Source: Alphaproteobacteria bacterium
Lineage (GTDB): Bacteria > Pseudomonadota > Alphaproteobacteria > UBA9219
Assembly: GCA_041908065.1 (NCBI GenBank)
Contig: JAYRGC010000039.1
Coordinates: 2,481-66,480 of the forward strand
Length of the DNA: 64,000 nucleotides
Direction: 5' to 3'
The notes under the pieces are model-generated. The model made no database searches and had not been told where the DNA came from. It saw only the letters and a list, made by a program, of their open reading frames with translations. This document shows positions 1 to 64,000 of this stretch, piece by piece (within the stretch, counting starts at the first letter, position 1; each line of letters begins with the position of its first letter). The translations under genes were made by a program, and so were the position numbers.

Positions 1-30
1 CATGGAAGATACCGAGTGAACAGGTGGTGG

Positions 31-597
31 CTATTGTACCAGCATTTCTTGAAACAACACATCACGCACACGAACCGGTTGCGCTGCCTCGGTGACGCGG
101 AGCAAAAGCTCCTCCCTCAGGCGGTAAAGGCCAGCCGAGCCGCGCAGGTCGTCTACCCGCAGTTCCCGCAGGTAAACCTGAAAATTGTCGATTATGCGCG
201 GTTTAATCGATTCCATCACGGCCACGTCTTTTTCCTCGGCTAATTCTATAGCTATTTTTAGCTTTAGGTAATTGGGGCGTTTTCCTTCGCCGCTGAGGTT
301 GACCAATATGTCGCCCAGCTGGAAGAAGGTCGATTTGGTTTCCTTGGCTTTCGAGGCGTCTTCCGCGTTCGCCGCTTCGTGCGCGTCTTGGCCGGATTCC
401 GCGTGTTTTCCGCCGATGATTCCGGCGAAATACAGTCCGGCCGCCGTTCCTCCGCCCAGCAGCAGGACGCCGCCCACCGCCGCCGCGATCAGCAGCAATT
501 TCTTTTTCGATTTCTTGCCGCCGCCTTCCTGTTCGCCTTCGGCCGGTTCGGGATTTTCTTCGCTTTTATCGGCGGCTTTATCGTCGGTCTTGGCCAC
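31..597 (-). CDS. fliL: flagellar basal body-associated protein FliL
   Basis: 188 aa with an acidic/Lys-rich N-terminus, a single TM helix and a FliL-like C-terminal region (LKIAIELAEEKDVAV...IIDNFQVYLRE). Divergent from flgF. Confidence 0.7.
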   Translation of the reverse strand: MAKTDDKAADKSEENPEPAEGEQEGGGKKSKKKLLLIAAAVGGVLLLGGGTAAGLYFAGIIGGKHAESGQDAHEAANAEDASKAKETKSTFFQLGDILVNLSGEGKRPNYLKLKIAIELAEEKDVAVMESIKPRIIDNFQVYLRELRVDDLRGSAGLYRLREELLLRVTEAAQPVRVRDVLFQEMLVQ

Positions 598-786
598 TTC
601 AACCCCCTGATCGGTTGTAATGATTAGCTTGCGGACTTTTGCGGCGGTTCGCCTGAAGGAAACGCCGGCGCATGATGCGCGGAGCGGGCAGAATCACTTC
701 TGCCAAGGATATAGATAGAGCGTTTCGCGTGAAAAGGCCACTTTTGGTTTGCGTCGGCCGTCGCCGACATTCATCCCAAATAAATT

Positions 787-802
787 TGGCACGCATCGTG
801 CA
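787..802 (+). promoter_or_regulatory. sigma54 (RpoN)-type promoter candidate for the flgFGAH operon
   Basis: tTGGCACGcatcGTGCA gives GG-N10-GC spacing matching the -24/-12 consensus YTGGCACG-N4-TTGCW. It sits about 65 nt upstream of the flgF ATG. Confidence 0.45.
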
Positions 803-867
803 TATATGCGCCCGTAGCATGGTTCCTTCGGTTTTTTTCCATCACACGCGGTTTCGGGGCTTGGCGC

Positions 868-1611
868 ATGAAAGCGGCTGGACTTGTCCTTATCTCCTAT
901 CAGGACTCCTTGGCGAGGTCGATGGACGTCGTCGCCAACAACATCGCCAATGCGACTACCACCGGATTCAAGCGTGAAGACACTGTTTTCAACACGTTCA
1001 TCCCCCGTCCGGCCGCTCCGAAGGATCGGATAGAGTTCGCGGTGGACAAGGGGACTTTCCGCGACACAGCGGCAGGTCCGACGCTTAACACCGGAAATCC
1101 TTTGGACTTAGCCATTCAGGGCGAGGGGTATTTCCCAATCCAAAGCGCGGCAGGGACGATGTACACCCGAGGCGGCGCGTTCCAGTTGAACGATCAGGGA
1201 GAGATAGTCACGGCCTCCGGCGAAAGGCTTCTGGGCGACGGGGATCAGCCGATAACCCTGCCGTCGGACGCTTCGGACATTCTTATTTCCTCGGACGGCG
1301 TGGTCACGGCCAAAAGCGGAACCGACAAGGAAGCCTTGCAAGCTGGCAAGATAAAGCTGGTCAAATTCGCCGACGAGCAAGAGCTGCAACCGGTAGGAAA
1401 CGGGTTGTACAAGACCGCGCAACAGCCGGAGGCCGAGACTTCCGTGCGCGTCGTGCAGGGCGCGTTGGAAAATTCCAACGTCAAGTCCGTGATCGAGATA
1501 ACCGACATGATAGGCGTCATGCGTTCCTACCAGATGGCGGCGCGGCTGATAGACCTTGATAACCAAAGGCAGACCGGGGCTATCGCCCGTCTGTTCAAGA
1601 CCAACGTGTAG
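868..1611 (+). CDS. flgF: flagellar basal-body rod protein FlgF
   Basis: Rod protein N-terminal motif VVANNIANATTTGFKRE and C-terminal rod domain (LENSNV...MIGVMRSYQ). It is the first gene of flgF-G-A-H. The N-terminus is atypical and the start is uncertain. Confidence 0.85.
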   Translation: MKAAGLVLISYQDSLARSMDVVANNIANATTTGFKREDTVFNTFIPRPAAPKDRIEFAVDKGTFRDTAAGPTLNTGNPLDLAIQGEGYFPIQSAAGTMYTRGGAFQLNDQGEIVTASGERLLGDGDQPITLPSDASDILISSDGVVTAKSGTDKEALQAGKIKLVKFADEQELQPVGNGLYKTAQQPEAETSVRVVQGALENSNVKSVIEITDMIGVMRSYQMAARLIDLDNQRQTGAIARLFKTNV

Positions 1612-1641
1612 ACAGCAAACGGCGCATAAGGAGAATACGAA

Positions 1642-2427
1642 ATGAGATCTTTGAGCATAGGCGCGACTGGCATGGCGGCTCAACAGCTGAATGTCTCTGT
1701 CATAGCCAACAATATCGCCAACATGTCAACGACCGGATTCAAACGCTCGCGCGCCGAGTTCCAAGACATGCTTTACGAAAATCTGCGCCGCGTCGGTTCG
1801 GCTTCCTCGGACGCCGGAACGCTCTTGCCCTCCGGCTTGCAGGTGGGGTTGGGCGTGCGTCCGGTGGCCACGTACCGCATAAACGCCCAAGGCAATTTGA
1901 ACGTCACCAACAACCCGTACGATTTGTCCATAAACGGGCGCGGGTTTTTCCAGGTGCAGATGCCGGACGGAACGACGGCATATACCCGCGCCGGATCGTT
2001 TCAGCTGGATCAGAACGGACAGCTGGTGACGCCCGACGGATTGCCGGTGTTGCCCTCGATAACCGTTCCTCAAAACGCCTTGTCGGTCACCATCAATCCG
2101 AGCGGACAAGTCATGGCTAAGTTGGATGGACAAGACGCCTTGCAAAATTTGGGGCAGTTGCAGCTGGCGACTTTCGTCAATCCGGTGGGCTTGGAATCCA
2201 TCGGCGACAACCTGCTGCGCGAGACTCCGTCGTCGGGATCGCCTGTGGTAGGAAATCCGCAGGCGGCCGGTTTCGGTAAGCTGATTCAGGGATCGCTCGA
2301 ATCCTCCAATGTGGACGTCGTTAACGAAATAACCTCGCTGATAACCGCCCAGCGCGCCTATGAAATGAACTCCCGCGTCATCAAGACGGCTGACGATATG
2401 TTGGCCACTATCAGCCAGTTAAGGTGA
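1642..2427 (+). CDS. flgG: flagellar basal-body rod protein FlgG
   Basis: MRSLSIGATGMAAQQLNVSVIANNIANMSTTGFKR...LESSNVDVVNEITSLITAQRAYEMNSRVIKT is a classic FlgG. There is a good SD upstream. Confidence 0.9.
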   Translation: MRSLSIGATGMAAQQLNVSVIANNIANMSTTGFKRSRAEFQDMLYENLRRVGSASSDAGTLLPSGLQVGLGVRPVATYRINAQGNLNVTNNPYDLSINGRGFFQVQMPDGTTAYTRAGSFQLDQNGQLVTPDGLPVLPSITVPQNALSVTINPSGQVMAKLDGQDALQNLGQLQLATFVNPVGLESIGDNLLRETPSSGSPVVGNPQAAGFGKLIQGSLESSNVDVVNEITSLITAQRAYEMNSRVIKTADDMLATISQLR

Positions 2428-2431
2428 TAAC

Positions 2432-3418
2432 ATGATGCGACGCTTTAATATAATCGGCGCGATTTTGCTGGGGGCGGCGTTGCTGGTCTCGGGGGCGTCG
2501 CCGCTTGCTGCAGGAGGCGGCGTGGCTTTGCGTCCGTCGGCGCAAGTAGATGCCAACGCGATAAGGCTGAGCGATCTGTTTTCGGGACTGCCCGAAGGGG
2601 TAGATCGCGAGATTGCGGTTGCTCCGGCTCCGGGGAAAACCGTGTCTTACGGGGCTGGAGCCTTGGCCAGAACGGCGCGACTTTACCGCATCGACTGGCA
2701 ACCGCAGAGCATGGGCGACAGGGTCGTGGTGACGCGCTCGGCTGTCAGCATAACCGCCGAGATGCTAAGCGGCGCGGTTTTGGAGAAAATCGGCAGGAAA
2801 AAGGACGGGGCGCGGGCGGAAGTGTTGTTCGACAACCGCGATGTTTCCGTCAAGCTGCCGTCGTCGGCTTCCGGCGACTTCACGCTCGAAAATTTCTCCT
2901 ACGACGACAAGGCGCGGCGTTTCCGCGCCGTGGCGGTGGCCGATGGCGGAGATGGGTATCCGCAGGCGCGGCTTCCTGTGGCGGGGCGGATCGTTTTGCA
3001 GCGCGAGTTTCCGGTTTTGGCGCGGCGGCTGGCGGCCGGAACCGTTATCGGAGCGTCGGATCTTGATTGGGCGACCATGCCGGACGATCGCGTCAGCGTC
3101 GACTATGTGTCCAACTCGGATGAACTGATAGGGCGAGAGCTGCGGCGCGACACGGCGGAAGGAACGCCATTGCGCTCCCGCGATGTGGCCGCGCCTAGGT
3201 TGGTGCTGCGGGGCGGGTTGGTCACCATGAAGATGGAGACGCCCAACATGGTCATCACCGCCCAAGGCCGCGCCTTGCAAGACGGCGCTAAGGGCGAGGC
3301 GGTGCGGGTCGTCAACACGCAAAGCAACCGCACTGTCGATTGCGTGGTCGAGGAATCCGGAGTGGTCAGCGTTATGTCCATGCGGAAGTTGGCGTCTGCC
3401 GAAAGGACGGAGAGATAA
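2432..3418 (+). CDS. flgA: flagellar basal body P-ring formation chaperone FlgA
   Basis: Signal peptide, SAF-like C-terminal domain, and position between flgG and flgH as in Caulobacter-type operons. Confidence 0.7.
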   Translation: MMRRFNIIGAILLGAALLVSGASPLAAGGGVALRPSAQVDANAIRLSDLFSGLPEGVDREIAVAPAPGKTVSYGAGALARTARLYRIDWQPQSMGDRVVVTRSAVSITAEMLSGAVLEKIGRKKDGARAEVLFDNRDVSVKLPSSASGDFTLENFSYDDKARRFRAVAVADGGDGYPQARLPVAGRIVLQREFPVLARRLAAGTVIGASDLDWATMPDDRVSVDYVSNSDELIGRELRRDTAEGTPLRSRDVAAPRLVLRGGLVTMKMETPNMVITAQGRALQDGAKGEAVRVVNTQSNRTVDCVVEESGVVSVMSMRKLASAERTER

Positions 3419-3419
3419 G

Positions 3420-4265
3420 ATGGAAAACACCGGATTTATAGAAAAGAACGGAGACGGCGAAGATCTGGGGCCAGCGCGCGATGAAACCGTGCAGCTTATG
3501 CCCAAGGAATCCGGAGTGACGGAGCTTTTAGCCAAGGCGGCCATTGTGGCGGCAGTTCTTTCCCTGCTTTCGGGATGCAACGCCTTGAACCGCTTGAACG
3601 AGGTAGGGTCGCCGCCGCGTTTGGCCTCGGTGCAGGATCCCAGCCGCATTGCGGGGGCTACGCCGGTAAGCATGCCGATGCCGCGCATGGAAACCGGAGA
3701 ACGGTTGCCTAATTCCCTGTGGAGAACGGGATCGCGGACGTTTTTCCGCGATCAACGGGCGGGACGGGTAGGGGACGTGTTGACTGTGGTTATCAGCATC
3801 GACGAGAAAGCCCAGCTGCAAAACCAGACCAAGCGTTCGCGGCAAAACTCGGACGATGCCGACGTTACCAATCTGTTCGGCTACGAAGGCAAGCTGGCCG
3901 AATGGTTCCCAACCGGAGTGGATCCCACTTCGCTGGTCAGGATGGGAAGCAACACCAGCAACGACGGCAAGGGATCAGTCGACAGGTCGGAGAAAATCAA
4001 CCTGCGCGTCGCGGCGGTGGTCACCCAAGTTTTGCCCAACGGCAATCTGGTCATAGCCGGCAGGCAACAGGTGGTGGTCAACTACGATCTGCGAGAATTG
4101 CGGGTAACAGGCGTTATCCGCCCCGAGGACGTAAGCTCGGAAAACACGGTCAGCTACGATCAGATAGCCGAAGCCCGCATCGCTTATGGCGGTCGCGGAA
4201 TGATCAACGACATGCAGCAACCTAGGTACGGGAGTCAGGTGCTGGATATACTCATGCCGTTCTAA
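3420..4265 (+). CDS. flgH: flagellar L-ring lipoprotein FlgH
   Basis: Lipobox LLSGC and FlgH-conserved blocks (GDVLTVVISIDEKAQLQN...NLVIAGRQQVVVNYDLRELRVTGVIRPEDV). The start overlaps the flgA stop (ATGA-type coupling), with an alternative start at 3498. Confidence 0.85.
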   Translation: MENTGFIEKNGDGEDLGPARDETVQLMPKESGVTELLAKAAIVAAVLSLLSGCNALNRLNEVGSPPRLASVQDPSRIAGATPVSMPMPRMETGERLPNSLWRTGSRTFFRDQRAGRVGDVLTVVISIDEKAQLQNQTKRSRQNSDDADVTNLFGYEGKLAEWFPTGVDPTSLVRMGSNTSNDGKGSVDRSEKINLRVAAVVTQVLPNGNLVIAGRQQVVVNYDLRELRVTGVIRPEDVSSENTVSYDQIAEARIAYGGRGMINDMQQPRYGSQVLDILMPF

Positions 4266-4273
4266 GAGAGTGT

Positions 4274-4510
4274 TCAGCCATCCTGCGGGAGCGCGGTGGT
4301 CAGGGCTAGGGCGTGGAGCACTCCGCCGACGCGCCCTTGCAGGGAGGCGTAGACCAGACGGTGTTGTTGTAGCCGAGTTTTGCCGATAAAGGCCTTGCTT
4401 TCCACATAGGCGGCGAAATGATCCCCGTCGCCGCGCAGATCCTTGACCTCCACCCGCGCGTCGGGGAAGGCCGCCTTTATCAATCGCTCTATTTCTCCAG
4501 TTTCCATCAT
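4274..4510 (-). CDS. bolA: BolA-family protein
   Basis: IERLIKAAFPDARVEVKDLRGDGDHFAAYVESKAFIGKTRLQQHRLVYASL matches the BolA fold signature. The annotated ORF start at 4597 is probably too long; an internal Met was chosen. Confidence 0.7.
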   Translation of the reverse strand: MMETGEIERLIKAAFPDARVEVKDLRGDGDHFAAYVESKAFIGKTRLQQHRLVYASLQGRVGGVLHALALTTALPQDG

Positions 4511-4747
4511 GTTCGGCATGTTGCACATGTTTGTCTTTTCTGTCGAGCCGATACTCGCGATGTTTGAAGCAATCCCATATAATAATTTGATGCACACCAG
4601 AAACGAAACTGAGGCCTTATGGCTTTATACGCTATCTCTATGATTTTAAACAAAACTATCGGCCAATTCGGTTTGTGATATGGGAATTGTTGCCTTGCCT
4701 TAATGATATTTTTGTGGAAGATTGCGGCAAGTCTTTCTTAATCATCA

Positions 4748-7393
4748 ATGGGTTATAAAGGCCAAATGCATATTGGAATAGATCTTGGAACTTCCAACAG
4801 CGTTATCGCTGGGATAGTCGACGGAGAGGCGAGGGTATTTCATCCCGCCGACGGCGGCGAGGTTTTGCCTTCGGTCATATATATCGACAAGCGCGGTCAT
4901 CGCCTTTATGGGCGCAGGGCGCACGATCAGGCTTTGGTGTCGCCGGAAAACGTGGCCTCGGGCTTCAAGCGTCTGATGGGCACGTCGACGCCGATAACGG
5001 TCAAGGGGGCGGAGGTCACTCTTACGCCGGAGGAGTGTTCGGCGGAGATAATTCGCCAGCTTTTGGGGCAAGTGACTACTGAAACCGGCGAGGAGAATTT
5101 CGACGGCGCGATTATAACCATTCCCGCCGCCTTCAATCAGATGCAGTCCGAGGCCACTTTGCGCGCCGCTCGCATGGCCGGATTGGAGCGCGTTGATTTG
5201 ATACAGGAGCCGATCGCGGCGGCTTTGGCCGCGATGGCGGGGGCTAAACGATCTGGGCAGTTCCTTATATACGATTTAGGCGGCGGAACGTTCGACGTGG
5301 CTTTGGCTCAGGCGATAGAGGGCAACGTCAGCATTGTGGCGCACCAAGGCATCAATATGCTGGGTGGACGCGATTTCGATCGCATGATAGTGAACGAGAT
5401 TGTCCGTCCGTGGCTTGTCGCCAATTTCGATTTGCCCGACAACTTCCAGCGCGATCCGCAATATGCGCGGCTTATCCGCATCGCCCAGCTGGCCGCCGAG
5501 AAAGCCAAGATAGACCTTTCCTCGCTGGAGGAGGCCTCGATATTCGCCTCCGACGACGAAGTTCGCTTGATGGATCAAAACGAGAGCGAGATATTCCTCG
5601 ACGCGCCTATAACCCGCGCCCAGTTTGAAGAGATAATCCGCGAGCCGGTGATGCACACCATAGATATGGTGCGAAAGCTGTTGGAGAGCAACAATTACAG
5701 CAACGACGACATCGACCGCATAGTCTTCATCGGCGGTCCCAGCCGCATTCCGATGGTGCGTGAGATGGTGTCGGAGGAATTGGGCATCGCTCCGGATCTT
5801 CGCACCGATCCCATGACGGCGGTGGCTATGGGAGCCGCTCATTATTGCGAGGGGCGGGAGTGGGACAAGGCCAAGGTTAAAGATTTCAAACCGGCGGCGT
5901 CGCCCGCCGCTGTAGGCGGCGGCAGTTCGCCCAAACCCAAGCACGCTTCGGTGTCGGTTCCTTATCAGGCCACGGCGGAGGTCAAGCCTGCGGCCAAGAC
6001 GGGGGCGGCGGCAGCGGCGGGGACAGCGGGTTTCGGGGTCACCTTCGATTACGATCGACGCACCACGGCGGAAAAAACCGTGCTGGCTTTGCATATAACC
6101 GGAAAGGCTAAGGACGATAATCAGGTTCGCATTTTCGCAGACGGTTGGGATTCCGGAGTGTTGCCTTTGGTGGACGGATTGACCGTGGTGGTTCCTTTAC
6201 GTTCCATGGGCGAAAACCGTTTTCGTTCGCAGGTATTGGACGCCTCCGGCAAGCCTATCGACGGATACGACGGCGACATAACAGTGACGCGAGTGGTGGC
6301 CATGGTCGGCAACATTCCCGCCGCCCAAACCATCGCCGTCAAGGTTTTGGAAAACCCCCATTCCCGCGAAAACGCCTTGATGACTTTGGTGGCCAAGGGC
6401 TCGCCTTTGCCTGCCGAAGGCCACGTCCGTTTCACCAGCGGACGTACGCTGCGATCCGGCGGCGCGGGGTATGTCGGCGTCGAGTTGTTTCAGGTCGAGT
6501 TTCCCGAGCGCGTGGATTTGAATCTGTGCATCGGCATGTTCAGGATAGACGGATACGATCTGCCGTCCGGAGCCGAGATAAAGGCCGGAGATCCTATATC
6601 GTTCGATTGGAACATGAGCGACGGCGGCATACTTCAGGCTACCGTCACGTTGCCCAAGATCGGATTGGAATTGCGCGCTCCTCGTTTTTACGCGCCGCAA
6701 TCGGGACAGGTGTCGTTCAGCGGCGAGGAAGGCAACGCCTTCGCTTCCTCGGTTCTTGATCGCGGCGACGAGGAATGGGGGGATCTGGCGGCGGCTTTGG
6801 GGCCGGACGGCGGGCCGGAAGCGCAGATGCTTCACTCCAGATTGCTGGAGCAGCGCGACGTGTTGAGCGAAGCAGCCGGAGACGCAGAAACCGTGCGCCG
6901 CGTTGTCGAGGAAGCCCGCTTCGTGCGGCAGGACATAGCGCGGCTGGGGCGCAAGCACATAGTTCGCACGTTGCAGCGGCGGTTGGGCAAATTGGTCGCG
7001 GTGTTCAACCGCGTCGCCCGTTCTTCCGCCGAGCAGGAGGAGGAGGCGAGGTTCGAGGAGCTTGAAGGCGCGGTGCAGAGGATAATCGACGACGGCGACG
7101 CCGCCGCTTGCGACGACGCGGCGATTTATCTCAGCGAAATGCGGAATCTGTTCTTCGGCGTGGTATGGCGCGACGACGACTATATCGCCACTTGGTTCAA
7201 ACGCCTGTGCGGCGAGCCGTATTTGTTCACCGACAAGGAAGTTTTCGCTGCCATGGTCGAAGAGGGCGAAGCCTTGCTGGCCAAAGGCGATCGCCCCGCC
7301 ATGCGGGATCTAGTCGCCAGAATGCTGGACGCTCGCATAGCTCTGGGAGTAAACGATATGGCCGGAGAGTTGGCCACCATAGTGAAGGCGTGA
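4748..7393 (+). CDS. atypical long Hsp70-family ATPase (non-DnaK paralog, HscC/YegD-like NBD plus divergent SBD and long helical C-terminal extension)
   Basis: The actin-like ATPase motifs are present: IGIDLGTSNSV (phosphate 1), IYDLGGGTFDVAL (phosphate 2) and the adenosine motif VFIGGPSRIPMV. A beta-sandwich SBD-like region is recognisable (ISFDWNMSDGGILQATVTL). The total of 881 aa is much longer than DnaK. The probable true start is 4766 (MHIGIDLG) with AAGG upstream. Confidence 0.8.
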   Translation: MGYKGQMHIGIDLGTSNSVIAGIVDGEARVFHPADGGEVLPSVIYIDKRGHRLYGRRAHDQALVSPENVASGFKRLMGTSTPITVKGAEVTLTPEECSAEIIRQLLGQVTTETGEENFDGAIITIPAAFNQMQSEATLRAARMAGLERVDLIQEPIAAALAAMAGAKRSGQFLIYDLGGGTFDVALAQAIEGNVSIVAHQGINMLGGRDFDRMIVNEIVRPWLVANFDLPDNFQRDPQYARLIRIAQLAAEKAKIDLSSLEEASIFASDDEVRLMDQNESEIFLDAPITRAQFEEIIREPVMHTIDMVRKLLESNNYSNDDIDRIVFIGGPSRIPMVREMVSEELGIAPDLRTDPMTAVAMGAAHYCEGREWDKAKVKDFKPAASPAAVGGGSSPKPKHASVSVPYQATAEVKPAAKTGAAAAAGTAGFGVTFDYDRRTTAEKTVLALHITGKAKDDNQVRIFADGWDSGVLPLVDGLTVVVPLRSMGENRFRSQVLDASGKPIDGYDGDITVTRVVAMVGNIPAAQTIAVKVLENPHSRENALMTLVAKGSPLPAEGHVRFTSGRTLRSGGAGYVGVELFQVEFPERVDLNLCIGMFRIDGYDLPSGAEIKAGDPISFDWNMSDGGILQATVTLPKIGLELRAPRFYAPQSGQVSFSGEEGNAFASSVLDRGDEEWGDLAAALGPDGGPEAQMLHSRLLEQRDVLSEAAGDAETVRRVVEEARFVRQDIARLGRKHIVRTLQRRLGKLVAVFNRVARSSAEQEEEARFEELEGAVQRIIDDGDAAACDDAAIYLSEMRNLFFGVVWRDDDYIATWFKRLCGEPYLFTDKEVFAAMVEEGEALLAKGDRPAMRDLVARMLDARIALGVNDMAGELATIVKA

Positions 7394-7413
7394 CACAAGA
7401 AAAGGGGGGCGGC

Positions 7414-8157
7414 ATGTCGATAGTTTCTTTTGCTCCGGCGTCGGAAGACGAGGCGCGTTCATTGCTGCGCGACATTGGCGCGGAAGTTAACTGGCCGTTG
7501 GGCAACGGCAGGACGGAGGATGTCCGCCTGTCTGCGGATTCCGTTCAAGTGATGGTCGCGGCATTGCCGTTTTACGACGAATATCGGATGTATTCGCTTT
7601 CCGACCGCTCTCAACCCGCGCCGAACACACGGTACGTTCTGGCCAAGGAGGGGGATATAGGCCTGTTGAATTGGACTAACGAGCCGATATACCTGATAAA
7701 CCAAAAGGCTCCGATAAAGCTGGATCGCAAGACGTTGGTCGCCTATTCCAAGTTTTTCTTCCATTACGTCCGCAACGAATTGGGGCGTTTCGTCATAGTT
7801 GAAAAGCCGGAGGACGTGGCGTGGCTGCCGGAGGCCGACGAGAAGGAAAAGGCCGCCGTCGCCGCCAAGCTGAAGCCGGTCACTTACAAGGGCATCGGGC
7901 GCGATAACTTGTTTTCTCTGGATTGCACAGTTATGTTCCGCAACGCTTTGTTTGCCACCAGCATCAAGGTCGCTCCGTACGAACTTGACGCCTTCGATCC
8001 AGAACAGGGGGCGACCGAGCATATGATCGTCGGGCAGATAAAACTCACCAACGGCGATTTGCTGCTCGAGGATTTACACGTCGATGTCGACCCCCCGCCG
8101 CAGGAGCTTAACAGCCCCAAGATAACCGAGATGAAAGACGAAGATTTTCCCGAATAA
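7414..8157 (+). CDS. hypothetical protein co-transcribed with the Hsp70 paralog
   Basis: The ATG is 20 nt after the Hsp70 stop and is preceded by AAAAGGGGGG. It encodes a 247-aa acidic cytoplasmic protein with no recognisable domain. The longer annotated ORF N-terminus overlaps the upstream gene and is rejected. Confidence 0.55.
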   Translation: MSIVSFAPASEDEARSLLRDIGAEVNWPLGNGRTEDVRLSADSVQVMVAALPFYDEYRMYSLSDRSQPAPNTRYVLAKEGDIGLLNWTNEPIYLINQKAPIKLDRKTLVAYSKFFFHYVRNELGRFVIVEKPEDVAWLPEADEKEKAAVAAKLKPVTYKGIGRDNLFSLDCTVMFRNALFATSIKVAPYELDAFDPEQGATEHMIVGQIKLTNGDLLLEDLHVDVDPPPQELNSPKITEMKDEDFPE

Positions 8158-8170
8158 ATTAAAGATATTT

Positions 8171-8247
8171 GCGCCCTTAGCTCAGTTGGATAGAGCGGCT
8201 GCCTTCTAAGCAGCAGGTCAGAGGTTCGAATCCTCTAGGGCGCGCCA
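8171..8247 (+). tRNA. tRNA-Arg (anticodon TCT)
   Basis: Cloverleaf: acceptor GCGCCCT/AGGGCGC, D-arm GCTC..GAGC, anticodon stem GCTGC/GCAGC with loop CTTCTAA, T-arm GAGGTTCGAATCCTC, discriminator plus CCA encoded. Confidence 0.85.
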
Positions 8248-8265
8248 GTTTTCGAAGCCTCGTGT

Positions 8266-8347
8266 TTCCCTGAGCCTGTCGAAGGGAACTTACGCGATCA
8301 AAGCGCGGCAATCTCCCGCAGTCGCTTCGACAGGCTCAGCGACCGCG
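8266..8347. repeat. family-C palindromic repeat (core GAGCCTGTCGAA / TTCGACAGGCTC in inverted orientation)
   Basis: Two copies of the 12-nt core in opposite orientation, each flanked by short IRs. The same core recurs at 19125-19184, 36265-36289, 37797-37808 and 38054-38078. Confidence 0.8.
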
Positions 8348-8353
8348 TTTCGA

Positions 8354-9862
8354 CTACTCCACCAACCGCATGGTGGGGAAGGCGATGACTTCGCGGATGG
8401 TTTGGCTGTCGGTCATCAGCATCCCAAGGCGGTCGATGCCGATTCCAAGCCCGCCCATCGGCGGCATGCCCAACGCCAAGGCTTCGATGAAATCCTCGTC
8501 TATCGGATGCGGAGGATCGTCGGGGCCGCGTTTCTGCTCTGCTTGCTCCAGAAAACGGGCGCGTTGTTCGCGGGGATCGTTAAGCTCGCTGAAGGCGTTG
8601 GCGATTTCCCAGCCGTTGACGTAGGTCTCGAACCGTTGCGCCACATGCGGCCTGTCCGGCCACGCTTTGGCCAGAGGAGATATTTCCTTGGGCAAGTCGA
8701 TTACGTGTACGGGCTGGATCAGCTTGTCTTCGACTTTTTCGCCGAACACCGCTTCCACCACCTGCCCCCAGCTGGTGCCCGGGTCGATCGCAACGCCCAA
8801 TTTACGCGCCATCGCCCGCGCTTCGTCGCCGTTCTTGCACGACGCGAAATCCTGTCCGGAGTGCTCAAGGATAAGCTCGACCATTCCTTTGCGCGGCCAC
8901 GGCGGGGTGAAGTCAAGCTCCACGTCCGCAAATTTGATTTTTCCGCTGCCGTGCAACGTCATGGCGACGTGGTGGATTATCGTCTCGGTTATATCGATCA
9001 TCGCGTTGAAATCCACATACGCTTGGTATAGCTCAAGCGACGTAAACTCCGGGTTGTGCTTGGGGCTGATGCCCTCGTTGCGGAAGCAGCGGTTTATCTC
9101 GAATAGCTTTTCCGACAGCCCGCCTATCACCAGCCGCTTGAGATGCAGCTCTGGTGCTATCCGCATGTAAAGCGGCATGTCCAGCGCGTTGTGATGGGTG
9201 ACGAAGGGGCGGGCGATGGCTCCGCCGGCGATGACGTGCATCATCGGGGTTTCGACTTCGATGAAGCCGCGTTCGTAAAGGAACTGGCGGATCGAGGCCA
9301 CCATGCGGTAACGCGCCCGCAGGGTTTCGCGGGTGCGAACGTTGGCCACCAAATCCTGCTCGCGGTGACGAAAGCGGGCTTCCACGTCCTTGAGGCCGTG
9401 GAATTTCTCGGGCGGCGGGATGAGGGCTTTGCTCAAAACCATAAGCTCGTCGGCGTCCACGGTTATCTCTCCGCGGGGAGTGCGACGCACTTTGCCCGAT
9501 ACTCCGATGATGTCGCCCAGATCCAGCAACTTCAGCAGCTCGGCGCGCTTGGCCTCGGTTTGCTTGAGATCGTGAAACACCTGCAAACGGTCGCTGTCGT
9601 CCATGACGTCGATGAACATGCCGTTGTTACGGACGGACATGACGCGTCCGGCCACGCGCACGACGGCGTCGGTTTTTTCTCCGGCGGCCAGATGCTCGAA
9701 ACGCTTTTTTATCGCGGCGGCGGAATCCGTCTTGTCGAACTTGGTGACGTGGAAGGGATTGCCGCAAAGCTCGGTTATCTTGTCCAATCGGGAGGAGCGG
9801 CGCGAAATCTCGTCTTCGGGGGCGGCAGAAACGTTTTCAGAAATGGTGGCGGATTCGGTCAT
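8354..9862 (-). CDS. lysS: lysine--tRNA ligase, class II
   Basis: OB-fold N-terminus plus class II motifs (FRNEGIS motif 2 ... GGLGIGIDRLGMLMT motif 3). Length 502 aa. Confidence 0.9.
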   Translation of the reverse strand: MTESATISENVSAAPEDEISRRSSRLDKITELCGNPFHVTKFDKTDSAAAIKKRFEHLAAGEKTDAVVRVAGRVMSVRNNGMFIDVMDDSDRLQVFHDLKQTEAKRAELLKLLDLGDIIGVSGKVRRTPRGEITVDADELMVLSKALIPPPEKFHGLKDVEARFRHREQDLVANVRTRETLRARYRMVASIRQFLYERGFIEVETPMMHVIAGGAIARPFVTHHNALDMPLYMRIAPELHLKRLVIGGLSEKLFEINRCFRNEGISPKHNPEFTSLELYQAYVDFNAMIDITETIIHHVAMTLHGSGKIKFADVELDFTPPWPRKGMVELILEHSGQDFASCKNGDEARAMARKLGVAIDPGTSWGQVVEAVFGEKVEDKLIQPVHVIDLPKEISPLAKAWPDRPHVAQRFETYVNGWEIANAFSELNDPREQRARFLEQAEQKRGPDDPPHPIDEDFIEALALGMPPMGGLGIGIDRLGMLMTDSQTIREVIAFPTMRLVE

Positions 9863-9864
9863 GG

Positions 9865-10119
9865 TTATCCCTTCTCGGTTTCAATTTTATTGCTCGGCCT
9901 ATCGCGTAGCCAAAGGCGCACATTGTGCTTCACTTCGCCACGCGAGTCGAGTTTAGGCATGGGCAACCAGCTAACATGGGCGCGTTGTAGGCTTAGAGCG
10001 CAGCTTTTTTTTACTGATCTATCGGTAATTAGCCGAGGCCAACTCTCTGACCAGCTCTTTTCTAAGCCATAATTCATATGTGCGATATACGTTATTGCCA
10101 ATGGATTTGCCGTTTGCAA
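9865..10119 (-). pseudogene. degenerate duplicated fragment of the 3' end of the downstream methyltransferase gene
   Basis: The translated segment KLDSRGEVKHNVRL (9921-9960) parallels ELDLWREVKHNKPV at the C-terminus of the MTase at 11071-11110. The two DNA copies share attgtgcttcacttcgc and agtcgagtt. Confidence 0.4.
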
Positions 10120-10951
10120 AAGGTTTTAACATCTCAATTGTAGAAGTTGAGTCCGACACTATGTAGTTAACACCCTCGGAAATGCTAACAATGTTGGCAA
10201 AACCACGACGCCCATCGGAGAATATTTCCTGTATCCCCCGCATTTTTTCGTCACTCATCAAACTTCTTGCATCCCATATTTCTATCTGCCCTATCCACAA
10301 ATCCCCACTGCGCAACGTCAGATATTTTTCATCCCGCAAAAGAGAAGCCGTCGGTTCCGAGGTTATAGTTGAACTGGTCTCCTCAAAATAACGCTTTGCC
10401 CCATCGCTTCCAAAATCTGTATGACCGGATATTTCCTCATAGGCTGAGATGTCTCTCGCAGTTGTTATCCTGCTGCGGAAATTAAGTGTGTTGGAAACTA
10501 TCGCCGCCAACAGCAGCTTGTAACTGGTAGCATTGAGCGAGTTTGCGTGGCCGTTTTCCTTGATTTTTTCCCAAACTATCGTAGCGCACGCGCCAACCGG
10601 AACTATCCATGAGCGGACGTCATGGCGAGTGTTCCAATGGCTTTCAAATCCATAGTGGTGGTCGAATACTTCAGTGATTTTATTGTGGTTCACTATGGGG
10701 TCGAAAAAATCGGGGTTTGATACGTCCATAACCACGAAATCGCATGCATCATCAGGAAGGGCATAGTCCTTGGCCGATTTCCATATGGTGGGCAGTTTTC
10801 GCAACATGGGAGGCACGGTGGCGTTGAGCGATGGCGTAAACAACACCATGGCCTTATCTCCACGTTTTCCGAGATAATCTCCGTAAGCCTCGGCGCAAGC
10901 CAGTGCGTCTATGTCTATGTGGCCGCTGCCGCTTGTCACAATTATCGTCAT
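10019..10951 (-). CDS. DHH-family phosphoesterase-like protein
   Basis: DHH motifs are present: GHIDIDALA (motif I, DxD), VMDVS (II) and FDHHYG (III, DHH). The gene is clearly lower in GC than its neighbours. Confidence 0.55.
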   Translation of the reverse strand: MTIIVTSGSGHIDIDALACAEAYGDYLGKRGDKAMVLFTPSLNATVPPMLRKLPTIWKSAKDYALPDDACDFVVMDVSNPDFFDPIVNHNKITEVFDHHYGFESHWNTRHDVRSWIVPVGACATIVWEKIKENGHANSLNATSYKLLLAAIVSNTLNFRSRITTARDISAYEEISGHTDFGSDGAKRYFEETSSTITSEPTASLLRDEKYLTLRSGDLWIGQIEIWDARSLMSDEKMRGIQEIFSDGRRGFANIVSISEGVNYIVSDSTSTIEMLKPFANGKSIGNNVYRTYELWLRKELVRELASANYR

Positions 10952-10984
10952 GGGTTTGCCAATTTTTAAAATCGCATTTGGTTG

Positions 10985-11713
10985 CTATCCAACGAAATGA
11001 TGCGGCTCGCGCCGGAACAGCATGGCGTAGGTTTCGCGTTCGTATTCCATGCCGTGCATGGTGACTGGCTTATTGTGCTTCACTTCGCGCCATAAGTCGA
11101 GTTCCGGCGCGAAAAAATCCAATATCCGCCTGCGGGTGAAGAGTATGGACGCTATTCCGTTGACGGGATCCAGCACCACTTCTTCTCCGGATTCCGGATC
11201 CTGATCGTTCGGGCGTTGGCGATAGCGGCCATAGTAACCGTCGCCGACGCTGGCGAAGGACAGCATATAGTGTCCGCGCGCCCCCAGAACGTTCAGAAGA
11301 TTCTGCTTGTAGGCGATTCGCAGTTCGAGCGGTGAGATGTGCTTGAAGCAAAAAGCGTCCACCACCAGATCCACGTCGTCGCGGCCTATCGGCCAAGGTT
11401 CGGTCACATCGTGAACCAGCTGGCGTATTTTTTCCTTAAGTCCGAATCGGGATGCCGCTTCGGCCAGCGACGAGATGGCGTTGGGGGTAAAGTCCATCGC
11501 CGTTACGCTCATTCCTTGCGAGGCGAGGTAAAGCGAATTGCGCCCTTTGCCGCAACCGACGTCGACAGCGGTTTGCAATCTGGCCTTGTGGTTTTTCAGT
11601 TCCTCGACAGCCCACACGACCGAGCCTGAAGGCGTGGCGCGGACGGAAGACGGGATACCGCCCGCTTCGTATTCTTCGTTCCAAAGTTCCGACGGACTGC
11701 GGTGTTCGGACAT
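10985..11713 (-). CDS. class I SAM-dependent methyltransferase, TehB-like
   Basis: VDVGCGKGRNSLYLASQGMSVTAMDF resembles the TehB SAM-binding motif LDLGCGNGRNSLYLA. The start was chosen at MSEHRS. Confidence 0.7.
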   Translation of the reverse strand: MSEHRSPSELWNEEYEAGGIPSSVRATPSGSVVWAVEELKNHKARLQTAVDVGCGKGRNSLYLASQGMSVTAMDFTPNAISSLAEAASRFGLKEKIRQLVHDVTEPWPIGRDDVDLVVDAFCFKHISPLELRIAYKQNLLNVLGARGHYMLSFASVGDGYYGRYRQRPNDQDPESGEEVVLDPVNGIASILFTRRRILDFFAPELDLWREVKHNKPVTMHGMEYERETYAMLFRREPHHFVG

Positions 11714-11799
11714 GACGGCCTCCGTTGCGCCTATTTTATACCAAGATGGAGCAACGAACCAAGCGCAACGCCTATGGTTTTGCGTAAGAGCGAAAAAGG

Positions 11800-11858
11800 G
11801 CAAAGAAAAACCCCCGTCCGGCGCACCTGCTGACGCGAGGCTGGCCTGACGGGGGTTT
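11800..11858 (-). terminator. intrinsic terminator after the Lys-rich small ORF
   Basis: On the minus strand a stem ACCCCCGTC...GACGGGGGT is followed by TTTTTCTTTGCCCTTTTT. A smaller GC hairpin (GCGCCC-GCAA-GGGCGC) lies between the ORF stop and this terminator. Confidence 0.5.
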
Positions 11859-11895
11859 CCTTAGCAATTTCCTGCGCCCTTGCGGGCGCGGGAGA

Positions 11896-11967
11896 TTACT
11901 TCTTCTTCTTGGCAGTCGCCTTCTTCTTGGCGGGAGCCTTTTTAGCAACCTTCTTCTTAGCAGCCAT
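11896..11967 (-). CDS. 23-aa lysine-rich small ORF (MAAKKKVAKKAPAKKKATAKKKK); candidate leader peptide or tiny basic DNA-binding peptide
   Basis: A perfect SD, AAGGAGG, lies 5 nt before the ATG. There are 12 Lys codons (11 AAG, 1 AAA). A TAA stop is followed by hairpins and an intrinsic terminator. It is below the ORF-track size cutoff and was found by reading the minus strand. Confidence 0.45.
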   Translation of the reverse strand: MAAKKKVAKKAPAKKKATAKKKK

Positions 11968-12322
11968 AGTGACCTCCTTGAGCTAGAGTAGAGAGTAACG
12001 ACATGTTGTGTCCGATAGAGAAACCAGTCAACAACATTTTGTCATCAGCCCCGCTTCGCAATACGAAAAACGATTTTTGTTCGCCATGAGTTGCAGTGAT
12101 GCAACATGCATCGTCGTAGCGATCGATGGAAACAACGCGACGCGAAGAATTCCATTGAACTCAGACCATGCTTTTGTGGCGGCGAAAATATCCGTCATCC
12201 TTTCGCAAAACGATAGGCAAGATCGGTTATGACATAACGTTTGCTAACAAATCGTGAAAATTGTATTGAACTGCATGGGGCGCATGGGGTATCCCTTCGC
12301 TCCGTCCTTCGCTTTCACGCGG

Positions 12323-12399
12323 GGGCCTGTAGCTCAGTTGGTTAGAGCAGGCCGCTCATAACGGTCTGGTCGTAGGTTCAAGTCCTACCGGGCCCACCA
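12323..12399 (+). tRNA. tRNA-Met (anticodon CAT), elongator-type
   Basis: Acceptor GGGCCTG/CGGGCCC with a paired 1:72, D-arm GCTC/GAGC, anticodon stem GGCCG/CGGTC with loop CTCATAA, T-arm GTAGGTTCAAGTCCTAC, CCA encoded. Confidence 0.8.
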
Positions 12400-12427
12400 T
12401 TTCCTCTCTCTTCCGAAAAACGAAATA

Positions 12428-13000
12428 TCAAAAAGCGGCGCGGCAAACGCGGCGCAACGCGCGATCCAAAAAAGCCATGGTTCGCGCCATGTCCGGCGTG
12501 TCGTCGCGCAGCCAATTCAGAATGGCGGCTTCGTGCGCCACGAACAAGGCGAAGGAGAGGACGGCCATTTTCGGGGCGTCGTCGTCCGCGATCGCCGTCT
12601 CGATTATCCGCCGCGCGCTTCGCGCGTGCGCCAAGGCCAACTGCGCTAGCAGACGCGGATCGTTCATGCAGGCCGAGGAGATGGCCTTGATGCCGTCGCG
12701 TCGGAGTTGCAGGGATTCGAATCTCGCCATGGCCGCGTCGAAAAGGCGGTCGTGCGGGCATCCACCTTTTTGCGCGGAGAAAGATGCCGCCATCTCGTCG
12801 TCGATCATGGCGACGATGGCGGGAATCATGTCGTCGCGACGTGGAAATATGTTCTCCGCCGTTTTTGCGGGAATTTTAGCTAGGCGGGCTGCGTCGCGCG
12901 GCGAAACTACGTTCCATCCGCGTCGGGCGGCCAGCTCCAGCGCGGCGGCGCAAATCCTGCGCTTCGCCAAGTTCAGGGATCCTTCGGAAGGCTTCTTCAT
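12428..13000 (-). CDS. TetR/AcrR-family transcriptional regulator
   Basis: N-terminal HTH region (RRICAAALELAARRGWNVVSPRDAARLAKIP) with a helical C-terminal ligand domain. The stop overlaps the coaX start. Confidence 0.55.
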   Translation of the reverse strand: MKKPSEGSLNLAKRRICAAALELAARRGWNVVSPRDAARLAKIPAKTAENIFPRRDDMIPAIVAMIDDEMAASFSAQKGGCPHDRLFDAAMARFESLQLRRDGIKAISSACMNDPRLLAQLALAHARSARRIIETAIADDDAPKMAVLSFALFVAHEAAILNWLRDDTPDMARTMAFLDRALRRVCRAAF

Positions 13001-13779
13001 GACGCGGCGCGTTTCATGTTGCGCTCGTGAATCAGGCGAAGCCCCTTCAGCGTCAGATCAGGGTCGATATGCCCGATGGACGGCACCGTCCCCATGAACA
13101 AGGGAGCCAGTCCGCCCGTGGCCACGACGGTCACCACGCCGCCGTGTTCGTCGCAGATGCGTCCGGTCAACCCCTCGATCATGCCGACGTAGCCCCAGAA
13201 TATGCCGGATTGCATGGCGTCCACGGTGTTGGTTCCGATGGCCTTTTGCGGGCGGGTGATGGCCACGCGCGGCAGTTTGGCCGCCGCCATGTGCAACGCT
13301 TGCAGCGAGAGGTTGATCCCAGGAGCGATAGCCCCGCCGCGATAGTTGCCGTCCTTGTCCACCAGATCGAAGGTGGTGGCGGTTCCGAAGTCGATTAGCA
13401 GCAGCGGCAGGGGATAGGCGTCGGCTCCGGCCACCGCGTTAATAAGGCGATCCGCTCCCACTTCTTCGGGGCGATCGACGATGGCCTTGATGCCCAAGTC
13501 GACCGCCGACGCTCCCACTATCATGGCCGAGCAGCCGAAGTGGTCGTGGCACAGCCGCGCCAGATGGAAGTTGGCCTCCGGCACTACGCTGCCGATTATC
13601 GAGTGTTTCACTTCGCGGGAATCCAGTCCTGCCTCGCGCATCATGGTCTTCAGAAACGCGGCGTATTCGTCGGCGGTGCGCTGCGCGCTGGCTTGAGTTC
13701 GCCATGTAGCGAGAATCTTCTCGCCTTTGAACAGCGCGAAAACGGTGTTGGTGTTGCCTGCGTCGATGGCGAGTAGCAT
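12997..13779 (-). CDS. coaX: type III pantothenate kinase
   Basis: MLLAIDAGNTNTVFALF is the ASKHA N-terminal motif of Baf/CoaX. Length 260 aa. Downstream of birA as usual. Confidence 0.85.
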   Translation of the reverse strand: MLLAIDAGNTNTVFALFKGEKILATWRTQASAQRTADEYAAFLKTMMREAGLDSREVKHSIIGSVVPEANFHLARLCHDHFGCSAMIVGASAVDLGIKAIVDRPEEVGADRLINAVAGADAYPLPLLLIDFGTATTFDLVDKDGNYRGGAIAPGINLSLQALHMAAAKLPRVAITRPQKAIGTNTVDAMQSGIFWGYVGMIEGLTGRICDEHGGVVTVVATGGLAPLFMGTVPSIGHIDPDLTLKGLRLIHERNMKRAAS

Positions 13780-13789
13780 GGTTTGCGCC

Positions 13790-14533
13790 CTATGTCGTTC
13801 GCGGTAGATCGGGAAAAACGTCCCCTGCGGATATAATCCGTTCCGAGCCGTCTGCCAACCGCAGGACGAGATTGCCCAGCGCGTCCAGTCCGGAGAAGTC
13901 TCCGGCGACGGTTTCCGAGGGCAGGCGGACAGAGAGCTTGCCGCGTTGCGCCCGTTCCAGCCATTCCTCGCGCAGTTTATGGAAGCCGTGGAGCTTCAGG
14001 CCGTCGCATCTGGTTCGCAGGGCGTCCATCAGGGCTTTCAGCGCGTCGTCGACGGAGATTTCGGCATGTCCTTCGGCGCGGAGGGATGTGGCGGGATAGA
14101 GCGCGGTTTCGGGATGATGGGCGACGTTTATGCCGACGCCGGCCACCAGCCATTCGACGATGCCGTCATTGACGGGGGCGGCTTCCAGCAGAACGCCGCA
14201 GATTTTGCGGCCACGCGCCAGCACGTCGTTCGGCCATTTCAGCGTCACCTCGGCTCCGATTCCCATAAAGGAGCTTATCGCGTCGTGCGCCGCCAAGGCG
14301 GCGGCGAGGCTATAATGTCCCATGGCTTGCGGCGGACAGCGCGGACGCAACACCATCGAAACATGAAGATTGCCCGCTGGAGAATCCCACGTCCTGCCGT
14401 GCCGTCCGCGCCCTGACGTTTGGCGCAAGGCTTGAATCGCCGTCCATTCCGGCGCGCCGTTTTGCGCGGCCTCTATCGCATCGATGTTGGTGCTGGCCGT
14501 GGTTTCAAGAAGATGGAGAGAATAAAACGGCAT
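13790..14533 (-). CDS. birA: biotin--[acetyl-CoA-carboxylase] ligase
   Basis: The biotin-protein ligase catalytic motif QTSGRGRHGRTWDSPAGNLHVS is present. It follows nuoN, the typical alphaproteobacterial nuoN-birA-coaX synteny. Confidence 0.85.
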   Translation of the reverse strand: MPFYSLHLLETTASTNIDAIEAAQNGAPEWTAIQALRQTSGRGRHGRTWDSPAGNLHVSMVLRPRCPPQAMGHYSLAAALAAHDAISSFMGIGAEVTLKWPNDVLARGRKICGVLLEAAPVNDGIVEWLVAGVGINVAHHPETALYPATSLRAEGHAEISVDDALKALMDALRTRCDGLKLHGFHKLREEWLERAQRGKLSVRLPSETVAGDFSGLDALGNLVLRLADGSERIISAGDVFPDLPRTT

Positions 14534-14573
14534 GGTGTCGCGGGTGCGAAGTTAAAGTCGTTCCGAATAATCT

Positions 14574-14690
14574 CCGTCATTGCGAGCGGCCTTTTTCAGG
14601 CCGCGAAGCAATCCATGGTCACTGGCATAATGGCACTGGATTGCTTCGCCGCCAAGGGGCGGCTCGCAATGACGGCTTTTGGTCGTCTAT
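14574..14690. repeat. family-A nested palindromic repeat, copy A1
   Basis: gtcattgcgagcggcc...gcgaagcaatcca / tggattgcttcgccgccaaggggcggctcgcaatgac inverted arms. Lies between the nuoN 3' end and birA. Confidence 0.85.
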
Positions 14691-14728
14691 CTCACAACTA
14701 ATGGAAATTATTTGGAATAACCATTAAG

Positions 14729-16201
14729 TCAAAGCGCGGCCAAACTTTGCGCCGCCGCCAACGCCCGATCCAGCAGCGGAGCCGGAGCCGCCACCAGCAG
14801 CAGCGCGGCGCAGGCCGCGACAGCCACCCCGAACCGCAGGGACTTTTCCGGCACGCCGTCTATCGCCTTAGCGTCCGCCGCCGCCTCGTCGAAGTACATC
14901 GCCTTGACGACCCGCAAATAGTAGAAGGCGGCGACCACGCTGGCCAAAACGCCGATGACGGCCAAAGGCAGCATTCCGGCCTTCACGGCGGACAGGAAAA
15001 CGAAATACTTGCCGAAGAATCCGGCCATGGGCGGCACTCCGGCCAGCGAGAACATGAACACCGCCATCGCCAAGGCAAGAGCTGGATGCGAACGCGACAG
15101 TCCGGCCACGTCTTGTATTTTTTCCACCTCGTTGCCGTCGCGGCGCAGGCACAAGATGACCGCGAAAGCTCCAAGCGTATTGACGGCGTAGATCGCCATA
15201 TACGTTAACGTCGCTTGGATGCCCATGCTTCCGCCCGCAGCCAAGCCTACCAACGCCGCGCCCACGTTGGCGATGGAGCTGTAGGCCATCAGGCGGCGCA
15301 GGTTGGTTTGCATCAATCCTCCCAGCCCGCCGACCAGCATGGAAGCCACGGCCACGAAGGCGATTATCTGCGTCCACTGGTGCGATAGCCCGCCCATGGG
15401 CTGTTCCAATATCCGCGCCAGCAAGGCCATGGCCGCCAGCTTGGGGGCGGCGGAGAAAAAGGCGGCGACGGACGCGGGCGCGCCTTGGTACACGTCGGGA
15501 GTCCACATATGGAAGGGGACGGCGGATACCTTGAATGCCAGAGCGGCGCAGATGAAAACCATGCCGAACAAGACGCCTAAAGGAACCGTTTCGCCCGATT
15601 GTTGGCGCAAGGATTCCGCGATGGCGGCGAAGCCGGTCGAACCGGCGTATCCGTAAAGCAAAGACGCGCCGTAAAGCAGCATCCCCGAGGCCACCGCCCC
15701 CAGCACGAAGTACTTCAATCCGGCCTCGCCTGATTTGGCGTCGTCGCGGCGGAAGGCGGCCATGACGTAAAGAGGCAGGCTTTGCAGCTCTATGCCCAGA
15801 TAAAGCGTCATCAAGTCGTTGGCCGATACCATGATCATCATGCCCAGCGCGGCGAAGACCGCCAATACGGGATATTCGGGGCAAGAAATCCCCGCCTTGG
15901 ACAGATATGGCGGCGAGATCAGTAACGCTAGCGCGGCGGACAGCAATATCGCTACTTTGGAAAAACGCGCGAAGGCGTCATTGATCAACATCCCGCCCCA
16001 TGCCGCGAAATGGTCGGACGCTTCGCCGCTCGCCGCCATGAAAGCCGCCGTCAGCAACGACAATATCGCCAGAAAGTTGACGGTTTTCACGCCGCCCTTG
16101 TTTCCGAAGGCGGAGGCCAAGAGAAGGACAAGCGCGGCCAAGGCCAGAAAAATCTCCGGCAAAGTGGCGGCTGAGGAGAGCGAGATTTCGGTTGGATTCA
16201 T
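14729..16201 (-). CDS. nuoN: NADH-quinone oxidoreductase subunit N
   Basis: Polytopic antiporter-like subunit with the typical NuoN C-terminal half. The start was chosen at MNPTEISL. Confidence 0.9.
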   Translation of the reverse strand: MNPTEISLSSAATLPEIFLALAALVLLLASAFGNKGGVKTVNFLAILSLLTAAFMAASGEASDHFAAWGGMLINDAFARFSKVAILLSAALALLISPPYLSKAGISCPEYPVLAVFAALGMMIMVSANDLMTLYLGIELQSLPLYVMAAFRRDDAKSGEAGLKYFVLGAVASGMLLYGASLLYGYAGSTGFAAIAESLRQQSGETVPLGVLFGMVFICAALAFKVSAVPFHMWTPDVYQGAPASVAAFFSAAPKLAAMALLARILEQPMGGLSHQWTQIIAFVAVASMLVGGLGGLMQTNLRRLMAYSSIANVGAALVGLAAGGSMGIQATLTYMAIYAVNTLGAFAVILCLRRDGNEVEKIQDVAGLSRSHPALALAMAVFMFSLAGVPPMAGFFGKYFVFLSAVKAGMLPLAVIGVLASVVAAFYYLRVVKAMYFDEAAADAKAIDGVPEKSLRFGVAVAACAALLLVAAPAPLLDRALAAAQSLAAL

Positions 16202-16314
16202 GGTGATGCCCACGGGACTGTTGGTGGAGCGATGAGGGAGGAAATATAATGTGGTGGACATTGGAGCACTTTTGTAGTGTTTCTGCCAGATGTTTCATCA
16301 AGGAGAGGCAGGAT

Positions 16315-17232
16315 ATGGGGTTTAGCGGACTGTTTGGAAAAATGGCGGATTTTATTGGGTGTTCGCCAGGAATCGTTATGATTGTTTCCGGTATGTTAGG
16401 ATTGGTTTTTTCCTACGGGCATCTATTGCCGGATTTCATGTTGGCCGTCCTTGTTGCTGGAATAATTTTCCTTTCCTGTTTTCGCATAAACGCGCCATTG
16501 CCACGCAACGCTTTATGGCGGATACCCGTTTTCTGCGTTCTGCGCTATGTGGCCTTTCCGCTGCTCATGTGGTGGTTGTGCATGCAGATCGCTCCAGAAT
16601 ACGCCGTTGGGATGCTCCTGCTTGGCCTTTGTCCTGCTGGTTCGTCTTCGGCTGGATTCGCATCGATTTATAACGGCAATGTGTCCACGGCCATTGCCAT
16701 CACTGTATTCAGCAGCATAGCTTGCGTTGCGTTTATGCCAGTGATGTTTGGGGTGTTTGCGGGATTGGAGATTTCTGTATCTCCATGGCAATTGCTGCGT
16801 ACTTTGTCGTTATGCGTTCTTTTGCCAGGAGCGCTTTATCTGATTTTGCGCAGCAATGCCGCCGTAGTTGGATATTTTACAAGGAATGGACAAAATATCA
16901 CTGTGCTTATGCTTGGCGCGATAGTGTTTTTAGCACTAGCAAGAAATCAAGATACGTTGATTCAAAATCACAATGAGCTGCTATTGCCTTTTTCTCTTAT
17001 CGTAGGTTTTTACATGATGGCGATGATTGCAGGTTTCGCCATAAAAACTTCCCTGATGGAACGCATATCGTATGGAATATGCTCAACCTTCAATAATAAT
17101 GCGCTAGGCATTGGCATCGCTGGAATATACTTCGATAGCAAGGTGGTCGTGTTTATGGTGATGACATCAATCGTATGGATGACATTGCCGATTATTGCTC
17201 GACCAGTAATCAAGAATTTGAGCACTTCATAA
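16315..17232 (+). CDS. BASS/SBF-like (bile acid:sodium symporter superfamily) membrane transporter
   Basis: About 9 TM helices. LGLCPAGSSSAGFASIYNGNVSTAIAIT resembles the CPGG...SNV signature of the SBF/Acr3 superfamily. Low GC. Antisense to the flanking nuo genes. The start is uncertain (16249 or 16315). Confidence 0.5.
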   Translation: MGFSGLFGKMADFIGCSPGIVMIVSGMLGLVFSYGHLLPDFMLAVLVAGIIFLSCFRINAPLPRNALWRIPVFCVLRYVAFPLLMWWLCMQIAPEYAVGMLLLGLCPAGSSSAGFASIYNGNVSTAIAITVFSSIACVAFMPVMFGVFAGLEISVSPWQLLRTLSLCVLLPGALYLILRSNAAVVGYFTRNGQNITVLMLGAIVFLALARNQDTLIQNHNELLLPFSLIVGFYMMAMIAGFAIKTSLMERISYGICSTFNNNALGIGIAGIYFDSKVVVFMVMTSIVWMTLPIIARPVIKNLSTS

Positions 17233-18705
17233 AGCTGCTGATATGAGGTGATATTGCGCCAACACTTGCTCGGTCGAGCGCGTGAACAGGTCGCTGAACG
17301 TGGCGGGGTGCAGCCCCATCCATAGAACCAGAACTGCCAACGGCGCGAACATAAGCCATTCGCGAGCGGAAAGATCCGGCATGGCCTTGACGTCGGCGTG
17401 GACGGCCTCGCCGAAGAACACGCGGCGGTAAAGCCACAGCATATAGGCCGCGCCCAACACCACGCCGGTGGCGGCGAGCGCGGCGATTATTTTATCGGCT
17501 TGCCACGCTCCGGCCATCGACAGAAACTCGCCCACAAAGCCGCTGGTGCCGGGCAACCCCACTGCGGCCAACGTGAACACCATGAACACGGCGGCATAGC
17601 GCGGCATTACCGAAGCCACTCCGCCGTAACGGGCGATCTCGCGGGTGTGCAGGCGGTCGTAGACCACGCCGACGGCCAGAAACAGCGCGGCGGAAACGAA
17701 CCCGTGCGACAGCATCACCAGCATCGCCCCGTCCAATCCTTGTTGGTTGCCGGAGAATATGCCAAGCGTGACATACCCCATGTGCGCCACCGAAGAATAG
17801 GCGATCAGCTTCTTCATGTCGGTTTGCGCCAGAGCGACCAGCGAGGCGTAAACGATGGCGATCACGCCCAGCCACAGCATCATCGGCGCGAAGGTTGCGC
17901 TGGCCTCGGGCAGCATTTGCAATGACACGCGGATGAACCCGTACCCGCCCATCTTCAGCAACACGCCCGCCAGTATGACCGATCCGGCGGTGGGAGCCTC
18001 GACGTGGGCGAATGGCAGCCATGTGTGGAACGGCCACATGGGGGTTTTGACGGCGAAGGAGGCGAAGAACGCCAACCACAGCCATACCGCCATTTCCTTG
18101 GGGAACTTGCCGCCCATCATCGCCGCCATGTCGGTCGTGCCGACGTGAAGCGACATGGCTATGATCGCCAGCAGCATCAAAACCGATCCTAGGAAGGTAT
18201 AAAGGAAAAATTTGTACGCCGCGTAAATCCGTCCGTTTCCGCCCCATACGCCGATGATAAGGAACATCGGGATCAAAACGCCCTCGAAGAAGACGTAGAA
18301 CAGCACGAAATCGAGCGCGGTGAACATGCCGATCATCATGGATTCCAGTATCAGCATGGCGGCCATGAAGTCGGGAAGGCGTTTTTTAATCCCGAATCCT
18401 GCCAAAACGCATATCGGGGTCAATAACGCCGACAGCATGACGAACCAGACCGATATTCCGTCCACGCCCTTGTGATAAACGACGTTGAAGGCGGGAATCC
18501 ATTGCGCCGTTTCCTCCAACTGGAAGCCGCTCTGCGAGGGATCGAATTGCCACAGCATTTCCAGCGACAAGGCGAAGACGGCCAAGGTCGTTCCCAGCGC
18601 GATTTGCCGCGCCGCGCCGTCGCGTCCCCGCGCCAACAGCATAATCATCCCCGCGCCGAGCAGGGGCAGGAAGGTGAGGAAACTTAGGATGGGAAAATCG
18701 GGCAT
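17227..18705 (-). CDS. nuoM: NADH-quinone oxidoreductase subunit M
   Basis: 492-aa antiporter-like subunit with conserved NuoM blocks. Confidence 0.9.
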   Translation of the reverse strand: MPDFPILSFLTFLPLLGAGMIMLLARGRDGAARQIALGTTLAVFALSLEMLWQFDPSQSGFQLEETAQWIPAFNVVYHKGVDGISVWFVMLSALLTPICVLAGFGIKKRLPDFMAAMLILESMMIGMFTALDFVLFYVFFEGVLIPMFLIIGVWGGNGRIYAAYKFFLYTFLGSVLMLLAIIAMSLHVGTTDMAAMMGGKFPKEMAVWLWLAFFASFAVKTPMWPFHTWLPFAHVEAPTAGSVILAGVLLKMGGYGFIRVSLQMLPEASATFAPMMLWLGVIAIVYASLVALAQTDMKKLIAYSSVAHMGYVTLGIFSGNQQGLDGAMLVMLSHGFVSAALFLAVGVVYDRLHTREIARYGGVASVMPRYAAVFMVFTLAAVGLPGTSGFVGEFLSMAGAWQADKIIAALAATGVVLGAAYMLWLYRRVFFGEAVHADVKAMPDLSAREWLMFAPLAVLVLWMGLHPATFSDLFTRSTEQVLAQYHLISAAL

Positions 18706-18720
18706 GGATGCTCCAGTAAA

Positions 18721-20673
18721 TTACGCCAGCCAAAACCAAGTCATAAGTCCCACCAAGCCCAGCACCATAACGAAGGCATAGTGATAGAGATATCCGGTTT
18801 GCAGGTATCCGATGTTTTTGCCCGCTCGCGCCACCGCAGAGGCGACGCCGTCAGGCCCCAAGCCGTCGATTATCCGGTCGTCGCCGGTGCGCCACAACGC
18901 GCCGCCCAACGCTTTGGCCGGACGCACGAACAGCGCATCGTACAGCTCGTCGAAGTAGTATTTGCGGAACGACAGGCGGTAGAGGAAACCGCTGGCCTTG
19001 GCGATTTTCGCGGGCATTTTCGGCAACGCCAGATACAGCAGAGCGGCCAAGGCCATGCCTGCTAAGGCGACGACGAGCGGAAGGTGTTTCAGCCATACTG
19101 CGTGATGTTCGCCGGATGATGCAGTCGCTTCGACAGGCTCAGCGACCGTTGTGGCGAGAGCGACCGCTGAGCTTGTCGAAGCGACCGCCCCGCGCCAGAA
19201 CTCGGCAGCGCCTTCGGAAGCGAACCAGCCGTGCGCATACCATCCGGCAAATATCGCCCCAATGGCCAGAGGAACTAGCGGTAGCAGCATGATGACCGGA
19301 GATTCGTGCGCGTGCTCCATGGCGTGGGCGTCGGCGCGCGGCTTGCCGTGGAAGGCGAGGAACAGCAGGCGCAGCGAATAGAACGCGGTTAAAAACGCCG
19401 CCGCGATGCCTAGGGCGTAGGCGAACATCCCGAACGGCGCGTTGGAGGCCAACGCGGATTCCAAAATCATATCCTTGGAATAGAATCCGGCGAACCCGAA
19501 AACTCCGTCAAGCCCGATCCCCGCCAACGCCAGCGATCCTATCCACATTAATCCGCAGGTTATGGGAGCCTTGCGCCACAGCCCGCCCATGCGGCGCAAG
19601 TCCTGCTCGCCCGACAGGGCGTGGATGACCGATCCCGCGCCAAGGAACAGCAACGCCTTGAAGAAGGCGTGGGTGGCGAGGTGGAAAATGGCGGCGGAAT
19701 AGGCCGACACGCCAAGCGCGAAGAACATGTAGCCGAGTTGGCTCATGGTCGAATAGGCGATCACTCGCTTGATGTCGAACTGCGTCAGGCCGATGGTGGC
19801 GGCCACTATCGCCGTCAATCCGCCCACCACGGTGATGACGGCCAAGGCCACGGGCGCGTGCTCGAACACCGGCGACATGCGGGCGACCATGAACACGCCA
19901 GCCGTCACCATGGTCGCGGCGTGGATGAGCGCGGACACGGGGGTAGGGCCTTCCATGGCGTCGGGCAACCAAGTGTGCAGCCCCAATTGCGCCGATTTGC
20001 CCATCGCGCCCACGAACAGCAGCAGGCAGGCGAAATTGAGCGCGTAGGGAGCAGCGACGTTAGGGACTGCGGCGAACATGTCGGCGAATTTCACCGATCC
20101 GAACAGCGCGAAGCAGGCGAAGATGCCGAGCAGAAAGCCGAGATCGCCTATGCGGTTGACGACGAACGCCTTGATGGAGGCGGCGCAGGCGCTAGGTTTT
20201 TCAAACCAGAAGCCGATGAGGAGGTAGGAACACAGCCCCACGCCCTCCCAGCCGAAGAACATCTGCAACAAGTCGTCCGCCGACACCAGCATCAACATGA
20301 AGAAGGTGAAGAGGCTTAGATACGACATAAAGCGCGGTATGCTTTTGTCGTGGCTCATATAGCCGACGGCGTACACATGCACCATCGCCGATACCACGTT
20401 GACGACAAGCAACATCACGGCGGTTAGGGCATCGATGCGTATCGTCCAGTTGGCTTTGAAGCCACCCGAGGAAAACCACTCGGTCAGAACATGGGTTCTG
20501 GAGTTGCCCTCCAAGGCCACGTCTTGGAATATGGCGATCGACAGCCCCGCCGCCGCCAGCATCAGGACGCAGGTGACGACTTGCGCCGCCTTATCGCCCA
20601 GCGTCTTGCCGCCCAGTCCGGCGAATGCCGCGCCCAGCAGGGGAAGGAATATAGCCAGAAGGTCGGTGGTCAT
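18721..20673 (-). CDS. nuoL: NADH-quinone oxidoreductase subunit L
   Basis: 650 aa with an antiporter-like core plus the C-terminal long helix region. It contains an in-frame repeat insertion; see the repeat feature at 19125-19184. Confidence 0.9.
   Translation of the reverse strand: MTTDLLAIFLPLLGAAFAGLGGKTLGDKAAQVVTCVLMLAAAGLSIAIFQDVALEGNSRTHVLTEWFSSGGFKANWTIRIDALTAVMLLVVNVVSAMVHVYAVGYMSHDKSIPRFMSYLSLFTFFMLMLVSADDLLQMFFGWEGVGLCSYLLIGFWFEKPSACAASIKAFVVNRIGDLGFLLGIFACFALFGSVKFADMFAAVPNVAAPYALNFACLLLFVGAMGKSAQLGLHTWLPDAMEGPTPVSALIHAATMVTAGVFMVARMSPVFEHAPVALAVITVVGGLTAIVAATIGLTQFDIKRVIAYSTMSQLGYMFFALGVSAYSAAIFHLATHAFFKALLFLGAGSVIHALSGEQDLRRMGGLWRKAPITCGLMWIGSLALAGIGLDGVFGFAGFYSKDMILESALASNAPFGMFAYALGIAAAFLTAFYSLRLLFLAFHGKPRADAHAMEHAHESPVIMLLPLVPLAIGAIFAGWYAHGWFASEGAAEFWRGAVASTSSAVALATTVAEPVEATASSGEHHAVWLKHLPLVVALAGMALAALLYLALPKMPAKIAKASGFLYRLSFRKYYFDELYDALFVRPAKALGGALWRTGDDRIIDGLGPDGVASAVARAGKNIGYLQTGYLYHYAFVMVLGLVGLMTWFWLA
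19125..19184. repeat. family-C palindromic element inserted in-frame within nuoL
   Basis: It shares 28 identical nt (gcagtcgcttcgacaggctcagcgaccg) with the intergenic copy at 8318-8347. A 20-nt IR with a 20-nt spacer is translated as AVASTSSAVALATTVAEPVEATA in a loop region of NuoL. Confidence 0.7.
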
Positions 20674-20679
20674 GGCGTG

Positions 20680-20994
20680 TTATCCCCTCATCTCGCTGAT
20701 GTCGTCCACCGCTATCGAACCCTTGCTGCGGAAATAGGCGACCAGTATCGCAAGGCCGATGGCGGCCTCCGCCGCCGCGACGGCCAACACCAAAAGCGCG
20801 AACACCTGTCCGGCCAGATTGTGCAGATAGGCCGAAAACGCCACGAAGTTCACGTTTACGGCCAGCAGCATGATCTCGATCGACATCAACAGGACGATGA
20901 CGTTCTTGCGGTTGATGAATATTCCCGCCACGCCGATGGCGAACAGAGCGGCGGCCAGAACCAGAAAGTGGGTGAGGGTTATGGCCATGGTCAT
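20680..20994 (-). CDS. nuoK: NADH-quinone oxidoreductase subunit K
   Basis: 104 aa with 3 TM helices; the [16 protein letters not shown] motif is typical NuoK. Confidence 0.9.
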
Positions 20995-21686
20995 ATTTCT
21001 ACCCCTTCGCCGATTTTGGGACGGCGGATTTCCATCACGTCCGCGGTTTTGATTGCCAACTGCGCCCCCACGTCCTGACGCTTGGCGTCCTTGCGTTGAC
21101 GCAAGGCCAATACTATCGCGCCCACCATGGCCACCAGCATTATAAGCCCGCAGAGCTGAAAGGGCAGGGCGTATTGAGTGTAAAGGACGTGGCCGATGGC
21201 GGTCGCATTGTCGGCGGCGTTTTCAGGAGAGCCGAACACTGCGGCTGCGGGCGAAGTCTTCCACGCCCACGTCGCGGCGATAAGCTGGGCGAGCATGACG
21301 ATCCCGACCAATCCGCCCAAGGGAAGGTATTCCATGAAGCCTTTTCGCATTTCGCGGGCGGTTATGTTCAGCATCATGACGACGAACAGGAACAAGACAG
21401 CCACCGCTCCGACGTAGACGATGATGAGCGTGAAGGCCAGAAATTCCGCGCCCATCAGCAGGAACAGCGCGGCGGCGTTGAAAAAGCACAGGATAAGGAA
21501 AAGCACCGAATGCACCGGATTGCGCGATGTCACCACCATCAACGCCGAGGCTATAAGCACGGCGGAGAAGGCGTAGAACACGCCTGCGCTCAACAGAGAG
21601 GGAAGATTTTGGAGGATAAAACTCAAAGCCGTTCTCCCTTTCAGGAAGAGGAAATCCCAGAATCCCATGTGGACTGCGAAGCGCAA
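20991..21686 (-). CDS. nuoJ: NADH-quinone oxidoreductase subunit J
   Basis: [44 protein letters not shown] is a NuoJ signature. The start is uncertain (21686 or 21668). Confidence 0.8.
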
Positions 21687-21761
21687 CCGCCAGAATTAAC
21701 CGGTGTTTCACAAACCAATCACCAAACCACAGAACCGAATTATAGCGCAGCAGCCCGCCAA

Positions 21762-22256
21762 TCACCTGTACTTCGCGTCTTCCCGTATGTTCGCGCCAAC
21801 CACGCATTCCCATTTTTCCCCGTTGGCCAACAGGCGTTCCTTGTCATAAATAAGGTCGCGGCGGCTGGCGGTGGGGCATTCCAGATTAGGCGTTTCGACG
21901 ATGGCGTCGACCGGACACGCCTCTTGGCACAGGCCGCAGAAGATGCACTTGGACAGGTCGATGTCATAGCGCGTGGTGCGGCGGCTGCCGTCGGCGCGAG
22001 GCTCGGATTCTATGGTTATGGCTTGGGCGGGGCATATCGCTTCGCACAGCTTGCAAGCGATGCAGCGTTCCTCCCCGTTGGGATAGCGGCGCAAGGCATG
22101 CACGCCCCTAAAGCGTGGACTGATTCTGCCTTTCTCGTAAGGGTAGTTCAGCGTCACCTTGGGGCGGAAAATATAGCTGAACGTCAACGCCATGCCCTTG
22201 GCCACATCAAGGGGGAGGTAGCGCAACAATCTGGCGACGATGGACGTTTTCGGCAT
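21762..22256 (-). CDS. nuoI: NADH-quinone oxidoreductase subunit I
   Basis: Two CxxCxxCxxxCP ferredoxin motifs ([24 protein letters not shown]). Confidence 0.9.
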
Positions 22257-22264
22257 ATGAGGCT

Positions 22265-23146
22265 CTACTTCTGCGGCGGTGGAGAGGAATAGGGCGCCGC
22301 CACTCGCAAGGCGATGTCCGTGGACAGGTTGTGCTTTCGCAGGATGCTCTCAATCGTGCCATCAAACAACATTTCATTGGTCGCGGTGTTCAGCATGGCG
22401 GCCAGCCGCGTCTCTCCGGCGGGAACCGTAATACTATAAGAGGTAACCGTAAGCGGAGGAGATACAACTCTCCGTATCGTGTTAGGGCGCTTGGCCATGT
22501 ATTCAGCCCCGAACATGGCGTCGGTTATAAACGCATCCGCCTTGCCATAGGCGACTTGTTCTAGCATGTCGCTTAGCGGCGATGTCCCGGGCAATCCCAC
22601 GGTTCGGCTTTGCGGAAACAGCGTTTTGGCGAGATTACCGCTTAGTGTGCCATCTATCGAAACGAAACTTTTGTCCTTAGCGTTCAACGCCCGCAACTTG
22701 TTGTCATAGACAGCAACCCCGTTTTTAACAAACACATAAAGCGGAGTATAGAATATGGGCTGCGTGTATTCGACGAACTTGCCTCTGGTCGCGTCGGGCA
22801 ATCCGCCGGAACATTCCAGATCGAATTTTCCGTAATTGAGGTCGGATAAGTATGTGGCGAAGTTAAGCTCCGATGTCCATTCGACCTTGAGATCGAGTTT
22901 CTTGCCCAAGGCATTTAGGTAATCATAGAACACCCCCGATATATCGCCGGTGTTCGGGTCTTTTGCGATTATCGGATTCCATACCGCATACCCGCACCGA
23001 ATCACGCCAGTCCGCATGATGCGCTCATAGGCCGTTTCGCGTTTTTCCGATGCGACAACGCCGCCGGACTCGTGACGCGCAAACCAGTAATGCGTCCCGA
23101 CGCTTGCCAGAACGGCGATGATGAGCATGGACAGGAGGTTTTTCAT
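22265..23146 (-). CDS. amino-acid ABC transporter substrate-binding protein (PBP2/family 3-like)
   Basis: Signal peptide and periplasmic-binding-protein-like organisation. Embedded between nuoH and nuoI on the same strand, with lower GC than the nuo genes. Confidence 0.6.
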
Positions 23147-23160
23147 GCCAATTCCCGCTG

Positions 23161-24288
23161 CTATCTAAACGCTACCACATACCCCGCCGTTATCACGACC
23201 CAAACCAGCGACAGGGGCAGGAAGAATTTCCAACCGATGCGCATAAGCTGGTCATAGCGATAGCGGGGCAGGGTGGCGCGTACCCATAAGAACACGAACA
23301 GGCAAAAGGCGATCTTCAGCGCGAGCCACACGAATCCGGGGATGAACGCCAGCGCGTCCAAAGGCGGCAGCCAGCCGCCGAGGAACAGGATGGAGGTCAT
23401 CGCGCTTATCAATATCATGTTGGCGTATTCGCCAAGGAAAAACAGCGCGAAGGCCATTGACGAGTATTCGGTGTTAAAGCCGCCCACCAGTTCCGACTCG
23501 CCTTCCGGCAGATCAAAGGGCAGGCGGTTGGTTTCCGCCAATGCCGACACGAAAAACACCAAAAACATCGGGAACAGCAGGGAAAACGCGAACCAGCCGT
23601 CCTTTTGCGCCTCCACTATCTTCGACAGGTTCATGGATCCGGCCAGCAACAGCACGGTTATCAGCACCAGCCCGATGGACACTTCGTAGGAGATCATTTG
23701 CGCCGCTGAGCGCAACCCGCCCAAGAAGGGGTATTTGGAATTGGACGCCCATCCGGCGACGATTATTCCGTACACGCCAAGCGAGGATATGGCGAAGATG
23801 TACAACACGCCAAGGTTGATGTCGGCCAGCACCGCTCCGGCGTCGAAGGGGATGACCGCCCACGACGACAATGCCAGAAAGAACGTCAACACCGGCGCAC
23901 CCAGAAACAGCGCGATGTCGGCTTGGCGGGGGAATATGGTTTCCTTGCCCATCAGCTTCACGCCGTCGGCCATCGGTTGCAGTAAACCGAAAGGTCCCAC
24001 GACATTTGGGCCGCGCCGCATCTGCATCGCCGCCATTACCTTGCGCTCGGCCAGAGTCAAATACGCCACGCAGCCGAGCAACACGCCGATTATCAGCGCG
24101 ATCTTGAGCAGGATTATGGCGGCTGGCAGCAACGCCTGAACGGCTTCGTTCGACCAGAAACTATCCACGAGAACACCTTGAAAGCGGGCAAAAGCAGCAT
24201 GAACGCGGCTGTGAAGACGCTCGATACCCGGAGCGCGGACATCATCGCTCAAGAATCGGTAGGAAAAAAGCGAAAAGTTTTGCCTCAT
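23161..24288 (-). CDS. nuoH: NADH-quinone oxidoreductase subunit H
   Basis: [36 protein letters not shown] is a NuoH/ND1 signature. The N-terminus is about 30 aa longer than usual, so the start is uncertain. Confidence 0.85.
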
Positions 24289-24434
24289 CGAACGATGAAG
24301 TAATCGCTTGCCGATTGCGGAGCCTGTCGTAGGCTACTATTATCGTATCGGATGCGGTGAGAATCGCGCTGTCCGAGCGGCGATGGATGTCGGTTGAACT
24401 GCGCTTCGAACTTTGGTGAATGTGGGGGACGTCC

Positions 24435-25232
24435 ATGGGCGTTAGTGCCGTTTTGTCCGAAAGACGCGGGCAGTCGATAATAATAACCTTTAATCGCGCC
24501 GATCATGCCAACTCGATGACGTTGGACATGGCGAACGATCTTTTCAACGTCATGAAGCCCATAGTGACCGACAGAAGCGCGCGAGCCGTCATGCTGCGCG
24601 GCGCGGGCGGGAACTTCATGGACGGCATCGACATGAAGGATATGGGATTTGCCGCTCCCGACATAACTCAGGCTTTGGAGCGGTGCAACCAGCTTATACT
24701 GCCTTACCATTCGGTTGTGCGCGAGCTGCAGACGATGGACAAGCCTGTGGTCGCGGTGGCTGAAGGCAAGGTTTGCGGCGTGGGGCTTAGTTTGATGCTG
24801 GCCTCCGACATAATCATCGCCGGACGCGACGCCACCTTTAAACTGGAAACGGCCGAATACGCGATCACGCCTACGGGGGCTTGTTCCTACTTTCTGCCGC
24901 GCCGCGTCGGGCTTACCAAGGCCTTGGAGATGTTGATGTTCGACGAGCCTTTCGGGGCAGAGGAAGCCTTGGCCATGGGGCTGGTTAACCGCGTCGTGGA
25001 CAACGGCAGGCTGGAGGAGGAGGCTTTGGCGGTTCTGGATCGCCTGACCGAGGGGCCTACCCGCGCCTATGCTGGCATCAAGAAGCTGACGCTTAAAGGG
25101 TTTGAAAACGATCTGAACGCGCATCTTGGGCTGGAACACACCTATTTCGGCCAAAGCTTCCGCAGCTTCGATTTTCGCGAGGTGATAAAGGCCAAGCAGG
25201 CGGGGCGGGAAGCCAAATTTTCGGGAAATTAA
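24435..25232 (+). CDS. enoyl-CoA hydratase/isomerase (crotonase) family protein
   Basis: Crotonase-fold pattern (ITFNRADHANSMTLDM...MLRGAGGNFMDGIDMKD...VAVAEGKVCGVGLSLMLASD). Confidence 0.7.
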   Translation: MGVSAVLSERRGQSIIITFNRADHANSMTLDMANDLFNVMKPIVTDRSARAVMLRGAGGNFMDGIDMKDMGFAAPDITQALERCNQLILPYHSVVRELQTMDKPVVAVAEGKVCGVGLSLMLASDIIIAGRDATFKLETAEYAITPTGACSYFLPRRVGLTKALEMLMFDEPFGAEEALAMGLVNRVVDNGRLEEEALAVLDRLTEGPTRAYAGIKKLTLKGFENDLNAHLGLEHTYFGQSFRSFDFREVIKAKQAGREAKFSGN

Positions 25233-25443
25233 GAAAAATTCCTTGATCTTTGCGGAAATAGAATGCTAGAAATCCGCCCTGCCTTTCGGTCAAGGTGGCC
25301 GTTAGGCTTTATGTTTGTTAAAAACGCACGCGCATTCATAGGCTTATGGGCGGGAGAAATCCGTCCAGCCTTTCCGGTGTTTGGCCCCATGCGGGCTTAA
25401 CTCTATCTTGCGCGGTGGCTTAACCGGAGAAGGAAGCGATAGC

Positions 25444-26226
25444 ATGACCATGCCTGTAGTAACCCTGCGCCAATTGTTCGAAGCAGGCGTTCATTTCGGA
25501 CACAACACCCGTCGTTGGAACCCCAAGATGCAGCCGCATCTTTTCGGCGTCCGCAACGGCATTCACATCATAGACCTTGAGCAATCGGTTCCCATGATGC
25601 AGCGCGCTTTGCAAAAGCTGCGCGACGTGGCGGCGGACGGCGGACGCATATTGTTCGTCGGAACCAAGACTCAGGCTCAGGAAAAGGTGGCCGAGGCCGC
25701 CAAGCGTTGCGGGCAATACTATGTCAACCATCGCTGGCTGGGAGGCATGCTGACCAACTGGAAGACCATTTCACAGTCGATCAAGCGTTTGCGCGACATT
25801 AACGAAAAGATGGAATCGCACGCCAAGAAGATCACGAAGAAGGAAATGCTCCAGATGACGCGGGAGCGCGACAAGCTGGAACGCGCTTTGGGCGGCATCA
25901 AGGACATGGGCGGATTGCCGGACGTTATCTTCATCATCGACACGGTGAAGGAGGATTTGGCGATAGCCGAGGCGGCCACATTGAACATTCCGGTGGTGGC
26001 GGTCGTCGACAGCAATTCCGATCCTTCCAAGATCGCTTGGCCGGTTCCCGGGAACGACGACGCTTCCCGCGCCATAGATCTTTATTGCGATTTTGCGGCG
26101 CAGGCCATACTCGATGGGCTGGAGGCCGAGATAGCGGCTTCTGGCGGCGACGTCGGGGCTTCCGCTTCTTTGCCGAAAGACGCGGCGGCGGATAAGGGAT
26201 CGCTGAAGAAGGCGGCGCAGGGCTGA
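25444..26226 (+). CDS. rpsB: 30S ribosomal protein S2
   Basis: [14 protein letters not shown] near the N-terminus with GGAGAAGGA as SD. Followed by tsf. Confidence 0.9.
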
Positions 26227-26305
26227 AGCCTTTCGGACTTTTCGGATCAACGCAAAAGGCTCTCGCGGCGCGGTCGCGGAGCCACCTAAGGCATGGAGCG
26301 GACAA

Positions 26306-27226
26306 ATGGCAGAGATAACGGCCTCGTTGGTGAAGGATTTGCGCGAAAAGACCGGCGCGGGGATGATGGATTGCAAAAAGGCTTTGTCGGAATCCGGCGG
26401 AGACCTTGAGTCCGCCGTCGATTGGCTGCGTAAAAAAGGCTTGTCCGCCGCCGCCAAGAAGGCGGGGAGGGTGGCGGCCGAAGGCTTGATTGCTGTGGCA
26501 TCGTCGGGCAGTCGCGCCGCAGTGGTCGAAGTCAACGCCGAAACCGATTTCGTCGGTCGCAACGATTCCTTCCAAGCGTTTGCGAAGCAAGCGGCGGTTA
26601 TAGCCCTTGATTGCGGCGGCGACGTCGAGAAGCTCAAGTCGTCCAAGTCGCCGTCGGGAAAGACGGTGCAGGAAGATCTGACCAACCTCATCGCCACGGT
26701 GGGGGAGAACATGAACCTGCGCCGCGTCGCTTGCCTGTCGGTGTCGCAAGGATGCGTCGCCACTTACATCCACAACGCGGTTTCGCCTAACATGGGCAAG
26801 ATCGGCGTGCTGGTCGCGCTGGAATCCTCCGCCGATCCGGCCAAGCTGATGGAATTGGGCAAGCAGATCGCCATGCACGTCGCGGCAGCCCGCCCCGAAG
26901 CCCTGAGCATTCAGGACGTGGATTCCAAGGCGTTGGAGCGCGAACGCGATGTGCTGTCCGAGCAAGCCCGCGCCAGCGGCAAGCCCGAGGAGATCATCGC
27001 CAAGATGGTCGATGGCCGCATTCGCAAGTACTACGAGGAAGTAGTGCTTTTGGAGCAGGTGTACGTGGTCGACGGCGAGACAAAGGTCGCCAAGGTGGTG
27101 GAAAACGCCGCCAAGACTTTGGGCGCGCCTGTGAAGCTGGCCGGCTTCGTGCGTTATCAACTCGGCGAAGGAATCGAAAAAACCGCCGACGACTTCGCCG
27201 CCGAAGTGGCCAAGATGGCGTGCTGA
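26306..27226 (+). CDS. tsf: elongation factor Ts
   Basis: [24 protein letters not shown] is the UBA-like N-terminus of EF-Ts. Canonical rpsB-tsf pair. Confidence 0.9.
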
Positions 27227-27269
27227 GATCATGACGTGGAACACAGGCTTGTATCGTTAATGTTGTGGG

Positions 27270-27626
27270 GTGAATATGAAGAACAATAAGCGTGGTACTG
27301 CGATAAGCGCATTAGCCGCTGTGGCTATTACCGGGTGTAATAATGTGTCATGGGTAGAAACTGTTGTTTCAGGATATGGTGGTGATAATAGTAAAGACCA
27401 TATGGCAGTAGTTCGTACCTTTTCTGGCGGCGTGCAAGTGTACGCAGGAAGACCAGACAACTTGCGGTTTTTAAGAGATGATGGCAACACTTATGCGTTT
27501 CCTGATCAGTGTACTGGCACATGGATGATTGTCCCTAAGAGGGATTCCATGATTAGTATTGGCGACGATACTGGTTGTGACAAATTAAAAGGCAAAACAA
27601 ATAAGGGTAATGCCCCGACTCCATGA
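27270..27626 (+). CDS. hypothetical lipoprotein (low-GC)
   Basis: Signal peptide with lipobox AITGC. AT-rich gene and flanks, and no recognisable domain. Confidence 0.45.
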   Translation: MNMKNNKRGTAISALAAVAITGCNNVSWVETVVSGYGGDNSKDHMAVVRTFSGGVQVYAGRPDNLRFLRDDGNTYAFPDQCTGTWMIVPKRDSMISIGDDTGCDKLKGKTNKGNAPTP

Positions 27627-27648
27627 TTCGTTCTATCCATTGAGTGTA

Positions 27649-27705
27649 ACAGCGCGGATTTTTCCCCTGATTGGATTTAAGAGGGGGAGTTTGCGCTGTT
27701 TTTTG
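27649..27705 (+). terminator. intrinsic terminator candidate after the lipoprotein gene
   Basis: Nested hairpin ACAGCGC...(TCCCCT..AGGGGGA)...GCGCTGT followed by TTTTTT. Confidence 0.45.
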
Positions 27706-27819
27706 CAAAAAGAATCCTTTTACTCCTCCCCATAGAGTGTCATGGGAGTTTCCCTACCTTTTTGGGGAATATCCCTGTTTTTTCCTTGCTTGCGTTGATG
27801 AAACAGGCGTGGCCTAATC

Positions 27820-28665
27820 ATGAAAATCTCCATCATCACTGTATCTTTTCACACCGGCGAGACGCTGTGGACTTCGCTTGCCGCCGCTTTGGCGCAAGGG
27901 GATGGGGTGGAGCTGGTCGTGGTCAACAACGGCAATCCGCCCGAGGTTGAAAATCGTCTGGCGGGCATGGCGGCTGCTGATCCGGCCATCAAGTTCGTGA
28001 CCGGCCACGGCAACGTTGGCTTCGGGCGCGGGTGCAATCTGGGGGCGAAGGCGGCGGCGGGAGAATATCTGCTGTTCCTTAACCCCGATTGCGCGATGGA
28101 TAAGGAGGCGGTTGCCGCTCTTTTGAGCCATGTCGCGCAGCTAAAAAGGCCGTTCATGATGGGGGCTAGGCTGTTGGGCGAAGACGGGCGGGATCAGCGC
28201 GGATGCCGCCGCGCCTTGCTGACGCCGACGACGGCGGCGGTGGAGGCGTTGGGCTTGCATCGGCTGTTTCCGCGTCTGCGGCTTAACCGGCACGAGGAGC
28301 CGGTGCCGTCCGCCATATCTCCGGTTCCTGCCATCAGCGGCGCGTTCATGTTTTTGGCGGCTAAGGATTTTTGGTCGATAGGCGGTTTCGACGAAGGGTA
28401 CTTTTTGCACGTCGAGGATTTGGACTTGTGCCTGCGTTTTCGTCGCGCGGGGGGAGAGATATATTTCGCGCCCGACGTGCGCGCCGTCCATGTCGGCGGA
28501 ACCAGCGACACGACTTCAAGGTTTTTGGAGATAAACAAGGCCAAGGGGTTTATTCGCTATTTTCACAATAATTTTTCCCGCTGGTGGAACCTGCCCTTGC
28601 TGTGGCTGCTGGATTTGGCGATTTTGGCGAGGCTGGGAGTAAAGCTGTTGGCAAGCCGCAGGTGA
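27820..28665 (+). CDS. family 2 glycosyltransferase
   Basis: N-terminal GT-A motifs (ISIITVSFHTGE...VVVNNGN...DxD-like LNPDC). Lies upstream of ispH-hpnH, so a hopanoid-related role such as HpnI-like is possible but not established. Confidence 0.65.
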   Translation: MKISIITVSFHTGETLWTSLAAALAQGDGVELVVVNNGNPPEVENRLAGMAAADPAIKFVTGHGNVGFGRGCNLGAKAAAGEYLLFLNPDCAMDKEAVAALLSHVAQLKRPFMMGARLLGEDGRDQRGCRRALLTPTTAAVEALGLHRLFPRLRLNRHEEPVPSAISPVPAISGAFMFLAAKDFWSIGGFDEGYFLHVEDLDLCLRFRRAGGEIYFAPDVRAVHVGGTSDTTSRFLEINKAKGFIRYFHNNFSRWWNLPLLWLLDLAILARLGVKLLASRR

Positions 28666-28729
28666 CAAAAGGCTTATACGGGACTAGACTGCGCCGCTGC
28701 AGGCAATTCTTTAAGCTGGTGGATCGGAA

Positions 28730-29680
28730 ATGAAGGTAATTCTGGCTCAACCGCGCGGGTTCTGCGCGGGGGTGGAACGCGCGATCGAGATCGTGGAGAT
28801 GGCTCTGGAGAAATTCGGGCCGCCTATCTACGTGCGCCACGAAATCGTACATAACCCCCATGTGGTCAAGCGGTTGGCCGACAAGGGGGTGATCTTCGTC
28901 GAGGAAACCGACAGCGTTCCTGCCGGAGCCGTCACGATATTCAGCGCACACGGCGTGGCCGAGAAGATAGAGCTTCACGCCAAGGAGCGCGGCCTGCACG
29001 TCATAGACGCGACCTGCCCCTTGGTGTCGAAGGTGCATACCGAAGGGCAAAGATACGCCCGCGCCGGACGGGAGATAATCCTGATAGGCCACACCGGACA
29101 TCCGGAAATCGAGGGCACGCTCGGGCGCATTCCCGGAACCGTGCATCTGATCTCGACCGTCGAAGATGTGGAGGCGTTGAAGGTCAAAGACCCCGACATG
29201 CTCGCCTATATCACCCAGACCACGCTCAGCGTCGACGATACGCGCGGGGTGATAGACGCGCTTAAGGCCAAGTTTCCCAATATCGTGGGGCCGGCCACCA
29301 AGGATATTTGCTACGCCACGCAAAACCGCCAAGGCGCGGTGCGCGAGCTGGCGCGGCACGTCGACGTTGTGCTGGTCATCGGCGCGCGCAACAGCTCCAA
29401 CTCCAACCGCTTGCGCGAACGCGCCATGGAGGTCGGGGTTCCGGCGTATCTGATCGAGGACGCCTCGCATCTGGACGTGTCGTGGCTGACGGGCAAAAAG
29501 ACCGTGGGCATCACGGCGGGAGCCTCGGCACCGGAGGACTTGGTGCAGGAATTGATAGAACGCTTGCGCCAGATAGAGCCGGTCGAAGTATCTGTCCTGC
29601 CCGGGGTGGAGGAAAACGTTCATTTCCGCTTGCCCGTCGCGCTGGTCAAGGCGCAAGGAAGAGCTTCCGGAAACAAATAA
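28730..29680 (+). CDS. ispH: 4-hydroxy-3-methylbut-2-enyl diphosphate reductase
   Basis: [23 protein letters not shown] and conserved Cys/His residues of LytB/IspH. Length 316 aa. Confidence 0.9.
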
Positions 29681-29744
29681 AAGCCCTTACGCGAAACTGG
29701 AGGATAATTTGACTATCAAAAACATAAGCAACCACCGTCATTGC

Positions 29745-29870
29745 GAGCCGCCCCATGGCGGCGAAGCAATCCAGAGTCGCGGAGCAACGGCATTGGATTG
29801 CTTCGCCGCCAAGGGGCGGCTCGCAATGACAACCCTTGGCTGTAACTTAGCAATGACAGCTTTTGTTACA
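29745..29870. repeat. family-A nested palindromic repeat, copy A2
   Basis: cgtcattgcgagccgcccc...gcgaagcaatccagagtc // cattggattgcttcgccgccaaggggcggctcgcaatgac. Lies between ispH and hpnH. Confidence 0.85.
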
Positions 29871-29947
29871 TCTATCGGCGATCAAACGACCCACCAGTTT
29901 TAGGCAAGAGCCATAAAATCAGCCAAGCCGTTCGGAGAAGAAGTCCC

Positions 29948-31120
29948 ATGTCAGTGCCAATTCGCCAGCAGTTCGATGTCGCCATGTATATCCTCAGGCA
30001 GAAGCTGGCGGGGCGGAAACGCTATCCGCTTGTGCTGATGCTGGAGCCTTTGTTCCGTTGCAACCTCGCTTGCGCCGGATGCGGGAAGATCGACTACCCG
30101 CCGGAGATATTGAACCAACGCTTGTCGGTCGCGGATTGCATGCAGGCGGTCGACGAATGCGGCGCGCCGATCGTCTCGATTCCGGGCGGGGAGCCGCTTA
30201 TTCACAAAGAAATGCCGCAGATAGTGCAGGGGCTGATCTCCCGCAAAAAGTACATCTATCTTTGCACTAACGCCATGCTGATGGAAAAGAAGATGGAGGA
30301 GTATTCTCCATCGCCTTATTTCACATGGTCGGTGCATCTGGACGGCGACAGAGATACCCACGATCGCTCGGTTTGCATGAGCGGGGTGTACGACGCGGCG
30401 GAAAAGGCCATTCGTCGCGCCATAGACAAGGGTTTTCGCGTCAACATCAACTGCACGCTGTTCAACAACGCCGATCCGATGGCAATGGCGGATTTCTTCG
30501 ATCATATGATGGAGGTCGGCGTCAACGCGATGACCATCTCTCCGGGCTACGCCTATGAACGCGCCGCGGATCAGGAACATTTCCTCAACCGCGAGACCAC
30601 CAAGAACCTTTTCCGCAGCATTTTCCGCATGGGGAAGGAGCGCGTCAAAAAGGGCAAGCCGAAATGGCGGTTCAGCCAGTCGTCTTTGTATATGGACTAT
30701 TTGGCCGGAAACCAGCGTTACGAATGCACTCCGTGGGGCAATCCGACCTATAACGTGTTCGGCTGGCAAAAGCCCTGTTATCTGGTAGGCGAAGGGTTCG
30801 CCAAGACGTTCAAGGAATTGATGGAAGGGACGGATTGGGACAAGTACGGAACCGGACGCTATGAAAAATGCGCCGATTGCATGGTGCATTGCGGTTATGA
30901 ACCCACGGCGGCGGAGGACGCCATCGCCCATCCCTTGAAGGCGATGATGGTGGCGTTGCGCGGGGTTGACACCGAAAAGCCGTTCGCGCCCGACATCGAC
31001 CTTTCGAACCAGCGTCCGGCGGAGTACGTTTTCAGCCGCCACGTTCAGGAAACGCTGGAAGCCATCCACGCCGGTCGCGCTCGCACTATAACCGACGACG
31101 ACCGCGAAACGGGGACGTGA
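29948..31120 (+). CDS. hpnH: adenosyl-hopene transferase (hopanoid biosynthesis radical SAM protein HpnH)
   Basis: Radical SAM CNLACAGCG motif with an HpnH-type N-terminus (VAMYILRQKLAGRKRYPLVLMLEPLFRCNL), next to ispH as in other hopanoid producers. Confidence 0.85.
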   Translation: MSVPIRQQFDVAMYILRQKLAGRKRYPLVLMLEPLFRCNLACAGCGKIDYPPEILNQRLSVADCMQAVDECGAPIVSIPGGEPLIHKEMPQIVQGLISRKKYIYLCTNAMLMEKKMEEYSPSPYFTWSVHLDGDRDTHDRSVCMSGVYDAAEKAIRRAIDKGFRVNINCTLFNNADPMAMADFFDHMMEVGVNAMTISPGYAYERAADQEHFLNRETTKNLFRSIFRMGKERVKKGKPKWRFSQSSLYMDYLAGNQRYECTPWGNPTYNVFGWQKPCYLVGEGFAKTFKELMEGTDWDKYGTGRYEKCADCMVHCGYEPTAAEDAIAHPLKAMMVALRGVDTEKPFAPDIDLSNQRPAEYVFSRHVQETLEAIHAGRARTITDDDRETGT

Positions 31121-31126
31121 GGTTTC

Positions 31127-31978
31127 CTATATTTTCGCCTTTCGCCCGATCAGCAGCAGGCAGCCTTGTTTATCTTTTCCGTCAACGCTTGGGCGCAAAT
31201 CCGGCGTTATGACGGATCCGACGAACTTAGCCACTATGGATGGCAGGCGCAGATTGCCTCTGATGCCTAGGTTGCGCTGAATCTGTATGGGCGGCGATTT
31301 CCCGCCGCTGAGCGAGTGCAGCAATCCTCCGGTCAGGCCGCTTAACAGTTCCCAGCGGCGGGTTTCGCTGGCCGAAAGATAGGGATGCGTTTCGATCAGC
31401 GACAGGCCTGCGTCGGCCATATGCTCGCGCCATTCCCCTTCGTTCCAATAACGGAGATGCCGCAGCCGTTGGTCGAGGTCGCGCAAGTACCGATCCCGCG
31501 CCTTCCACGGCGATAGCGGATTGCGTAAAAGGCTGTGGAAATGCGGCCCGGGAACGGTGGCGACGAACAATCCGTTCGGGCGCAATACGCGGGAGCATTC
31601 GCGCAAAACCGCGTCTATGGGATCTATATGTTCCAGCACCGAGTTGCTGAATATCGCGTCGACGCCGGAATCCGGCAGCGGGGTTTTTTCTCCCCCGCAG
31701 CAAAATACTTCTTCGTATACGCCGGAAGCTTTCGCCAATCCGGTTTCCCAAGGATCGGGATCGATACCGATCAGTCGGCACGACGGCGGCAGAAAAGGTT
31801 TCAGTAGGCGCATTACGCCGCCGTCGCCGCAACCCAGATCGAGAACCTTGGCGCAGTCGCCGAACATGGGGGCGGCTATGCCTATCACCGCCGCCACCTC
31901 CGCCGCTCGCCATAGGCAGGTGGCTGGCTGGGCGGGAGCTTGCGCGATCTGGGCTGTCAGGATGTCGGCTGAAATCAC
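31127..31978 (-). CDS. class I SAM-dependent methyltransferase (type 11-like)
   Basis: VLDLGCGDGGV SAM motif I and DAIFSNSVLEHI motif. Confidence 0.7.
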   Translation of the reverse strand: MISADILTAQIAQAPAQPATCLWRAAEVAAVIGIAAPMFGDCAKVLDLGCGDGGVMRLLKPFLPPSCRLIGIDPDPWETGLAKASGVYEEVFCCGGEKTPLPDSGVDAIFSNSVLEHIDPIDAVLRECSRVLRPNGLFVATVPGPHFHSLLRNPLSPWKARDRYLRDLDQRLRHLRYWNEGEWREHMADAGLSLIETHPYLSASETRRWELLSGLTGGLLHSLSGGKSPPIQIQRNLGIRGNLRLPSIVAKFVGSVITPDLRPSVDGKDKQGCLLLIGRKAKI

Positions 31979-31980
31979 GT

Positions 31981-32466
31981 TCAGAACGGAACGTCGTCAT
32001 CCAGCTCCGGAGGCGGGGAGGAGGAAGACTGCGACGAAGACGAGGACGACAACGAAGACGGGGAAGAAGAATATGGATCCATGCTGTCCCCTCCGCTGCT
32101 GCCGCCGCCACGGTTGGCGGAATCCAAAAGCGTCAATTCTCCGCGATAGGGGCGCAGGACGACTTCGGTAGTGTACTTATCCTGTCCCGACTGGTCTTGC
32201 CATTTGCGGGTTTCCAGCTGGCCTTCGATATAGACTTTCGAGCCTTTTTTAAGGAAACGCTCGACGATGCCGACCAGATTGTCGTTCATTACCGACACGC
32301 GATGCCATTCGGTGCGCTCTTTCTTTTCTCCAGAGGACTTGTCCTTCCAGCTTTCGGATGTGGCTATGGAAAAGTGCGCTACTCTCCCGCCGTTTTGGAA
32401 CGAGCGGATCTCCGGATCCTTGCCCAGATTGCCGACCAATATCACTTTGTTCACGCTGCCAGCCAT
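31981..32466 (-). CDS. ssb: single-stranded DNA-binding protein
   Basis: OB-fold N-terminus ([17 protein letters not shown]...TEWHRVSV), a Gly/Ser-rich linker and the acidic tail DDDVPF. Confidence 0.9.
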
Positions 32467-32681
32467 TTTCGCCCCCGATAGTTAATACGCATTCTTTCAC
32501 GTTAACCATGAAGAAAAGAGCATAAAAATTCGGCACTTTCAACAACGCCCTTTAGGCTATGGCGGTTTAACGGCCATGAAAATAAATAAATTGTTTGAGG
32601 AGTTGGACGGCAAAATGGTAATGTTCCCGTGGTAGTTTTTGAGCGTAGCAGCTTATTGGCGGGCAATTTAAGGAGAATGGT

Positions 32682-33008
32682 ATGATGAAGAAGGATATGT
32701 TGAAGACGTTAGTCGCCGCGGCCATGGCGATAGGGATTTCCGGTTGCGGCAATGTGGTCGAACAGCCGAAGCCTGAGGCGAGGGATCCTTTTGAAGTATA
32801 TAATTCCAACGGCCAGAAAGTGACATTCGAGTTTCCTAAAAACATGCCGGAAACGAAAAGCCCTCGCGAGAAAGCGTTCTCGGTGGCGGCGGCAGGGAGC
32901 GATGTCGACGGTGGTGCGCCAGCCCCCCGTGAAGTCGGTGACGACGCGAAAGCAAAACGCAAAAGACCTGCCGTTGTTGTCGGTCATTATACACACCCCA
33001 AGTGGTAA
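32682..33008 (+). CDS. hypothetical lipoprotein
   Basis: Signal peptide with lipobox ISGC; no recognisable domain. Confidence 0.4.
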   Translation: MMKKDMLKTLVAAAMAIGISGCGNVVEQPKPEARDPFEVYNSNGQKVTFEFPKNMPETKSPREKAFSVAAAGSDVDGGAPAPREVGDDAKAKRKRPAVVVGHYTHPKW

Positions 33009-33039
33009 ACCGGTTTTTGTCAGACCAAGGTGATAGCCG

Positions 33040-33558
33040 TTGTCGGATATAGCCAAAAAGAGAATCGGGGTTTGGTTTTTGGCGGCGGCTTGTTTTGTGG
33101 CGGGGTGCGGCGGCCCTGATTTGCCGACTGGGATTTATAGCTTCAAGTATTATCCGTCCACGCAGGAATGCGTAAGGGTAAGGACGGTTTGGGAAGAGGG
33201 CCGCCTAAATTCCACCAAGAAGCCAGAAGACATAGGCAAGTCGTGCCAAAATCTGTTTTCTCACCAATCCGACGACGGGCAAGGCATGGGGGTGCTGGTG
33301 GCGGAGAGGATAGGCGCGGCGGATGCGTATGTTGGCTACAGTGCGCCTAACATGGTTTTAATCCTACCTGTGCGCAGAGGTTCCAATGGCCAACGTATTG
33401 TTCATAGGTGCGGGGATTTGAGCGAAAAAATAAGCAGGACAAGCTATTCGCAATGGAAAGGGAACGAAAGCGATTGCGGCGGCGGTTCGACTTCTATACT
33501 TCCTGAGGTCATAAGACTTGGTTTGTTAAGGACATCGGCTCAGGCTCATACACCTTGA
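33040..33558 (+). CDS. hypothetical lipoprotein
   Basis: Signal peptide with lipobox VAGC; several Cys; no recognisable domain. Confidence 0.4.
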   Translation: MSDIAKKRIGVWFLAAACFVAGCGGPDLPTGIYSFKYYPSTQECVRVRTVWEEGRLNSTKKPEDIGKSCQNLFSHQSDDGQGMGVLVAERIGAADAYVGYSAPNMVLILPVRRGSNGQRIVHRCGDLSEKISRTSYSQWKGNESDCGGGSTSILPEVIRLGLLRTSAQAHTP

Positions 33559-33674
33559 TTTTCCTTTCCGGCCATAAATCGGCCAAAATTTCACGATACG
33601 AATCGCCCTTCGCGCATGGTAGCGTGCGCATGGGTGTCGTGGTTCGCCAATCATCGTGAAAACGGGGTCGGAAA

Positions 33675-35183
33675 ATGCTTTCTTTCTCGCGTCGCGTCGT
33701 TGCCGTTGTCGTAATGGCCTTTCTTGCCTTCTCGGCCTTCGCTTTGCCCAGCCATGCCAGAGGCGGCGGGCCTGCCGGATTCGCCGATCTGGCGGAAAAA
33801 CTTTTGCCGGCGGTCGTGAACATTTCCACCACCCAGAGCATGGCTTCCCGCGAAGAGTTCCAAGACATGCCGGAGTTCCAGTTTCCCCCGGGATCTCCGT
33901 TCGAGGATTTCTTCCGCGACTTCATGGAAAAGAACGGCAAGTCCTTGCCTTTGCCCGGCGACAAGCAAAAGAAGCAGAAAAAGCAAAAGGCCACTTCGCT
34001 TGGTTCTGGCTTCGTCATAGATCCGGCCGGATACATCGTCACTAATAACCACGTCATTCAGGACGCCGACGAGATAAACGTCATACTTCAGGACAACACC
34101 AGCCTGTCGGCTAAGCTGGTCGGGCGCGACAAAAAGACCGATCTGGCCTTGTTGAAGGTCGAAAGCAAAAAGCCGCTCGTGGCCGTGTCGTGGGGCGAGA
34201 GCGACAAGATACGGGTGGGTGATTGGGTTTTGGCCATCGGCAATCCCTTCGGTCTTGGCGGAACCGTCACCAGCGGCATAATCTCCGCTCGCGCCCGCGA
34301 CATAAACTCCGGCCCTTACGACGATTATCTGCAAACCGACGCGCCCATCAATCGCGGCAATTCCGGCGGCCCGATGTTCAACATGGACGGCGAGGTCATC
34401 GGCGTGAATGCGGCCATATTCTCCCCCTCCGGCGGGTCGGTCGGGATAGGTTTCGCCATCCCGTCGTCTTTGGCCAAGGGCGTGGTCGAGCAGTTGAAGG
34501 CCACCGGAAAGACGCGACGCGGCTGGTTGGGCGTTCGCATCCAGACGGTCACGCCGGAAATTGCGGAAAGCCTTGGTATCGGACAGACGCGCGGCGCGCT
34601 GGTTTCCAGTGTCACCCCCAACAGTCCGGCGGCGGCTTCGGCGTTGAAGGCGGGCGACGTGATCGTCGCTTTCGACGGCAAAGAAGTGCCGGATATGCAC
34701 AGGTTGCCGCGCATAGTCGCCGAGACGGACGTGGACAAGACAGTTCCGGTCACGGTTGTGCGCGACGGCAAGGAAATGGTGGTGCAGGTCAAGGTGGGCG
34801 AACTGGAGTCCAACGACGAAGAGGAAAACAAGGAGAACGAAGAGAAGGAAACCGCTCCGGCCAAGCCGCGCTCCGACAAGATAGAGACATTGGACATCAA
34901 CGTGGCCGCGCTAACCGAGGCTTTGCGAGGCAAGTACGAGTTGCCCAAGGGGACGAGCGGACTTCTGGTGATGGACGTCAACCCCGACGGTATGGCGGCG
35001 GAGGCCGGTATCCAGCAGGGCGACGTCATCAGCGAAGTGGCGCAGCAGCCCGCTAAAAGCTCCAAGGCGCTGGCGGACGCGGTGAAAAAGGCCAAGAAGG
35101 AAGCCAAGCCGCTATTGCTTCTGATCGACAGAAAGGGAGATCTGCGATTCGTCGCGATAAACCCTTCTGGTAAAAAGAAGTGA
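33675..35183 (+). CDS. htrA: periplasmic serine endoprotease DegP/HtrA (Do family)
   Basis: Signal peptide, trypsin-like catalytic motifs (TNNHV, D, GNSGGP) and two PDZ domains. Confidence 0.85.
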   Translation: MLSFSRRVVAVVVMAFLAFSAFALPSHARGGGPAGFADLAEKLLPAVVNISTTQSMASREEFQDMPEFQFPPGSPFEDFFRDFMEKNGKSLPLPGDKQKKQKKQKATSLGSGFVIDPAGYIVTNNHVIQDADEINVILQDNTSLSAKLVGRDKKTDLALLKVESKKPLVAVSWGESDKIRVGDWVLAIGNPFGLGGTVTSGIISARARDINSGPYDDYLQTDAPINRGNSGGPMFNMDGEVIGVNAAIFSPSGGSVGIGFAIPSSLAKGVVEQLKATGKTRRGWLGVRIQTVTPEIAESLGIGQTRGALVSSVTPNSPAAASALKAGDVIVAFDGKEVPDMHRLPRIVAETDVDKTVPVTVVRDGKEMVVQVKVGELESNDEEENKENEEKETAPAKPRSDKIETLDINVAALTEALRGKYELPKGTSGLLVMDVNPDGMAAEAGIQQGDVISEVAQQPAKSSKALADAVKKAKKEAKPLLLLIDRKGDLRFVAINPSGKKK

Positions 35184-35203
35184 TTTCGTGGTAATGCAAC
35201 CGG

Positions 35204-36223
35204 ATGAATGACAGGAAAATCGCCAGTTTCGGCATCTTCGGCGGCGGCGCGTGGGGAACCGCGTTGGCGCAGACTCTGGCGCGGTCCGGACGTAGGGCGG
35301 TTTTGTGGGCGCGGGAGCCGGATGTGGCGGCCTCCATCCGCGACAAGCGCGAGAATTCCAAATTTCTCTCCGGCATTCGTCTCGACGACAGGCTGGAGGC
35401 GGATACGGATATGGCCAAGGCCGCCGCTTGCGACGTTTGGCTGGCGGCGGTTCCAGCCCAGCATTCGCGGCAGGTCTTTCGCGCCGTTTCCGCCTTGGTG
35501 AGCGAAAAGGGGCTGGATTCCGGACAGCCGATACTTTTGTGCGCCAAGGGCATAGAGCAAAAGACCTTGGCGTTGCCTTCGGCGGTTGCGGCGCAGGAAT
35601 TCGGCGGACGCCATCCGTTGGCGGTACTTTCCGGGCCCACATTCGCCGCCGAGGTGGCCGAGGGCAAGCCGACAGCCATAACCTTGGCGTGCGCCGACAC
35701 CGCTTTGGCTATGTCTTTGGCCGAGGCGATGGGAGGCCGGACTTTCCGCCCCTATGTCAGCGGCGACGTTACGGGCGCGCAGGTGGGGGGGGCTATAAAG
35801 AACGTTTTGGCCATCGCCTGCGGCATAATCGCCGGATATGGCATGGGCGACAATTCCCGCGCCGCCCTTATAACCCGAGGCTTGGCCGAAATAAGCCGTC
35901 TGGCCGTGGCGATGGGCGGGATTCAGGAAACCATGATGGGGCTTTCCGGTTTGGGCGACATAGTGCTTACCTGCTCCAGCCAGCAGTCGCGCAACATGTC
36001 GTTGGGAATGGCCTTGGGACGGGGAGAGAAGCTGTCGGACATCATGGCGGCTCGATCCAGCGTGGCCGAGGGCGTTTACACCGCCTCAGCCGCCCGCGCT
36101 TTGGCGGCGGAGCGCGGGGTGGAGATGCCGATAATTGCGGCAGTGGATGATGTTCTTAATCAAGGCGCGTCGGTCGATGACACCATCGCTGCCCTGCTCT
36201 CGAGGCCTTTGAGAATGGAATAG
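35204..36223 (+). CDS. gpsA: NAD(P)H-dependent glycerol-3-phosphate dehydrogenase
   Basis: IFGGGAWGTALA Rossmann motif with a conserved GpsA C-terminal domain. Confidence 0.9.
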   Translation: MNDRKIASFGIFGGGAWGTALAQTLARSGRRAVLWAREPDVAASIRDKRENSKFLSGIRLDDRLEADTDMAKAAACDVWLAAVPAQHSRQVFRAVSALVSEKGLDSGQPILLCAKGIEQKTLALPSAVAAQEFGGRHPLAVLSGPTFAAEVAEGKPTAITLACADTALAMSLAEAMGGRTFRPYVSGDVTGAQVGGAIKNVLAIACGIIAGYGMGDNSRAALITRGLAEISRLAVAMGGIQETMMGLSGLGDIVLTCSSQQSRNMSLGMALGRGEKLSDIMAARSSVAEGVYTASAARALAAERGVEMPIIAAVDDVLNQGASVDDTIAALLSRPLRME

Positions 36224-36256
36224 CGGTCGCGGTCGCTGACGGTAGCGGCGCGTTGG

Positions 36257-36370
36257 TTGAGTAAGTTCCCTTCGACAGGCTCAGGGAACACAGAGTTTTG
36301 GATTCATGAACAAGTGGCGCGGCGGGGATTCCTCTCCCTCTGGGAGAGGGGGGATTGCGGAACCTTGGTC
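36257..36370. repeat. composite repeat (family C followed by family D/B-end modules)
   Basis: gttcccttcgacaggctcagggaac, then gagttttggattcatgaacaagtggcgcggcgg...cctctccctctgggagaggggggattgcggaaccttggtcgcgtg. A near-identical block is at 37797-38052. Confidence 0.8.
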
Positions 36371-36499
36371 GCGTGCATAACGCATAGCCGCTTGCCATTT
36401 TTTCCGTCCGAGATTAAGAATAGTTCAACTGCGCCGGATGGTCGGCGCGTTTGCGAATCGCCGCCTTGGAATCCATCGCGCCAAAAGGGGTTTTCTGCC

Positions 36500-37063
36500 A
36501 TGAATCGTCTACTTTCGCTTTCCGTATTTGCAGTCGCCCTTTTGGCGGCATTCCCCTCTCATGCTGCGCTTCCGTCCTCCAATCCGCAGCCCAATCTCCT
36601 TTCGATAGGCGGAGGCTGGTTCGACATCAACGAAAACAGCCCGCGCAAGGAAGCTGTGGATTTCCGGCTTGAGCATCGCTGGGGCATGTCGTTGTTGCCA
36701 AAGGCTTTCCGTTCCACGGCATCGTGGGATAAGTGGTTCCAGATCCATCCGATGGCCGGATTGGAAATGACCTCTCGCGCTCAGACTTACGGCTTCGGCG
36801 GTTTTGTCTTCGACATTATGCCGCACAAGAACATCGTCATATCGCCCAACGTGGTGGTCGGTCTGTATCACCCCGGCTATGGCAAGCGTCTTGGCTCGTT
36901 CGTCGAATTCCGCTCCACGTTCGAGGCGGGATGGCGTTTCAACAACAACGTGCGTTTGACCGCCTTCTTGAGCCACATATCCAACGCCGGCATCACCAAA
37001 TACAACCCGGGCGGCAACAGCGCGGGAGCGTATCTGCACATACCGACCAGCATGTTGTTCTGA
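36500..37063 (+). CDS. PagL-like lipid A 3-O-deacylase / acyloxyacyl hydrolase family outer-membrane protein
   Basis: Signal peptide MNRLLSLSVFAVALLAAFPSHA, beta-barrel-like alternation, C-terminal HISNAG (His-x-Ser-Asn-Gly catalytic motif) and a terminal Phe. The upstream part of the annotated ORF is repeat DNA. Confidence 0.55.
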   Translation: MNRLLSLSVFAVALLAAFPSHAALPSSNPQPNLLSIGGGWFDINENSPRKEAVDFRLEHRWGMSLLPKAFRSTASWDKWFQIHPMAGLEMTSRAQTYGFGGFVFDIMPHKNIVISPNVVVGLYHPGYGKRLGSFVEFRSTFEAGWRFNNNVRLTAFLSHISNAGITKYNPGGNSAGAYLHIPTSMLF

Positions 37064-37136
37064 TCGCCTTGAACGGCGGTTTCGATGCTATGAAGCGGCG
37101 GCTTAATGCCGCCGCTTCTTTTTTAAGGGGGAAGCC

Positions 37137-37787
37137 ATGGGGCTGTTGCTTTTCATGGGCAGGTTGATGGAGCGGATGCGGTCGGGAAATTCCGACTTTT
37201 CCCCGCCGCCGTCCCCGTGGGAACTTTTCGCCAAATGGTACGCCGAGGCCGAGAAGGCCGAGATAAACGATCCCAACGCCATGATTTTGTCCACGGTGGG
37301 AAGCGGTGGATTCCCTTCGGCTCGCGCGGTTTTGATGAAGGGATATGACGAAGACGGCTTTGTTTTTTACACCAATCGCCAAAGCCGCAAGGGCAGGGAA
37401 TTGGCCGCCAATCCGGTGGCGGGATTGGTATTTCACTGGAAATCGCTGCAGAGGCAGGTGCGGATCGAGGGCTATGTCGCCGCGATAGGCGAAGCCGAAT
37501 CCGACGAATATTTCTCCAGCCGTCCGCGAGGCAGCCAGATAGGCGCGTGGGCGTCGTCGCAATCGCGGCCATTGGCGGATCGGGCGGAGCTGGAGGCCAA
37601 GGTGAAGGAAGTCGGGTTGAGATACCTCGGCAAAACGATACCTCGCCCGCCGCACTGGGGAGGGTATCGCGTCGTTCCCCAGATGATCGAGTTTTGGCAG
37701 GGCAGGCAATTCCGTTTGCACGATCGAATCGTCTATTCCCGCCCCGTCCCGCAATCCCCGTGGACATGGGAAAGATTGTATCCCTAG
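37137..37787 (+). CDS. pdxH: pyridoxamine 5'-phosphate oxidase
   Basis: FMN-binding split-barrel with C-terminal signature EFWQGRQFRLHDRIVY. Alternative start at 37167. Confidence 0.8.
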   Translation: MGLLLFMGRLMERMRSGNSDFSPPPSPWELFAKWYAEAEKAEINDPNAMILSTVGSGGFPSARAVLMKGYDEDGFVFYTNRQSRKGRELAANPVAGLVFHWKSLQRQVRIEGYVAAIGEAESDEYFSSRPRGSQIGAWASSQSRPLADRAELEAKVKEVGLRYLGKTIPRPPHWGGYRVVPQMIEFWQGRQFRLHDRIVYSRPVPQSPWTWERLYP

Positions 37788-37796
37788 CGCGGCAGC

Positions 37797-38078
37797 GGCT
37801 CAGGGAACGCGAGTTTTGGATTTACGAACAGAAGGTGCGGCGGCGACTCCTCTCCCTCTGGGAGAGGATAGCGCGGCTTGGATTTTCGCTCCTTAGCGAA
37901 AATCCTTAGCCGCAGCTTGGTGAGGGTTCCCAAGTTGGGTTTACGAAAGAAACCCTCACCAAGGTATTGCCACGAATTTTCGAAGGCGAAAATTCGGGCA
38001 AACCTATCCTCTCCCAGAGGGAGAGGGGGGATCGCTGCGCCTTGGTCGCGTGAGTTCCCTTCGACAGGCTCAGGGAAC
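37797..38078. repeat. composite repeat block (families C-partial, D, B, C)
   Basis: Contains the 125-nt family-B element (ggtgagggttcccaagttgggtttacgaaagaaaccctcaccaaggtattgccacgaattttcgaaggcgaaaattcgggcaaacctatcctctcccagagggagagggggg), which is about 95% identical to 39966-40085. Confidence 0.85.
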
Positions 38079-38198
38079 ACGGGGTTTCGGGGAATGCTGG
38101 CAGGGCGTCGAGATTAGCGCGCGCGGTGAAAATCTCTGAAACAAAAAAAGGCGGGGGACTTTCATCCCCCGCCGTATCAATAGAACATGGGGATAGGA

Positions 38199-38852
38199 TT
38201 ACCTCATGTTATAAGTGAAAGAGATTGAATTAGTGGAAGTTCCATTGCAAGCGGCAACTATGGCCGGAATCGACGGTATTGCAGGGGGGGTTATTGTGAG
38301 CGCACCAGCGTTTATATGTACCCTTGTCAGTCCTACATTGCCTGACAATCCTGAAACTTTTTGCACAAGATCAGGACATGCGTTTTGCGGTACACCATAG
38401 AAAACCACACTGAAATTAGACGCGCTGCCTGTGCCTGCGGCATCTGCACCCGGAGGAGCTGCATCAGCAGCAGCACTAGCGGCCTGTCCTTGAACTATTC
38501 TTGTGCCGAAAGCAGGAGTTGCCCCGCCAATTCCAGCCCAAGGATTGATGATGGATACGACGTTAGCCCCATTCTTGCCCAACATATCCGCTGGCACGGC
38601 ATTAGTCTGGCCGAGTGCAACCGACCATGGTACGGCTGCGCCAAAGTCGGAAGATGTCGCATATAAAGCCCTGACACCTTGAACTACTGACAGCAATTGC
38701 TCGCTGGCACGAGATATGCGCAGATTGGTGTAAACCGACGCCGCCGCCACCCAGACTCCGCCGAGGATCAATCCCACGATTCCGAGCACTATGGCTGCTT
38801 CGGTCAAGGTGAAGCCGCGCATCGCGCGGGCTTTTTGCCGTTCTACGATCAT
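38199..38852 (-). CDS. type IV pilin-like protein (class III signal peptide; unusually large)
   Basis: Leader MIVERQKARAMRG followed by FTLTEAAIVLGIVGLILGGVWVAAA (prepilin peptidase site G|FTL(T)E plus hydrophobic helix). There is a C-terminal Cys...Cys pair (D-region-like). No pilus-assembly genes are nearby. Confidence 0.6.
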   Translation of the reverse strand: MIVERQKARAMRGFTLTEAAIVLGIVGLILGGVWVAAASVYTNLRISRASEQLLSVVQGVRALYATSSDFGAAVPWSVALGQTNAVPADMLGKNGANVVSIINPWAGIGGATPAFGTRIVQGQAASAAADAAPPGADAAGTGSASNFSVVFYGVPQNACPDLVQKVSGLSGNVGLTRVHINAGALTITPPAIPSIPAIVAACNGTSTNSISFTYNMR

Positions 38853-39093
38853 AGTAATTCTCCGTTCGCTGTTTGCAGTTGCGACATACGGCCACGATAA
38901 GGATACAGGCACCATGCCTGAACGGCCACACGCCAAAGACCATAGCACCATCATTACGGCTGCGACATCCTGAAAACGTCGCGGCCACCGGAATTTTCTA
39001 AGCACGCTAGCGGGAGAATGTTATAAAAACGTTAATGCAAAAACAAGGAGGTTCTTTTTCAAAACGGTTAGGTACGACCAAAGGGAAGGGGAT

Positions 39094-39235
39094 CGTCATT
39101 GCGAGCCGCCCCTTGGCGGTGAAGCAATCCAGAGTCGTTGTGCATGTGGCACGGGTTTGCTCCGCCGCCACGGGGCGGCTCGCAATGACAGCCTTTGGCT
39201 GTAGACTCAATATGACGGCTTTTGGCTGTGACTTT
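39094..39235. repeat. family-A nested palindromic repeat, copy A3
   Basis: Same arms as A1/A2 plus the ACAGCC-TTT-GGCTGT sub-modules. Confidence 0.85.
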
Positions 39236-39258
39236 GTAATCAAGGAGAATGTTCCGAC

Positions 39259-39906
39259 ATGAAAGCCGCCGACATCGACGAGTTCTTTGCCCGCCTTGCC
39301 GCCGCGAGGCCGGAGCCGAAGATAGAGCTTGATTACGTCAATCCCTATACCCTGTTGGTGGCGGTGGTGCTGTCGGCCCAATCCACAGACGTCGGGGTGA
39401 ACAAGGCGACTGCTTCGCTGTTCCGCGAGGTTTCTTCTCCGGCGCAAATGGTGGCTTTGGGCGAGGAGAGGTTTAAGGAGCGCATAAAAACTATAGGACT
39501 GTTCAACGCCAAGGCGGCCAACATAATCGCCTTGTCCAAAATTTTAACTGAGAAGTTCGGCGGCGAGGTTCCTCGTTCCCGCGAGGAATTGCAGTCCTTG
39601 CCCGGGGTGGGACGCAAAAGCGCGAACGTCATTCTGAACACCGCGTTCAGGGAGCCGGTAATAGGGGTGGATACCCATATATTCCGCGTCGCCAACCGCA
39701 CCGGATTGGCGTTCGGCAAGACGCCGGAGGCAATCGAAAAGGAATTGATGAAGAAAATCCCCCCGCGTTGGCTGCTGAACGCGCATCATTGGCTGGTTTT
39801 GCATGGGCGATACACTTGCAAGGCCAAGAAACCGGATTGCGCCAATTGTCCGGTCAGCGCGTTATGCGAAAATAGGCAGGATTTGCGGACAGATAGCGGT
39901 CGCTGA
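39259..39906 (+). CDS. nth: endonuclease III
   Basis: HhH-GPD fold, catalytic Lys region and C-terminal [4Fe-4S] cluster loop CKAKKPDCANCPVSALC. Confidence 0.9.
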   Translation: MKAADIDEFFARLAAARPEPKIELDYVNPYTLLVAVVLSAQSTDVGVNKATASLFREVSSPAQMVALGEERFKERIKTIGLFNAKAANIIALSKILTEKFGGEVPRSREELQSLPGVGRKSANVILNTAFREPVIGVDTHIFRVANRTGLAFGKTPEAIEKELMKKIPPRWLLNAHHWLVLHGRYTCKAKKPDCANCPVSALCENRQDLRTDSGR

Positions 39907-39965
39907 GCTGCCACCGTGAGCCTGTCGAACGGCTGTCGAAGCGACTGCGATGGGATGGCCGCCGC

Positions 39966-40085
39966 TTGGTGAGGGTTATCAAGTTGGGTTTGAGAAAAGA
40001 ACCCTCACCAAGGTATTGCCACGAATTTTCGAAGGCGAAAATTCGGGCAAACCTATCCTCTCCCAGAGGGAGAGGGGGGATTGCT
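39966..40085. repeat. family-B three-hairpin repeat, second copy
   Basis: Near-identical to 37917-38040. Lies between nth and the T4CP-like gene. Confidence 0.85.
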
Positions 40086-40094
40086 GAACGTTGG

Positions 40095-42506
40095 TTACTT
40101 GCGATCCGACAAGCCTTTGTTCATTTTGTCGGCCATGGTTTCCAGCAATTTCATAACGCCGCCCGACAATCCGGTCTTCAGAACCGCGCCGCCGTAGTCC
40201 TTGTCTTCATCGCCGGATCTTTCAAGTTTGGATTCCAGAGCGGCTTCCATAAGGTCTTTGTCTTCGCTGAACGGCTTTGATTGCGCCGCAGTCACGCCGT
40301 TGCCGTTAGGATGGGCGTGGCCGTTTCCGTATTCGGCGCGGCTGATTTCGTCGATGGCGAACTCGTCGCCCGATTGCAGCAACGGAACGCCTTCGGGTTG
40401 CGATGCGGAAATCTGGGTCGGAAAACCGGATTCCGAGGCGGCTCGGGCAACCGAAGGCAAGGGCGGTTTGGCGGGAGAAGCCGCCGCCGCTTTGGCCGGT
40501 TGCGGCGCGGTCGTGGCGATATGAGCCAGAACCGAGGCCGTTTTATCCACGCCGCCGGATTTCGCCTCGGCCAGAGCGTCGGCAATCATGGAAATCTCCG
40601 CCGCCGTCGTGGCCGCCGGAGGAGACGCAGTGGCGGCCTTCCAATCCTTGTCCGACAGGCGGGTGGCCAATTCGGCCAAGGCGCGTTCTCTTGCCGTCGA
40701 GACGGTCGTTGTGGCCGGAACCGGCAGCATGTGGTGAACCCGCAAGGCCTTCACCTTGTCGGCCACGGCGTGGAACAGGCGGGCGCGGGAGATATACTCG
40801 GCGAACAGCATATGCACTTCGCCTTCGCGCTGGGTGCGAAGGTGGTCGTAGTCGGCGCGCACGCGCGATTGCGCCGCGCCCGCTCCGCGATCGTCGTAGA
40901 ACGGCGCGGTCATAAACAGGCTGGAGATGGTGTTGGTGGGGGAGGTCATGCCGCGATTTTCCATCACCCACGACGTGCCGACGTGTTCTTGGAAGAATTT
41001 TTTGGTTTCCGTCGGATCCTCGATTTTTCCAAATATCTTGAGGTTGCAGTTGCCGAGGATTGATTGCGCCTCTTGCTTGACGCGCTTTTCCATCGACGGC
41101 AAATCTTGCGCCGCGAATATCAGCGAGAAACCGAGCGAACGCGCTTGCGCCGCCATCACGGCCATGCCTTGGGCTGTGTAGTAGCCGACTTCGTCGAACA
41201 CCGTCATAAACGACGAGCTGGAGCGCGTTTGCTTGCTGCCGATTGCGCTTTCCCAGCTGCCCTCGACCGTGTTGCCCAGCGTCGCGCCCATCATGCCCTT
41301 GAGGCTAGCGGCGACGATTTTGCCTAAGTTGGCGGCTTCGTCGCCGGATTTTTCCAAGGCCGGAATCAGGCCGACCAGAATGCGGCGGTTCAGCACCACG
41401 TCCAAGACGTCGACGTCGGCCAGCTGCGCCTTGAAGATATAGCCGTATTCGTCGCCCAAAGACTGCAGCGAGCGGGTGAATTGCATCGACAGGTAGCCGT
41501 GTTGTTGCCGCGCCACCGACAAGTCGTACATCGGTTGTTCCGGCGAGGGGGGCTTTTCGTTGCCTTCGTCGTCGAAGGCCGCGTCGACGAAGCCCGGCAG
41601 GGTATTCAGGTATCCCCGCAGGGCGCGCAAAACGCGCTCGGGCAGGGTTTGGTCGCGGGAGAGGCGGATTATGGGCTTCAGCTCGATATATTCGCGCAAC
41701 ACGCCCACGTCCAACAATAATCCCTGCTTGTCGCGCTTGAACGTCAGCGCGGGCATCAACGCGCCCATCAGCGCGACGGCGCGTTCCTTCCACATGGCGT
41801 TGTCGCCGCCAGCGTCCGGCATCAGGCTGGTAACCATGTTCGTCAGATAAGATGCCGAGCCGTTGGCGAACGGGTTCATGGTGTTGGAGACGGCCCCGCT
41901 GTCGGAGTTGGCTGTCATGTAGTTGAGCACTAGCAGATCGTCATCGCGACCGAAACGACGGGCGATGGCGTACAGCGAAGCCCAAAGATCGGTGTCGGCC
42001 TTGCCATCGACGTAGACGAAGCCGGATCCCCATGCGAGGGAATTGACCACCAACGATTTCAGACCTTCGGTCTTTCCCGATCCAGTCGTGCCCAGAAACA
42101 GGATATGCGTGCGAGCGTCGCTATTGGTTAGCCACAATTCCCGCCCGTGATCGGGGTTCTCGGCGTCGTCGACTACGCCCAGATATAATATACCCTCCGA
42201 TTTTCCCGCGCCGGATTTTCCGGGCGGGGCGTTGTGTTTGTCCGGCAGTCCGGCGTTTTTGGGGAATTTGAACGGCATGACGAAGGGGCGTTTGCTCATC
42301 CATCTCGCGTAAAACAGCACGCAGAATAAGGCAATATCAGACCAAGCGTAGACTTCGGGCAAGACAATCAATGTGACGGACACGGCGGCCAACGCCGCCG
42401 CGAACATTTTTGTCTGTCCCCAGTAATCGGCGATACGCACCGACGCCGGCCGGACGTCGCGCATAAGATTGCGCCGAGCTATTGCGTGTTTGGGGAGAAT
42501 CGTCAT
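40095..42506 (-). CDS. type IV secretion coupling protein (T4CP; TraD/VirD4/DotL-like) homolog, orphan
   Basis: Two N-terminal TM helices, Walker A HILFLGTTGSGKTEGL, a downstream VYVDGKADTDLW block, Walker B SSFMTVFDEVGYY, and a long low-complexity Ala/Pro-rich acidic C-terminal tail. Confidence 0.55.
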   Translation of the reverse strand: MTILPKHAIARRNLMRDVRPASVRIADYWGQTKMFAAALAAVSVTLIVLPEVYAWSDIALFCVLFYARWMSKRPFVMPFKFPKNAGLPDKHNAPPGKSGAGKSEGILYLGVVDDAENPDHGRELWLTNSDARTHILFLGTTGSGKTEGLKSLVVNSLAWGSGFVYVDGKADTDLWASLYAIARRFGRDDDLLVLNYMTANSDSGAVSNTMNPFANGSASYLTNMVTSLMPDAGGDNAMWKERAVALMGALMPALTFKRDKQGLLLDVGVLREYIELKPIIRLSRDQTLPERVLRALRGYLNTLPGFVDAAFDDEGNEKPPSPEQPMYDLSVARQQHGYLSMQFTRSLQSLGDEYGYIFKAQLADVDVLDVVLNRRILVGLIPALEKSGDEAANLGKIVAASLKGMMGATLGNTVEGSWESAIGSKQTRSSSSFMTVFDEVGYYTAQGMAVMAAQARSLGFSLIFAAQDLPSMEKRVKQEAQSILGNCNLKIFGKIEDPTETKKFFQEHVGTSWVMENRGMTSPTNTISSLFMTAPFYDDRGAGAAQSRVRADYDHLRTQREGEVHMLFAEYISRARLFHAVADKVKALRVHHMLPVPATTTVSTARERALAELATRLSDKDWKAATASPPAATTAAEISMIADALAEAKSGGVDKTASVLAHIATTAPQPAKAAAASPAKPPLPSVARAASESGFPTQISASQPEGVPLLQSGDEFAIDEISRAEYGNGHAHPNGNGVTAAQSKPFSEDKDLMEAALESKLERSGDEDKDYGGAVLKTGLSGGVMKLLETMADKMNKGLSDRK

Positions 42507-42692
42507 TTTATTCGGCCATCACCAAATCAGGATTTCCCTTTGAGTTTTCCCCATATTCAAGCCGGAGTTTCTCCGACGGCTGGTTATATTACGGTTAATG
42601 CGGCAAAAATCCACGAAATTTAATGCGGAAACAAGGCAGTTGAAGGTATATTCTGCTATTTACGATGGCTATTGGTTAATATCGGAGGAAAA

Positions 42693-43268
42693 ATGCCGGA
42701 AAACCAGCCGCAAATGGGGCTTTGCGAAATCCTGCGCGCCGATCTTCGCCGGTTTGTTAACGGCGGATCTATCGGATGGTTGGCCATGGCGGCTTGCCTG
42801 TTCCTGCGAACGGGATTTTTGGCGGTGGCCATATACCGGCTGTCGGCGGCCTGCGCCAAGGGCGGAGCCTTGAGGAGAGCCTTGGCCAAGGTATTATGGC
42901 GGCTCAACGTGTTCATTAGCGGTTGCGACATAAGCCCGCGGGCGGTCATCGGGGCTGGTTTCAAAATGTCGCATCCGTGCGGGGTGGTTATCGGCCCAGC
43001 CGTCATCGGATCCAACGTGATGATGCTGCAAAACACTACCCTAGGGTTGCGCCGTTTCAGCGACGACGAGGACGATCCCAAGAATTATCCGGTTGTCGGC
43101 GATAACGTAATCATATGCGCCGGAGCGGTTTTGGCCGGAAGCGTGAAGGTGGGATCCAACGTGGTGATAGGAGCAAACGCGGTCGTCACATCGGACGTGC
43201 CGGACGACAGCACCGCCATAGGCGTTCCGGCGCGTCTGGTTCCCAGAGGACATGCCAAGCCGGTTTGA
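42693..43268 (+). CDS. hexapeptide-repeat acetyltransferase, serine O-acetyltransferase-like (short form)
   Basis: A left-handed beta-helix repeat region closely resembles the CysE C-terminus (IGAGFKMSHPCGVVIGPAVIGSNVMMLQNTTLG...VVGDNVIICAGAVLAGSVKVGSNVVIGANAVV...AIGVPARL). GGAGGA is the SD. Confidence 0.65.
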   Translation: MPENQPQMGLCEILRADLRRFVNGGSIGWLAMAACLFLRTGFLAVAIYRLSAACAKGGALRRALAKVLWRLNVFISGCDISPRAVIGAGFKMSHPCGVVIGPAVIGSNVMMLQNTTLGLRRFSDDEDDPKNYPVVGDNVIICAGAVLAGSVKVGSNVVIGANAVVTSDVPDDSTAIGVPARLVPRGHAKPV

Positions 43269-43304
43269 AAAAGCACCTACGGGCGGCAGGCCGGATTTGC
43301 AAAG

Positions 43305-43470
43305 TTATGGCCAAAGGCCGTCATTGCGAGCCGCCACTCTTTGGTTTGGACAGCGTTGAACGCTGTCGGGCGGCGAAGCAATCCAGTGCCGTTGCTCCAT
43401 AAGGTCTGGATTGCTTCGCCGCCAAGGGGCGGCTCGCAATGACGGCTTTTGGCTGTAGACCTTGCAATGG
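43305..43470. repeat. family-A nested palindromic repeat, copy A4 (with extra inner palindrome GGACAGCGTTGAACGCTGTC)
   Basis: Arms as A1-A3 plus an inserted hairpin that is also present in A8. Confidence 0.85.
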
Positions 43471-43490
43471 CGGTTTTCGGAATTATCAGT

Positions 43491-44366
43491 TCAAGCCGAT
43501 TTGCGGAATTCGGGTTCGAAGGGGCGGGGGGAATAGCGCAACAAGCGGCGGCCTTCTTCGCAATCGAAGACCATGTTTTCGTTCATGCGCTCGAACACGC
43601 CGTATCCTAGGGATTTTCCGTCGATAACCCGAAGACGTTTGCCGACGGCGAAGACGTTTTTTAGGACGGAAGTCGGCAAATGGAGCATAAGCGGGCGACG
43701 GTCAAGGGAACGGAAAATCTTTTTGACCATTTCGCGGTATGACAACACTTGGCCTCCGGCGATGTTCAACGACTTTCCGTAGACGGTGGAGTTTCCGATG
43801 GCTCCCATGATCGCCGCCGCCACGTCGTCGGCGTGGATCGGTTGCCGCAATCCCTTGGCTTCTCCGGCCAAGGGAAATACCCACATTTTCTTTATGAACC
43901 TGGCTATTCTGGAGATGTTTTGATCGGCCACGCCGTCATAGATCATGTTGGAACGTAAAATGGTGCAGGGAATTTCATGTATAGCAGCCCAAGATGTAAG
44001 GATGTTTTCGCCCATTTCGATATTTTCCGCCAACATTCTTTCTTTGGCGTCTTGGCTTTTGGCTTTGGAATATCTGCTTATGGAGCTTAACGCCACTATG
44101 GCTTGCGCGCCTGAAAACCTTTGCAGGTTGCGAGCCAGAACCCATATCGGGGCCAGACTAAGCAATATCGAGCCTTTCGGCATGACGGTTTTGTCGGTTT
44201 CCGAAATGTCGAGGTGGATGAGCTTAAATCCCGACGGCAGATCCAGATTGCGGCGCGATATGACGCTGGCTTCCAGTCCTTCGGCGGCAAGACGATCCAT
44301 AAGATATTCAGCGACAAGGCTGCGACCGCCGAAAATGACTATTTCAGGTTTGGGTGAATCCGTCAT
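43491..44366 (-). CDS. NAD(P)-dependent epimerase/dehydratase-family (atypical SDR) protein
   Basis: N-terminal Rossmann IVIFGGRSLVAEYLMDRL and overall NmrA/epimerase-like length and pattern. Confidence 0.55.
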   Translation of the reverse strand: MTDSPKPEIVIFGGRSLVAEYLMDRLAAEGLEASVISRRNLDLPSGFKLIHLDISETDKTVMPKGSILLSLAPIWVLARNLQRFSGAQAIVALSSISRYSKAKSQDAKERMLAENIEMGENILTSWAAIHEIPCTILRSNMIYDGVADQNISRIARFIKKMWVFPLAGEAKGLRQPIHADDVAAAIMGAIGNSTVYGKSLNIAGGQVLSYREMVKKIFRSLDRRPLMLHLPTSVLKNVFAVGKRLRVIDGKSLGYGVFERMNENMVFDCEEGRRLLRYSPRPFEPEFRKSA

Positions 44367-44547
44367 TTAACACCGCCTTAGGGATTTGATTGGAAGATAC
44401 GAAGGATCTGAAAATATCTATCGGTTGCCGCAGTATACTCGAATCGTTATAAAAACGGAACCGTTTGTGTGCGCTTTATTTTGCAGCTCCTGCGGATTGA
44501 GGCTATAAAGCCGTGTCGGATAACTTTTGTTACGGGGGGGCTATCGC

Positions 44548-45660
44548 ATGAGTCACGGGGCAGCAGAAGCGCAGGCGTACCGCCCTTGGCGCGAGATCAA
44601 GCGTCGCGCCAGTCGCCGGATAATGGTCGGCAAGGTTCCGGTCGGAGGGGACGCCCCTATCGCCGTGCAATCGATGACCAATACTTTGACTTCGGATGCC
44701 CAGGCCACTATCGCCCAGATAAAGCGGATGGAGGATGCCGGAGCCGATATCGTGCGGGTTTCCTGCCCCGACGAGGAATCCACAGCCGCGCTGAAGGAGA
44801 TCGTGCGTTCGGTGAGCGTTCCCATAGTGGCCGACATCCATTTCCATTATCGGCGCGGCATCGAAGCCGCCGAGGCCGGAGCGGCCTGTCTGCGTATTAA
44901 CCCGGGCAACATTGGCTCGGCGGAGCGGGTGCGGGAAGTCGTCAAGGCGGCCAAGGATCACGGATGCTCGATGCGGATAGGCGTCAACGCTGGATCGCTG
45001 GAGCACGAGCTTTTGGAGAAGTATGGCGAGCCTTGCCCCGACGCCATGGTCGAAAGCGCGTTGACGCACGCCAAGATTCTCGAAGACCACGATTTCCGCG
45101 AGTTTAAGATCAGCGTCAAGGCCTCGGACGTGTTTTTAGCCGTCGCCGCATATCATGGGCTGGCGGAGGCTTGCGATTATCCGTTGCACGTCGGCATCAC
45201 CGAGGCCGGAGGATTGCGGGCGGGCACGGTTAAAAGCTCCATCGGCATGGGCGCGTTGCTGTGGGCGGGGATCGGCGACACCATCCGCGTTTCGCTTTCC
45301 GCCGATCCGGTGGAGGAAGTGCGGGTGGGGTTTGATATTCTAAAGTCGCTGGGGCTTAGGAGCCGAGGCGTCACCGTTATTTCCTGTCCTTCGTGCGCGC
45401 GCCAGAATTTCGACGTCATCAAGACGGTGGCGGCGTTGGAGGAAAGGTTGGCGCATATAACGGAGCCGCTAACCGTTTCCGTTATCGGCTGCGTCGTCAA
45501 CGGCCCGGGCGAAGCCCTGATGACCGACATCGGATTTGCCGGAGGCGGCAAGAACACCCATCAGGTTTATGTCAACGGCCAGCAGGATCACCGTTTGAAG
45601 GACGGCGACATAGTTTCGCATTTGGCGGAACTGGTGGAAAAGGAAATCAAGAAGAAGTGA
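44548..45660 (+). CDS. ispG: 4-hydroxy-3-methylbut-2-en-1-yl diphosphate synthase (flavodoxin)
   Basis: GcpE signature blocks (VQSMTNT...DIVRVSCP...ADIHFH...RINPGNIG) and C-terminal Cys ligands (CPSCAR...GCVVNGPGE). Confidence 0.9.
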
Positions 45661-45679
45661 TTAGACTTCTTGCATAACT

Positions 45680-45878
45680 GTCGTCATTGCGAGCGGCCCC
45701 TTGGCGGCGAAGCAATCCAGATTCATAGCGCAACGGCACTGGATTGCTTCGCCGCCAAGGGGCGGCTCGCAATGACGCCCTTCCTCAGCCCTCCCCAAAA
45801 AACCAAAATGTAAATCGGTGGATTTTAACGGGGTAGAGACAGCCTTTGGCTGTGACTTCGTAATGACGCTAAACTTGG
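45680..45878. repeat. family-A nested palindromic repeat, copy A5 (core plus detached ACAGCC-TTT-GGCTGT module)
   Basis: Core at 45680-45780, and a module agcctttggctgtgacttcgtaatgacgctaaac at 45841-45875. The outer TIR-like cttcttgcataa is at 45667. Confidence 0.8.
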
Positions 45879-45889
45879 CCGTAGCCTTC

Positions 45890-46966
<1,077 letters not shown>

Positions 46967-47057
46967 TCAAACCGCGAGGATTCCTATTCCTTTTGGCATT
47001 TGGTCGCCGCGATTGCAAGCGGTATCCATGGGAAAAATGCCGACATTATGGCGATCT

Positions 47058-47166
47058 GTCGTCATTGCGAGCGGCCTTCTTCTGGCCGCGAAGCAATCCA
47101 GTGCAGTTGCTCCATGGCTCTGGATTGCTTCGCGTCGCAAGGGCGACGCTCGCAATGACGCTAAAC
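47058..47166. repeat. family-A nested palindromic repeat, copy A6
   Basis: gtcattgcgagcggcc...gcgaagcaatcca // tggattgcttcgcgtcgcaagggcgacgctcgcaatgac. Confidence 0.85.
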
Positions 47167-47186
47167 AATGGATGGACTGCCTATTT

Positions 47187-47741
47187 TTAATCCTTTCCCT
47201 TAAGCATGTCCGCCAATCCGGCGAAGGGGTTGGGCGGCGGGGGAGATGATTCTTTCGTTTTCTCCGCCATGACGATCTCGGCGTCCTTGTGGCGAGGGTA
47301 GGGGTTCAGGGATACCGCCAAATGCTGGCTGACCAGTTCTCCCAGATCGATTGTTCCGTTCACTATCGGCTCCAGCATTTCTTCAGCGTCGGGCACGTCG
47401 TGGGGCGGATTGGCTCCGTGGGCGGCCATTTTAGGGGGAGCGCACAGCACTTCGATTTTTTCGGCGATCGTGGCCGGAACCGGCTCCAGCGTCACGACGC
47501 ACCGCTGCACCACTTTGGCGTTCATAGTGCCGGAGACTTTCACCATGCCGTCGGAGGCGTGGTCGGCGTTCAGCGTCGCTTCCAGCATAGGCAGATCCAA
47601 AAGACCGAAACGCTCGGCCAACGCCTTGCGTTCGGATGGGCGGGCGGTCATGCGTTCCACCACTCCGCCCGCAGGAATCCTGTCGACCCGCAGGGGACGG
47701 GAAAATTCGGGAGCGTTTTCGGCGGGAGGTTGCGATTTCAT
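47187..47741 (-). CDS. YceD/DUF177-family protein (23S rRNA accumulation protein-like)
   Basis: Size and central Cys-containing segment (VVQRCVVTLEP) are consistent with DUF177. Upstream of plsC-like in a lipid/ribosome neighbourhood. Weakly supported. Confidence 0.45.
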   Translation of the reverse strand: MKSQPPAENAPEFSRPLRVDRIPAGGVVERMTARPSERKALAERFGLLDLPMLEATLNADHASDGMVKVSGTMNAKVVQRCVVTLEPVPATIAEKIEVLCAPPKMAAHGANPPHDVPDAEEMLEPIVNGTIDLGELVSQHLAVSLNPYPRHKDAEIVMAEKTKESSPPPPNPFAGLADMLKGKD

Positions 47742-48451
47742 GGGTTGGCCGTCAGTTTGTCGCTGGCCGATTCCAGATCTTTTTGCAGCCGTTCCATCAG
47801 CTCATCCTTTGCCAGTCCGGCGGGGATGGGAGGGAGAAATTCTATGGTGATGGTTCCGGCGCGTTTCATAAAGCCGTTTTTCGGCCAGAAAAGCCCCGAG
47901 TTTAAAGCCATAGGCACGACGGGGATTTTTAAATCCTGATACAACGCCGCGACGCCGGATTTATAAGGCTTGCGTTCTTTGGGGGCGGTGCGGGTTCCTT
48001 GGGGGAAGATGATTATCTTGCGCCCCTGCGCCGCCGCCTCGCGGGCGGCCTTCAGCATTCCCGACACGGCGCGGGATCTGCCGCCGCGATCTATCGGGAT
48101 CATTCCGGCGCGTCCGGCGTACCATCCCCACACCGGCAGGCTTAAAAGCTCTTTTTTCAACACTATGGCGGGGTCGTAGAACATCAGGTGCATTTTACAG
48201 GTTTCCCACGCCGATTGGTGCTTGGCAGCGATTATGCACGTCCCTTCCGGCACGTTTTCCAATCCGACAATCCGGTAACGGATTTCGGCGATATGTCGCT
48301 CGAAGAACTCCAGATGCTTCAACCACATATGGATGAAAAAGAACAATCCGCGTTTGGGCAAAAGCAAAGCCCACAACAGGGCGAAGCATAAAAACGCCGT
48401 CCATCCGAAGAAGGCGAGATTGAAGAATATAGAGCGAAGGGTTGTAAGCAT
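47738..48451 (-). CDS. plsC: 1-acyl-sn-glycerol-3-phosphate acyltransferase (PlsC/LPLAT family)
   Basis: HxxxxD motif (AAKHQSAWETCKM) and FPQGTRT motif; N-terminal TM helix. Confidence 0.75.
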   Translation of the reverse strand: MLTTLRSIFFNLAFFGWTAFLCFALLWALLLPKRGLFFFIHMWLKHLEFFERHIAEIRYRIVGLENVPEGTCIIAAKHQSAWETCKMHLMFYDPAIVLKKELLSLPVWGWYAGRAGMIPIDRGGRSRAVSGMLKAAREAAAQGRKIIIFPQGTRTAPKERKPYKSGVAALYQDLKIPVVPMALNSGLFWPKNGFMKRAGTITIEFLPPIPAGLAKDELMERLQKDLESASDKLTANP

Positions 48452-48464
48452 CTGATCTTGCCAG

Positions 48465-50729
48465 TCACCTGAGATTTAGCCGTTGGGCGTTCACTACCAC
48501 GATTATGGATGAAGAGGCCATAGCCACGGCGGCTATCAACGGAGTGACGTGCCCCAGCATGGCCAGCGGCACGGCCAGCGCGTTGTAGGCGAAGGACATT
48601 ATGAAATTCTGGCGCACCAGACTTTCCGCCCTTTTGCTGGTGGACATCGCCTCGATCACCGGAGCCAGCGCGTCGCCCTGAAACACTATGTCGGCGGCGT
48701 TTTGAGTTATGTCCAGCGCGGAAGAAGGAGACATCGACACGTCGGCGGCGGACAGCGCGGGCGCGTCGTTCAGCCCGTCGCCAACCATCAGCACGCGCTT
48801 GCCCGAGCTTCGCATCGCCTCGATGGCCGCGCATTTCTCCGCCGGTTTCAGGCCGGAGCGGAAATCAGAAATGCCCAGAGCGCGGGCGGCGGATTCCACC
48901 ACCTTGGCGCGGTCGCCGGACAGCAAAACCACCTCGCATCCCATGCTTCGCAGTTTTTCGACCACTTCTTTCGCGTCGCTCCGCAATTCGTCGGCGAAGG
49001 CGAAGCGGGTCGGAGGCTCTTCCTCGATCTTCAGCCACAGCTCAGGCCTGTCGTCGTTGGGAGCGGCCATGTCGCCGCACCAGTCGCGGCGTCCCAGCCG
49101 CGTACGCCGCCCTTCGACGACGCCTTCCATGCCTTGGCCGGAGGTTTCGGAAACTTCAAACGCTTGCGGAGCGACGCAATCTTTCCCGACCTCGGACATT
49201 AAGGCCTTGGCGAGGGGATGGCGGCTGTGGGCGGCGAGGGCGGCGGCCAGACGCAAGCGGTTGTTCGCTGTGATCGTGGCCGAGGATGTGGCCGTGCCGG
49301 TTTCTACGATTTCCACCAGCTTGGGCTTGCCCATGGTGAGCGTTCCGGTTTTGTCGAACGCTATCACATCCACGTCGGCCAGACGTTCGATCGCGTCGGC
49401 TGATTTCAGCAGCATTCCGCGCTTGAACAGCCTGCCGCTGGCCAGAACCTGAACGGCGGGGACGGCAAGCCCCAAGGCGCAGGGGCAGGTGATGATTAAA
49501 ACCGTCATTGCCGTCAGCAACGCCGGTTGCCATGCCGTTCCCAAGGCCAGCCAAACGGCGAACGTGCCGAACGCCAGAATATGCACGACGGGCGTGTACC
49601 ATCTCGCCACGCGATCGGCCAGACGAACGTATAGGGCGTGGCCTTGTTCGGCCTTTTCCATCAGCTTGATGACCTCGGCAAGCAGGCTTTCTTCTCCGGC
49701 TGCGGTGATGCTGACGGTTATCGGCGACAGGACGTTGACCATCCCGCCGAACACCCGAGATCCTTCTTCCACCGGCTGCGTGACAGTTTCTCCGGTAATA
49801 AAGCTGGGATCTATTTCCGATCTGCCGCCTTCCACTACTCCGTCGGCGGCGACGCGCTCTCCGGCGGCTATTTGCAGGATCATTCCCGATTTCAGCTCTC
49901 TTATCGGCAAGATGCGGCGGTTGCCGCCGGATTCCACCACCGTGGCCGATCCGGCCATCATGGCCAATAAATCCTGCGCCGCCGCGCGGGCGCGGCCTCG
50001 GGTTTTACGATCGAGATAACGTCCTATCAGCAGCAAGAACAACAGCATGACGACGGAATCGAAATACGAATGCTCGCCGTGGTTTATGGTTTCGAAAAGG
50101 CTCATCGCGGTGGTGAGGATCAAGGCCACAGATATGGGAACGTCCATGTTGGCGCGGCCATGCCTTAGGGCGTTCCATGCCGAGGCGAAGAACGGGCGGC
50201 CTGCGTAAAGCATGGTGGGAATGGAGATCAACGCCGCCGTCCAGTGCATCATGGAGCGGGTGGCGAAGCCCATGGTTTCGGTCGAAGAAGACCACAATCC
50301 CACCGACAGCAGCATGATGTTGCCGGAGGCGAATCCGGCCACGGCCATGCAGCGCATCAGGAAACGCTCCTCCCGCCTGTCGTCGTTATCCAGTTGTTTT
50401 TGATCGAAGGGCATGAACTTATAGCCCTTGGCGGCGGCGATGCCGATAAGCTCGTTTGCGCGGGAGGGATCGCCTTTCCAGCGCAAGGCCAGACGCTTGG
50501 TGGTCAGATTGACGCGGGCGGAAACTTCGGCTTCGGCGTTGAGGACGTTTTCTATGAGAAAGGCGCAGGAGGCGCATTTGATCCCCTGCACCATCAGATA
50601 TATGGCGTTTTCCTCCCCCTCGCGCAGGACGAACGGCGAATAATCCTGAACGCTCGAGTTGTCGTCTTTGTTTTCTTCCACCACAAGGTCTCCGTAGGCA
50701 AGTGACAAGGGACAGGTCTTTACTCGCAT
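48465..50729 (-). CDS. heavy-metal (Cu+-type) translocating P1B-type ATPase
   Basis: N-terminal HMA domain GIKCASCAFLIENVL, TM CPC motif ITCPCALGLA, DKTGTLT phosphorylation site, and GDGLNDAPAL hinge. The ORF-track N-terminal 270 aa overlap rnj and are rejected; the start is at MRVKT. Confidence 0.85.
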   Translation of the reverse strand: MRVKTCPLSLAYGDLVVEENKDDNSSVQDYSPFVLREGEENAIYLMVQGIKCASCAFLIENVLNAEAEVSARVNLTTKRLALRWKGDPSRANELIGIAAAKGYKFMPFDQKQLDNDDRREERFLMRCMAVAGFASGNIMLLSVGLWSSSTETMGFATRSMMHWTAALISIPTMLYAGRPFFASAWNALRHGRANMDVPISVALILTTAMSLFETINHGEHSYFDSVVMLLFLLLIGRYLDRKTRGRARAAAQDLLAMMAGSATVVESGGNRRILPIRELKSGMILQIAAGERVAADGVVEGGRSEIDPSFITGETVTQPVEEGSRVFGGMVNVLSPITVSITAAGEESLLAEVIKLMEKAEQGHALYVRLADRVARWYTPVVHILAFGTFAVWLALGTAWQPALLTAMTVLIITCPCALGLAVPAVQVLASGRLFKRGMLLKSADAIERLADVDVIAFDKTGTLTMGKPKLVEIVETGTATSSATITANNRLRLAAALAAHSRHPLAKALMSEVGKDCVAPQAFEVSETSGQGMEGVVEGRRTRLGRRDWCGDMAAPNDDRPELWLKIEEEPPTRFAFADELRSDAKEVVEKLRSMGCEVVLLSGDRAKVVESAARALGISDFRSGLKPAEKCAAIEAMRSSGKRVLMVGDGLNDAPALSAADVSMSPSSALDITQNAADIVFQGDALAPVIEAMSTSKRAESLVRQNFIMSFAYNALAVPLAMLGHVTPLIAAVAMASSSIIVVVNAQRLNLR

Positions 50730-50771
50730 ATAATTGTGGCACGAAGGCGTTTCTGTGGCTATAAGGCCAAA

Positions 50772-52451
50772 ATGACACATAAACGCAAAGACTCCCATCG
50801 TCCGCCCGAAGACGCGCTGTGGTTCCTGCCTTTGGGGGGATCGGGCGAGATCGGGATGAACCTCAGCCTTTACGGAACCGCCGGAAAGTGGCTGATGGTC
50901 GATTGCGGCATAACCTTTCCCGACGACATGACTCCCGGGATCGAGGTTATAATGCCGGACATTTCCTTCATCGCCGATCGCCGCGACGATCTGGTAGGGT
51001 TGGTTTTGACCCACGGACACGAAGACCACTTGGGCGCGGTGGAGTATCTTTGGCAGCATTTGCGGTGTCCGGTGTATACTACTCCATTCACCGCCGGCAT
51101 TTTGCGTTCTAAATTGTCGCATTCGGGGCAAGAGCGCAGCGTCCGCATAATCGAACAACCGATAGGCTGTAACTTCACGACAGGGCCGTTTTCGGTCGAG
51201 ATGATCCACGTCACCCATTCGATACCCGAAGCGCACATGTTGTTGATAACCACGCCCTGCGCCAAGGTTTTGCACACCGGCGACTGGAAGCTGGATCCCG
51301 ATCCCGTTATAGGCCCCTTGACCGACGAGGCGCGGCTTAAACGGCTGGGTAACGAAAAAGTGACGGCGTTGGTGGGGGATTCCACTAACGCTCCGGTTCC
51401 TGGGCGCTCCGGTTCGGAGATGAGCGCGCGCGAAGGCTTGGACGCGATATTGGGGCGGTGGAAACACCGCGTGGCGGTGACGTGCTTCGCCAGCAACGTC
51501 GCCCGCATCAAGTCGATAGCGGCGGCTGCGGCCAAGCATGGCCGCAAGACGGCCTTGGTGGGGCGGTCGCTATGGCGCAATTCCGAGATAGCCGAAGCCT
51601 GCGGGTATCTGCCGGAGTTCAACGATTTTCTTGAACCGGCTGAGGCCATGCGGCTGCCGAAAAGCAAGGTTCTTTTGATATGCACCGGATGCCAAGGCGA
51701 GCAACGCGCCGCGCTTTCGCGCATCGCTTCCCAAGATCATCCCGAGGTGAAGCTGGACAAGGGCGACGCGGTGATATTCTCCTCGCGCGACATTCCCGGG
51801 AATGAACGCGCCATCGGCAGGACGCAAAATCTTTTGATCAAGAACGGAGTGGAAGTGATAACCTCGCACGAGGCTCCGGTTCACGTTTCCGGCCATCCTT
51901 GCCGCGACGAGGTTGCCGATTTGTACAGGTGGGTAAAGCCGAAATTCTCGGTTCCTGTTCATGGAGAGCTGAGGCACCAGACGGCGCATGCCAGAATAGC
52001 CGCGGAATGCGGAGTTAGCGAAATCATCATCGCCGAAAACGGGATGACGATAGATCTTTCGCGCGGGGCTCCGGCAGCCGTAGCCAGAGCGCACCATGGA
52101 CGCATAGGAATGGACGGCAGGGTCTTGCGGACGCTCGCCGGCGACACGTTGAAGCACCGCCGTCGGCTCAGCAACGACGGAGCCTTGGTCGTCACTCTGG
52201 CCATAGACGGGCGAGGCAAGCTGGCGGGGGATCCGCAACTGTCGATAATGGGGCTGGACGAGGGCGAATATCTGGACGACATGCGCGACGAGCTGGCGGC
52301 TGAAATACGCACCGCCGTGCGCTCCTTGGGACGCCGCGATGCCGAAGACGACGATTGCGCCAAAAAGGCGGTCATGAAGGCGGTTCGCCATCTTTTGACG
52401 GAATCCCACGGCAAACGCCCGATGATCGAAATCCATCTGGTAAGGGTTTAG
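50772..52451 (+). CDS. rnj: ribonuclease J (beta-CASP metallo-beta-lactamase family)
   Basis: LVLTHGHEDHLGAVEYL (HxHxDH) with beta-CASP and C-terminal domains. About 560 aa. Confidence 0.85.
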   Translation: MTHKRKDSHRPPEDALWFLPLGGSGEIGMNLSLYGTAGKWLMVDCGITFPDDMTPGIEVIMPDISFIADRRDDLVGLVLTHGHEDHLGAVEYLWQHLRCPVYTTPFTAGILRSKLSHSGQERSVRIIEQPIGCNFTTGPFSVEMIHVTHSIPEAHMLLITTPCAKVLHTGDWKLDPDPVIGPLTDEARLKRLGNEKVTALVGDSTNAPVPGRSGSEMSAREGLDAILGRWKHRVAVTCFASNVARIKSIAAAAAKHGRKTALVGRSLWRNSEIAEACGYLPEFNDFLEPAEAMRLPKSKVLLICTGCQGEQRAALSRIASQDHPEVKLDKGDAVIFSSRDIPGNERAIGRTQNLLIKNGVEVITSHEAPVHVSGHPCRDEVADLYRWVKPKFSVPVHGELRHQTAHARIAAECGVSEIIIAENGMTIDLSRGAPAAVARAHHGRIGMDGRVLRTLAGDTLKHRRRLSNDGALVVTLAIDGRGKLAGDPQLSIMGLDEGEYLDDMRDELAAEIRTAVRSLGRRDAEDDDCAKKAVMKAVRHLLTESHGKRPMIEIHLVRV

Positions 52452-52519
52452 GCGAAACGCGGATGGATCTACGCAAAACTGGTGGGTAGTTTGGTAGATG
52501 TAAAGGTTCCGTCATCTCC

Positions 52520-52730
52520 CCTGTTACAGCCAAAGGCCGGTCATTGAGAGGTCTACGGCCAAAGGCCGTCATGCGAGGTCTACGGCCAAAGGCCGTCATT
52601 GCGAGCGTCGCCCTTGCGACGCGAAGCAATCCAGAGTCATAGAACAACGGCACTGGATTGCTTTGCGGCCTGAAGAAGGCCGCTCGCAATGACGGCCTTT
52701 GGCCGTAACAGGGTAGATGCCGGCCTTTGA
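52520..52730. repeat. family-A nested palindromic repeat, copy A7, with tandem GGCCAAAGGCCGTCAT sub-repeats
   Basis: Three tandem ggccaaaggccg(g)tcat(t/g) units precede the A core (gtcattgcgagcgtcgcccttgcgacgcgaagcaatccag...ctggattgctttgcggcc...ggccgctcgcaatgac). Confidence 0.85.
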
Positions 52731-52735
52731 CCGTA

Positions 52736-55402
52736 TCAAGCCGCGTCGGCGATGGCGGATTCCACCGCCGCTATGGCCTTGGGCAGGGCTGAGGGATCGG
52801 GGCCTCCGGCTTGGGCCATGTCGGGGCGTCCGCCGCCGCCTTTTCCGCCCAAGGCTTCGGCTCCGGCCTTCACCAGTTCCACCGCGCTGATGCGGCTGGT
52901 CAAGTCCTCCGTCACCGCGACCACCAAAGACGCTTTGCCGTCGCAGCCCGAGGCGAGGGCGATGACGCCGGATTTTATCTGCGCCTTAAAGGCGTCGGCC
53001 ATGGGCTTAAGCTCCTTGGCCGGAACGCCGTCGAGCACGCGGGAGACGAAGCTCACCCCTTTTACTTGACGCGGTTCTTCCTGCGCGGTTCCCGACGCTT
53101 GTCCGCCGCCCAGCGCGACTTGCCGCCGCAGCTCCGACACTTCGCGCTCCAGACGGCGTTTTTCCTCCAGCAGTTGCGCGGCGCGGGAGGCGATTTCCGC
53201 CACCGGAGCCTTGAGAACTTCAGCCGTTTCGCGCAACGTCGCCTCTTGGCGCGACAGCATTTCCAAGACCGCCGCTCCGGTCACGGCCTCGACGCGGCGC
53301 ACGCCCGCCGAAACCGCGCTTTCGGAGATTATCTTCATCATGCCGATGTCTCCGGTCAGGCGGACGTGAGTTCCGCCGCACAGCTCCACCGAGAAATCGC
53401 GCGCCGCGTCGTCGTCGCGTCCGCCCATCGACACCACGCGCACTTCGTCGCCGTATTTCTCGCCGAACAACGCCATAGCTCCCTGTTCCACCGCCTCTTG
53501 CGGGGTCATAAGCCGCGTTGTCACCTCGGCGTTCAGGCGGATGCGGCGGTTGACTTCGGCTTCGATGAGAGCCAGATCCTCGGCGTTCACCGGAACCGGT
53601 TGGCTGACGTCGAAGCGCAGACGCTCCGCCGACACCATCGAGCCTTTCTGCGTGACGTGTTCGCCCAGACGTTCGCGCATGGCGGCATGCAATAAATGCG
53701 TGGCCGAGTGGTTGGCGCGGATGCGTCCGCGCCGTTCGCCGTCCACTTGCAGCGACACGGTGTCTCCGGTCTTGACGGAGCCTTTCTCGATCCGCGTGTG
53801 ATGCGCCCAGACCCCGCCCGCCTCCTTGCGGGTGTCGGTGACGGTCAAAACCGCGCCGCCGTTCGTGGTTATAGTGCCGGTGTCTCCTACCTGTCCGCCG
53901 GATTCGGCGTAAAACGGCGATTGGTTGACGACGACCTGCACGTCCATTCCTGCCTTGGCGTCGGCCACTCGCGTCCCGTTGCGTACCAAGGCGGTGATCT
54001 GCCCCTCGGCGCGTTCGGTGGAATAGCCGAGGAAATCCGTCGCGCCCAGCTCCTCGCGCAGTTCGAACCACAGCTTGGCGGTTCCGGTTTCTCCCGACCC
54101 CGTCCAAGCCTCACGCGCTGCCGCCTTTTGTCGCGCCATGGCCGCGTCGAAGCCGCCGGTATCTACAGCCAGCCCGCGTCCGCGCAGAACGTCCTGCGTT
54201 AAATCCAACGGAAAGCCGAAAGTGTCGTAGAGCTTGAAGGCTACTTCGCCCGCCAACGGCTTGTCTTTGGACAGCTTCGCGGTTTCTTCGTCCAACAGCT
54301 TAAGTCCGCGATCTAACGTCTGGCGGAATCTGGATTCTTCCAGTTTCAGCGTCTCGGTTATCAAGGCCTCGGCGCGCACCAGTTCGGGATAGGCCACGCC
54401 CATCTGCTTCACTAATTCGGGAACCAGACGGAAGATGAGGGGTTCCTTAGCTCCCAGTATATGCGCGTGGCGCATCCCCCGCCGCATGATGCGGCGTAGG
54501 ACATAGCCGCGTCCTTCGTTGCTTGGCAACACGCCGTCGGCGATGAGGAAGGCGGTGGCGCGGAGATGGTCGGCGATGACGCGGAAGGAAGGTTTTTGTG
54601 CGCCTTCGGGATCGACCTTCACCAGCTCGGCGGTGGCGGCGATCAACGCTTTGAACAGATCGATGTCGTAGTTGGCGTGGACGCCCTGCATAATGGCGGC
54701 CAGTCGCTCCAGCCCCATGCCGGTGTCGACGGAAGGGCGCGGCAGGTTGACGCGCGAGCCGTCCGGCAGCTCCTCGAACTGCATGAACACGAGGTTCCAA
54801 AATTCGAGGAAGCGGTCGCCGTCCTCGTCCGGCGAGCCTGGGGGGCCTCCTTGCAATTTGTCGCCTTGGTCGATGAATATCTCCGAACACGGGCCGCAGG
54901 GGCCTATGTCGGCCATGCGCCAGAAATTGGCGTTGGTATTGATGCGGATGATGCGGTCGTCGGAAAATCCGGCGATTTTCTTCCATAACGCCGCCGCCTC
55001 TTCGTCTTCGTGATAGACGGTGACCAGCAGCTTTTGCTTGGGCAATCCGAAATGTTTGGTGACCAGAGTCCAAGCGAACTCGATGGCTTCGGGCTTGAAA
55101 TAGTCGCCGAACGAGAAATTGCCCAGCATTTCGAAAAACGTGTGGTGCCGCGCGGTATAGCCGACGTTCTCAAGATCGTTGTGCTTGCCCCCCGCCCGCA
55201 CCGACTTCTGCGCCGTGGTGGCGCGTTTATACGGGCGATGCTCGGCTCCGGTGAACACGTTCTTGAACTGCACCATGCCGGAGTTGGTGAACATCAAAGT
55301 GGGGTCGTTGCGCGGAACCAGCGGCGAGGATTCCACCACCGTGTGTCCGTGTCCGGCGAAATAGTCCAGAAACGTGGAACGTATGTCGGCAAGGGTTTTC
55401 AT
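52736..55402 (-). CDS. alaS: alanine--tRNA ligase
   Basis: Class II catalytic core, editing domain and C-terminal DHHA1-like region. The start was chosen at [15 protein letters not shown]. Confidence 0.9.
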
Positions 55403-55705
55403 AATCGCAGCTCTGTCTGTTGGTGAACATGGTCGGCGCAAGCCCGTTTCCTATTGTATTGCCCATACGCTTGCTTTACGCAAGTGGCGCAAAGCCCGCT
55501 AGGAAGCCGTTTATGGGGGGCGTAAAGGCGGAGTTCAGGAATAAAGGATGGTAAAACCACCATGAAAACAAATAAATACTTGATTGTATTTAATGTGTAA
55601 GATTATATCTGGGACTTAATGGCGTATTTGCGGTCTGGCACATAGGGGTGGATGCCCAAAGCGTGTTAGCACAGAGATTATGGATACGTTTTTAGACATT
55701 GAGGG

Positions 55706-56236
55706 ATGAAAAAGATGAAAAGAATTATGCCGAACATAGTCGGGGCGTTTATTGTCGCCTCAGCTTTCTGTTTCAATTCTAATTCCAATGCGGAAGACGG
55801 GCAAAATCAAGGGCGGATAATAAGCCATCCGCTGCAAGGCACGAACATAAAAACGCTTTGTAAAGAATGGGCATTGGTGGTTATCGGCCAATCAGGTGAC
55901 CTGTTGTCAGAACTGAAGTTATCCAGAGAAGGAGACAGAAACAGCAGGGATTTTGCCGGATATTTTATTTACGAAAATGTCAGGATGAATCTTTTGGGGA
56001 GATGTTGGGGCGAAAACTGCGGAGTTTCACGGATTGCGTTTTCTCAGGGCACGGGAGAATACGTGAACATTGATGCTGCCGAAGCGGCGAAGAAAATCGT
56101 CGCCCCTATCGCAGGGTTGCTTGGTAATGTGTGGGTGAGAACATGCTATGTGTTTTCAGACGGGCATACAGCCTCCCATCCAACCGACATTGCAGCGTCG
56201 CCTAAGGGAAACTATGCCGCGCCGCTAATCAATTAG
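55706..56236 (+). CDS. hypothetical secreted protein (low-GC)
   Basis: Signal peptide MKKMKRIMPNIVGAFIVASAFCFNSNSNA and 4 Cys. The gene and its 300 bp upstream are AT-rich relative to the window. Confidence 0.45.
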   Translation: MKKMKRIMPNIVGAFIVASAFCFNSNSNAEDGQNQGRIISHPLQGTNIKTLCKEWALVVIGQSGDLLSELKLSREGDRNSRDFAGYFIYENVRMNLLGRCWGENCGVSRIAFSQGTGEYVNIDAAEAAKKIVAPIAGLLGNVWVRTCYVFSDGHTASHPTDIAASPKGNYAAPLIN

Positions 56237-56240
56237 AGCC

Positions 56241-56621
56241 TCATTTCCCCTTCTTCTTAAACGCTGCCGCCAGCTGTTGCATGACCGAGGCTTGGCGGGC
56301 GGAGGATTTGGGCGGCGGGGGAGGGGGCGTGAAGGCGCGCCGATCGCCGCCTTTGCCGGAGGCGATCATCGCATCGACATCCTTGCGGGAAAACCCTTCC
56401 GCCGATTTTCCCTTGTCTTTGGACGCGCTTTTGCCGGAGCGCGAGGCGTTTTCGATCGCCGCCGTGGCGATGGCTTTCAGATGCGGCTTGGTAATTCCCA
56501 ACAGCAAGATCTGGTCGCGGGTAGCCCAAGCGACCAGCGTCTTGCGCGCTTCGTGGCGGTCGCCTCCCGCCGCCTTTAATGCCGCCGCTATTTTCGCGCC
56601 GACGTAATCGTCTTCAGCCAT
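56241..56621 (-). CDS. hypothetical protein (start overlaps kdsA stop)
   Basis: 126 aa, Ala/Lys-rich with a PPPPPP stretch. Translationally coupled to kdsA. Confidence 0.4.
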
Positions 56622-57486
56622 TGCTGCCTCCTTTTTTGGCGAGTCTATCGAATTCCATCAGGCGTTGCATCAATTCCGGCAGCTGCTTGAGGGGAACCAT
56701 GTTGGGGCCGTCGGAGGGGGCTTTGTCGGGATCGGGGTGGGTTTCCATGAACACCGCCGCCACGCCCACGGCCACCGCCGCCCTTGCCAAGTAAGGAACG
56801 AAACGCCTGTCTCCGCCGCTGCGGTCGCCTTGGCCCCCGGGCTGCTGCACCGAATGGGTGGCGTCGAACACCACCGGATAGCCGGTTTCGGCCATGATGG
56901 GCAGGGCGCGCATGTCGTTGACCAGAGTGTTATAGCCGAAACTTACCCCGCGTTCGCACAGCATTACGCGGTCGTTTCCGGTCGAGGCCACCTTGGCGGC
57001 CACGTTTTTCATGTCCCACGGCGCGAGGAACTGGCCTTTTTTGACGTTCACCGCCTTGCCGGTAGCTCCGGCCGCCAGCAGCAAATCGGTCTGCCGACAC
57101 AAAAAGGCGGGAATTTGCAGCACGTCGACCGCCTCGGCCGCCGGAGCGCACTGCGCCGCGTCGTGGACGTCGGTGACCACAGGGAGTCCCGTTTTCTCCC
57201 GCACCTCGGCCAGTATAGCCAAGCCTTCCTTCATGCCGACTCCGCGCACTCCGCCGATGGAAGTGCGGTTGGCCTTGTCGAAAGAGGATTTATATATGAC
57301 GTTTACGTTCAGCTTTTTGGCGATGGAGGCGATTTCGCCGCTGACCTCCATGGCGTGGGCGCGGGATTCCAAAACGCAAGGCCCCAGCAGAAACGTCAAT
57401 GGCAAGTCGTTGCCGATGGAAATTTTTCCGCCGGAGGCTTGAGAGATTTCGATGTGTTTGGACATGCGCCACTCCTTAACTATCAT
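56614..57486 (-). CDS. kdsA: 2-dehydro-3-deoxyphosphooctonate aldolase (KDO8P synthase)
   Basis: DAHP/KDO8P synthase TIM barrel with [19 protein letters not shown] and DVHD motifs. Alternative start at 57465. Confidence 0.85.
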
Positions 57487-57497
57487 TATCTACGGCT

Positions 57498-58271
57498 TTA
57501 TTCTTTGGCCATCTTCCTGCGATAGCTTATCCATCCATAGGGCATGACCGCGACGTAGGTAAGGCCGACGCCCATCAGCGTCAGCCATGGCTCGGTTATC
57601 AACGCCGCCACCAAAAGGCAGGCCCCCAGCATCACCGGAGCCACGAAGATGGGCGCGATGCGCCGCCCCTTAAGCGACATCGTGGGCAGGCGGCTAACCA
57701 TCAGGCCGCCGACGATTATCAGCCATACGGCTATGGCTTGGGGGATTTGAGCATATGGTCCGAATTCCAGCCAAGGAAACAAGGGCAACAACGCCAGTCC
57801 GGCTCCGCCCGGGGCGGGGACTCCGGTGAAATAGCTTTTCGCCCATTGCGGCGCGGAGTGATCCTCCAGCATGGTATTAAAGCGCGCCAGACGCAGCGCG
57901 GTGCAGGCCACGAACGCTAATACAGCTATCCAGCCGATCGCGCCGCCCTCTTTCAGCGTCCACATATACATAATGAACGCCGGAGCCACGCCGAAGCTGA
58001 TGCAGTCGGAAAGGCTGTCAAGCTCGGCACCGAATTTGCTGGTCATGTTCAACATTCTGGCTATCCGTCCGTCCAAAACGTCGAACACGGCGGCGATGAC
58101 GATGGCGATGGCCGCTTCTTGCCATTTGTCCATCATGGCGAAGCGCATCGCGGTAAGGCCTGAACACAGCGAAAGCATAGTCAGCAGATTCGGCAACAGC
58201 CGCGTTATCGGCAGATCGCGCACCTTTCTTCTCGCGTGGTTTGCGTCGCCGTTTTCGCCTTGTCCGTTCAT
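57498..58271 (-). CDS. pssA: CDP-diacylglycerol--serine O-phosphatidyltransferase
   Basis: CDP-alcohol phosphatidyltransferase motif DVLDGRIARMLNMTSKFGAELDSLSD. Downstream of psd. Confidence 0.8.
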   Translation of the reverse strand: MNGQGENGDANHARRKVRDLPITRLLPNLLTMLSLCSGLTAMRFAMMDKWQEAAIAIVIAAVFDVLDGRIARMLNMTSKFGAELDSLSDCISFGVAPAFIMYMWTLKEGGAIGWIAVLAFVACTALRLARFNTMLEDHSAPQWAKSYFTGVPAPGGAGLALLPLFPWLEFGPYAQIPQAIAVWLIIVGGLMVSRLPTMSLKGRRIAPIFVAPVMLGACLLVAALITEPWLTLMGVGLTYVAVMPYGWISYRRKMAKE

Positions 58272-58984
58272 CTCATTTCACCATGCCGCCGTTTTTCCGT
58301 GGAGGAGCAATCGGCTAAGACCGTTTCGCCGCCTATCATGTATTGCCCCACCTCGACCAAGGGCTGCAAGCCCACGGGCAGGTAAACGTCGGCGCGGCTG
58401 CCGAAGCGGATGATGCCGAAACGCTCTCCGGCGCGCAGGCGATCTCCGGCCTTGACTTGGCAGATTATTCGCCGCGCCACCAATCCGGCGATTTGCACCA
58501 CGCCGAGAAGCTGTCCTGAATACGGATGTTCTCCGCCAAGCCGCAGCGCGACCGAGGCGCGTTCGTTGTCATCGCTGGCTTTATCCATCGAGGCGTTCAC
58601 GAACTTTCCGGCGCGGTAATGCGCCGCCGCCACTTCGCCGTCCGCCGGAGAGCGGTTCACATGCACGTCGAAGACGTTGAGAAAGATGCTGATGCGGATC
58701 CGCTTGTCGCTGCCGAGGCCGAGGGAGGAATTCGGCGAAACCTCGGATACGGCAACCACCTTGCCGTCGGCGGGGCTGACTATCAGTCCGTCGCGCATGG
58801 GGGTGACGCGGTCGGGATCGCGGAAGAAGTATACGCACCAGACGGACAGTATCGCCCCCAGAGCGAACAGCCCCCAGCCGAACAGTCCTAGAACCACTGT
58901 GACGACGGCGAATATGGCGATGAACGGCCATCCGGCGGGGTGTATCCGAGGAATCAGGGTGTATGGTTTCATGGCCGTTCCCAA
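58268..58984 (-). CDS. psd: phosphatidylserine decarboxylase proenzyme (short alphaproteobacterial type)
   Basis: Conserved PSD blocks including the GS cleavage/pyruvoyl region (RFGIIRFGSRADVYLP). Overlaps the pssA start. Confidence 0.8.
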   Translation of the reverse strand: MGTAMKPYTLIPRIHPAGWPFIAIFAVVTVVLGLFGWGLFALGAILSVWCVYFFRDPDRVTPMRDGLIVSPADGKVVAVSEVSPNSSLGLGSDKRIRISIFLNVFDVHVNRSPADGEVAAAHYRAGKFVNASMDKASDDNERASVALRLGGEHPYSGQLLGVVQIAGLVARRIICQVKAGDRLRAGERFGIIRFGSRADVYLPVGLQPLVEVGQYMIGGETVLADCSSTEKRRHGEMR

Positions 58985-59139
58985 AGGAAATTAGATGAAA
59001 GGCAAGCGGCGCATTATATCAACGATGCTGGAAACAGCGACATAAAAATCGAAAGCGCATTATGGCAAACTGGCGCGTAATATGTTAGAACAGGTTCTTA
59101 GTTCTTCCGGAGGGTTTCGTTCCAACCGCCGTCACCTCG

Positions 59140-59598
59140 GTGTTTTCCGCCATGTCCACTGAAACAGCCGCAATTTCGCTCACGGATGACGGAACAGTCG
59201 AAAGCCGCTTTCGCAGGCTGGTCGACGACGGAGACTTGTTTTTCCGCAATATCGCGCCGCCGTCACGCAGCAACGTGCATTTTCAGGTGGACGGAGTGCC
59301 GTTCAACGCCAGCCACAGCGACAACAAAGACGGGATCAAGTTGACCATATGGGCGACCTTCGGCCCCCTTCCTTTCAGCGCGGAGTCCGTCGAAAAACGC
59401 CGAACCCTCATAGCCGTGATGGATTCGACTCGCCATCTAAAGGCGGTGAAGTTCGGCGTCGACGAAAGAAACATGATGATGGCCAAGGCCGAGTTTCAGG
59501 TGTCAGACATAGAGCCGCCGGATTTTATATTCGTCTCGCTGATCCGTTTTATTCAGGAAGCGCGGCCATATATTCGCCTGATCGGCGAGTGCATATAG
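59140..59598 (+). CDS. hypothetical protein (possibly YbjN/T3SS-chaperone-like fold)
   Basis: About 150 aa acidic cytoplasmic protein. It is the first gene of a three-gene string with GT2 and PBP1A. Confidence 0.35.
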   Translation: MFSAMSTETAAISLTDDGTVESRFRRLVDDGDLFFRNIAPPSRSNVHFQVDGVPFNASHSDNKDGIKLTIWATFGPLPFSAESVEKRRTLIAVMDSTRHLKAVKFGVDERNMMMAKAEFQVSDIEPPDFIFVSLIRFIQEARPYIRLIGECI

Positions 59599-59599
59599 G

Positions 59600-60373
59600 T
59601 TGGGAATGAACGCGCCGCCGCTGCTTTCCGTAGTTATTCCCTTGCGCGACGAGGCCGGAAACATAGCCCCTTTGTTGCGGGAGATATGCTCGACGCTTTC
59701 GGTTTATCCCCGCGTGGGAGATGGTTTCGAGATAGTTTGCGTCAACGACGGCAGCGTAGACGGAACCGAGGCGGAGGTGGCCGCCTTCAGAGAATCCAAC
59801 CCCGCGATTGCCCTGAAAATCATCCGCCACGGACGCTCGCAGGGCATGAGCGTCGCCATCCGCAACGCCGTTCGCCGCGCTCGCGCCGATTGGATATTCA
59901 CCATCGACGGGGACGGCCAGAACGATCCGGCGGATATTCCTCGCCTATGCGATCTTGCATGGGTGTCGCCCGCGGGGGACGAGAACAGGGGGGGCAAGGT
60001 TCTCGTGGCAGGAATCCGCGCCCATCGCCGCGACACTTTGCCCAAGCGTTTGGCCAGCCGCGTCGCCAACGCCGTCCGCCGTATGATTTTGCGCGACGAT
60101 TGCCCCGACACCGGATGCGCGATGAAGCTGTTTCGTCGTGACGGCTATTTGGATATGCCTTTTTTCAACGGGTTGCACCGGTTTATGCCCGCCTTGTTCC
60201 GTCATTACGGCCATCAGGTTTGGTTCGCTCCGGTCAACGATCGTCCGCGATTGCGTGGTATTTCTAAATCGGATTTCGCCGGACGGGCGGTTCGGGGAGC
60301 GTTTGATATTCTAGGGGTGACATGGCTTATGTGGCGCACGCCATCGCCGCCGGACGAAGGAGAGGAAACATGA
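59600..60373 (+). CDS. family 2 glycosyltransferase, polyprenyl-phosphate sugar transferase-like (DPM1/ArnC-like)
   Basis: LSVVIPLRDEAGNI...VCVNDGSVDGT...DGDGQNDPADIP (DxD) motifs. Confidence 0.7.
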   Translation: MGMNAPPLLSVVIPLRDEAGNIAPLLREICSTLSVYPRVGDGFEIVCVNDGSVDGTEAEVAAFRESNPAIALKIIRHGRSQGMSVAIRNAVRRARADWIFTIDGDGQNDPADIPRLCDLAWVSPAGDENRGGKVLVAGIRAHRRDTLPKRLASRVANAVRRMILRDDCPDTGCAMKLFRRDGYLDMPFFNGLHRFMPALFRHYGHQVWFAPVNDRPRLRGISKSDFAGRAVRGAFDILGVTWLMWRTPSPPDEGEET

Positions 60374-62889
60374 AATTTCTCTCCGGACTGCTTTCGCTCG
60401 CCATGCTGGGGTTGTTGGCCGTGGCGTTGGCCGCATTGGCCGCGCTGGAGCATTACGGCAATGATTTGCCGGATTATTCGTATCTCAAGGACTATCAGCC
60501 GCCGACACTCAGCCGCATTTATTCCGACGACGGGCGCATGATGGCCACCATCGCCGCCGAGCAACGGATGTTCGTTCCTATCGAGGCGATGCCCAAGATG
60601 ATAGCTGGCGCGTTTCTGTCGGCGGAGGATCAGAACTTTTACCAACACGGCGGCGTGGATTTTTCCGGCATCGCCCGCGCCGCGCTCACCAATATCCAGA
60701 ACGTCGGGCGTGACCGCCGGCCTATGGGGGCTTCGACCATCACCCAGCAAGTGGCCAAGAACATGCTGCTGAGCAACGAGGTGTCGGTGGCGCGCAAGAT
60801 TCGCGAGATGATACTGTCGACGCGCATCGAAAAGGCTTTGGGGAAGGAGCGGATACTCGAGATTTATTTGAACGAGATATTCTTGGGCAATCGCTCTTAT
60901 GGCGTGGCCGCCGCCGCGCTCAATTATTTCAACAAGTCGTTGGACGAGCTTACGGTGGCCGAGGCCGCGTATCTGGCGGCGTTGCCCAAGGCCCCCAACA
61001 ACTACCATCCGACGCGCGACCACGACGCAGCGGTGGCTCGGCGCGATTGGGTCATCGGGCGGATGCAGGAGGATGGGCGCATCAGCGTCGAGCAAGCCTC
61101 GGCGGCGAAGGCCGAGCCTTTGGCGGCGCGTTCCCGCGACGAGGCGGGGACGGTGACAGCCGAATATTTCTCCGAGGAAGTGCGGCGGCAACTAGTGGCG
61201 CAATTCGGGGAAAAGGCGGTGCTGGAGGGCGGGTTGGCGGTCAAGACCAGCCTCGATCCGCGCCTGCAGGCGATAGCGACGGCGGCCTTGCGCGAAGGGT
61301 TGGTGGATTTCGACCGCCGCCAGCGCGGATGGCGCGGGGCGGTCGCGCACATCAGCGACATGAAAAACTGGAAATCGCTATTGCGCTCGGTGGCCGTTCC
61401 CGCCGGAGGCGAGGGATGGCAACTGGCCGTGGTGGGAAGCGTGAAGGGCGGCGACGCTGCCATTGCCACCAGCGAGGGGAAGGCGGGGCGCATCCCCTTC
61501 GCCGAGCTGAAATGGGCGCGGCGCGAGCTGCCGGACGACACCTTTGGGCCTCCGGTAAGGTCGGCCTCCGACGTGCTGGCGGTGGGCGACGTGGTGCTGG
61601 TGGAGAAAGTCGCGGCGGCGGAGGACGGCAAACGCTATCCCGAAGGAACCTATACCCTGCGGCAGATTCCGGCGGTGCAGGGCGCGTTGGTGGCTTTGGA
61701 TCCCCATACCGGCCGCGTTTTCGCCATGAGCGGCGGATTCAGCCCCAAGATAAGCCAGTTTAACCGCGCCACCCAAGCCATGCGCCAACCAGGTTCCGCC
61801 TTCAAGCCGTTCGTGTATATGGCCGCGCTGGATAAGGGGTTCACCCCGTCCAGCCTGATACTCGACGCGCCGTTCGAGTATTTCCAAGGCCCGGGGCTGC
61901 CGTTGTGGAAGCCGGAGAACTATTCCCAGCAGTTTTACGGCGCGACGCCTTTGCGCGTGGGGGTGGAAAAATCCCGCAACGTGATGACGGTGCGTCTGGC
62001 CAACAGCATCGGGATGCCCGCCGTGGTCGAATACGCCAAGAAGTTCGGAATATCCGACGATATGCCCGAGCTGCTGTCCTTCTCGTTGGGGGCCAAGGAA
62101 ACGACCGTGATGCGCTTGACGGCGGCCTATGGGATGATCGTCAACGGCGGCAAAAAGATCGTGCCCAGCATAATCGATCGCGTCCAAGACCGCGCCGGAC
62201 GCACCATCTGGAGGCAGGATGGCCGCGAATGCGCCGGATGCGTGTTGCGGGAATGGATTCCCGGATCGTTGCCGCCGGAGATACCCGACATGCGCGAGGA
62301 GGTTGAGGATCCGCGCACCGCCTATCAAATGGTGTCGATATTGGAAGGCGTGGTTCAACGCGGCACGGCGGCGCGATTGAAGGCGATGGGCATTCCGGTG
62401 GCCGGAAAGACCGGAACCACCAACGACAGCCGCGACGCGTGGTTCGTGGGCTTCACGCCGGATCTGGCGTGCGGGGTGTTCGTGGGATTCGACGATCCCA
62501 AACCGTTGGGGTCGCATGAAACCGGAGCCAGCGTCGCCGTGCCGATATTTCAGAAATTCATGTCCGATGCCGTTAAGGACAAACCGGCGGTTTCTTTCCG
62601 AATGCCGTCCGGTTTGCGGATGGTGAAGGTAACTCCTGAAACCGGAGCCGTGGCGGCGGCGGGCGATCCGAACGCCATATGGGAGGCCTTCGTGCCGGAT
62701 ACCGAACCGCAGGAGGGAGAGAGTCGTCCGGTGTTGGACGGCAGCGTCACCGGCGCGGCGGCGCAAGGCGCGGCTGGAGCGTTGGGCGAACGAAAACAGG
62801 TCGACGAAGAAGATGCGGGGCAGGATACGCCGCCGCGCTCTCTTGCGCCGCAATCCCCCTCTGTCACAGGAACCGGCGGTCTTTATTAG
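60370..62889 (+). CDS. mrcA: penicillin-binding protein 1A (bifunctional transglycosylase/transpeptidase)
   Basis: GT51 motifs (EDQNFYQHGGVD, GASTITQQ), transpeptidase SxxK (SAFKPF), SxN and KTGT motifs. The start overlaps the GT2 stop (ATGA). Confidence 0.85.
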   Translation: MKFLSGLLSLAMLGLLAVALAALAALEHYGNDLPDYSYLKDYQPPTLSRIYSDDGRMMATIAAEQRMFVPIEAMPKMIAGAFLSAEDQNFYQHGGVDFSGIARAALTNIQNVGRDRRPMGASTITQQVAKNMLLSNEVSVARKIREMILSTRIEKALGKERILEIYLNEIFLGNRSYGVAAAALNYFNKSLDELTVAEAAYLAALPKAPNNYHPTRDHDAAVARRDWVIGRMQEDGRISVEQASAAKAEPLAARSRDEAGTVTAEYFSEEVRRQLVAQFGEKAVLEGGLAVKTSLDPRLQAIATAALREGLVDFDRRQRGWRGAVAHISDMKNWKSLLRSVAVPAGGEGWQLAVVGSVKGGDAAIATSEGKAGRIPFAELKWARRELPDDTFGPPVRSASDVLAVGDVVLVEKVAAAEDGKRYPEGTYTLRQIPAVQGALVALDPHTGRVFAMSGGFSPKISQFNRATQAMRQPGSAFKPFVYMAALDKGFTPSSLILDAPFEYFQGPGLPLWKPENYSQQFYGATPLRVGVEKSRNVMTVRLANSIGMPAVVEYAKKFGISDDMPELLSFSLGAKETTVMRLTAAYGMIVNGGKKIVPSIIDRVQDRAGRTIWRQDGRECAGCVLREWIPGSLPPEIPDMREEVEDPRTAYQMVSILEGVVQRGTAARLKAMGIPVAGKTGTTNDSRDAWFVGFTPDLACGVFVGFDDPKPLGSHETGASVAVPIFQKFMSDAVKDKPAVSFRMPSGLRMVKVTPETGAVAAAGDPNAIWEAFVPDTEPQEGESRPVLDGSVTGAAAQGAAGALGERKQVDEEDAGQDTPPRSLAPQSPSVTGTGGLY

Positions 62890-62904
62890 ATTTCTTGCAT
62901 AAAT

Positions 62905-63130
62905 GCCGTCATTTGCGAAGTAGACAGCCAAAGGCCGTATGCGAGCCGCCTCTTGGGTTTGGGCGTCATTGCGAGCCGCCACCCTTTGGTTTGGACAGCT
63001 TTGAACGCTGTCGGGCGGCGAAGCAATCCAGAGCCGTTGCTCTATGACTCTAGATTGCTTCGCCGCCAAGGGGCGGCTCGCAATGACAGCCTTTGGCTGT
63101 GACTTCGCGTGACAGCAGTTATGCAAGAAG
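62905..63130. repeat. family-A nested palindromic repeat, copy A8, with outer TIRs TTCTTGCATAA / TTATGCAAGAA
   Basis: Full-length element: outer TIR, gtcattgcgagccgcc arms (duplicated left arm), inner GGACAGCTTTGAACGCTGTC hairpin, and an ACAGCC-TTT-GGCTGT module. Confidence 0.85.
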
Positions 63131-63222
63131 TCCATTGAGTAGTCGTAGCGGCGTTAAGAGCCTGTCCATAATCTCGTTACTCTGCGTGGAAAAACTGCCC
63201 TGAAGACTATTCAGCCGCGCGG

Positions 63223-64000
63223 CTATTGCTGGGGTTCCCGCGCGCTGTGCGCAAGGACTTGCAGCGCGTCGGCCAATTCTGGACGTTTGCGCATGACGGC
63301 GGCCTCGCCTTCATGGATGGCCTCGTCGGTGCGGTCGAACTCCAGCAACCCTATGTGGCCAAGGCGCGGGGCGATGTGAACGTCAGGCGGGTCGCCAGCC
63401 AGACGGGCGCGGGTGATGCGGTCTTGCATGATATTCAAGGCCGAAGTCATGGTTCCGAAGATGCTGGGCGCGTCATAGCCGCGCTTGAACATAAGCCGGG
63501 CCATCTTCTCGAACATGGTTTCCTTGCCGTTTTCTTCGGTCTCGTCCATGGTTCTCAGGACGTCCATTCCGGCGGCCGTCGAGATGTTGGTGTCGTTTTG
63601 CCGCGATTTGCCGATAATGTCCGCGCTGAGGTTAACGGCTATCACCATATCCGCTCCCAAGGCGCGGCACACTGTGACAGGCAACGGGTTGACCAACGCT
63701 CCGTCGACAAGCCACCGCCCCATCATGCGGACTGGCGGGAAGATGCCGGGCAGCGAGAACGAAGCCCGCATGGCTTCCGCCAGATCGCCTTGCTGCAACC
63801 ATATCTCGTGGCCGGTGATCATGTCGGTGGTGACCGCCACATAGGGGCCGCGCAGCTCCTCTATCTTGATAGTTCCGAGGTGCTTTCGCATTTCCTCCAT
63901 CAGTCGTTCGCCGCCGATAAGCCCGCCGCTGCGTAATCGCATGTCCAGATAGCCGATGATGCGGCTGCGCGACAGCGAACGCGCCCAAGTTTCCAGATTA
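63223..64000 (-). CDS. patatin-like phospholipase (partial; N-terminus beyond window end)
   Basis: The C-terminal region has the catalytic Asp motif DGALVNPLP and a conserved patatin-like block (IAVNL...). GxSxG would lie upstream of the window edge. Confidence 0.55.
   Translation of the reverse strand, partial: NLETWARSLSRSRIIGYLDMRLRSGGLIGGERLMEEMRKHLGTIKIEELRGPYVAVTTDMITGHEIWLQQGDLAEAMRASFSLPGIFPPVRMMGRWLVDGALVNPLPVTVCRALGADMVIAVNLSADIIGKSRQNDTNISTAAGMDVLRTMDETEENGKETMFEKMARLMFKRGYDAPSIFGTMTSALNIMQDRITRARLAGDPPDVHIAPRLGHIGLLEFDRTDEAIHEGEAAVMRKRPELADALQVLAHSAREPQQ

Follow-up and report, generated by a model that had tools for sequence, protein, structure and literature searches.

Genomic organization of the locus

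The window analysed here, a stretch of 64,000 nt, contains a real and conserved two-gene operon placed between bolA and a tRNA-Arg gene. Its first gene is a member of a "large Hsp70" family, so far uncharacterised, which we name Hsp70-L, and its second gene encodes a smaller protein that we refer to as the partner. Both open reading frames of the initial annotation are present (4748-7393, plus strand, 881 aa, and 7414-8157, plus strand, 247 aa), and the motifs that it had singled out in the first translation (IGIDLGTSNSV, IYDLGGGTFDVAL, and FIGGPSRIPMV) are all found there. The locus is composed as follows:

4274-4597, minus strand: bolA, the upstream flank of the pair
4598..4765, plus strand: AT-rich bolA/Hsp70 intergenic spacer carrying the upstream control region
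4766..7393, plus strand: Hsp70-L gene, 875 aa from ATG 4766 (881 aa for the longest ORF from 4748)
7402-7409, plus strand: Shine-Dalgarno sequence AAGGGGGG of the partner gene
7414..8157, plus strand: partner gene (247 aa), one unfused copy of a ~215-aa non-Pfam domain
8171-8247, plus strand: tRNA-Arg(TCT), starting 13 nt past the partner stop
8267..8342, no strand: inverted repeat I1 between tRNA-Arg and lysS, with 21-nt arms (90% complementary) and a 34-nt loop
8354-9862, minus strand: lysS, convergent with tRNA-Arg

The true start of Hsp70-L is probably ATG 4766, giving a product of 875 aa, because its homologs start with MYIGIDLG, the publicly annotated gene likewise encodes 875 aa, and only this ATG puts the conserved upstream TTAA at -27/-28. 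The gene ends with a TGA at 7391-7393, and the 20-nt spacer that follows carries a strong Shine-Dalgarno sequence for the partner, just as described initially. Based on this spacing, the Shine-Dalgarno sequence, and the recurrent adjacency of the two genes, it seems likely that the partner is co-transcribed with Hsp70-L. No terminator was found between the partner and tRNA-Arg(TCT), which is a neighbour and only a putative member of the module, and the inverted repeat further downstream probably acts as a bidirectional terminator at the end of the unit.

Upstream control region

As expected from the initial annotation, the spacer upstream of the module is AT-rich (37.5% GC compared to 57.9% in the whole window), and no sigma70 consensus is found on its plus strand. 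The sigma32-type promoter that had been considered for this region receives no support from 38 orthologous upstream regions, none of which contains a sigma32-like pattern. The following elements can be recognised in the spacer:

4700..4707, plus strand: TTAATGAT, a degenerate copy of a TTAACC(A/T)(T/A) box
4726..4741, plus strand: GGCAAGTCTTTCTTAA, a conserved upstream element with TTAA 28 nt before ATG 4766
4754..4759, plus strand: TATAAA, a hexamer resembling a -10 box, 7-12 nt ahead of ATG 4766

Orthologs keep the TTAACC(A/T)(T/A) box at -75 to -95: among 33 unique upstream regions of orthologs, TTAACC is present in 21 (versus 1.4% of background 90-nt windows) and TTAACCAT in 8 of the 33 (versus 0.16% of background). 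We take this box to resemble the CtrA half-site consensus, which makes it a putative site of this kind. Closer to the gene, most close-clade orthologs have a TTAA at the fixed position -27/-28, whichever gene is upstream, and the orthologs carry a TATAAA/TATATA-like hexamer at -13 to -7, most of them without a Shine-Dalgarno sequence. The Hsp70-L transcript is possibly leaderless or may have a very short leader.

Domain architecture of Hsp70-L

Hsp70-L is not an ordinary DnaK, and its earlier description as an atypical Hsp70 is borne out: the NBD is complete, the SBD is divergent, and the acidic helical tail is long. The protein is divided into the following regions:

4766..5863, plus strand: actin-like Hsp70 NBD, residues 7-372 (881-aa numbering)
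5864..6031, plus strand: basic low-complexity linker, residues 373-428 (56 aa, pI 9.9), with a conserved S-x-P-K-P
6032..6691, plus strand: beta-rich region, residues 429-648 (~220 aa), an extra N-terminal beta-sandwich and then an SBD-beta-like domain
6692..7390, plus strand: acidic helical C-terminal region, residues 649-881 (233 aa, pI 4.66)

The NBD matches PF00012 with 226 bits over residues 9-368 in a Pfam search and shares the actin-like fold and all catalytic motifs of canonical DnaK, with 32% identity to the NBD of an alphaproteobacterial DnaK. Residues D12, K74, E154, D176, G178-180, T181, and D183 are invariant across 36 homologs, and with these motifs intact the ATPase domain would keep its catalytic competence. 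Among sequence models, DnaK is nearest (249 bits versus a cut-off of 823 bits for equivalogs), followed by HscA (214 versus 709 bits), and YegD scores only 65 versus 331 bits. In these profile searches, as proposed initially, all matches are limited to the NBD and lie far under the cut-offs. The window locus shares with HscA (with HscB/IscU), HscC, and YegD the concept of an Hsp70 paralog encoded beside its working partner, but isc genes and a J-protein partner are missing here and Hsp70-L is 250-400 aa longer.

This extra length had been ascribed to a C-terminal extension of ~240 residues, and an acidic helical tail of 233 aa does exist, but the added sequence is not one single block and also comprises the 56-aa linker and ~220 aa of beta structure. 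The linker stands in place of DnaK's VLLLDV linker and has pLDDT values <50 over residues 375-390 and 410-426, and S393 and K396 are invariant in the 36 homologs. In the predicted model (pLDDT 78.7 overall), the beta region forms 15 strands between residues 430 and 644 with pLDDT mostly at 75-92, and the C-terminal region forms nine helices between residues 659 and 862. Using Foldseek, the model aligns along full-length DnaK and BiP, including the SBD-beta-like domain and the following helices, with a target-normalised TM-score of up to 0.78. Sequence similarity to DnaK, in contrast, ends at residue 368, beyond which nothing significant was found in Pfam, NCBIfam, a PDB sequence profile, or hhalign; the helical region has no match in Pfam or a PDB sequence search, and hhalign pairs CIGMFRIDG..DPISFDWNMSDGGILQATV with LGQFDL.GI..PQIEVTFDIDANGI of DnaK at E=0.27. 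The SBD of Hsp70-L is recognisable at the level of fold and motif only.

Two DnaK features that couple to J-proteins are lost in Hsp70-L. The J-domain contact R167 of DnaK is replaced by D150, with D, V, A, S, or T at the equivalent position of every Hsp70-L examined, and the hydrophobic VLLLDV linker is missing. In agreement with the initial annotation, there is no dnaJ or grpE near the pair in the window, no J-domain in the partner, and no HPD motif in the translation of either protein. We infer that Hsp70-L is J-protein-independent.

The partner protein and its domain

Comparison of homologs indicates that the partner is a free-standing copy of a ~215-aa domain absent from Pfam. This fits its earlier description as a tightly coupled downstream gene without known domain, as no match was found in Pfam, NCBIfam, or PHROGs and the predicted model, of moderate confidence (pLDDT 65.8), yielded no structural match. 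The view of the cassette as poorly characterised stands as well. The partner has 370 close homologs, and matches to its domain were found in 1017 representative clusters, many of which have it as a C-terminal fusion to nSTAND1/ankyrin/TPR proteins, following the repeats; some of these fusion proteins also carry TIR or caspase domains. The motifs LPFY, WTNEPIY, FFFH(F/Y)VRGxLGRF, FKNALF, and PPxxFG are kept in the fusions. For example, the C-terminal ~215 aa of an NLR-like nSTAND1/Ank (or TPR) protein of Sinorhizobium meliloti (WP_339073313.1) are homologous to the partner, and on a plasmid of S. meliloti the domain is encoded beside patatin, SUMF1/FGS-type, and caspase genes. In these bacterial NLR-like immune proteins, the domain follows a STAND NTPase and repeats within one polypeptide, with no Hsp70 nearby, whereas in the window it makes up a separate protein whose gene comes after that of Hsp70-L. 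The partner domain is widespread without any Hsp70 and may be of a binding or sensor type.

Linkage and inheritance of the two genes

The linkage that a neighbourhood analysis was proposed to check proved to be real but not universal. Loci found via the Hsp70 tail have the two genes adjacent in 22 and nearby in 3 of 29 informative cases (4 of the 29 are without partner), and the genes are adjacent in 16 and nearby in 1 of 45 informative species-level loci found via the partner, with 28 of the 45 lacking Hsp70-L within the DNA examined around the locus. Other adjacent pairs are found on the same strand with gaps of 25-146 nt in 38 loci with differing flanks. Adjacency is spread over the partner tree, in which the unlinked arrangement forms a nested subclade, and the unlinked Hsp70 genes take up the corresponding position in the Hsp70 tree; in these trees, adjacency appears to be ancestral in the clade. 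Elsewhere in the lineage, the partner lies by atpH/atpA and rsmB or by folC and addAB, and at two loci (L116 and L117) a solitary Hsp70-L is surrounded by tmk, holB, and ribosomal protein genes. Both genes are 60-70% conserved across many species-level genomes of the lineage (mean column identity of 65% for Hsp70 and 70% for the partner), and are vertically inherited in this Micavibrio-related lineage.

Relatives outside the lineage and comparison with known systems

The Hsp70-L family extends to Shewanella, Aeromonas, Polaromonas, and Sinorhizobium, where its members are plasmid-borne or part of Tn7-like cargo. These ~830-aa proteins are annotated as "Hsp70 family protein" (e.g., WP_259477022.1 of Shewanella xiamenensis, WP_011797927.1 of Polaromonas naphthalenivorans, and WP_037424976.1 of Sinorhizobium) and align to the window protein end to end, helical tail included (35% identity, E=2e-163), with the R167 contact lost alike. 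The tail, conserved over its whole length in the plasmid relatives too, belongs to the family at large and is therefore no specialisation for the window partner. Unlike the window locus, the relatives reside in mobile or defence-type contexts with ZorA (Zorya), restriction, toxin-antitoxin (RelE/ParE), Fic/VbhA, and Gabija-like genes as neighbours. They are preceded by a ~120-aa upstream protein whose copies are homologous to each other and to that of the soil clade but unrelated to the window partner, and are accompanied by a membrane protein and sometimes a classical AAA ATPase; none of these three genes is found in the window. A neighbour-joining tree places the chromosomal Hsp70-L clade inside mobile and soil branches. 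Neither protein is strictly dependent on the other, because the partner domain is widespread without Hsp70 and Hsp70-L is widespread with another small partner.

Hsp70-like proteins are known from several conflict systems. CnuD of type III CoCoNuT combines an Hsp70-like NBD/SBD with HEAT-like helical repeats, can be a separate gene, and works with an McrB-like (NxD) GTPase and McrC homologs (PMC11090510). Compared by description only, it resembles Hsp70-L in the order of Hsp70 NBD, SBD, and helical domain, but CnuD has degenerate Walker A-like motifs (PMC11090510), whereas the ATPase motifs of Hsp70-L are intact, and no McrB/McrC-like gene flanks the window pair. Similarly, GTPase-centric conflict systems use an Hsp70-type ATPase as a regulated NTPase in a multi-gene setting, as in DO-GTPase/tubulin/HSP70 systems or GAP1-N2 with GrpE and DnaJ-FNIII (PMC7159879), but the genes beside the window pair do not include any for a GTPase, tubulin, GrpE, or DnaJ-FNIII.

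Proposed mechanism and alternative explanations

Our preferred, still tentative reading (probability of about 0.45) is that Hsp70-L and its partner form a two-protein ATP-driven machine that is chromosomally fixed in the Micavibrio-related alphaproteobacterial lineage, and the best reading of the pair's logic is that Hsp70-L acts with or on the sensor-like partner. Their physical interaction and the direction of action are inferred. The partner could supply target recognition or itself be a dedicated client, and Hsp70-L would clamp and remodel it in an ATP cycle without a J-protein. The pair might then represent a split, chaperone-driven analogue of the STAND NTPase-plus-sensor logic.

The connection to biological conflict that had been raised initially is plausible, given the nSTAND1, ankyrin, TPR, TIR, and caspase architectures of the partner domain, the S. 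meliloti plasmid copy beside patatin, SUMF1/FGS-type, and caspase genes, and the nearest Hsp70-L proteins outside the lineage in plasmid defence islands or Tn7-like cargo. An active conflict system (anti-phage defence, abortive infection, or predator-prey), in which the partner senses an invader molecule and Hsp70-L is the NTP-driven switch or effector, would also agree with the published precedents (PMC7159879, PMC11090510) and with the nesting of the chromosomal clade in mobile and soil branches. We nevertheless consider it unlikely, as both genes are vertically inherited at 60-70% identity across many species-level genomes, lie in housekeeping contexts of normal GC content, and have a conserved promoter architecture. 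Furthermore, no known defence genes flank the pair in the window, no phage homologs were found upon searching, neither protein has a recognisable effector domain, and the PADLOC match is to a candidate system at the level of the NBD only (E=6e-5). We give similarly low odds to the idea that the genes are neighbours through shared ancestry alone, with Hsp70-L as an extra general chaperone and the partner as an unrelated lineage-specific housekeeping protein. The partner is indeed often found beside atpH/atpA and rsmB or folC and addAB, Hsp70-L is solitary in L116 and L117, and each family occurs without the other outside the lineage. However, this explanation sits poorly with short-gap, same-strand adjacency in 38 loci with different flanks that appears to be ancestral, with the terminator-free 20-nt spacer and its Shine-Dalgarno sequence in the window, and with the loss of the interfaces used by general DnaK-type chaperones.

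The likeness to eukaryotic Hsp110/Grp170 noted initially extends to overall size (875 aa) and to the order of NBD, beta region, and long helical region, but a bacterial counterpart acting as nucleotide-exchange factor or holdase for cellular DnaK is very improbable. Among the 50 best structural hits, Foldseek lists DnaK, BiP, Hsc70, Ssb, and mortalin but no Hsp110 chain, sequence models put the NBD nearest to DnaK and HscA, the added residues of the model either precede the SBD-beta-like part or belong to the helical tail, family relatives are located in mobile cassettes, and nothing suggests nucleotide-exchange activity. Recent acquisition of accessory DNA at a tRNA-Arg hot spot was suggested by the abutting tRNA gene and the AT-rich upstream spacer but is even less probable and already contradicted: the region from 4.7 to 8.2 kb has a normal GC content, the tRNA 3' end does not recur anywhere in the window as an att-like repeat, and the adjacent ORF list contains no integrase-like ORF. 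The window pair is flanked by housekeeping genes, and orthologous pairs occur throughout the lineage in several other housekeeping contexts. On present evidence, the pair represents a function that has been domesticated and fixed in the lineage, and not a mobile defence island.

Layout of the Hsp70-L/partner locus

The genes of the large atypical Hsp70 (Hsp70-L) and of its partner stand in tandem between bolA and a tRNA gene:

4274-4597, - strand: bolA (PF01722)
4748-7393, + strand: longest ORF of Hsp70-L, 881 aa
7414-8157, + strand: partner ORF, 247 aa
8171-8247, + strand: tRNA-Arg(TCT), downstream of the partner
8354-9862, convergent with the pair: lysS

All three sequence motifs quoted in the initial annotation were found in the first ORF, and the gap of 20 nt with a Shine-Dalgarno sequence before the partner was confirmed, with the stop codon TGA at 7391-7393, AAGGGGGG at 7402-7409 and then the partner ATG. 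The upstream spacer is AT-rich as described (37.5% GC compared to 57.9% window-wide). The true start of Hsp70-L is likely ATG 4766, which would give a product of 875 aa, because all homologs open with MYIGIDLG, the public gene call has 875 aa, and a conserved upstream TTAA falls at -27/-28 only if counted from this codon.

The regions upstream of Hsp70-L genes (4598-4765 in the window, and loci L004-L103 of its relatives) have one fixed layout regardless of the gene that lies upstream. It consists of a distal element, TTGCA-TTAACC(A/T)(T/A), at -75 to -95, a proximal element, GGCAAA-N3-(T/C)TTCTTAA, that carries the TTAA, and, at -13 to -7, a hexamer resembling TATAAA, while a Shine-Dalgarno sequence is mostly absent. 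The position of the hexamer suggests that the Hsp70-L mRNA may be leaderless. We take TTAACCAT to be equal to the half-site of Caulobacter CtrA. The upstream motif of linked genes is missing from unlinked partner genes, which have a different, ordinary-looking promoter. No trace was seen of the sigma32-type promoter that had been considered for this spacer, as none of the 38 upstream regions compared among orthologs contains the pattern CTTG-N16-19-YYTAT (against 0.7 in shuffled controls), and a scan for sigma70 promoters and terminators left the + strand blank.

Hsp70-L is a distinct family of large Hsp70 proteins

Judged by its sequence, Hsp70-L is a distinct family of large Hsp70s with a predicted intact ATPase and altered J-protein interfaces. 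Pfam and NCBIfam recognize the Hsp70 nucleotide-binding domain (NBD) at residues 9-368 only (numbered by the 881-aa ORF), where PF00012 scores 226.2 bits over a cut-off of 20.6 and is covered at positions 2-373 of 599. Residues D12, K74, E154, D176, T181, and D183, the counterparts of D8, K70, E171, D194, T199, and D201 of DnaK, do not vary among 36 homologs. BLASTP against alphaproteobacterial DnaK gives 32% identity across the NBD and no match past it. Every named equivalog model scores far under its cut-off, as is true for DnaK (TIGR02350, 248.7 vs 822.55; NF001413, 242.5 vs 648), HscA (TIGR01991, 213.6 vs 708.55), and the YegD type (NF008673, 65 vs 331), and the flanking genes are bolA, tRNA-Arg, and lysS rather than isc/hscB, all in line with the initial view of an atypical Hsp70 paralog. 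A canonical dnaK was not found in the 64-kb window, and a search of the window with one J-domain protein as query gave no match.

In DnaK, Arg167 contacts the J-domain, and both this residue and the VLLLDV interdomain linker have a functional role. The window protein has aspartate where this arginine stands, because the RIINEP of DnaK reads VDLIQEP there; the residue, D150, is at least 90% conserved. The linker (LLLDV in the DnaK reference) gives way to a basic segment of low complexity in which SxPKP is conserved. An AlphaFold2 model of Hsp70-L (pLDDT 78.7, pTM 0.71) is organized as follows:

residues 7-372: NBD
between NBD and beta region: disordered linker
residues 430-645: beta structure of about 220 aa
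residues 659-862: nine helices

The substrate-binding domain (SBD) had been described as recognizable and divergent, and this is correct at the level of the fold because in Foldseek the entire model aligns with the full-length chains of DnaK and BiP (680-790 columns, target-normalised TM-score 0.64-0.78). The sequence signal is weaker. A comparison with DnaK SBDs by hhalign stays short of significance (E=0.27) but does pair the classic LGxFxLxGI...IEVTFDIDANGI segment with CIGMFRIDG...PISFDWNMSDGGILQA; Pfam gives no match in the SBD-beta and lid region, and a profile of the C-terminal half matches nothing among PDB sequences. The helical tail (233 aa, acidic, pI 4.66; no repeat-family match in Pfam) accounts for only part of the extra length for which it had been held responsible, since the extra beta-sandwich and the linker add to it as well.

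The pair is conserved and probably ancestrally linked

Near homologs of both proteins are found in uncultured Alphaproteobacteria, Micavibrio, and "Bdellovibrionales" metagenome-assembled genomes (MAGs), a mixture of labels that arises because NCBI files Micavibrio under Bdellovibrionales. Identity to the window proteins is 57-70% for Hsp70 homologs and 56-71% for partner homologs (mostly 224 aa), with a mean column identity of 65% and 70%, respectively.

The linkage suspected in the initial annotation was found for a substantial share of the relatives and is absent from others. A partner-profile scan of GTDB species representatives gave 61 loci, and among the 45 with sufficient upstream DNA Hsp70-L lies immediately upstream of the partner in 16 (gaps of 25-118 nt) and 720 nt away in one more. 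The other 28 have no Hsp70-L within the flank examined (up to 10 kb), and their partner genes adjoin atpH/atpA and rsmB, or folC and addAB. A scan of metagenomes with the Hsp70 tail yielded 29 informative close-clade loci, with the partner directly downstream of Hsp70-L in 22 (gaps of 34-146 nt), at a distance of 0.7-3.2 kb in 3, and absent from the examined flank (up to 10 kb) in 4. Two of these stand-alone Hsp70-L genes are placed among tmk, holB, and ribosomal protein genes.

Adjacency is spread over the clade in a neighbour-joining tree of the partner, the unlinked arrangement forms a nested subclade, and unlinked Hsp70 genes take the corresponding position in the Hsp70 tree. From this we infer that linkage was probably ancestral and was later broken in one sublineage that retained both genes. 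The partner is operon-like and probably ancestrally linked to Hsp70-L, and the pair, kept while its flanking genes differ between relatives, is inherited vertically in a housekeeping setting, where it is under strong purifying selection. Several relatives have the pair next to a cluster of cobT, cobS, and a J-domain protein gene (locus L001, 13395-17690; also L028, L064, and L094). This cluster usually neighbours bolA in Alphaproteobacteria, and the bolA adjacency in the window may be a remnant of the ancestral cobT/cobS neighbourhood.

The partner defines a widespread domain

The partner had been noted as lacking any recognizable domain, and Pfam, NCBIfam, PHROGs, and PDB sequences were indeed all blank for it, as was a search of phage genomes. 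Its structural model is moderately confident (pLDDT 65.8) and finds no significant Foldseek match in PDB and BFVD (E of at least 0.04, query-normalised TM-score of at most 0.21); a weak sequence match to NTF2-like YybH (E=0.6) is a lead only. A profile built from 28 partners and run on 1.84 billion representatives matched 1017 proteins at E<=1e-3 and 452 at E<=1e-10.

This unit is about 215 aa long and takes four forms, namely alone, as tandem duplicates, as three copies behind TPR repeats (protein P0276, encoded in complete genome AP018449.1), and as a single copy that forms the very C-terminal end of larger proteins (800-2363 aa), where the matches span profile positions of about 4-222. The fusions preserve the core motifs LPFY, WTNEPIY, FFFH(F/Y)VRGxLGRF, FKNALF, and PPxxFG. 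Pfam scans of 34 large fusions detected ankyrin repeats in 22, nSTAND1 in 12, TIR in 2, a caspase domain in 1, and TPR in at least 4; nSTAND1 is a clade of STAND NTPases from counter-invader systems (PMC8195603). No Hsp70 was seen near the partner-domain fusions examined.

One fusion places the domain in a conflict-type neighbourhood of a cultured host. On Sinorhizobium meliloti plasmid pEm1132b (L129, 1370-14474), the ankyrin-repeat protein WP_339073313.1 of about 1650 aa ends in the partner domain and is neighboured by genes for a patatin-like phospholipase, a SUMF1/EgtB/PvdO-family protein, and a caspase-family protein. Elsewhere, an uncharacterised protein of 665-696 aa is kept directly upstream of an nSTAND1/ankyrin/partner-domain gene (L118, 5853-7850; L119, L120). 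The only clue to its nature is weak similarity to YpsA SLOG proteins (E=0.039), and on comparison it proved unrelated to Hsp70-L. In a Syntrophobacteraceae MAG (L051, 8819-17161), a tandem-duplicated partner protein of 484 aa is encoded near a 1597-aa protein whose N-terminus (VFLSYARGDD) looks TIR-like by eye only. Two features set the window partner and its nearest relative (P0122) apart from the usual 224-aa partner, in which a conserved DPPPGEFG ends the protein: an N-terminal insert (NWPLGNGRTEDV) and an acidic 15-aa extension at the C-terminus.

Relatives of Hsp70-L on plasmids and Tn7-like elements

Thirteen plasmids, from Sinorhizobium, Aminobacter, Polaromonas, Aeromonas, Shewanella, and Vibrio, encode "Hsp70 family proteins" about 830 aa long that match the C-terminal half of Hsp70-L, with a tail coverage of 87-99%. 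The Shewanella plasmid protein and window Hsp70-L are homologous end to end (35% identity, 830 and 875 aa, E=2e-163), beta region and helical tail included. A neighbour-joining tree rooted with DnaK shows Hsp70-L as monophyletic, with plasmid and soil branches basal and the chromosomal clade of the window nested among them, and all its members lack an equivalent of R167.

On plasmids of Shewanella xiamenensis and Aeromonas caviae, Hsp70-L is Tn7-like cargo right after tnsD and tnsE. The cassette begins with the gene of a 123-aa protein; Hsp70-L (about 830 aa), a classical AAA ATPase that has IetA-like PADLOC matches, and a membrane protein follow in this order. Polaromonas pPNAP01 carries the same cassette near zorA. 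The loci on these three plasmids are:

L125, 5469-13256: Hsp70-L cassette
L127, 6469-14393: Hsp70-L cassette
L126, 5475-11510: Hsp70-L cassette

We consider this cassette a candidate new defence system outside PADLOC 2.0, in which the plasmid cassette genes form no system and the plasmid Hsp70-L proteins have no match at all. Apart from Hsp70-L, none of its genes is present in the window, and E. coli genomes contain no copy of the cassette.

The Sinorhizobium cassettes read 636-aa membrane protein, 118-aa protein, Hsp70-L (L128, 4428-9227; L124, 1540-8227). One set of flanks comprises a restriction endonuclease, Fic/VbhA, RelE/ParE, and a methyltransferase; the other has a DNA methyltransferase together with genes for a UvrD-type helicase and an ATP-dependent endonuclease. 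Gabija-like genes are among the neighbours of these cassettes. S. medicae Hsp70-L is interrupted by an ISNCY transposase. The membrane proteins of Sinorhizobium and Shewanella cassettes have a cysteine motif in common, Q-[IV]-RYC...DYN-x-RC-x-SFRY. The small protein (about 120 aa) encoded upstream of Hsp70-L in plasmid cassettes is homologous to that of the soil-metagenome clade (hhalign probability 99%) and shows no relation to the window partner. It was also considered as a GrpE-like protein and rejected, as Pfam found nothing and a PDB profile search did not return GrpE.

Known systems and possible roles of the pair

Going by its published description, the closest described architecture to Hsp70-L is CnuD of type III CoCoNuT, in which an Hsp70 NBD and SBD are followed by HEAT-like repeats. 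CnuD has a degenerate Walker A-like motif, relies on McrB/McrC homologs, and is encoded with CnuB, an McrB-like GTPase of the NxD type, and CnuC, which is homologous to McrC (PMC11090510). By contrast, the ATPase motifs of window Hsp70-L are intact, and the 4 kb to each side of the window pair contain no CnuB/CnuC-type ORFs. The HSP70s of GTPase-centric conflict systems depend on a GTPase, tubulin, GrpE, or DnaJ-FNIII as partner (Kaur et al. 2020, PMC7159879), but no TRAFAC GTPase, tubulin homolog, GrpE, or DnaJ-FNIII adjoins the window pair. PADLOC-DB 2.0 matched no system there and returned only PDC-M61B (E=6e-5, NBD 152-347) and, for the partner, Csx19 (E=0.025). We found no literature description of the Hsp70-L family, the partner domain, or their pairing.

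The reading that we favour, with a probability of roughly 0.45, is a lineage-fixed, domesticated role in which Hsp70-L and partner would act together, Hsp70-L as a J-independent, ATP-driven clamp and the partner as its recognition module or dedicated client. Mere neighbourhood of two genes that are adjacent only would suit the 28 GTDB loci in which they are apart and has to be set against ancestral linkage and the retention of the pair among changing flanks; we hold it to be improbable. An active conflict role would fit the conflict-type architectures in which relatives of both genes occur; the housekeeping setting and vertical inheritance of the pair are to be weighed on the other side, and we deem such a role unlikely. 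Acquisition as a tRNA-associated island, proposed from the adjoining tRNA-Arg as a hot spot of accessory DNA, is close to excluded. The GC content of 4.7-8.2 kb equals that of its flanks, the module is surrounded by flagellar genes, bolA, lysS, coaX, birA, and nuoL, and the candidate was rejected for want of an integrase-like gene among the adjacent ORFs, deviant composition, and a direct repeat of the tRNA 3' end. Specifically, the 64-kb window holds no second copy of the tRNA-Arg 3' end, and no att-like or other repeats bracketing the module were found. An Hsp110-like large protein, suggested earlier from architecture and length, is likewise close to excluded, since chains of DnaK, BiP, Hsc70, Ssb, and mortalin make up the best 50 matches of Foldseek in PDB, with no Hsp110 among them.

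A more speculative reading, which we think doubtful, is a split, chaperone-driven immune or surveillance sensor with an Hsp70-type ATPase in place of the STAND NTPase. The free partner would bind an invader-derived or damage-derived ligand, as is presumed for the domain at nSTAND1/ankyrin NLR-like tails, and the ATPase would turn this recognition into a response. Alternatively, the free partner could be a cellular "guardee" of which the STAND fusions carry integrated decoy copies. If the split sensor were true, the plasmid and Tn7-like cassettes would represent a class of defence systems, built on Hsp70, that has not been described before. The window would then hold a form of it that has become a fixed part of the core genome in a predatory or episymbiotic lineage.

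The worth of the finding lies in the families defined and in a testable link between Hsp70-L and partner, with their function proposed only. If the overall picture holds, there is an Hsp70 subfamily of about 830-880 aa that has kept the catalytic site and lost the J-domain-signal residues of DnaK, making Hsp70-L a natural system for the Hsp70 cycle without J-proteins. The 247-aa protein would define a domain family of 1017 representative clusters missing from Pfam, and its free-standing, highly conserved copy would be a tractable route to the binding target of the domain at STAND tails. Cultured Shewanella, Aeromonas, Polaromonas, and Sinorhizobium would offer handles on a possible Hsp70-based conflict system.

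Other features of the window

GC content dips to 0.46 at 10001-11000, over a DHH-family gene (10019-10951, - strand) that resembles Mn-dependent pyrophosphatase and has tRNA-Met (12323-12399) nearby. Two further genes, one at 40095-42506 for a TrbC/TraD-like conjugative coupling protein (E=1e-111) and one at 48465-51539 for a P-type ATPase of the heavy-metal type, may mark an integrated conjugative element unrelated to the Hsp70-L pair. A weak second actin/Hsp70-like match at 46334-46615 (- strand; 33% over 102 aa to DnaK) falls inside a 346-aa ORF (45890-46930) that probably encodes an MreB/FtsA-type protein.

What the first reader, a model, noticed from the sequence alone, without database searches (positions are those of the whole stretch)
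11800..12030. Lys-codon-rich 23-aa leader-like ORF with hairpins and intrinsic terminator, upstream of a same-strand gene string ending in lysS (candidate ribosome-mediated attenuator)
Seen directly on the minus strand:
- A strong SD (AAGGAGG, 5-nt spacer) precedes the ATG.
- It is followed by 23 codons, of which 12 are Lys (11 AAG, 1 AAA; MAAKKKVAKKAPAKKKATAKKKK).
- The TAA stop is followed by a GC hairpin (GCGCCC-GCAA-GGGCGC) and then a classic intrinsic terminator (ACCCCCGTC...GACGGGGGT plus TTTTTCTTTGCCCTTTTT).
- About 90 nt further downstream the same strand carries a TehB-like methyltransferase, a low-GC DHH gene (a probable later insertion), and then lysS (lysyl-tRNA synthetase).
- A TTGACT -35-like hexamer lies about 60 nt upstream of the ATG.

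This layout is formally analogous to the pheM-pheST and his/trp/leu leader-peptide attenuators, with Lys as the sensed amino acid and the Lys-tRNA synthetase as the regulated output. If it works that way it would be a Lys-tRNA(Lys)-sensing transcription attenuator, which I am not aware of being described. Alternatively the peptide could be a genuine tiny histone-H1-tail-like basic peptide. Either reading is unusual.
Basis: partly seen in the sequence, partly recalled or inferred. Interest (0 to 1): 0.7.

Follow-up and report, generated by a model that had tools for sequence, protein, structure and literature searches.

The report
Tiny free-standing lysine/alanine-rich peptide gene
The 23-codon lysine-rich reading frame is real, but it looks like a self-contained gene for a tiny histone-H1-tail-like basic peptide, a type found unannotated in many bacterial phyla, and not a lysine-sensing switch for the lysyl-tRNA synthetase gene downstream.

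Summary
These are the AAGGAGG Shine-Dalgarno site, a 23-codon ORF with 12 Lys codons, a GC hairpin at the stop codon, a strong intrinsic terminator, and then a methyltransferase, a DHH-family gene and lysS on the same strand.

- Folding: the terminator stem forms with probability about 1.0 for every simulated ribosome position. No antiterminator exists, and blocking the terminator costs 21 kcal/mol.
- Comparison: six relatives keep the methyltransferase-lysS pair but have no Lys-rich mini-ORF nearby.

- They span at least 15 phyla.
- They usually carry their own terminator.
- They are followed by a convergent gene in 54 of 81 cases.
- lysS was never nearby.

In metagenomes the same 16-residue N-terminus also heads 55-168-aa (AAKKAPAKKK)n proteins that match Pfam HC2 (histone H1-like), and SWIB-domain proteins.

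Best reading: a monocistronic gene for a minimal H1-tail-like polycationic peptide that binds nucleic acid or polyphosphate. That function is inferred, not shown.

The parts
12026..12031 (-). Candidate -35 hexamer TTGACT for the mini-ORF transcript. It is unverified: the best -10 at 17 nt is CAACAT, 12008-12003, 3 of 6.
   Evidence: Sequence. The promoter scan found no site passing its threshold.
11973..11979 (-). Shine-Dalgarno site AAGGAGG, 5 nt before the ATG.
   Evidence: Only 3 of 494 small ATG-ORFs in the window have GGAGG at this spacing.
11896..11967 (-). Mini-ORF of 23 codons plus TAA, encoding MAAKKKVAKKAPAKKKATAKKKK. There are 12 Lys and no acidic, aromatic or large hydrophobic residue.
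   Evidence: It belongs to a class of 97 similar ORFs in 120 genome loci. It shares 15 of its first 16 residues with 21-168-aa H1-like ORFs.
11865..11898 (-). Hairpin H1, 14 bp with core GCGCCC-GCAA-GGGCGC, -18.5 kcal/mol. Its 5' base overlaps the stop codon. Its role is unknown, possibly mRNA 3'-end stabilisation.
   Evidence: It is not a repeated element in the window.
11793..11858 (-). Intrinsic terminator: a 51-nt hairpin at 11858-11808 (-34.7 kcal/mol) with an 11-bp basal stem AAACCCCCGUC/GACGGGGGUUU, then a U-tract UUUUUCUUUGCCCUUUUU.
   Evidence: 57 of 97 family members have an equivalent hairpin plus T-run within 120 nt of the stop.
11735..11762 (-). Candidate separate promoter for the methyltransferase gene: TTGGTT, 16 nt, TGg-TATAAA (an extended -10). 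It lies between the terminator and the methyltransferase SD (GGAGG, 11723-11719). This is inferred only.
   Evidence: Read from the sequence. It is below the threshold of the scan (-35 is 3 of 6).

Best explanation
The locus is a self-contained, monocistronic small gene.

How it is expressed:
- A transcript starts somewhere in the 355-nt spacer after the divergent tRNA-Met gene. The promoter has not been identified.
- It carries a strong Shine-Dalgarno site and a 23-codon ORF.
- It ends at its own strong intrinsic terminator.

The product:
- It is a 23-residue Lys/Ala peptide with a net charge of about +12.
- It amounts to about two units of the (A/P)AKKK-type repeat that builds bacterial histone-H1-like proteins such as Hc2, the Burkholderia-type H1-like protein, and the AlgP and PhaF tails.
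- By analogy with those proteins, it is inferred to act as a small polycation that binds and neutralises polyanions (DNA, RNA or polyphosphate) rather than as a sensor.

Relation to the downstream genes:
- The methyltransferase-(DHH)-lysS string is a separate, ancestrally linked unit.
- Any transcription entering it from the mini-ORF would be unregulated terminator leakage.

Shown here: the gene anatomy, the absence of an antiterminator, the recurrence of the class, and the lack of linkage to lysS. Inferred: translation, the binding target and the physiological role.
For: Folding:
- The terminator's basal stem has pairing probability 0.87-1.00 at all 24 simulated ribosome positions.
- Forbidding the terminator costs 21.4 kcal/mol.
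- The terminator's 5' arm has no upstream partner in the nascent RNA.

Genome scan:
- The scan constrained only the SD, M-A-x-K-K-K and KK-stop.
- 97 hits are in-frame ORFs of 16-38 codons with at least 40% Lys.
- They occur in Acidobacteriota, Gemmatimonadota, Alpha-, Beta- and Gammaproteobacteria, Bdellovibrionota, Myxococcota, Eisenbacteria, Dormibacterota, Binatota, Planctomycetota, Omnitrophota, Nitrospirota, Chloroflexota, Actinomycetota and others.
- The closest is Vineibacter terrae, MAAKKKAAKKAPAKKKAAKKKK.

Composition of the class:
- K 60%, A 28%, T 6%, and G, S, V, P 1-2% each.
- There is no D, E, N, Q or aromatic residue, although E, N and Q are one mutation away from a Lys codon.
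- Identical peptides differ by 3-5 synonymous changes while their flanks are about 60% different.

Gene architecture and context:
- 57 of 97 have a hairpin of -10 kcal/mol or stronger plus a T-run after the stop.
- The next gene downstream is on the opposite strand in 54 of 81 cases.
- Downstream neighbours belong to 59 different Pfam families, with no tRNA-synt_2.
- tblastn with the window's LysRS, methyltransferase and DHH proteins found nothing in the 863 kb of loci.
- Alphaproteobacterial members sit after gatB, class II RNR or ftsY.

Metagenome scan on the first 16 codons, with no SD or stop constraint:
- It gave tiny ORFs of 21-29 aa, repeat proteins of 55-168 aa, and 102-aa SWIB proteins, all with the same N-terminus.
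- The long forms hit Pfam HC2 at 46.8 bits against a cutoff of 40, and NCBIfam histone H1-like models.
- 6 of 7 tiny forms have an SD although none was required.

Literature on related repeats:
- The KPAA-repeat tail of PhaF binds RNA through its lysines (PMC12818456).
- By the titles and abstracts listed, AlgP, a histone H1-like protein, affects polyphosphate granule spacing (PMC9239181), and Hc2 binds DNA and varies in its number of lysine-rich pentamers (PMC2848022).
Against: - There is no direct evidence of transcription or translation for this or any family member.
- The peptide is in no protein collection and matches no Pfam or NCBIfam model.
- Low-complexity sequence cannot establish homology, so the 'class' may include convergent members.
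- The genome scan pattern itself imposed 8 residues, the SD and the length range.
- No promoter passes the consensus scan.
- 40 of 97 members lack a terminator detectable by my simple criterion.
- The role of hairpin H1 at the stop codon is unexplained.
- The binding target (DNA, RNA, ribosome or polyphosphate) rests on analogy only.
Confidence: 0.65

Rival explanations
1. Lys-tRNA(Lys)-sensing ribosome-mediated transcription attenuator. Ribosome stalling at Lys codons would switch the leader RNA from a terminator to an antiterminator and raise expression of methyltransferase-DHH-lysS.
For: - The formal layout is present: an SD, a short ORF with 12 Lys codons, a terminator, then same-strand genes ending in lysS.
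- A Thr/Lys-codon leader peptide has been proposed for another gene in Sinorhizobium (SEP5; PMC10117765), so Lys-codon leaders are not unthinkable.
Against: - No alternative pairing competes with the terminator. Stem probability is about 1.0 for all ribosome positions, and the penalty for blocking it is 21.4 kcal/mol.
- The stop codon is 38 nt upstream of the terminator stem.
- Lys codons are spread over the whole ORF rather than clustered next to a switch.
- lysS lies about 2 kb and two genes away. An SD and a plausible extended -10 promoter precede the methyltransferase gene.
- Six relatives keep methyltransferase-lysS without any Lys-rich ORF within up to 10 kb.
- 0 of 79 downstream neighbours of family members is an aminoacyl-tRNA synthetase, and two thirds of the neighbours are convergent.
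Confidence: 0.03
2. A functionless short allele or decaying remnant. Repeat-number slippage in an H1-like (AAKKAPAKKK)n gene left a two-unit stump that is still expressed but has no selected role, or the ORF is not expressed at all.
For: - ORFs with the same N-terminus form a length series: 21, 22, 24, 25, 29, 55, 56, 69, 75, 80, 86, 90, 110 and 162-168 aa.
- One metagenome ORF with the identical first 16 residues, including Val7, runs to at least 38 aa (L206).
- By the abstract listed, Hc2 is known to vary in repeat number (PMC2848022).
Against: - The SD, the ATG and a stop directly abutting the hairpin and terminator are all intact.
- The tiny form recurs in many phyla, including cultured isolates and long-read megabase contigs.
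- Acidic and polar substitutions are strictly absent, and identical peptides differ by synonymous changes. That argues for continuing selection on the peptide.
Confidence: 0.15
3. The functional product is the RNA: a roughly 170-220-nt structured small RNA, or a dual-function RNA. The Lys-rich ORF would be incidental or secondary.
For: - The 211-nt region folds more stably than shuffles (z = -3.7).
- The A-rich AAG run can pair with the U-tract in the minimum-free-energy structure.
- The unit is short and terminator-bounded, like an sRNA gene.
Against: - There is no Rfam match at E up to 1.
- Across the class, what is conserved is the reading frame and the amino-acid composition, while the flanks are saturated with changes.
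- Most of the fold stability comes from the terminator and H1 alone.
Confidence: 0.07

Closest known systems
Bacterial histone H1-like Lys/Ala-repeat proteins: Chlamydia Hc2 (Pfam PF07382), NCBIfam NF038053 'histone H1-like DNA-binding protein', and the KPAA-repeat tails of Pseudomonas AlgP and PhaF
   Same: - The composition is the same: Lys, Ala, Pro and Thr only.
- The short AKKA/PAKKK-type repeat units are the same.
- ORFs that match the window peptide at 15 of its first 16 residues and run to 80-163 aa match these models.
- The expected mode of action is electrostatic binding of DNA, RNA or polyphosphate (PMC12818456, read; PMC9239181 and PMC2848022, titles and abstracts).
   Different: - It is only 23 residues, about two repeat units, against 100-350 residues.
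- It has no folded or oligomerising partner domain.
- It is too short to reach any HMM threshold.
- It is a free-standing monocistronic gene and is not annotated in the source collection.
Leader-peptide transcription attenuators (trp, his, leu, thr, pheA, pheST)
   Same: A short SD-preceded ORF enriched in one codon type, followed by a terminator and same-strand genes. One of those genes is the cognate aminoacyl-tRNA synthetase, as in pheM-pheST.
   Different: - There is no antiterminator.
- The terminator is out of reach of the ribosome.
- Lys codons fill the whole ORF.
- The linkage to lysS is not conserved.
- The same kind of ORF elsewhere is usually followed by a convergent gene.
Very small, highly basic ribosomal proteins (bTHX, bS22, bL37, eukaryotic eL41). 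The comparison is from my own knowledge of these proteins.
   Same: Size of 24-33 residues, extreme positive charge, and strong translation signals.
   Different: - Those proteins are Arg-rich with specific conserved motifs.
- There was no NCBIfam match.
- There is no linkage to ribosomal protein genes among 163 neighbours.
- Ribosome association is untested.

Membership tests
Ribosome-mediated leader-peptide attenuator | A short translated leader ORF enriched in codons of the sensed amino acid | tested here: met
   12 of 23 codons are Lys, and a strong SD is present. The codons are spread over the whole ORF rather than clustered.
Ribosome-mediated leader-peptide attenuator | An intrinsic terminator between the leader ORF and the regulated genes | tested here: met
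   A -34.7 kcal/mol hairpin plus U-tract at 11858-11793.
Ribosome-mediated leader-peptide attenuator | An antiterminator structure that is mutually exclusive with the terminator and is selected by ribosome position | tested here: not met
   - Terminator stem probability is 0.87-1.00 for 24 ribosome positions.
- There is no upstream partner for the 5' arm.
- The penalty for blocking the terminator is 21.4 kcal/mol.
- The stop codon is 38 nt from the stem.
Ribosome-mediated leader-peptide attenuator | Conserved linkage of the leader to genes for synthesis or charging of the sensed amino acid | tested here: not met
   - Six relatives with methyltransferase-lysS lack the ORF.
- No LysRS homolog is found in 120 genome loci or 36 metagenome loci carrying such ORFs.
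- The downstream gene is convergent in 54 of 81 cases.
Histone H1-like Lys/Ala-repeat proteins (PF07382 HC2 / NF038053) | Lys/Ala/Pro/Thr low-complexity composition without acidic or aromatic residues | tested here: met
   The peptide has K12 A7 V1 P1 T1 M1. Class composition is K 60%, A 28%, T 6%.
Histone H1-like Lys/Ala-repeat proteins (PF07382 HC2 / NF038053) | Tandem short repeat units (AKKA/PAKKK type), with copy number varying between relatives | tested here: inconclusive
   Only about two units are present. ORFs with the same N-terminus form a series of 21-168 aa built from AAKKAPAKKK units.
Histone H1-like Lys/Ala-repeat proteins (PF07382 HC2 / NF038053) | A match to the family HMM above its curated cutoff | tested here: not met
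   - The 23-aa peptide and four other tiny members give no hit at E up to 10.
- A 163-aa ORF with the same first 16 residues scores 46.8 bits against a cutoff of 40 for HC2.
- That ORF stays below the NCBIfam cutoffs.
Histone H1-like Lys/Ala-repeat proteins (PF07382 HC2 / NF038053) | Binding of DNA, RNA or polyphosphate | not testable with these tools
   This needs gel-shift assays with the synthetic peptide, or in vivo crosslinking.
Tiny basic ribosomal proteins (bTHX, bS22, bL37) | A match to the family model, or presence in purified ribosomes | tested here: not met
   There is no NCBIfam hit. Ribosome association is not testable here.

The most novel reading that the evidence does not exclude
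Free-standing 16-29-residue poly(Lys/Ala) 'micro-H1' peptides are a widespread class of abundant bacterial polycations that are essentially unannotated. They occur in at least 15 phyla, sometimes in two copies per genome or in tandem. On this reading they have a dedicated cellular role, for example as protamine-like nucleoid counter-ions, as rRNA- or ribosome-bound microproteins, or as organisers of polyphosphate granules. Standard gene callers (minimum length) and tryptic proteomics (all-Lys peptides) both miss them.
Probability: 0.3. Interest if true: 0.6.

Novelty: new variant of a known kind. Interest (0 to 1): 0.4.

Why it matters
A new lysine-sensing attenuator of an aminoacyl-tRNA synthetase would have been a new regulatory class. 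The evidence removes that claim.

What remains is more modest but useful. The smallest possible version of the bacterial histone-H1-like repeat proteins exists as an independent gene with its own ribosome-binding site and terminator. Similar genes recur across many phyla, and this peptide is absent from the protein collection searched.

If these peptides are made in quantity, they would be a hidden component of the cell's polycation budget, alongside polyamines, Mg2+ and nucleoid-associated proteins. That is relevant to nucleoid compaction, RNA and ribosome charge neutralisation, and polyphosphate biology.

The case also shows that a codon-rich mini-ORF followed by a terminator is not sufficient evidence for attenuation.

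Tried and rejected
- Rfam at E up to 1 on 8000-16000 found only the two tRNAs.
- The consensus promoter scan found no sigma-70-like site. Its terminator scan missed the real terminator because the loop exceeds its limit.
- NCBIfam and Pfam on the peptide and four relatives gave no hits.
- The search for homologous proteins refuses queries under 40 aa. A 55-aa repeat relative gave no significant hit, presumably because of composition filtering.
- The exact-sequence look-up of the peptide found it is not in the collection.
- The viral scan without an SD gave 56 hits. Those checked in detail (L029, L049) are the C-terminal tails of 87- and 77-aa ORFs. The rest are mostly 'GGMAAKKKMMRGGMAKKKK'-type ends preceded by coding-like sequence rather than an SD, so I read them as tails of longer phage proteins and not as mini-ORFs.
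- Literal peptide strings found 0 papers. Keyword searches found no description of free-standing Lys/Ala mini-ORFs or of a Lys leader for lysS.
- Hairpin H1 as a repeated palindromic element is rejected: there is a single copy in the window, which is no more than chance.
- Assembly collapse of a longer repeat gene is rejected.
- There is no flank homology between the window and any metagenome hit.

Full report
**Observation**

On the minus strand, an AAGGAGG Shine-Dalgarno site (11979-11973) sits 5 nt before an ATG at 11967. The ATG opens a 23-codon ORF, MAAKKKVAKKAPAKKKATAKKKK, with 11 AAG and 1 AAA, ending in TAA at 11898-11896. An in-frame TAG 18 nt upstream rules out a longer ORF.

Two hairpins follow the ORF.
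- A 14-bp hairpin (11898-11865, -18.5 kcal/mol) starts at the stop codon.
- A 51-nt hairpin (11858-11808, -34.7 kcal/mol) with a U-tract forms a strong intrinsic terminator.

Downstream on the same strand lie three genes.
- A TehB-like SAM methyltransferase (11713-10985).
- A low-GC DHH-like gene (10951-10019).
- A class II lysS (9862-8354).

Upstream there is a divergent tRNA-Met (12323-12399, +), and then a TetR-like gene, coaX, birA and nuoN.

The ORF is not a chance feature.
- Lys is 3.6% of codons in the window's long genes and 52% here.
- It is the extreme outlier of 494 small ATG-ORFs and one of three with GGAGG at the right spacing.
- It is the only K-rich mini-ORF in the window.
- An independent assembly is identical over this stretch, and the longest internal DNA repeat is 12 nt.

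The one weak point is the promoter: TTGACT (12031-12026) has no convincing -10, and no site passes the consensus scan.

**Test of the attenuator model by folding**

I folded the leader with a 30-nt ribosome footprint placed at each of the 24 codons.
- The basal stem of the terminator kept a pairing probability of 0.87-1.00 throughout.
- In the RNA made before the 3' arm appears, the 5' arm has no upstream partner.
- Forbidding the terminator costs 21.4 kcal/mol.
- The stop codon is 38 nt upstream of the stem, so a ribosome at or before the stop cannot touch it.
- A ribosome can melt only hairpin H1. The freed 3' arm of H1 has nothing that competes with the terminator.

Between the terminator and the methyltransferase ATG there is a GGAGG site and a plausible extended -10 promoter: TTGGTT, 16 nt, TGgTATAAA. 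This is read and is inferred only. The defining feature of leader-peptide attenuation, a mutually exclusive antiterminator, is therefore absent.

**Test by comparison**

Homologs of the methyltransferase at 57-66% identity come from uncultured Alphaproteobacteria. In six of seven loci fetched, the methyltransferase is directly followed by class II lysS (L001, L002, L003, L218, L219, L220). The pair is therefore ancestral, and the DHH gene in the window is an insertion.

Upstream of the pair there is a Peptidase_S24 gene in five loci and a divergent thiolase in one. None of these loci has an Ala/Lys mini-ORF within up to 10 kb. The mini-ORF is not a conserved companion of lysS.

**Where else the mini-ORF occurs: genome scan**

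I scanned one genome per species with GGAG, 4-10 nt, M-A-x-K-K-K, 24-54 nt, K-K-stop.

The hits share these properties.
- 97 hits are in-frame ORFs of 16-38 codons with at least 40% Lys. Almost all are made only of K, A and T, for example MAAKKKAAKKKATKKKAAKKK. The pattern did not constrain the interior or the frame.
- They come from at least 15 phyla and include cultured isolates and megabase long-read contigs.
- The closest to the window is Vineibacter terrae, MAAKKKAAKKAPAKKKAAKKKK.
- Pooled composition is K 60%, A 28%, T 6% and G, S, V, P 1-2% each. There is no D, E, N, Q or aromatic residue, although E, N and Q are single mutations from Lys codons.
- Identical peptides differ by several synonymous changes while their flanks are saturated. 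That pair comparison is biased by how I chose the pairs.

The genomic context does not fit a leader role.
- 57 of 97 have a strong hairpin plus T-run within 120 nt of the stop.
- The next gene downstream is on the opposite strand in 54 of 81 cases.
- Downstream neighbours fall into 59 Pfam families with no recurrence and no aminoacyl-tRNA synthetase.
- Upstream neighbours show only lineage-level synteny: gatB, class II RNR, Orn/Arg decarboxylase and TldD.
- tblastn with the window's LysRS, methyltransferase and DHH proteins found nothing in the 863 kb of loci.

These ORFs behave as free-standing genes, not as leaders.

**Relation to known proteins**

A metagenome scan for the first 16 codons, with residue 7 free and no SD or stop constraint, gave 36 loci. 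The same N-terminus heads three kinds of ORF.
- Complete ORFs of 21, 22, 22, 22, 24, 25 and 29 aa. Six of the seven have an unforced SD.
- (AAKKAPAKKK)n proteins of 55-168 aa.
- 102-aa proteins in which the tail precedes a SWIB domain.

The database matches are as follows.
- The long repeat proteins match Pfam HC2, 'histone H1-like nucleoprotein', at 46.8 bits against a cutoff of 40. They also match NCBIfam histone H1-like models below cutoff.
- The SWIB assignment is firm (2e-31).
- The 23-residue peptide is too short and too biased to hit any model.

The window peptide is therefore the two-unit end of a length series of H1-like Lys/Ala repeat proteins.

Published work on such repeats shows three things.
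- Lysine-dependent RNA binding and translational activation by the PhaF KPAA tail (PMC12818456).
- By the titles and abstracts listed, a role of the H1-like protein AlgP in polyphosphate granule spacing (PMC9239181).
- By the abstract listed, DNA binding with variable repeat number in Hc2 (PMC2848022).

I found no paper describing free-standing mini-ORFs of this type, and none describing a Lys leader for lysS. A Thr/Lys-codon candidate leader for another gene has been suggested in Sinorhizobium (PMC10117765).

**Conclusion**

The most likely reading is a monocistronic gene for a 23-residue H1-tail-like polycation, with confidence 0.65. Its expression and its target (DNA, RNA or ribosome, or polyphosphate) are inferred. 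The rivals are:
- a functionless short allele or remnant (0.15);
- an RNA-level function (0.07);
- the Lys-sensing attenuator (0.03).

Remaining doubts:
- there are no expression data;
- low complexity makes homology unprovable;
- the genome pattern imposed part of the similarity;
- the promoter is unidentified;
- hairpin H1 at the stop codon is unexplained.

The finding is a new variant of a known kind. Its main interest is that the tiny form is common across phyla and that this peptide is absent from the protein collection searched.

Noticed in passing
window 10019-10951 (-): A DHH-family (weak Pfam DHH; Mn-dependent pyrophosphatase-like) gene with GC 0.43-0.48, against about 0.58-0.62 around it. 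It sits between the methyltransferase gene and lysS. In six relatives these two genes are adjacent or overlapping, so this looks like a recent insertion into an ancestral gene pair.
   Followed up: partly
L001, L002, L003, L218, L219, L220 (methyltransferase at about 6001 or 10001 in each): A TehB-like SAM methyltransferase is directly followed by class II lysS in six of seven related alphaproteobacterial loci, and the two genes overlap in L001. This conserved pairing suggests a functional link. The function was not explored.
   Followed up: no
L189, L190, L192, L196, L200, L208, L211, L213, L216, L217 (metagenome contigs): 102-aa bacterial SWIB/MDM2-domain proteins carry the same MAAKKKAAKKAPAKKK sequence as an N-terminal tail. 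The Lys/Ala module is therefore reused as a tail on a folded chromatin-type domain.
   Followed up: partly
L078 1779-2253 (-) and L110 1352-1638 (-); L084 and L089: Two Lys/Ala mini-ORFs lie in tandem 130-330 nt apart in a Dormibacterota contig. One of the two peptides recurs, with a single synonymous difference, in a contig labelled Micrarchaeaceae archaeon, which is probably mis-binned. One Bdellovibrionota genome (FG-2) has two copies on different contigs.
   Followed up: partly
L102, L128, L150, L161 (and L070): An alphaproteobacterial subgroup (including Rhizomicrobium) shares the identical 16 nt GATAGAGGAGTTGAAC before the ATG. In the four loci where the upstream gene is visible (not L070), the mini-ORF lies about 237 nt downstream of gatB. 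In Vineibacter and Caenispirillum the mini-ORF follows the class II ribonucleotide reductase gene instead.
   Followed up: partly
L006-L061 (IMG/VR contigs), e.g. L006 12443-12496 (-): Many viral contigs of GC about 0.40-0.45 encode reading frames ending in ...GGMAAKKKMMRGGMAKKKK. This looks like a Gly/Met/Lys-rich C-terminal tail of a phage protein whose identity was not determined.
   Followed up: no
L218 9116-9262, L220 8333-8488, L003 3486-3662 (+): Small basic ORFs of 48-58 aa share a KPSxAFLxALExVK motif. They lie just upstream of the Peptidase_S24 (LexA-like) gene that precedes methyltransferase-lysS in relatives. They have no Pfam hit on record.
   Followed up: no
window 12323-12399 (+) and 8171-8247 (+): tRNA-Met(CAT) and tRNA-Arg(TCT) bracket the mini-ORF-methyltransferase-DHH-lysS block on the opposite strand. 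The independent Logan contig L005 ends inside the tRNA-Met gene.
   Followed up: no
window 4748-7393 (+): An 881-aa ORF has an N-terminal Hsp70/MreB-like ATPase domain (residues 9-368) and a long C-terminal part with no family hit. The next ORF, 349 aa at 7108-8157, also has no family hit.
   Followed up: no

Follow-up and report, generated by a model that had tools for sequence, protein, structure and literature searches.

Probable in-frame incorporation of a dispersed hairpin repeat into an alphaproteobacterial nuoL gene

The window, i.e., the whole stretch of DNA analysed here, is 64 kb long, has a GC content of 0.58 and includes a nuoJ-K-L-M cluster. The identities of nuoL and of the cluster were established by Pfam and PDB searches. 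The NuoL protein possesses the Proton_antipo_N/M and NADH5_C domains, and its top PDB match is chain 8qby_L of Paracoccus complex I (E = 7e-192). The best matches to this NuoL are from MAGs of uncultured Alphaproteobacteria; the best species-named match is from Arenibaculum (63%). All residues which are invariant among 23 orthologues are retained. The gene carries a palindromic segment composed of the following features:

18721-20673, minus strand: nuoL, the host gene (650 aa), intact in the list of open reading frames and located within the nuoJ-K-L-M cluster
19121-19188, minus strand: the whole insert, a dimer of two inverted hairpin modules with a spacer, recognised from fold, codon layout and comparison with homologues
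19121-19148, plus strand: module B, GCA GTCGC TTCGACAGGCTCA GCGAC CG, with 28 of 28 positions identical to 8318-8345 and an exact core match
19149-19159, no strand assigned: inter-module spacer which forms the loop of the long hairpin, recognised from sequence and fold; the coding strand reads TCTCGCCACAA
19160-19188, plus strand: module A, inverted and slightly diverged, GCGACCGC TGAGCTTGTCGAA GCGAC CGCC, a core match with 1 mismatch on the minus strand

An initial annotation of this DNA had described a 60-bp inverted repeat. Both of its arms, tcgcttcgacaggctcagcg (19125-19144) and cgctgagcttgtcgaagcga (19165-19184), are present and match at 19 of 20 positions, yet the palindrome is larger, spanning 19121-19188, and is a dimer of two modules instead of one unit. 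Read on the coding strand (19188 to 19121) it forms a stem of 15 + 12 bp (27 bp), which includes one mismatch and two G-U pairs and closes on a loop of 12 nt. Folded as RNA it has a dG of -54.6 kcal/mol (z = -6.1; none of 200 shuffled sequences is equally stable), and as DNA one of -31.8 kcal/mol (z = -5.4). On the coding strand module B reads CGGTCGC TGAGCCTGTCGAA GCGAC TGC and specifies (T)VAEPVEATA, module A specifies AVASTSSAVA. The modules differ by three transitions, two of which retain G-U pairing in RNA. The spacer is preceded by a third CGGTCGC heptamer, and the in-frame unit spacings are 21 and 18 nt. No target-site duplication was seen flanking 19121-19188, and the insert has no terminal inverted repeats apart from the hairpins themselves.

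As the initial annotation had maintained, the reading frame is open across the element. The gene at 18721-20673 on the minus strand is intact, and NuoL residues 496-518, AVASTSSAVALATTVAEPVEATA, are encoded by the palindromic insert. It has 23 codons, i.e., an exact multiple of three, contains no stop codon and is flanked on both sides by nuoL in the same frame. Two of the three frames through the insert are open; the frame in use has no Arg or Lys, the other open frame has seven. Judged from the integrity of the ORF, the segment is presumably translated and the resulting complex I presumably functional. The same features bear on the notion that the segment arose during metagenome assembly or amplification, for instance as a fold-back chimera or by a repeat-induced mis-join, and is missing from the nuoL of the organism. 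Just one MAG contig serves as the source, and the repeat evidently breaks other assemblies, as many family matches are located at contig ends. Yet an artefact is highly improbable when an insert of exact codon length without a stop is bordered by in-frame nuoL on both sides, when the arms differ at three positions, unlike those of a fold-back, and when similar in-frame copies in metH and atpG recur in hundreds of independent assemblies.

The segment is present in none of 119 NuoL homologues, all of which have neither EPVE nor STSS at this site. Thus, the orthologue comparison proposed in the initial annotation shows a segment found in this NuoL alone among the proteins compared, and orthologues with the same segment and similar DNA, which would have spoken for an ancestral sequence, did not appear among the 119. 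The distance between the anchors HES and KYYFD is 103 aa in 88 of the 104 homologues which possess both; here it is 115 aa (+12). The element takes up 69 nt (23 codons) but lengthens the loop over the norm by 12 residues, so that some 11 residues of the ancestral protein have been exchanged or dropped. The closest relative, P0002 (74% identity), has an equally long loop, 12 residues over the norm, with an indel structure of +13/-1. Its loop DNA is unrelated to the element (alignment score 15 vs 14.2 +/- 2.2 for shuffled sequences) and is not palindromic (self-complementarity 14 vs 66 for the nuoL insert). The P0002 gene is not located in a nuo operon. An empty-site allele of the source nuoL was not found in public data, where the closest relative is the 74% identical one. 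Because the P0002 loop is also 12 residues longer, an older loop expansion could conceivably have been overwritten by the element later on.

The insert is positioned between TM14 and TM15. In the AlphaFold model of NuoL helices extend over residues 466-485 and 527-549, and the pLDDT is below 50 over residues 500-523. In the Paracoccus structure 55 extra unaligned residues are found at the same place. Both observations agree with the variable loop postulated in the initial annotation. The loop is net acidic and the next segment is rich in Lys and Arg, in agreement with the positive-inside rule; the loop with the insert probably faces the periplasm.

The hairpin is not confined to nuoL. Further copies in the window are:

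8264-8289, plus strand: intergenic, stem subfamily GTTCCC/GGGAAC; this hairpin, 17 nt downstream of tRNA-Arg(TCT), makes up the first half of an inverted dimer
8318-8345, plus strand: intergenic hairpin of the GTCGC/GCGAC stem subfamily, second half of the 8264-8345 dimer, equal to module B of nuoL over 28 nt
36265-36289, plus strand: intergenic hairpin GTTCCC TTCGACAGGCTCA GGGAAC, downstream of gpsA within a mosaic of other palindromic modules
37797-37808, plus strand: 5'-truncated copy GGCTCAGGGAAC, 10 nt past the pdxH stop codon
38054-38078, plus strand: intergenic hairpin GTTCCC TTCGACAGGCTCA GGGAAC, in the gap between pdxH and a PilS-like gene, which are convergent
39897-39948, plus strand: GTCGC-type hairpin CGGTCGC TGAGC ... 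CTGTCGAA GCGAC TGC, with a second hairpin nested in its loop

When up to 2 mismatches are allowed, the core TTCGACAGGCTCAG has 9 matches in the window against 0.33 expected, and none of 100 shuffled sequences reaches 9. Six sites in the 64 kb hold nine full or partial modules, of which seven retain an intact loop. Intergenic positions, after tRNA-Arg, gpsA, pdxH and nth, account for five of the six sites. Earlier, the copy located after tRNA-Arg(TCT) had been reported to share 28 identical nt with the element, and cores had been placed at 36265 and 38054. The identity is real, but spans 8318-8345 and not 8318-8347; the cores exist, but occupy 36271-36283 and 38060-38072, the reported starts being those of a longer aligned stretch. 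Copies beyond those reported are the one at 8271-8283, which has the opposite orientation and forms a dimer with 8318-8345, the nested one at 39897-39948 and the truncated one at 37797-37808. Three core matches with 2 mismatches each (23621, 24318 and 29587), two of them without complementary flanks, are all treated as chance.

The 5' flank of the copies in the window reads CGGTCGC. The hairpin at 8264-8289 is part of a 52-nt unit shared with 38026-38077. The module downstream of the truncated copy at 37797-37808 aligns with 36293-36349; the adjacent pdxH was confirmed by Pfam. Three mosaics (36245-36404, 37811-38090 and 39897-40130) combine the hairpin with CCTCTCCC..GGGAGAGG as well as further shared modules; it is missing from some paralogous mosaics. 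In the third mosaic a 24-nt hairpin module (39909-39932) is nested in the loop of the 39897-39948 hairpin; removal of these 24 nt yields the exact 23-mer. The gene nth, an ORF at 39259-39906 with HhH-GPD/HHH domains, takes its stop codon from the first loop triplet of this hairpin, TGA (39904-39906). At gathering thresholds Rfam returned two tRNAs alone; in the surroundings of the intergenic copies a cutoff relaxed to E = 5 brought up nothing but noise.

These data leave hardly any credence for the proposal that the segment is ancestral nuoL sequence and that the intergenic copies were derived from it or resemble it by chance. The equally expanded loop of P0002 would fit such an origin; however, neither the protein nor the DNA sequence of that loop is related to the segment, its indel structure differs, the motif count is far above chance, and a genome scan found the identical 23-mer in at least 120 genome stretches of other phyla without any link to nuoL. 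The central claim of the initial annotation, a dispersed palindromic repeat in frame in a variable loop, is upheld: the family is multi-copy and mostly intergenic here, and the segment is absent from the homologues. We are confident, short of certainty, that the segment originated from a small dispersed hairpin repeat, two units of which were incorporated in frame into nuoL as a REPIN-like dimer.

The same 23-nt hairpin is present in genomes of Bacteroidota (Bacteroidales), Actinomycetota, Planctomycetota and Pseudomonadota. Microbacterium sp. HA-8 (NZ_CP162025), Planctomonas deserti and Sphingomonas mollis are among the carriers with many copies. The family unit consists of a nearly invariant 13-nt loop, TGAGCCTGTCGAA, a variable stem of 5-6 bp and a 5' CGGTC tag. 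The 2 Mb of fetched loci contain 324 hairpins whose stems have 4 bp or more; 56 different 5-bp stems are combined with the near-invariant loop. In 140 bystander hairpins the flank CGGTC(N)C has a per-position conservation of 0.82-0.97, and the 5' CGGTC is conserved better than its 3' complement. Across loci neighbouring pairs are inverted in 100 cases vs direct in 37, and the spacing of 38-39 nt seen in nuoL is in the commonest range.

In-frame residence is a habit of this family. About one quarter of the sampled Bacteroidales copies lie within long open frames. Pfam domains flank in-frame copies in A2M, GH106, Fmt, MetH, GH2, AtpG, MiaB-like and Mur ligase genes, atpG, fmt and metH of Bacteroidales being among them. 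Among AtpG relatives of 72-100% identity whole 24-nt modules are present or absent, including a hairpin nested in the loop of another; in one case relatives differ by 72 nt, and direct repeats of GTCGAAGCGACT flank this stretch. Tandem arrays of 18 and 21 nt exist in two other loci (L131 and L153). In metH the module is carried by 120 of 120 close homologues and decays by point mutation (VAEPVEAA, VAEPAEAT, VAELAEAT); this gene, considered as an empty-site locus, was thus discarded as one, since it documents persistence and decay and not a recent insertion. As candidates for the family as a whole, a CRISPR repeat was rejected because the copies are single or double and not arrayed, a hammerhead-like ribozyme because of a misfit of the core and the lack of an Rfam match, and adapter or technical contamination because of in-frame copies in conserved genes across hundreds of independent samples.

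Literature searches with the repeat sequence and the encoded peptides returned unrelated primer matches or none, keyword searches only Di Nocera 2013 (PMC3733652) and reviews, and the loop sequence is absent from the text and supplements of that paper. It is possible, though we would not call it probable, that the hairpin is an undescribed cross-phylum element, defined by the loop, covarying stems and the 5' CGGTC, and that the nuoL insert is a local instance of it. Modules of about 24 nt (8 codons) may integrate into essential genes and into their own loops, and may then expand and contract by recombination. If this is true, it would imply a dedicated, widely transferred machinery which recognises the loop and acts on single-stranded DNA or RNA, and it would mean that low-complexity linkers of bacterial proteins generally can arise in this way. 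An undescribed family, for which gut metagenomes supply abundant data, would further lend itself to the study of hairpin movement and of new linker peptides, and would draw attention to a repeated source of fragmented assemblies and false small ORFs.

A mobilising enzyme did not come to light. No transposase was found in the window or in related loci, and a crude scan with an HUH...Y motif regex detected no RAYT gene in the window or in 241 loci (2 Mb). Clustering of 1,871 ORFs located within 1.5 kb of hairpins showed that no gene family recurs beyond 6 of 240 loci; the top neighbour families are phage head/tail genes or ordinary enzymes.

The data show the origin from the repeat, the potential for translation in frame, the lack of the segment in relatives, the position in the loop and the in-frame residence of the family in other genes; from them we infer the direction and timing of the event in nuoL, its tolerance by way of the loop position and the mode of movement. 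Two inverted units with a short spacer would have been incorporated into the part of nuoL which encodes the TM14-TM15 loop, not as a clean insertion, with some 11 ancestral codons exchanged for a net gain of 12. The copy would persist because the reading frame is kept and the frame in use has no stop. The product would be an uncharged or acidic peptide rich in Ala, Ser, Thr and Val in a disordered, length-tolerant, probably periplasmic loop, into which the other open frame would bring seven Arg/Lys. The case suggests that an insert of this kind can survive where the loop is tolerant, the frame is open and positive charges are missing from the probably periplasmic side. Movement by a trans-acting enzyme on single-stranded hairpins (HUH/RAYT-like) is our preferred but decidedly tentative guess, because two nested copies reside in loops of other copies. 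Gain and loss of modules by recombination between copies also occurs.

Recombination may even have done all of the work. The segment may have been copied by gene conversion, templated double-strand-break repair or template switching with an ectopic repeat copy, and later quasi-palindrome correction would keep the arms matched. Replacement of the ancestral codons instead of their interruption, the lack of a target-site duplication and a complete identity over 28 nt with 8318-8345 which ends abruptly on both sides are consistent with this. The 72-nt atpG difference with its flanking GTCGAAGCGACT repeats is an expected product of recombination between modules, and the tandem arrays point to slippage. 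Nevertheless, the 24-nt nested hairpins (39909-39932 in the window and another in atpG of locus L242) lack homology at their flanks and resemble separate insertion events, and recombination leaves the spread of the family to many unrelated sites and phyla unexplained. We regard recombination as the sole origin as possible, but rather unlikely.

According to the preferred reading, a REPIN-like dimer incorporated in frame, the nuoL element would be a tolerated selfish or neutral passenger and not an adaptation; the 27-bp hairpin in the nuo mRNA would be a by-product. Alternatively, the element was co-opted: the mRNA hairpin may regulate the nuo operon as an RNase III site, by a translational pause which aids membrane insertion of NuoL or by differential transcript stability, or the peptide may work in the periplasmic loop. 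The very stable structure, the two arm differences of three which retain G-U in RNA and the intergenic copies just after tRNA-Arg, gpsA, pdxH and nth could be taken in this sense, and REPs elsewhere have been proposed as RNA elements (PMC3733652). We judge co-option improbable. The element is absent from all relatives, such that no conservation argues for a function, the metH copies decay across 120 homologues as neutral sequence would, and the family is found in many unrelated proteins without an Rfam match.

REPINs are described as extragenic. The hairpins share with them the composition of two inverted REPs and a short spacer which form one long hairpin, the coexistence of singlets and dimers, and the dispersal. 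The family agrees with the usual description of REPs and REPINs as short imperfect palindromes of 20-40 nt, dispersed and mostly intergenic downstream of genes, and inverted dimers which fold as a long hairpin are seen in nuoL and at 8264-8345. In contrast to the RAYT-specific REP families (PMC6006769), one hairpin spans phyla. GTAG/CGTC-tagged REPs are likewise short stem-loops, mostly intergenic downstream of genes and mainly inverted dimers; unlike them, this family has neither GTAG nor CGTC, its conserved 5' flank is CGGTC, and its long 13-nt loop is conserved while the stems vary.

The initial annotation had considered in-frame insertion of such repeats a hallmark of Rickettsia and rare elsewhere. 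This rarity does not hold: in-frame REPs are published (PMC3733652), and numerous Bacteroidales genes contain the same hairpin in frame. Single and dimeric REPs in frame occur in several species, including in NADH dehydrogenase and MrpD genes (Di Nocera 2013, PMC3733652). A minority of REPs are wholly inside ORFs; more than half of these are dimers or groups which encode 20-30 aa, and GTAG/CGTC-tagged REPs sometimes supply stop codons (PMC3733652). In-frame fusions by small non-autonomous elements are known as well (PMC10969869). Thus, the in-frame behaviour of hairpin repeats is not special to Rickettsia, and nuoL is a non-Rickettsia example of a repeat which is, as judged from its frame, translated within a core subunit of the respiratory chain.

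Rickettsia palindromic elements (RPEs) are about 100-150 bp long and confined to Rickettsia (PMC10969869); RPE-4 and RPE-6 are CGTC-tagged REPs (PMC3733652). Like RPEs, the present repeats are a palindromic family with in-frame copies in conserved genes, open ORFs and an alphaproteobacterial host, and the extra peptide is placed in tolerant surface regions. Unlike them, the nuoL element comprises 68 nt with two hairpins of 23-28 nt, has CGTC on neither strand and resides in a genome of 58% GC, the hairpin is common to other phyla, and the host is not Rickettsia. It behaves like an RPE, yet by size, tag or host it is not one of the RPE families.

As in BIME/RIME structures, the intergenic copies, though not the one in nuoL, are joined with other palindromic modules in variable order. 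MITEs (ERIC, Correia and cyanobacterial elements) have terminal inverted repeats and target-site duplications at a length of 70-300 bp; the nuoL copy is not such an element, as it has 68 nt, no target-site duplication and far shorter modules. A roughly 110-bp MITE-like unit does hold a hairpin pair in one uncultured bacterium. Finally, a second repeat family in the window (CGTCATTGCGAGC...) fits the CGTC-tagged REP type.

The nuoL gene of this genome carries a palindrome which keeps the reading frame open. The host gene lies among other nuo genes:

17227-18705: nuoM, flanking nuoL
18721-20673, minus strand: nuoL, open reading frame of 650 codons
20680-20994: nuoK, flanking nuoL
20991-21686: nuoJ, flanking nuoL beyond nuoK

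The best solved relative of the nuoL product is chain L of complex I from Paracoccus denitrificans (8qby_L, E = 7e-192). The initial annotation had described an inverted repeat of 60 bp. The repeat is indeed present, with 19 of 20 positions complementary, yet the palindrome extends further and folds over 68 nt (19121-19188). The coding strand (19188..19121) forms a stem of 15+12 bp that contains one mismatch and two G-U pairs and is closed by a 12-nt loop. The RNA fold has a dG of -54.6 kcal/mol (z -6.1), a stability attained by 0 of 200 shuffles; the DNA fold has -31.8 kcal/mol (z -5.4). The palindrome constitutes codons 496-518, i.e., the peptide AVASTSSAVALATTVAEPVEATA.

The palindrome belongs to a repeat family. 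The arm 19121-19148 is identical in 28/28 positions to 8318-8345, as had been noticed for the copy downstream of tRNA-Arg. The core TTCGACAGGCTCAG (up to two mismatches) occurs 9 times in the window, 0.33 being expected, and no shuffle contained nine. The repeat unit is a small hairpin consisting of stem, 13-nt loop TGAGCCTGTCGAA and stem. Therefore, the nuoL element is not a single unit, as originally described, but a dimer of two inverted ones. The copies differ by stem:

8171-8247: tRNA-Arg(TCT), upstream of the copy at 8318-8345
8321, both nuoL arms, 39898: stem type GTCGC/GCGAC
8264, 36265, 38054, and a truncated copy at 37797: stem type GTTCCC/GGGAAC
39897-39948: GTCGC hairpin whose loop houses another hairpin of 24 nt

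The intergenic copies at 36265 and 38054 had been noted by their core and are both present. A second dimer in the window is the intergenic element 8264-8345. Intergenic copies are positioned directly after tRNA-Arg, gpsA, pdxH and nth, and are joined with other palindromic modules into mosaics. The loop triplet TGA of the hairpin 39897-39948 is the stop codon of nth (39259-39906); this hairpin provides the final codons of endonuclease III, DSGR plus stop. Mosaics of several common modules are located at 36293-36404, 37811-37889, 37909-38058 and 39958-40130. They include CCTCTCCC-TCTG-GGGAGAGG hairpins, and one 150-nt unit is repeated at 89% identity; the family hairpin is present in some mosaic copies and missing from others.

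Was the element simply inserted into nuoL? We compared 120 NuoL homologues (60-100% identity). Of the 104 homologues possessing both anchors, 88 have the HES and KYYFD motifs 103 residues apart; in the window NuoL the distance is 115. The peptides of the element are absent from the loop site in every homologue and in an alignment of 23, which bears out the expectation that the segment is peculiar to this protein. The element supplies 23 codons, yet the net gain is only 12; therefore, about 11 ancestral residues, the conserved IFVLPxxDSIA stretch, were replaced. Thus, the claimed in-frame repeat copy stands whereas a clean insertion does not. No target-site duplication is visible around the element.

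The closest relative, P0002 (74% identity), likewise has an interval of 115 residues. It is a true sister because both proteins share a deletion of 9 residues elsewhere (AAP---------YALN, residues ~205-215, window ~20030-20060), which sets them apart from the other 21 aligned orthologues. The P0002 loop has another indel structure (+13/-1) and a sequence unrelated to the element; compared with the element, its DNA scores no better than shuffled sequence, and it lacks self-complementarity. Among 5.8 billion proteins no nearer relative was found. The P0002 gene (locus L001, a Logan SRR19603261 contig of 4913 bp) is situated outside any nuo operon, next to a Mur ligase and a response regulator gene.

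The element was assigned to a variable loop, and the structural data agree. In an AlphaFold2 model (mean pLDDT 73) residues 500-523 form a coil of low confidence that separates helices 466-485 and 527-549, which we take to be TM14 and TM15 from the NuoL fold of E. coli and T. thermophilus. TM15 comes before the long lateral helix HL on the cytoplasmic side; hence the TM14-TM15 loop should be periplasmic. The charge pattern is in agreement: the loop is net acidic, the segment after TM15 rich in Lys/Arg. At the exact site of the element, 55 additional residues of Paracoccus NuoL remain unaligned, so the site tolerates changes in length. Of the three reading frames across the element, two are free of stop codons. 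The one in use contains no Arg/Lys, the other open frame (RSLRQAQRSLSPQRSLSLSKRL) seven, and we infer that a periplasmic loop is compatible with the observed frame only.

Other genomes carry the hairpin as well. At least 120 viral-contig stretches (L002-L121) match the 15-mer core, and at least 120 genome stretches (L122-L241) match the exact 23-mer GTCGCTGAGCCTGTCGAAGCGAC. Carriers of the 23-mer among the matches listed are many Bacteroidales MAGs, Microbacteriaceae isolates (one complete genome), Planctomonas deserti, Sphingomonas mollis, and Phycisphaerae and Anaerolineae MAGs; even a Methanomethylophilaceae MAG is listed. In 2 Mb of fetched loci we identified 324 hairpins whose stem measures 4 bp or more. 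Their loop is near-invariant, changing mainly at positions 6, 7 and 9, while 56 different 5-bp stems occur. Conservation of the 5' flank CGGTC is 0.82-0.97 per position and exceeds that of its 3' complement. Neighbouring hairpins are paired 100 times inverted and 37 times direct, and the spacing in nuoL (38-39 nt) is a typical one. Many copies in L002-L241 are at contig ends; the repeat therefore breaks assemblies. In the uncultured bacterium CAZNLA01 a hairpin pair is part of a ~110-bp MITE-like unit whose ends read acaggactttcgctt. Six prophage or GTA-like contigs (L003, L007, L038, L045, L061, L087) carry the hairpin within the cluster for head morphogenesis (portal, S78 prohead protease), adjoining the same ORF; its position behind a highly expressed gene therefore seems to be conserved.

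In loci with GC <0.56, 17 of 71 copies are enclosed by at least 60 open codons on each side, compared with 65% of random positions. Thus, the hairpin is depleted in genes, yet far from excluded. Ten copy-bearing ORFs were tested (alpha-2-macroglobulin, GH106 in two species, Fmt, MetH, GH2, a DUF4922/SpoIID protein, a MiaB-like protein, AtpG, Mur ligase); all ten have Pfam domains, mostly flanking the copy on both sides. Fmt and AtpG contain four or five consecutive modules. The MetH module is kept in 120/120 close homologues with point mutations eroding it. AtpG relatives (72-100% identity) vary in length between 306 and 395 residues through presence or absence of whole modules. In the DNA of one AtpG relative, a perfect 24-nt hairpin is inserted into the loop of another module without flanking homology; a further difference, of 72 nt, is flanked by direct repeats, the pattern expected from recombination. 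In gut Bacteroidales in-frame clusters are seen in the essential genes atpG (L222 and the atpG relatives L242-L245), fmt (L127), metH (L205) and Mur ligase (L131/L155); L131 differs from L155 by an 18-nt tandem expansion, VASTGS x5.

Palindromic repeats in frame are the hallmark of Rickettsia palindromic elements (PMC3733652, PMC10969869). Their supposed rarity elsewhere is untenable: the present hairpin is in frame in Bacteroidales genes, and intragenic GTAG and CGTC REPs exist in several species (Di Nocera et al. 2013, PMC3733652). More than half of these intragenic REPs are dimers or groups encoding 20-30 aa, and the proteins listed include NADH dehydrogenase subunits and the NuoL homologue MrpD (PMC3733652). 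The nuoL element thus adds one more case to a known phenomenon. The proposed translated palindromic repeat is upheld with three corrections: replacement, dimer, and not rare elsewhere. The hairpin resembles tagged REPs overall, but has neither the GTAG nor the CGTC tag; it also differs by its conserved 13-nt loop, its CGGTC flank, its occurrence in several phyla and the frequent clusters that lie in frame in essential genes of Bacteroidales. In open-access text we found no published description; an earlier report may exist elsewhere.

For the nuoL element the data demonstrate a repeat origin, retention in frame, a tolerant location and a dynamic family. Clearly, recombination and slippage contribute to gain and loss of modules. 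A crude motif scan of the window and 241 loci detected no transposase, no recurring neighbour gene was seen near the hairpins, and no Rfam family matches them. The conserved loop, the free stems and two copies nested in loops weakly suggest an HUH/RAYT-like enzyme acting on extruded single-stranded hairpins.

The window harbors a second, larger palindromic family, CGTCATTGCGAGC ... GAAGCAATCCAG ... CTGGATTGCTTC ... GCTCGCAATGACG, with at least 8 copies of 95-115 nt:

14579-14697
29736-29854
39094-39232
43316-43467
45682-45800
47046-47160
52532-52709
62961-63111

It looks like the CGTC-tagged REP superfamily because it starts with CGTC. Genes for a PilS-like pilin (38199-39005) and a type IV secretion coupling protein (TraG/TrwB-like, 803 aa; 40095-42506) adjoin the repeat-rich region, a possible hint of a host-associated or conjugative setting.
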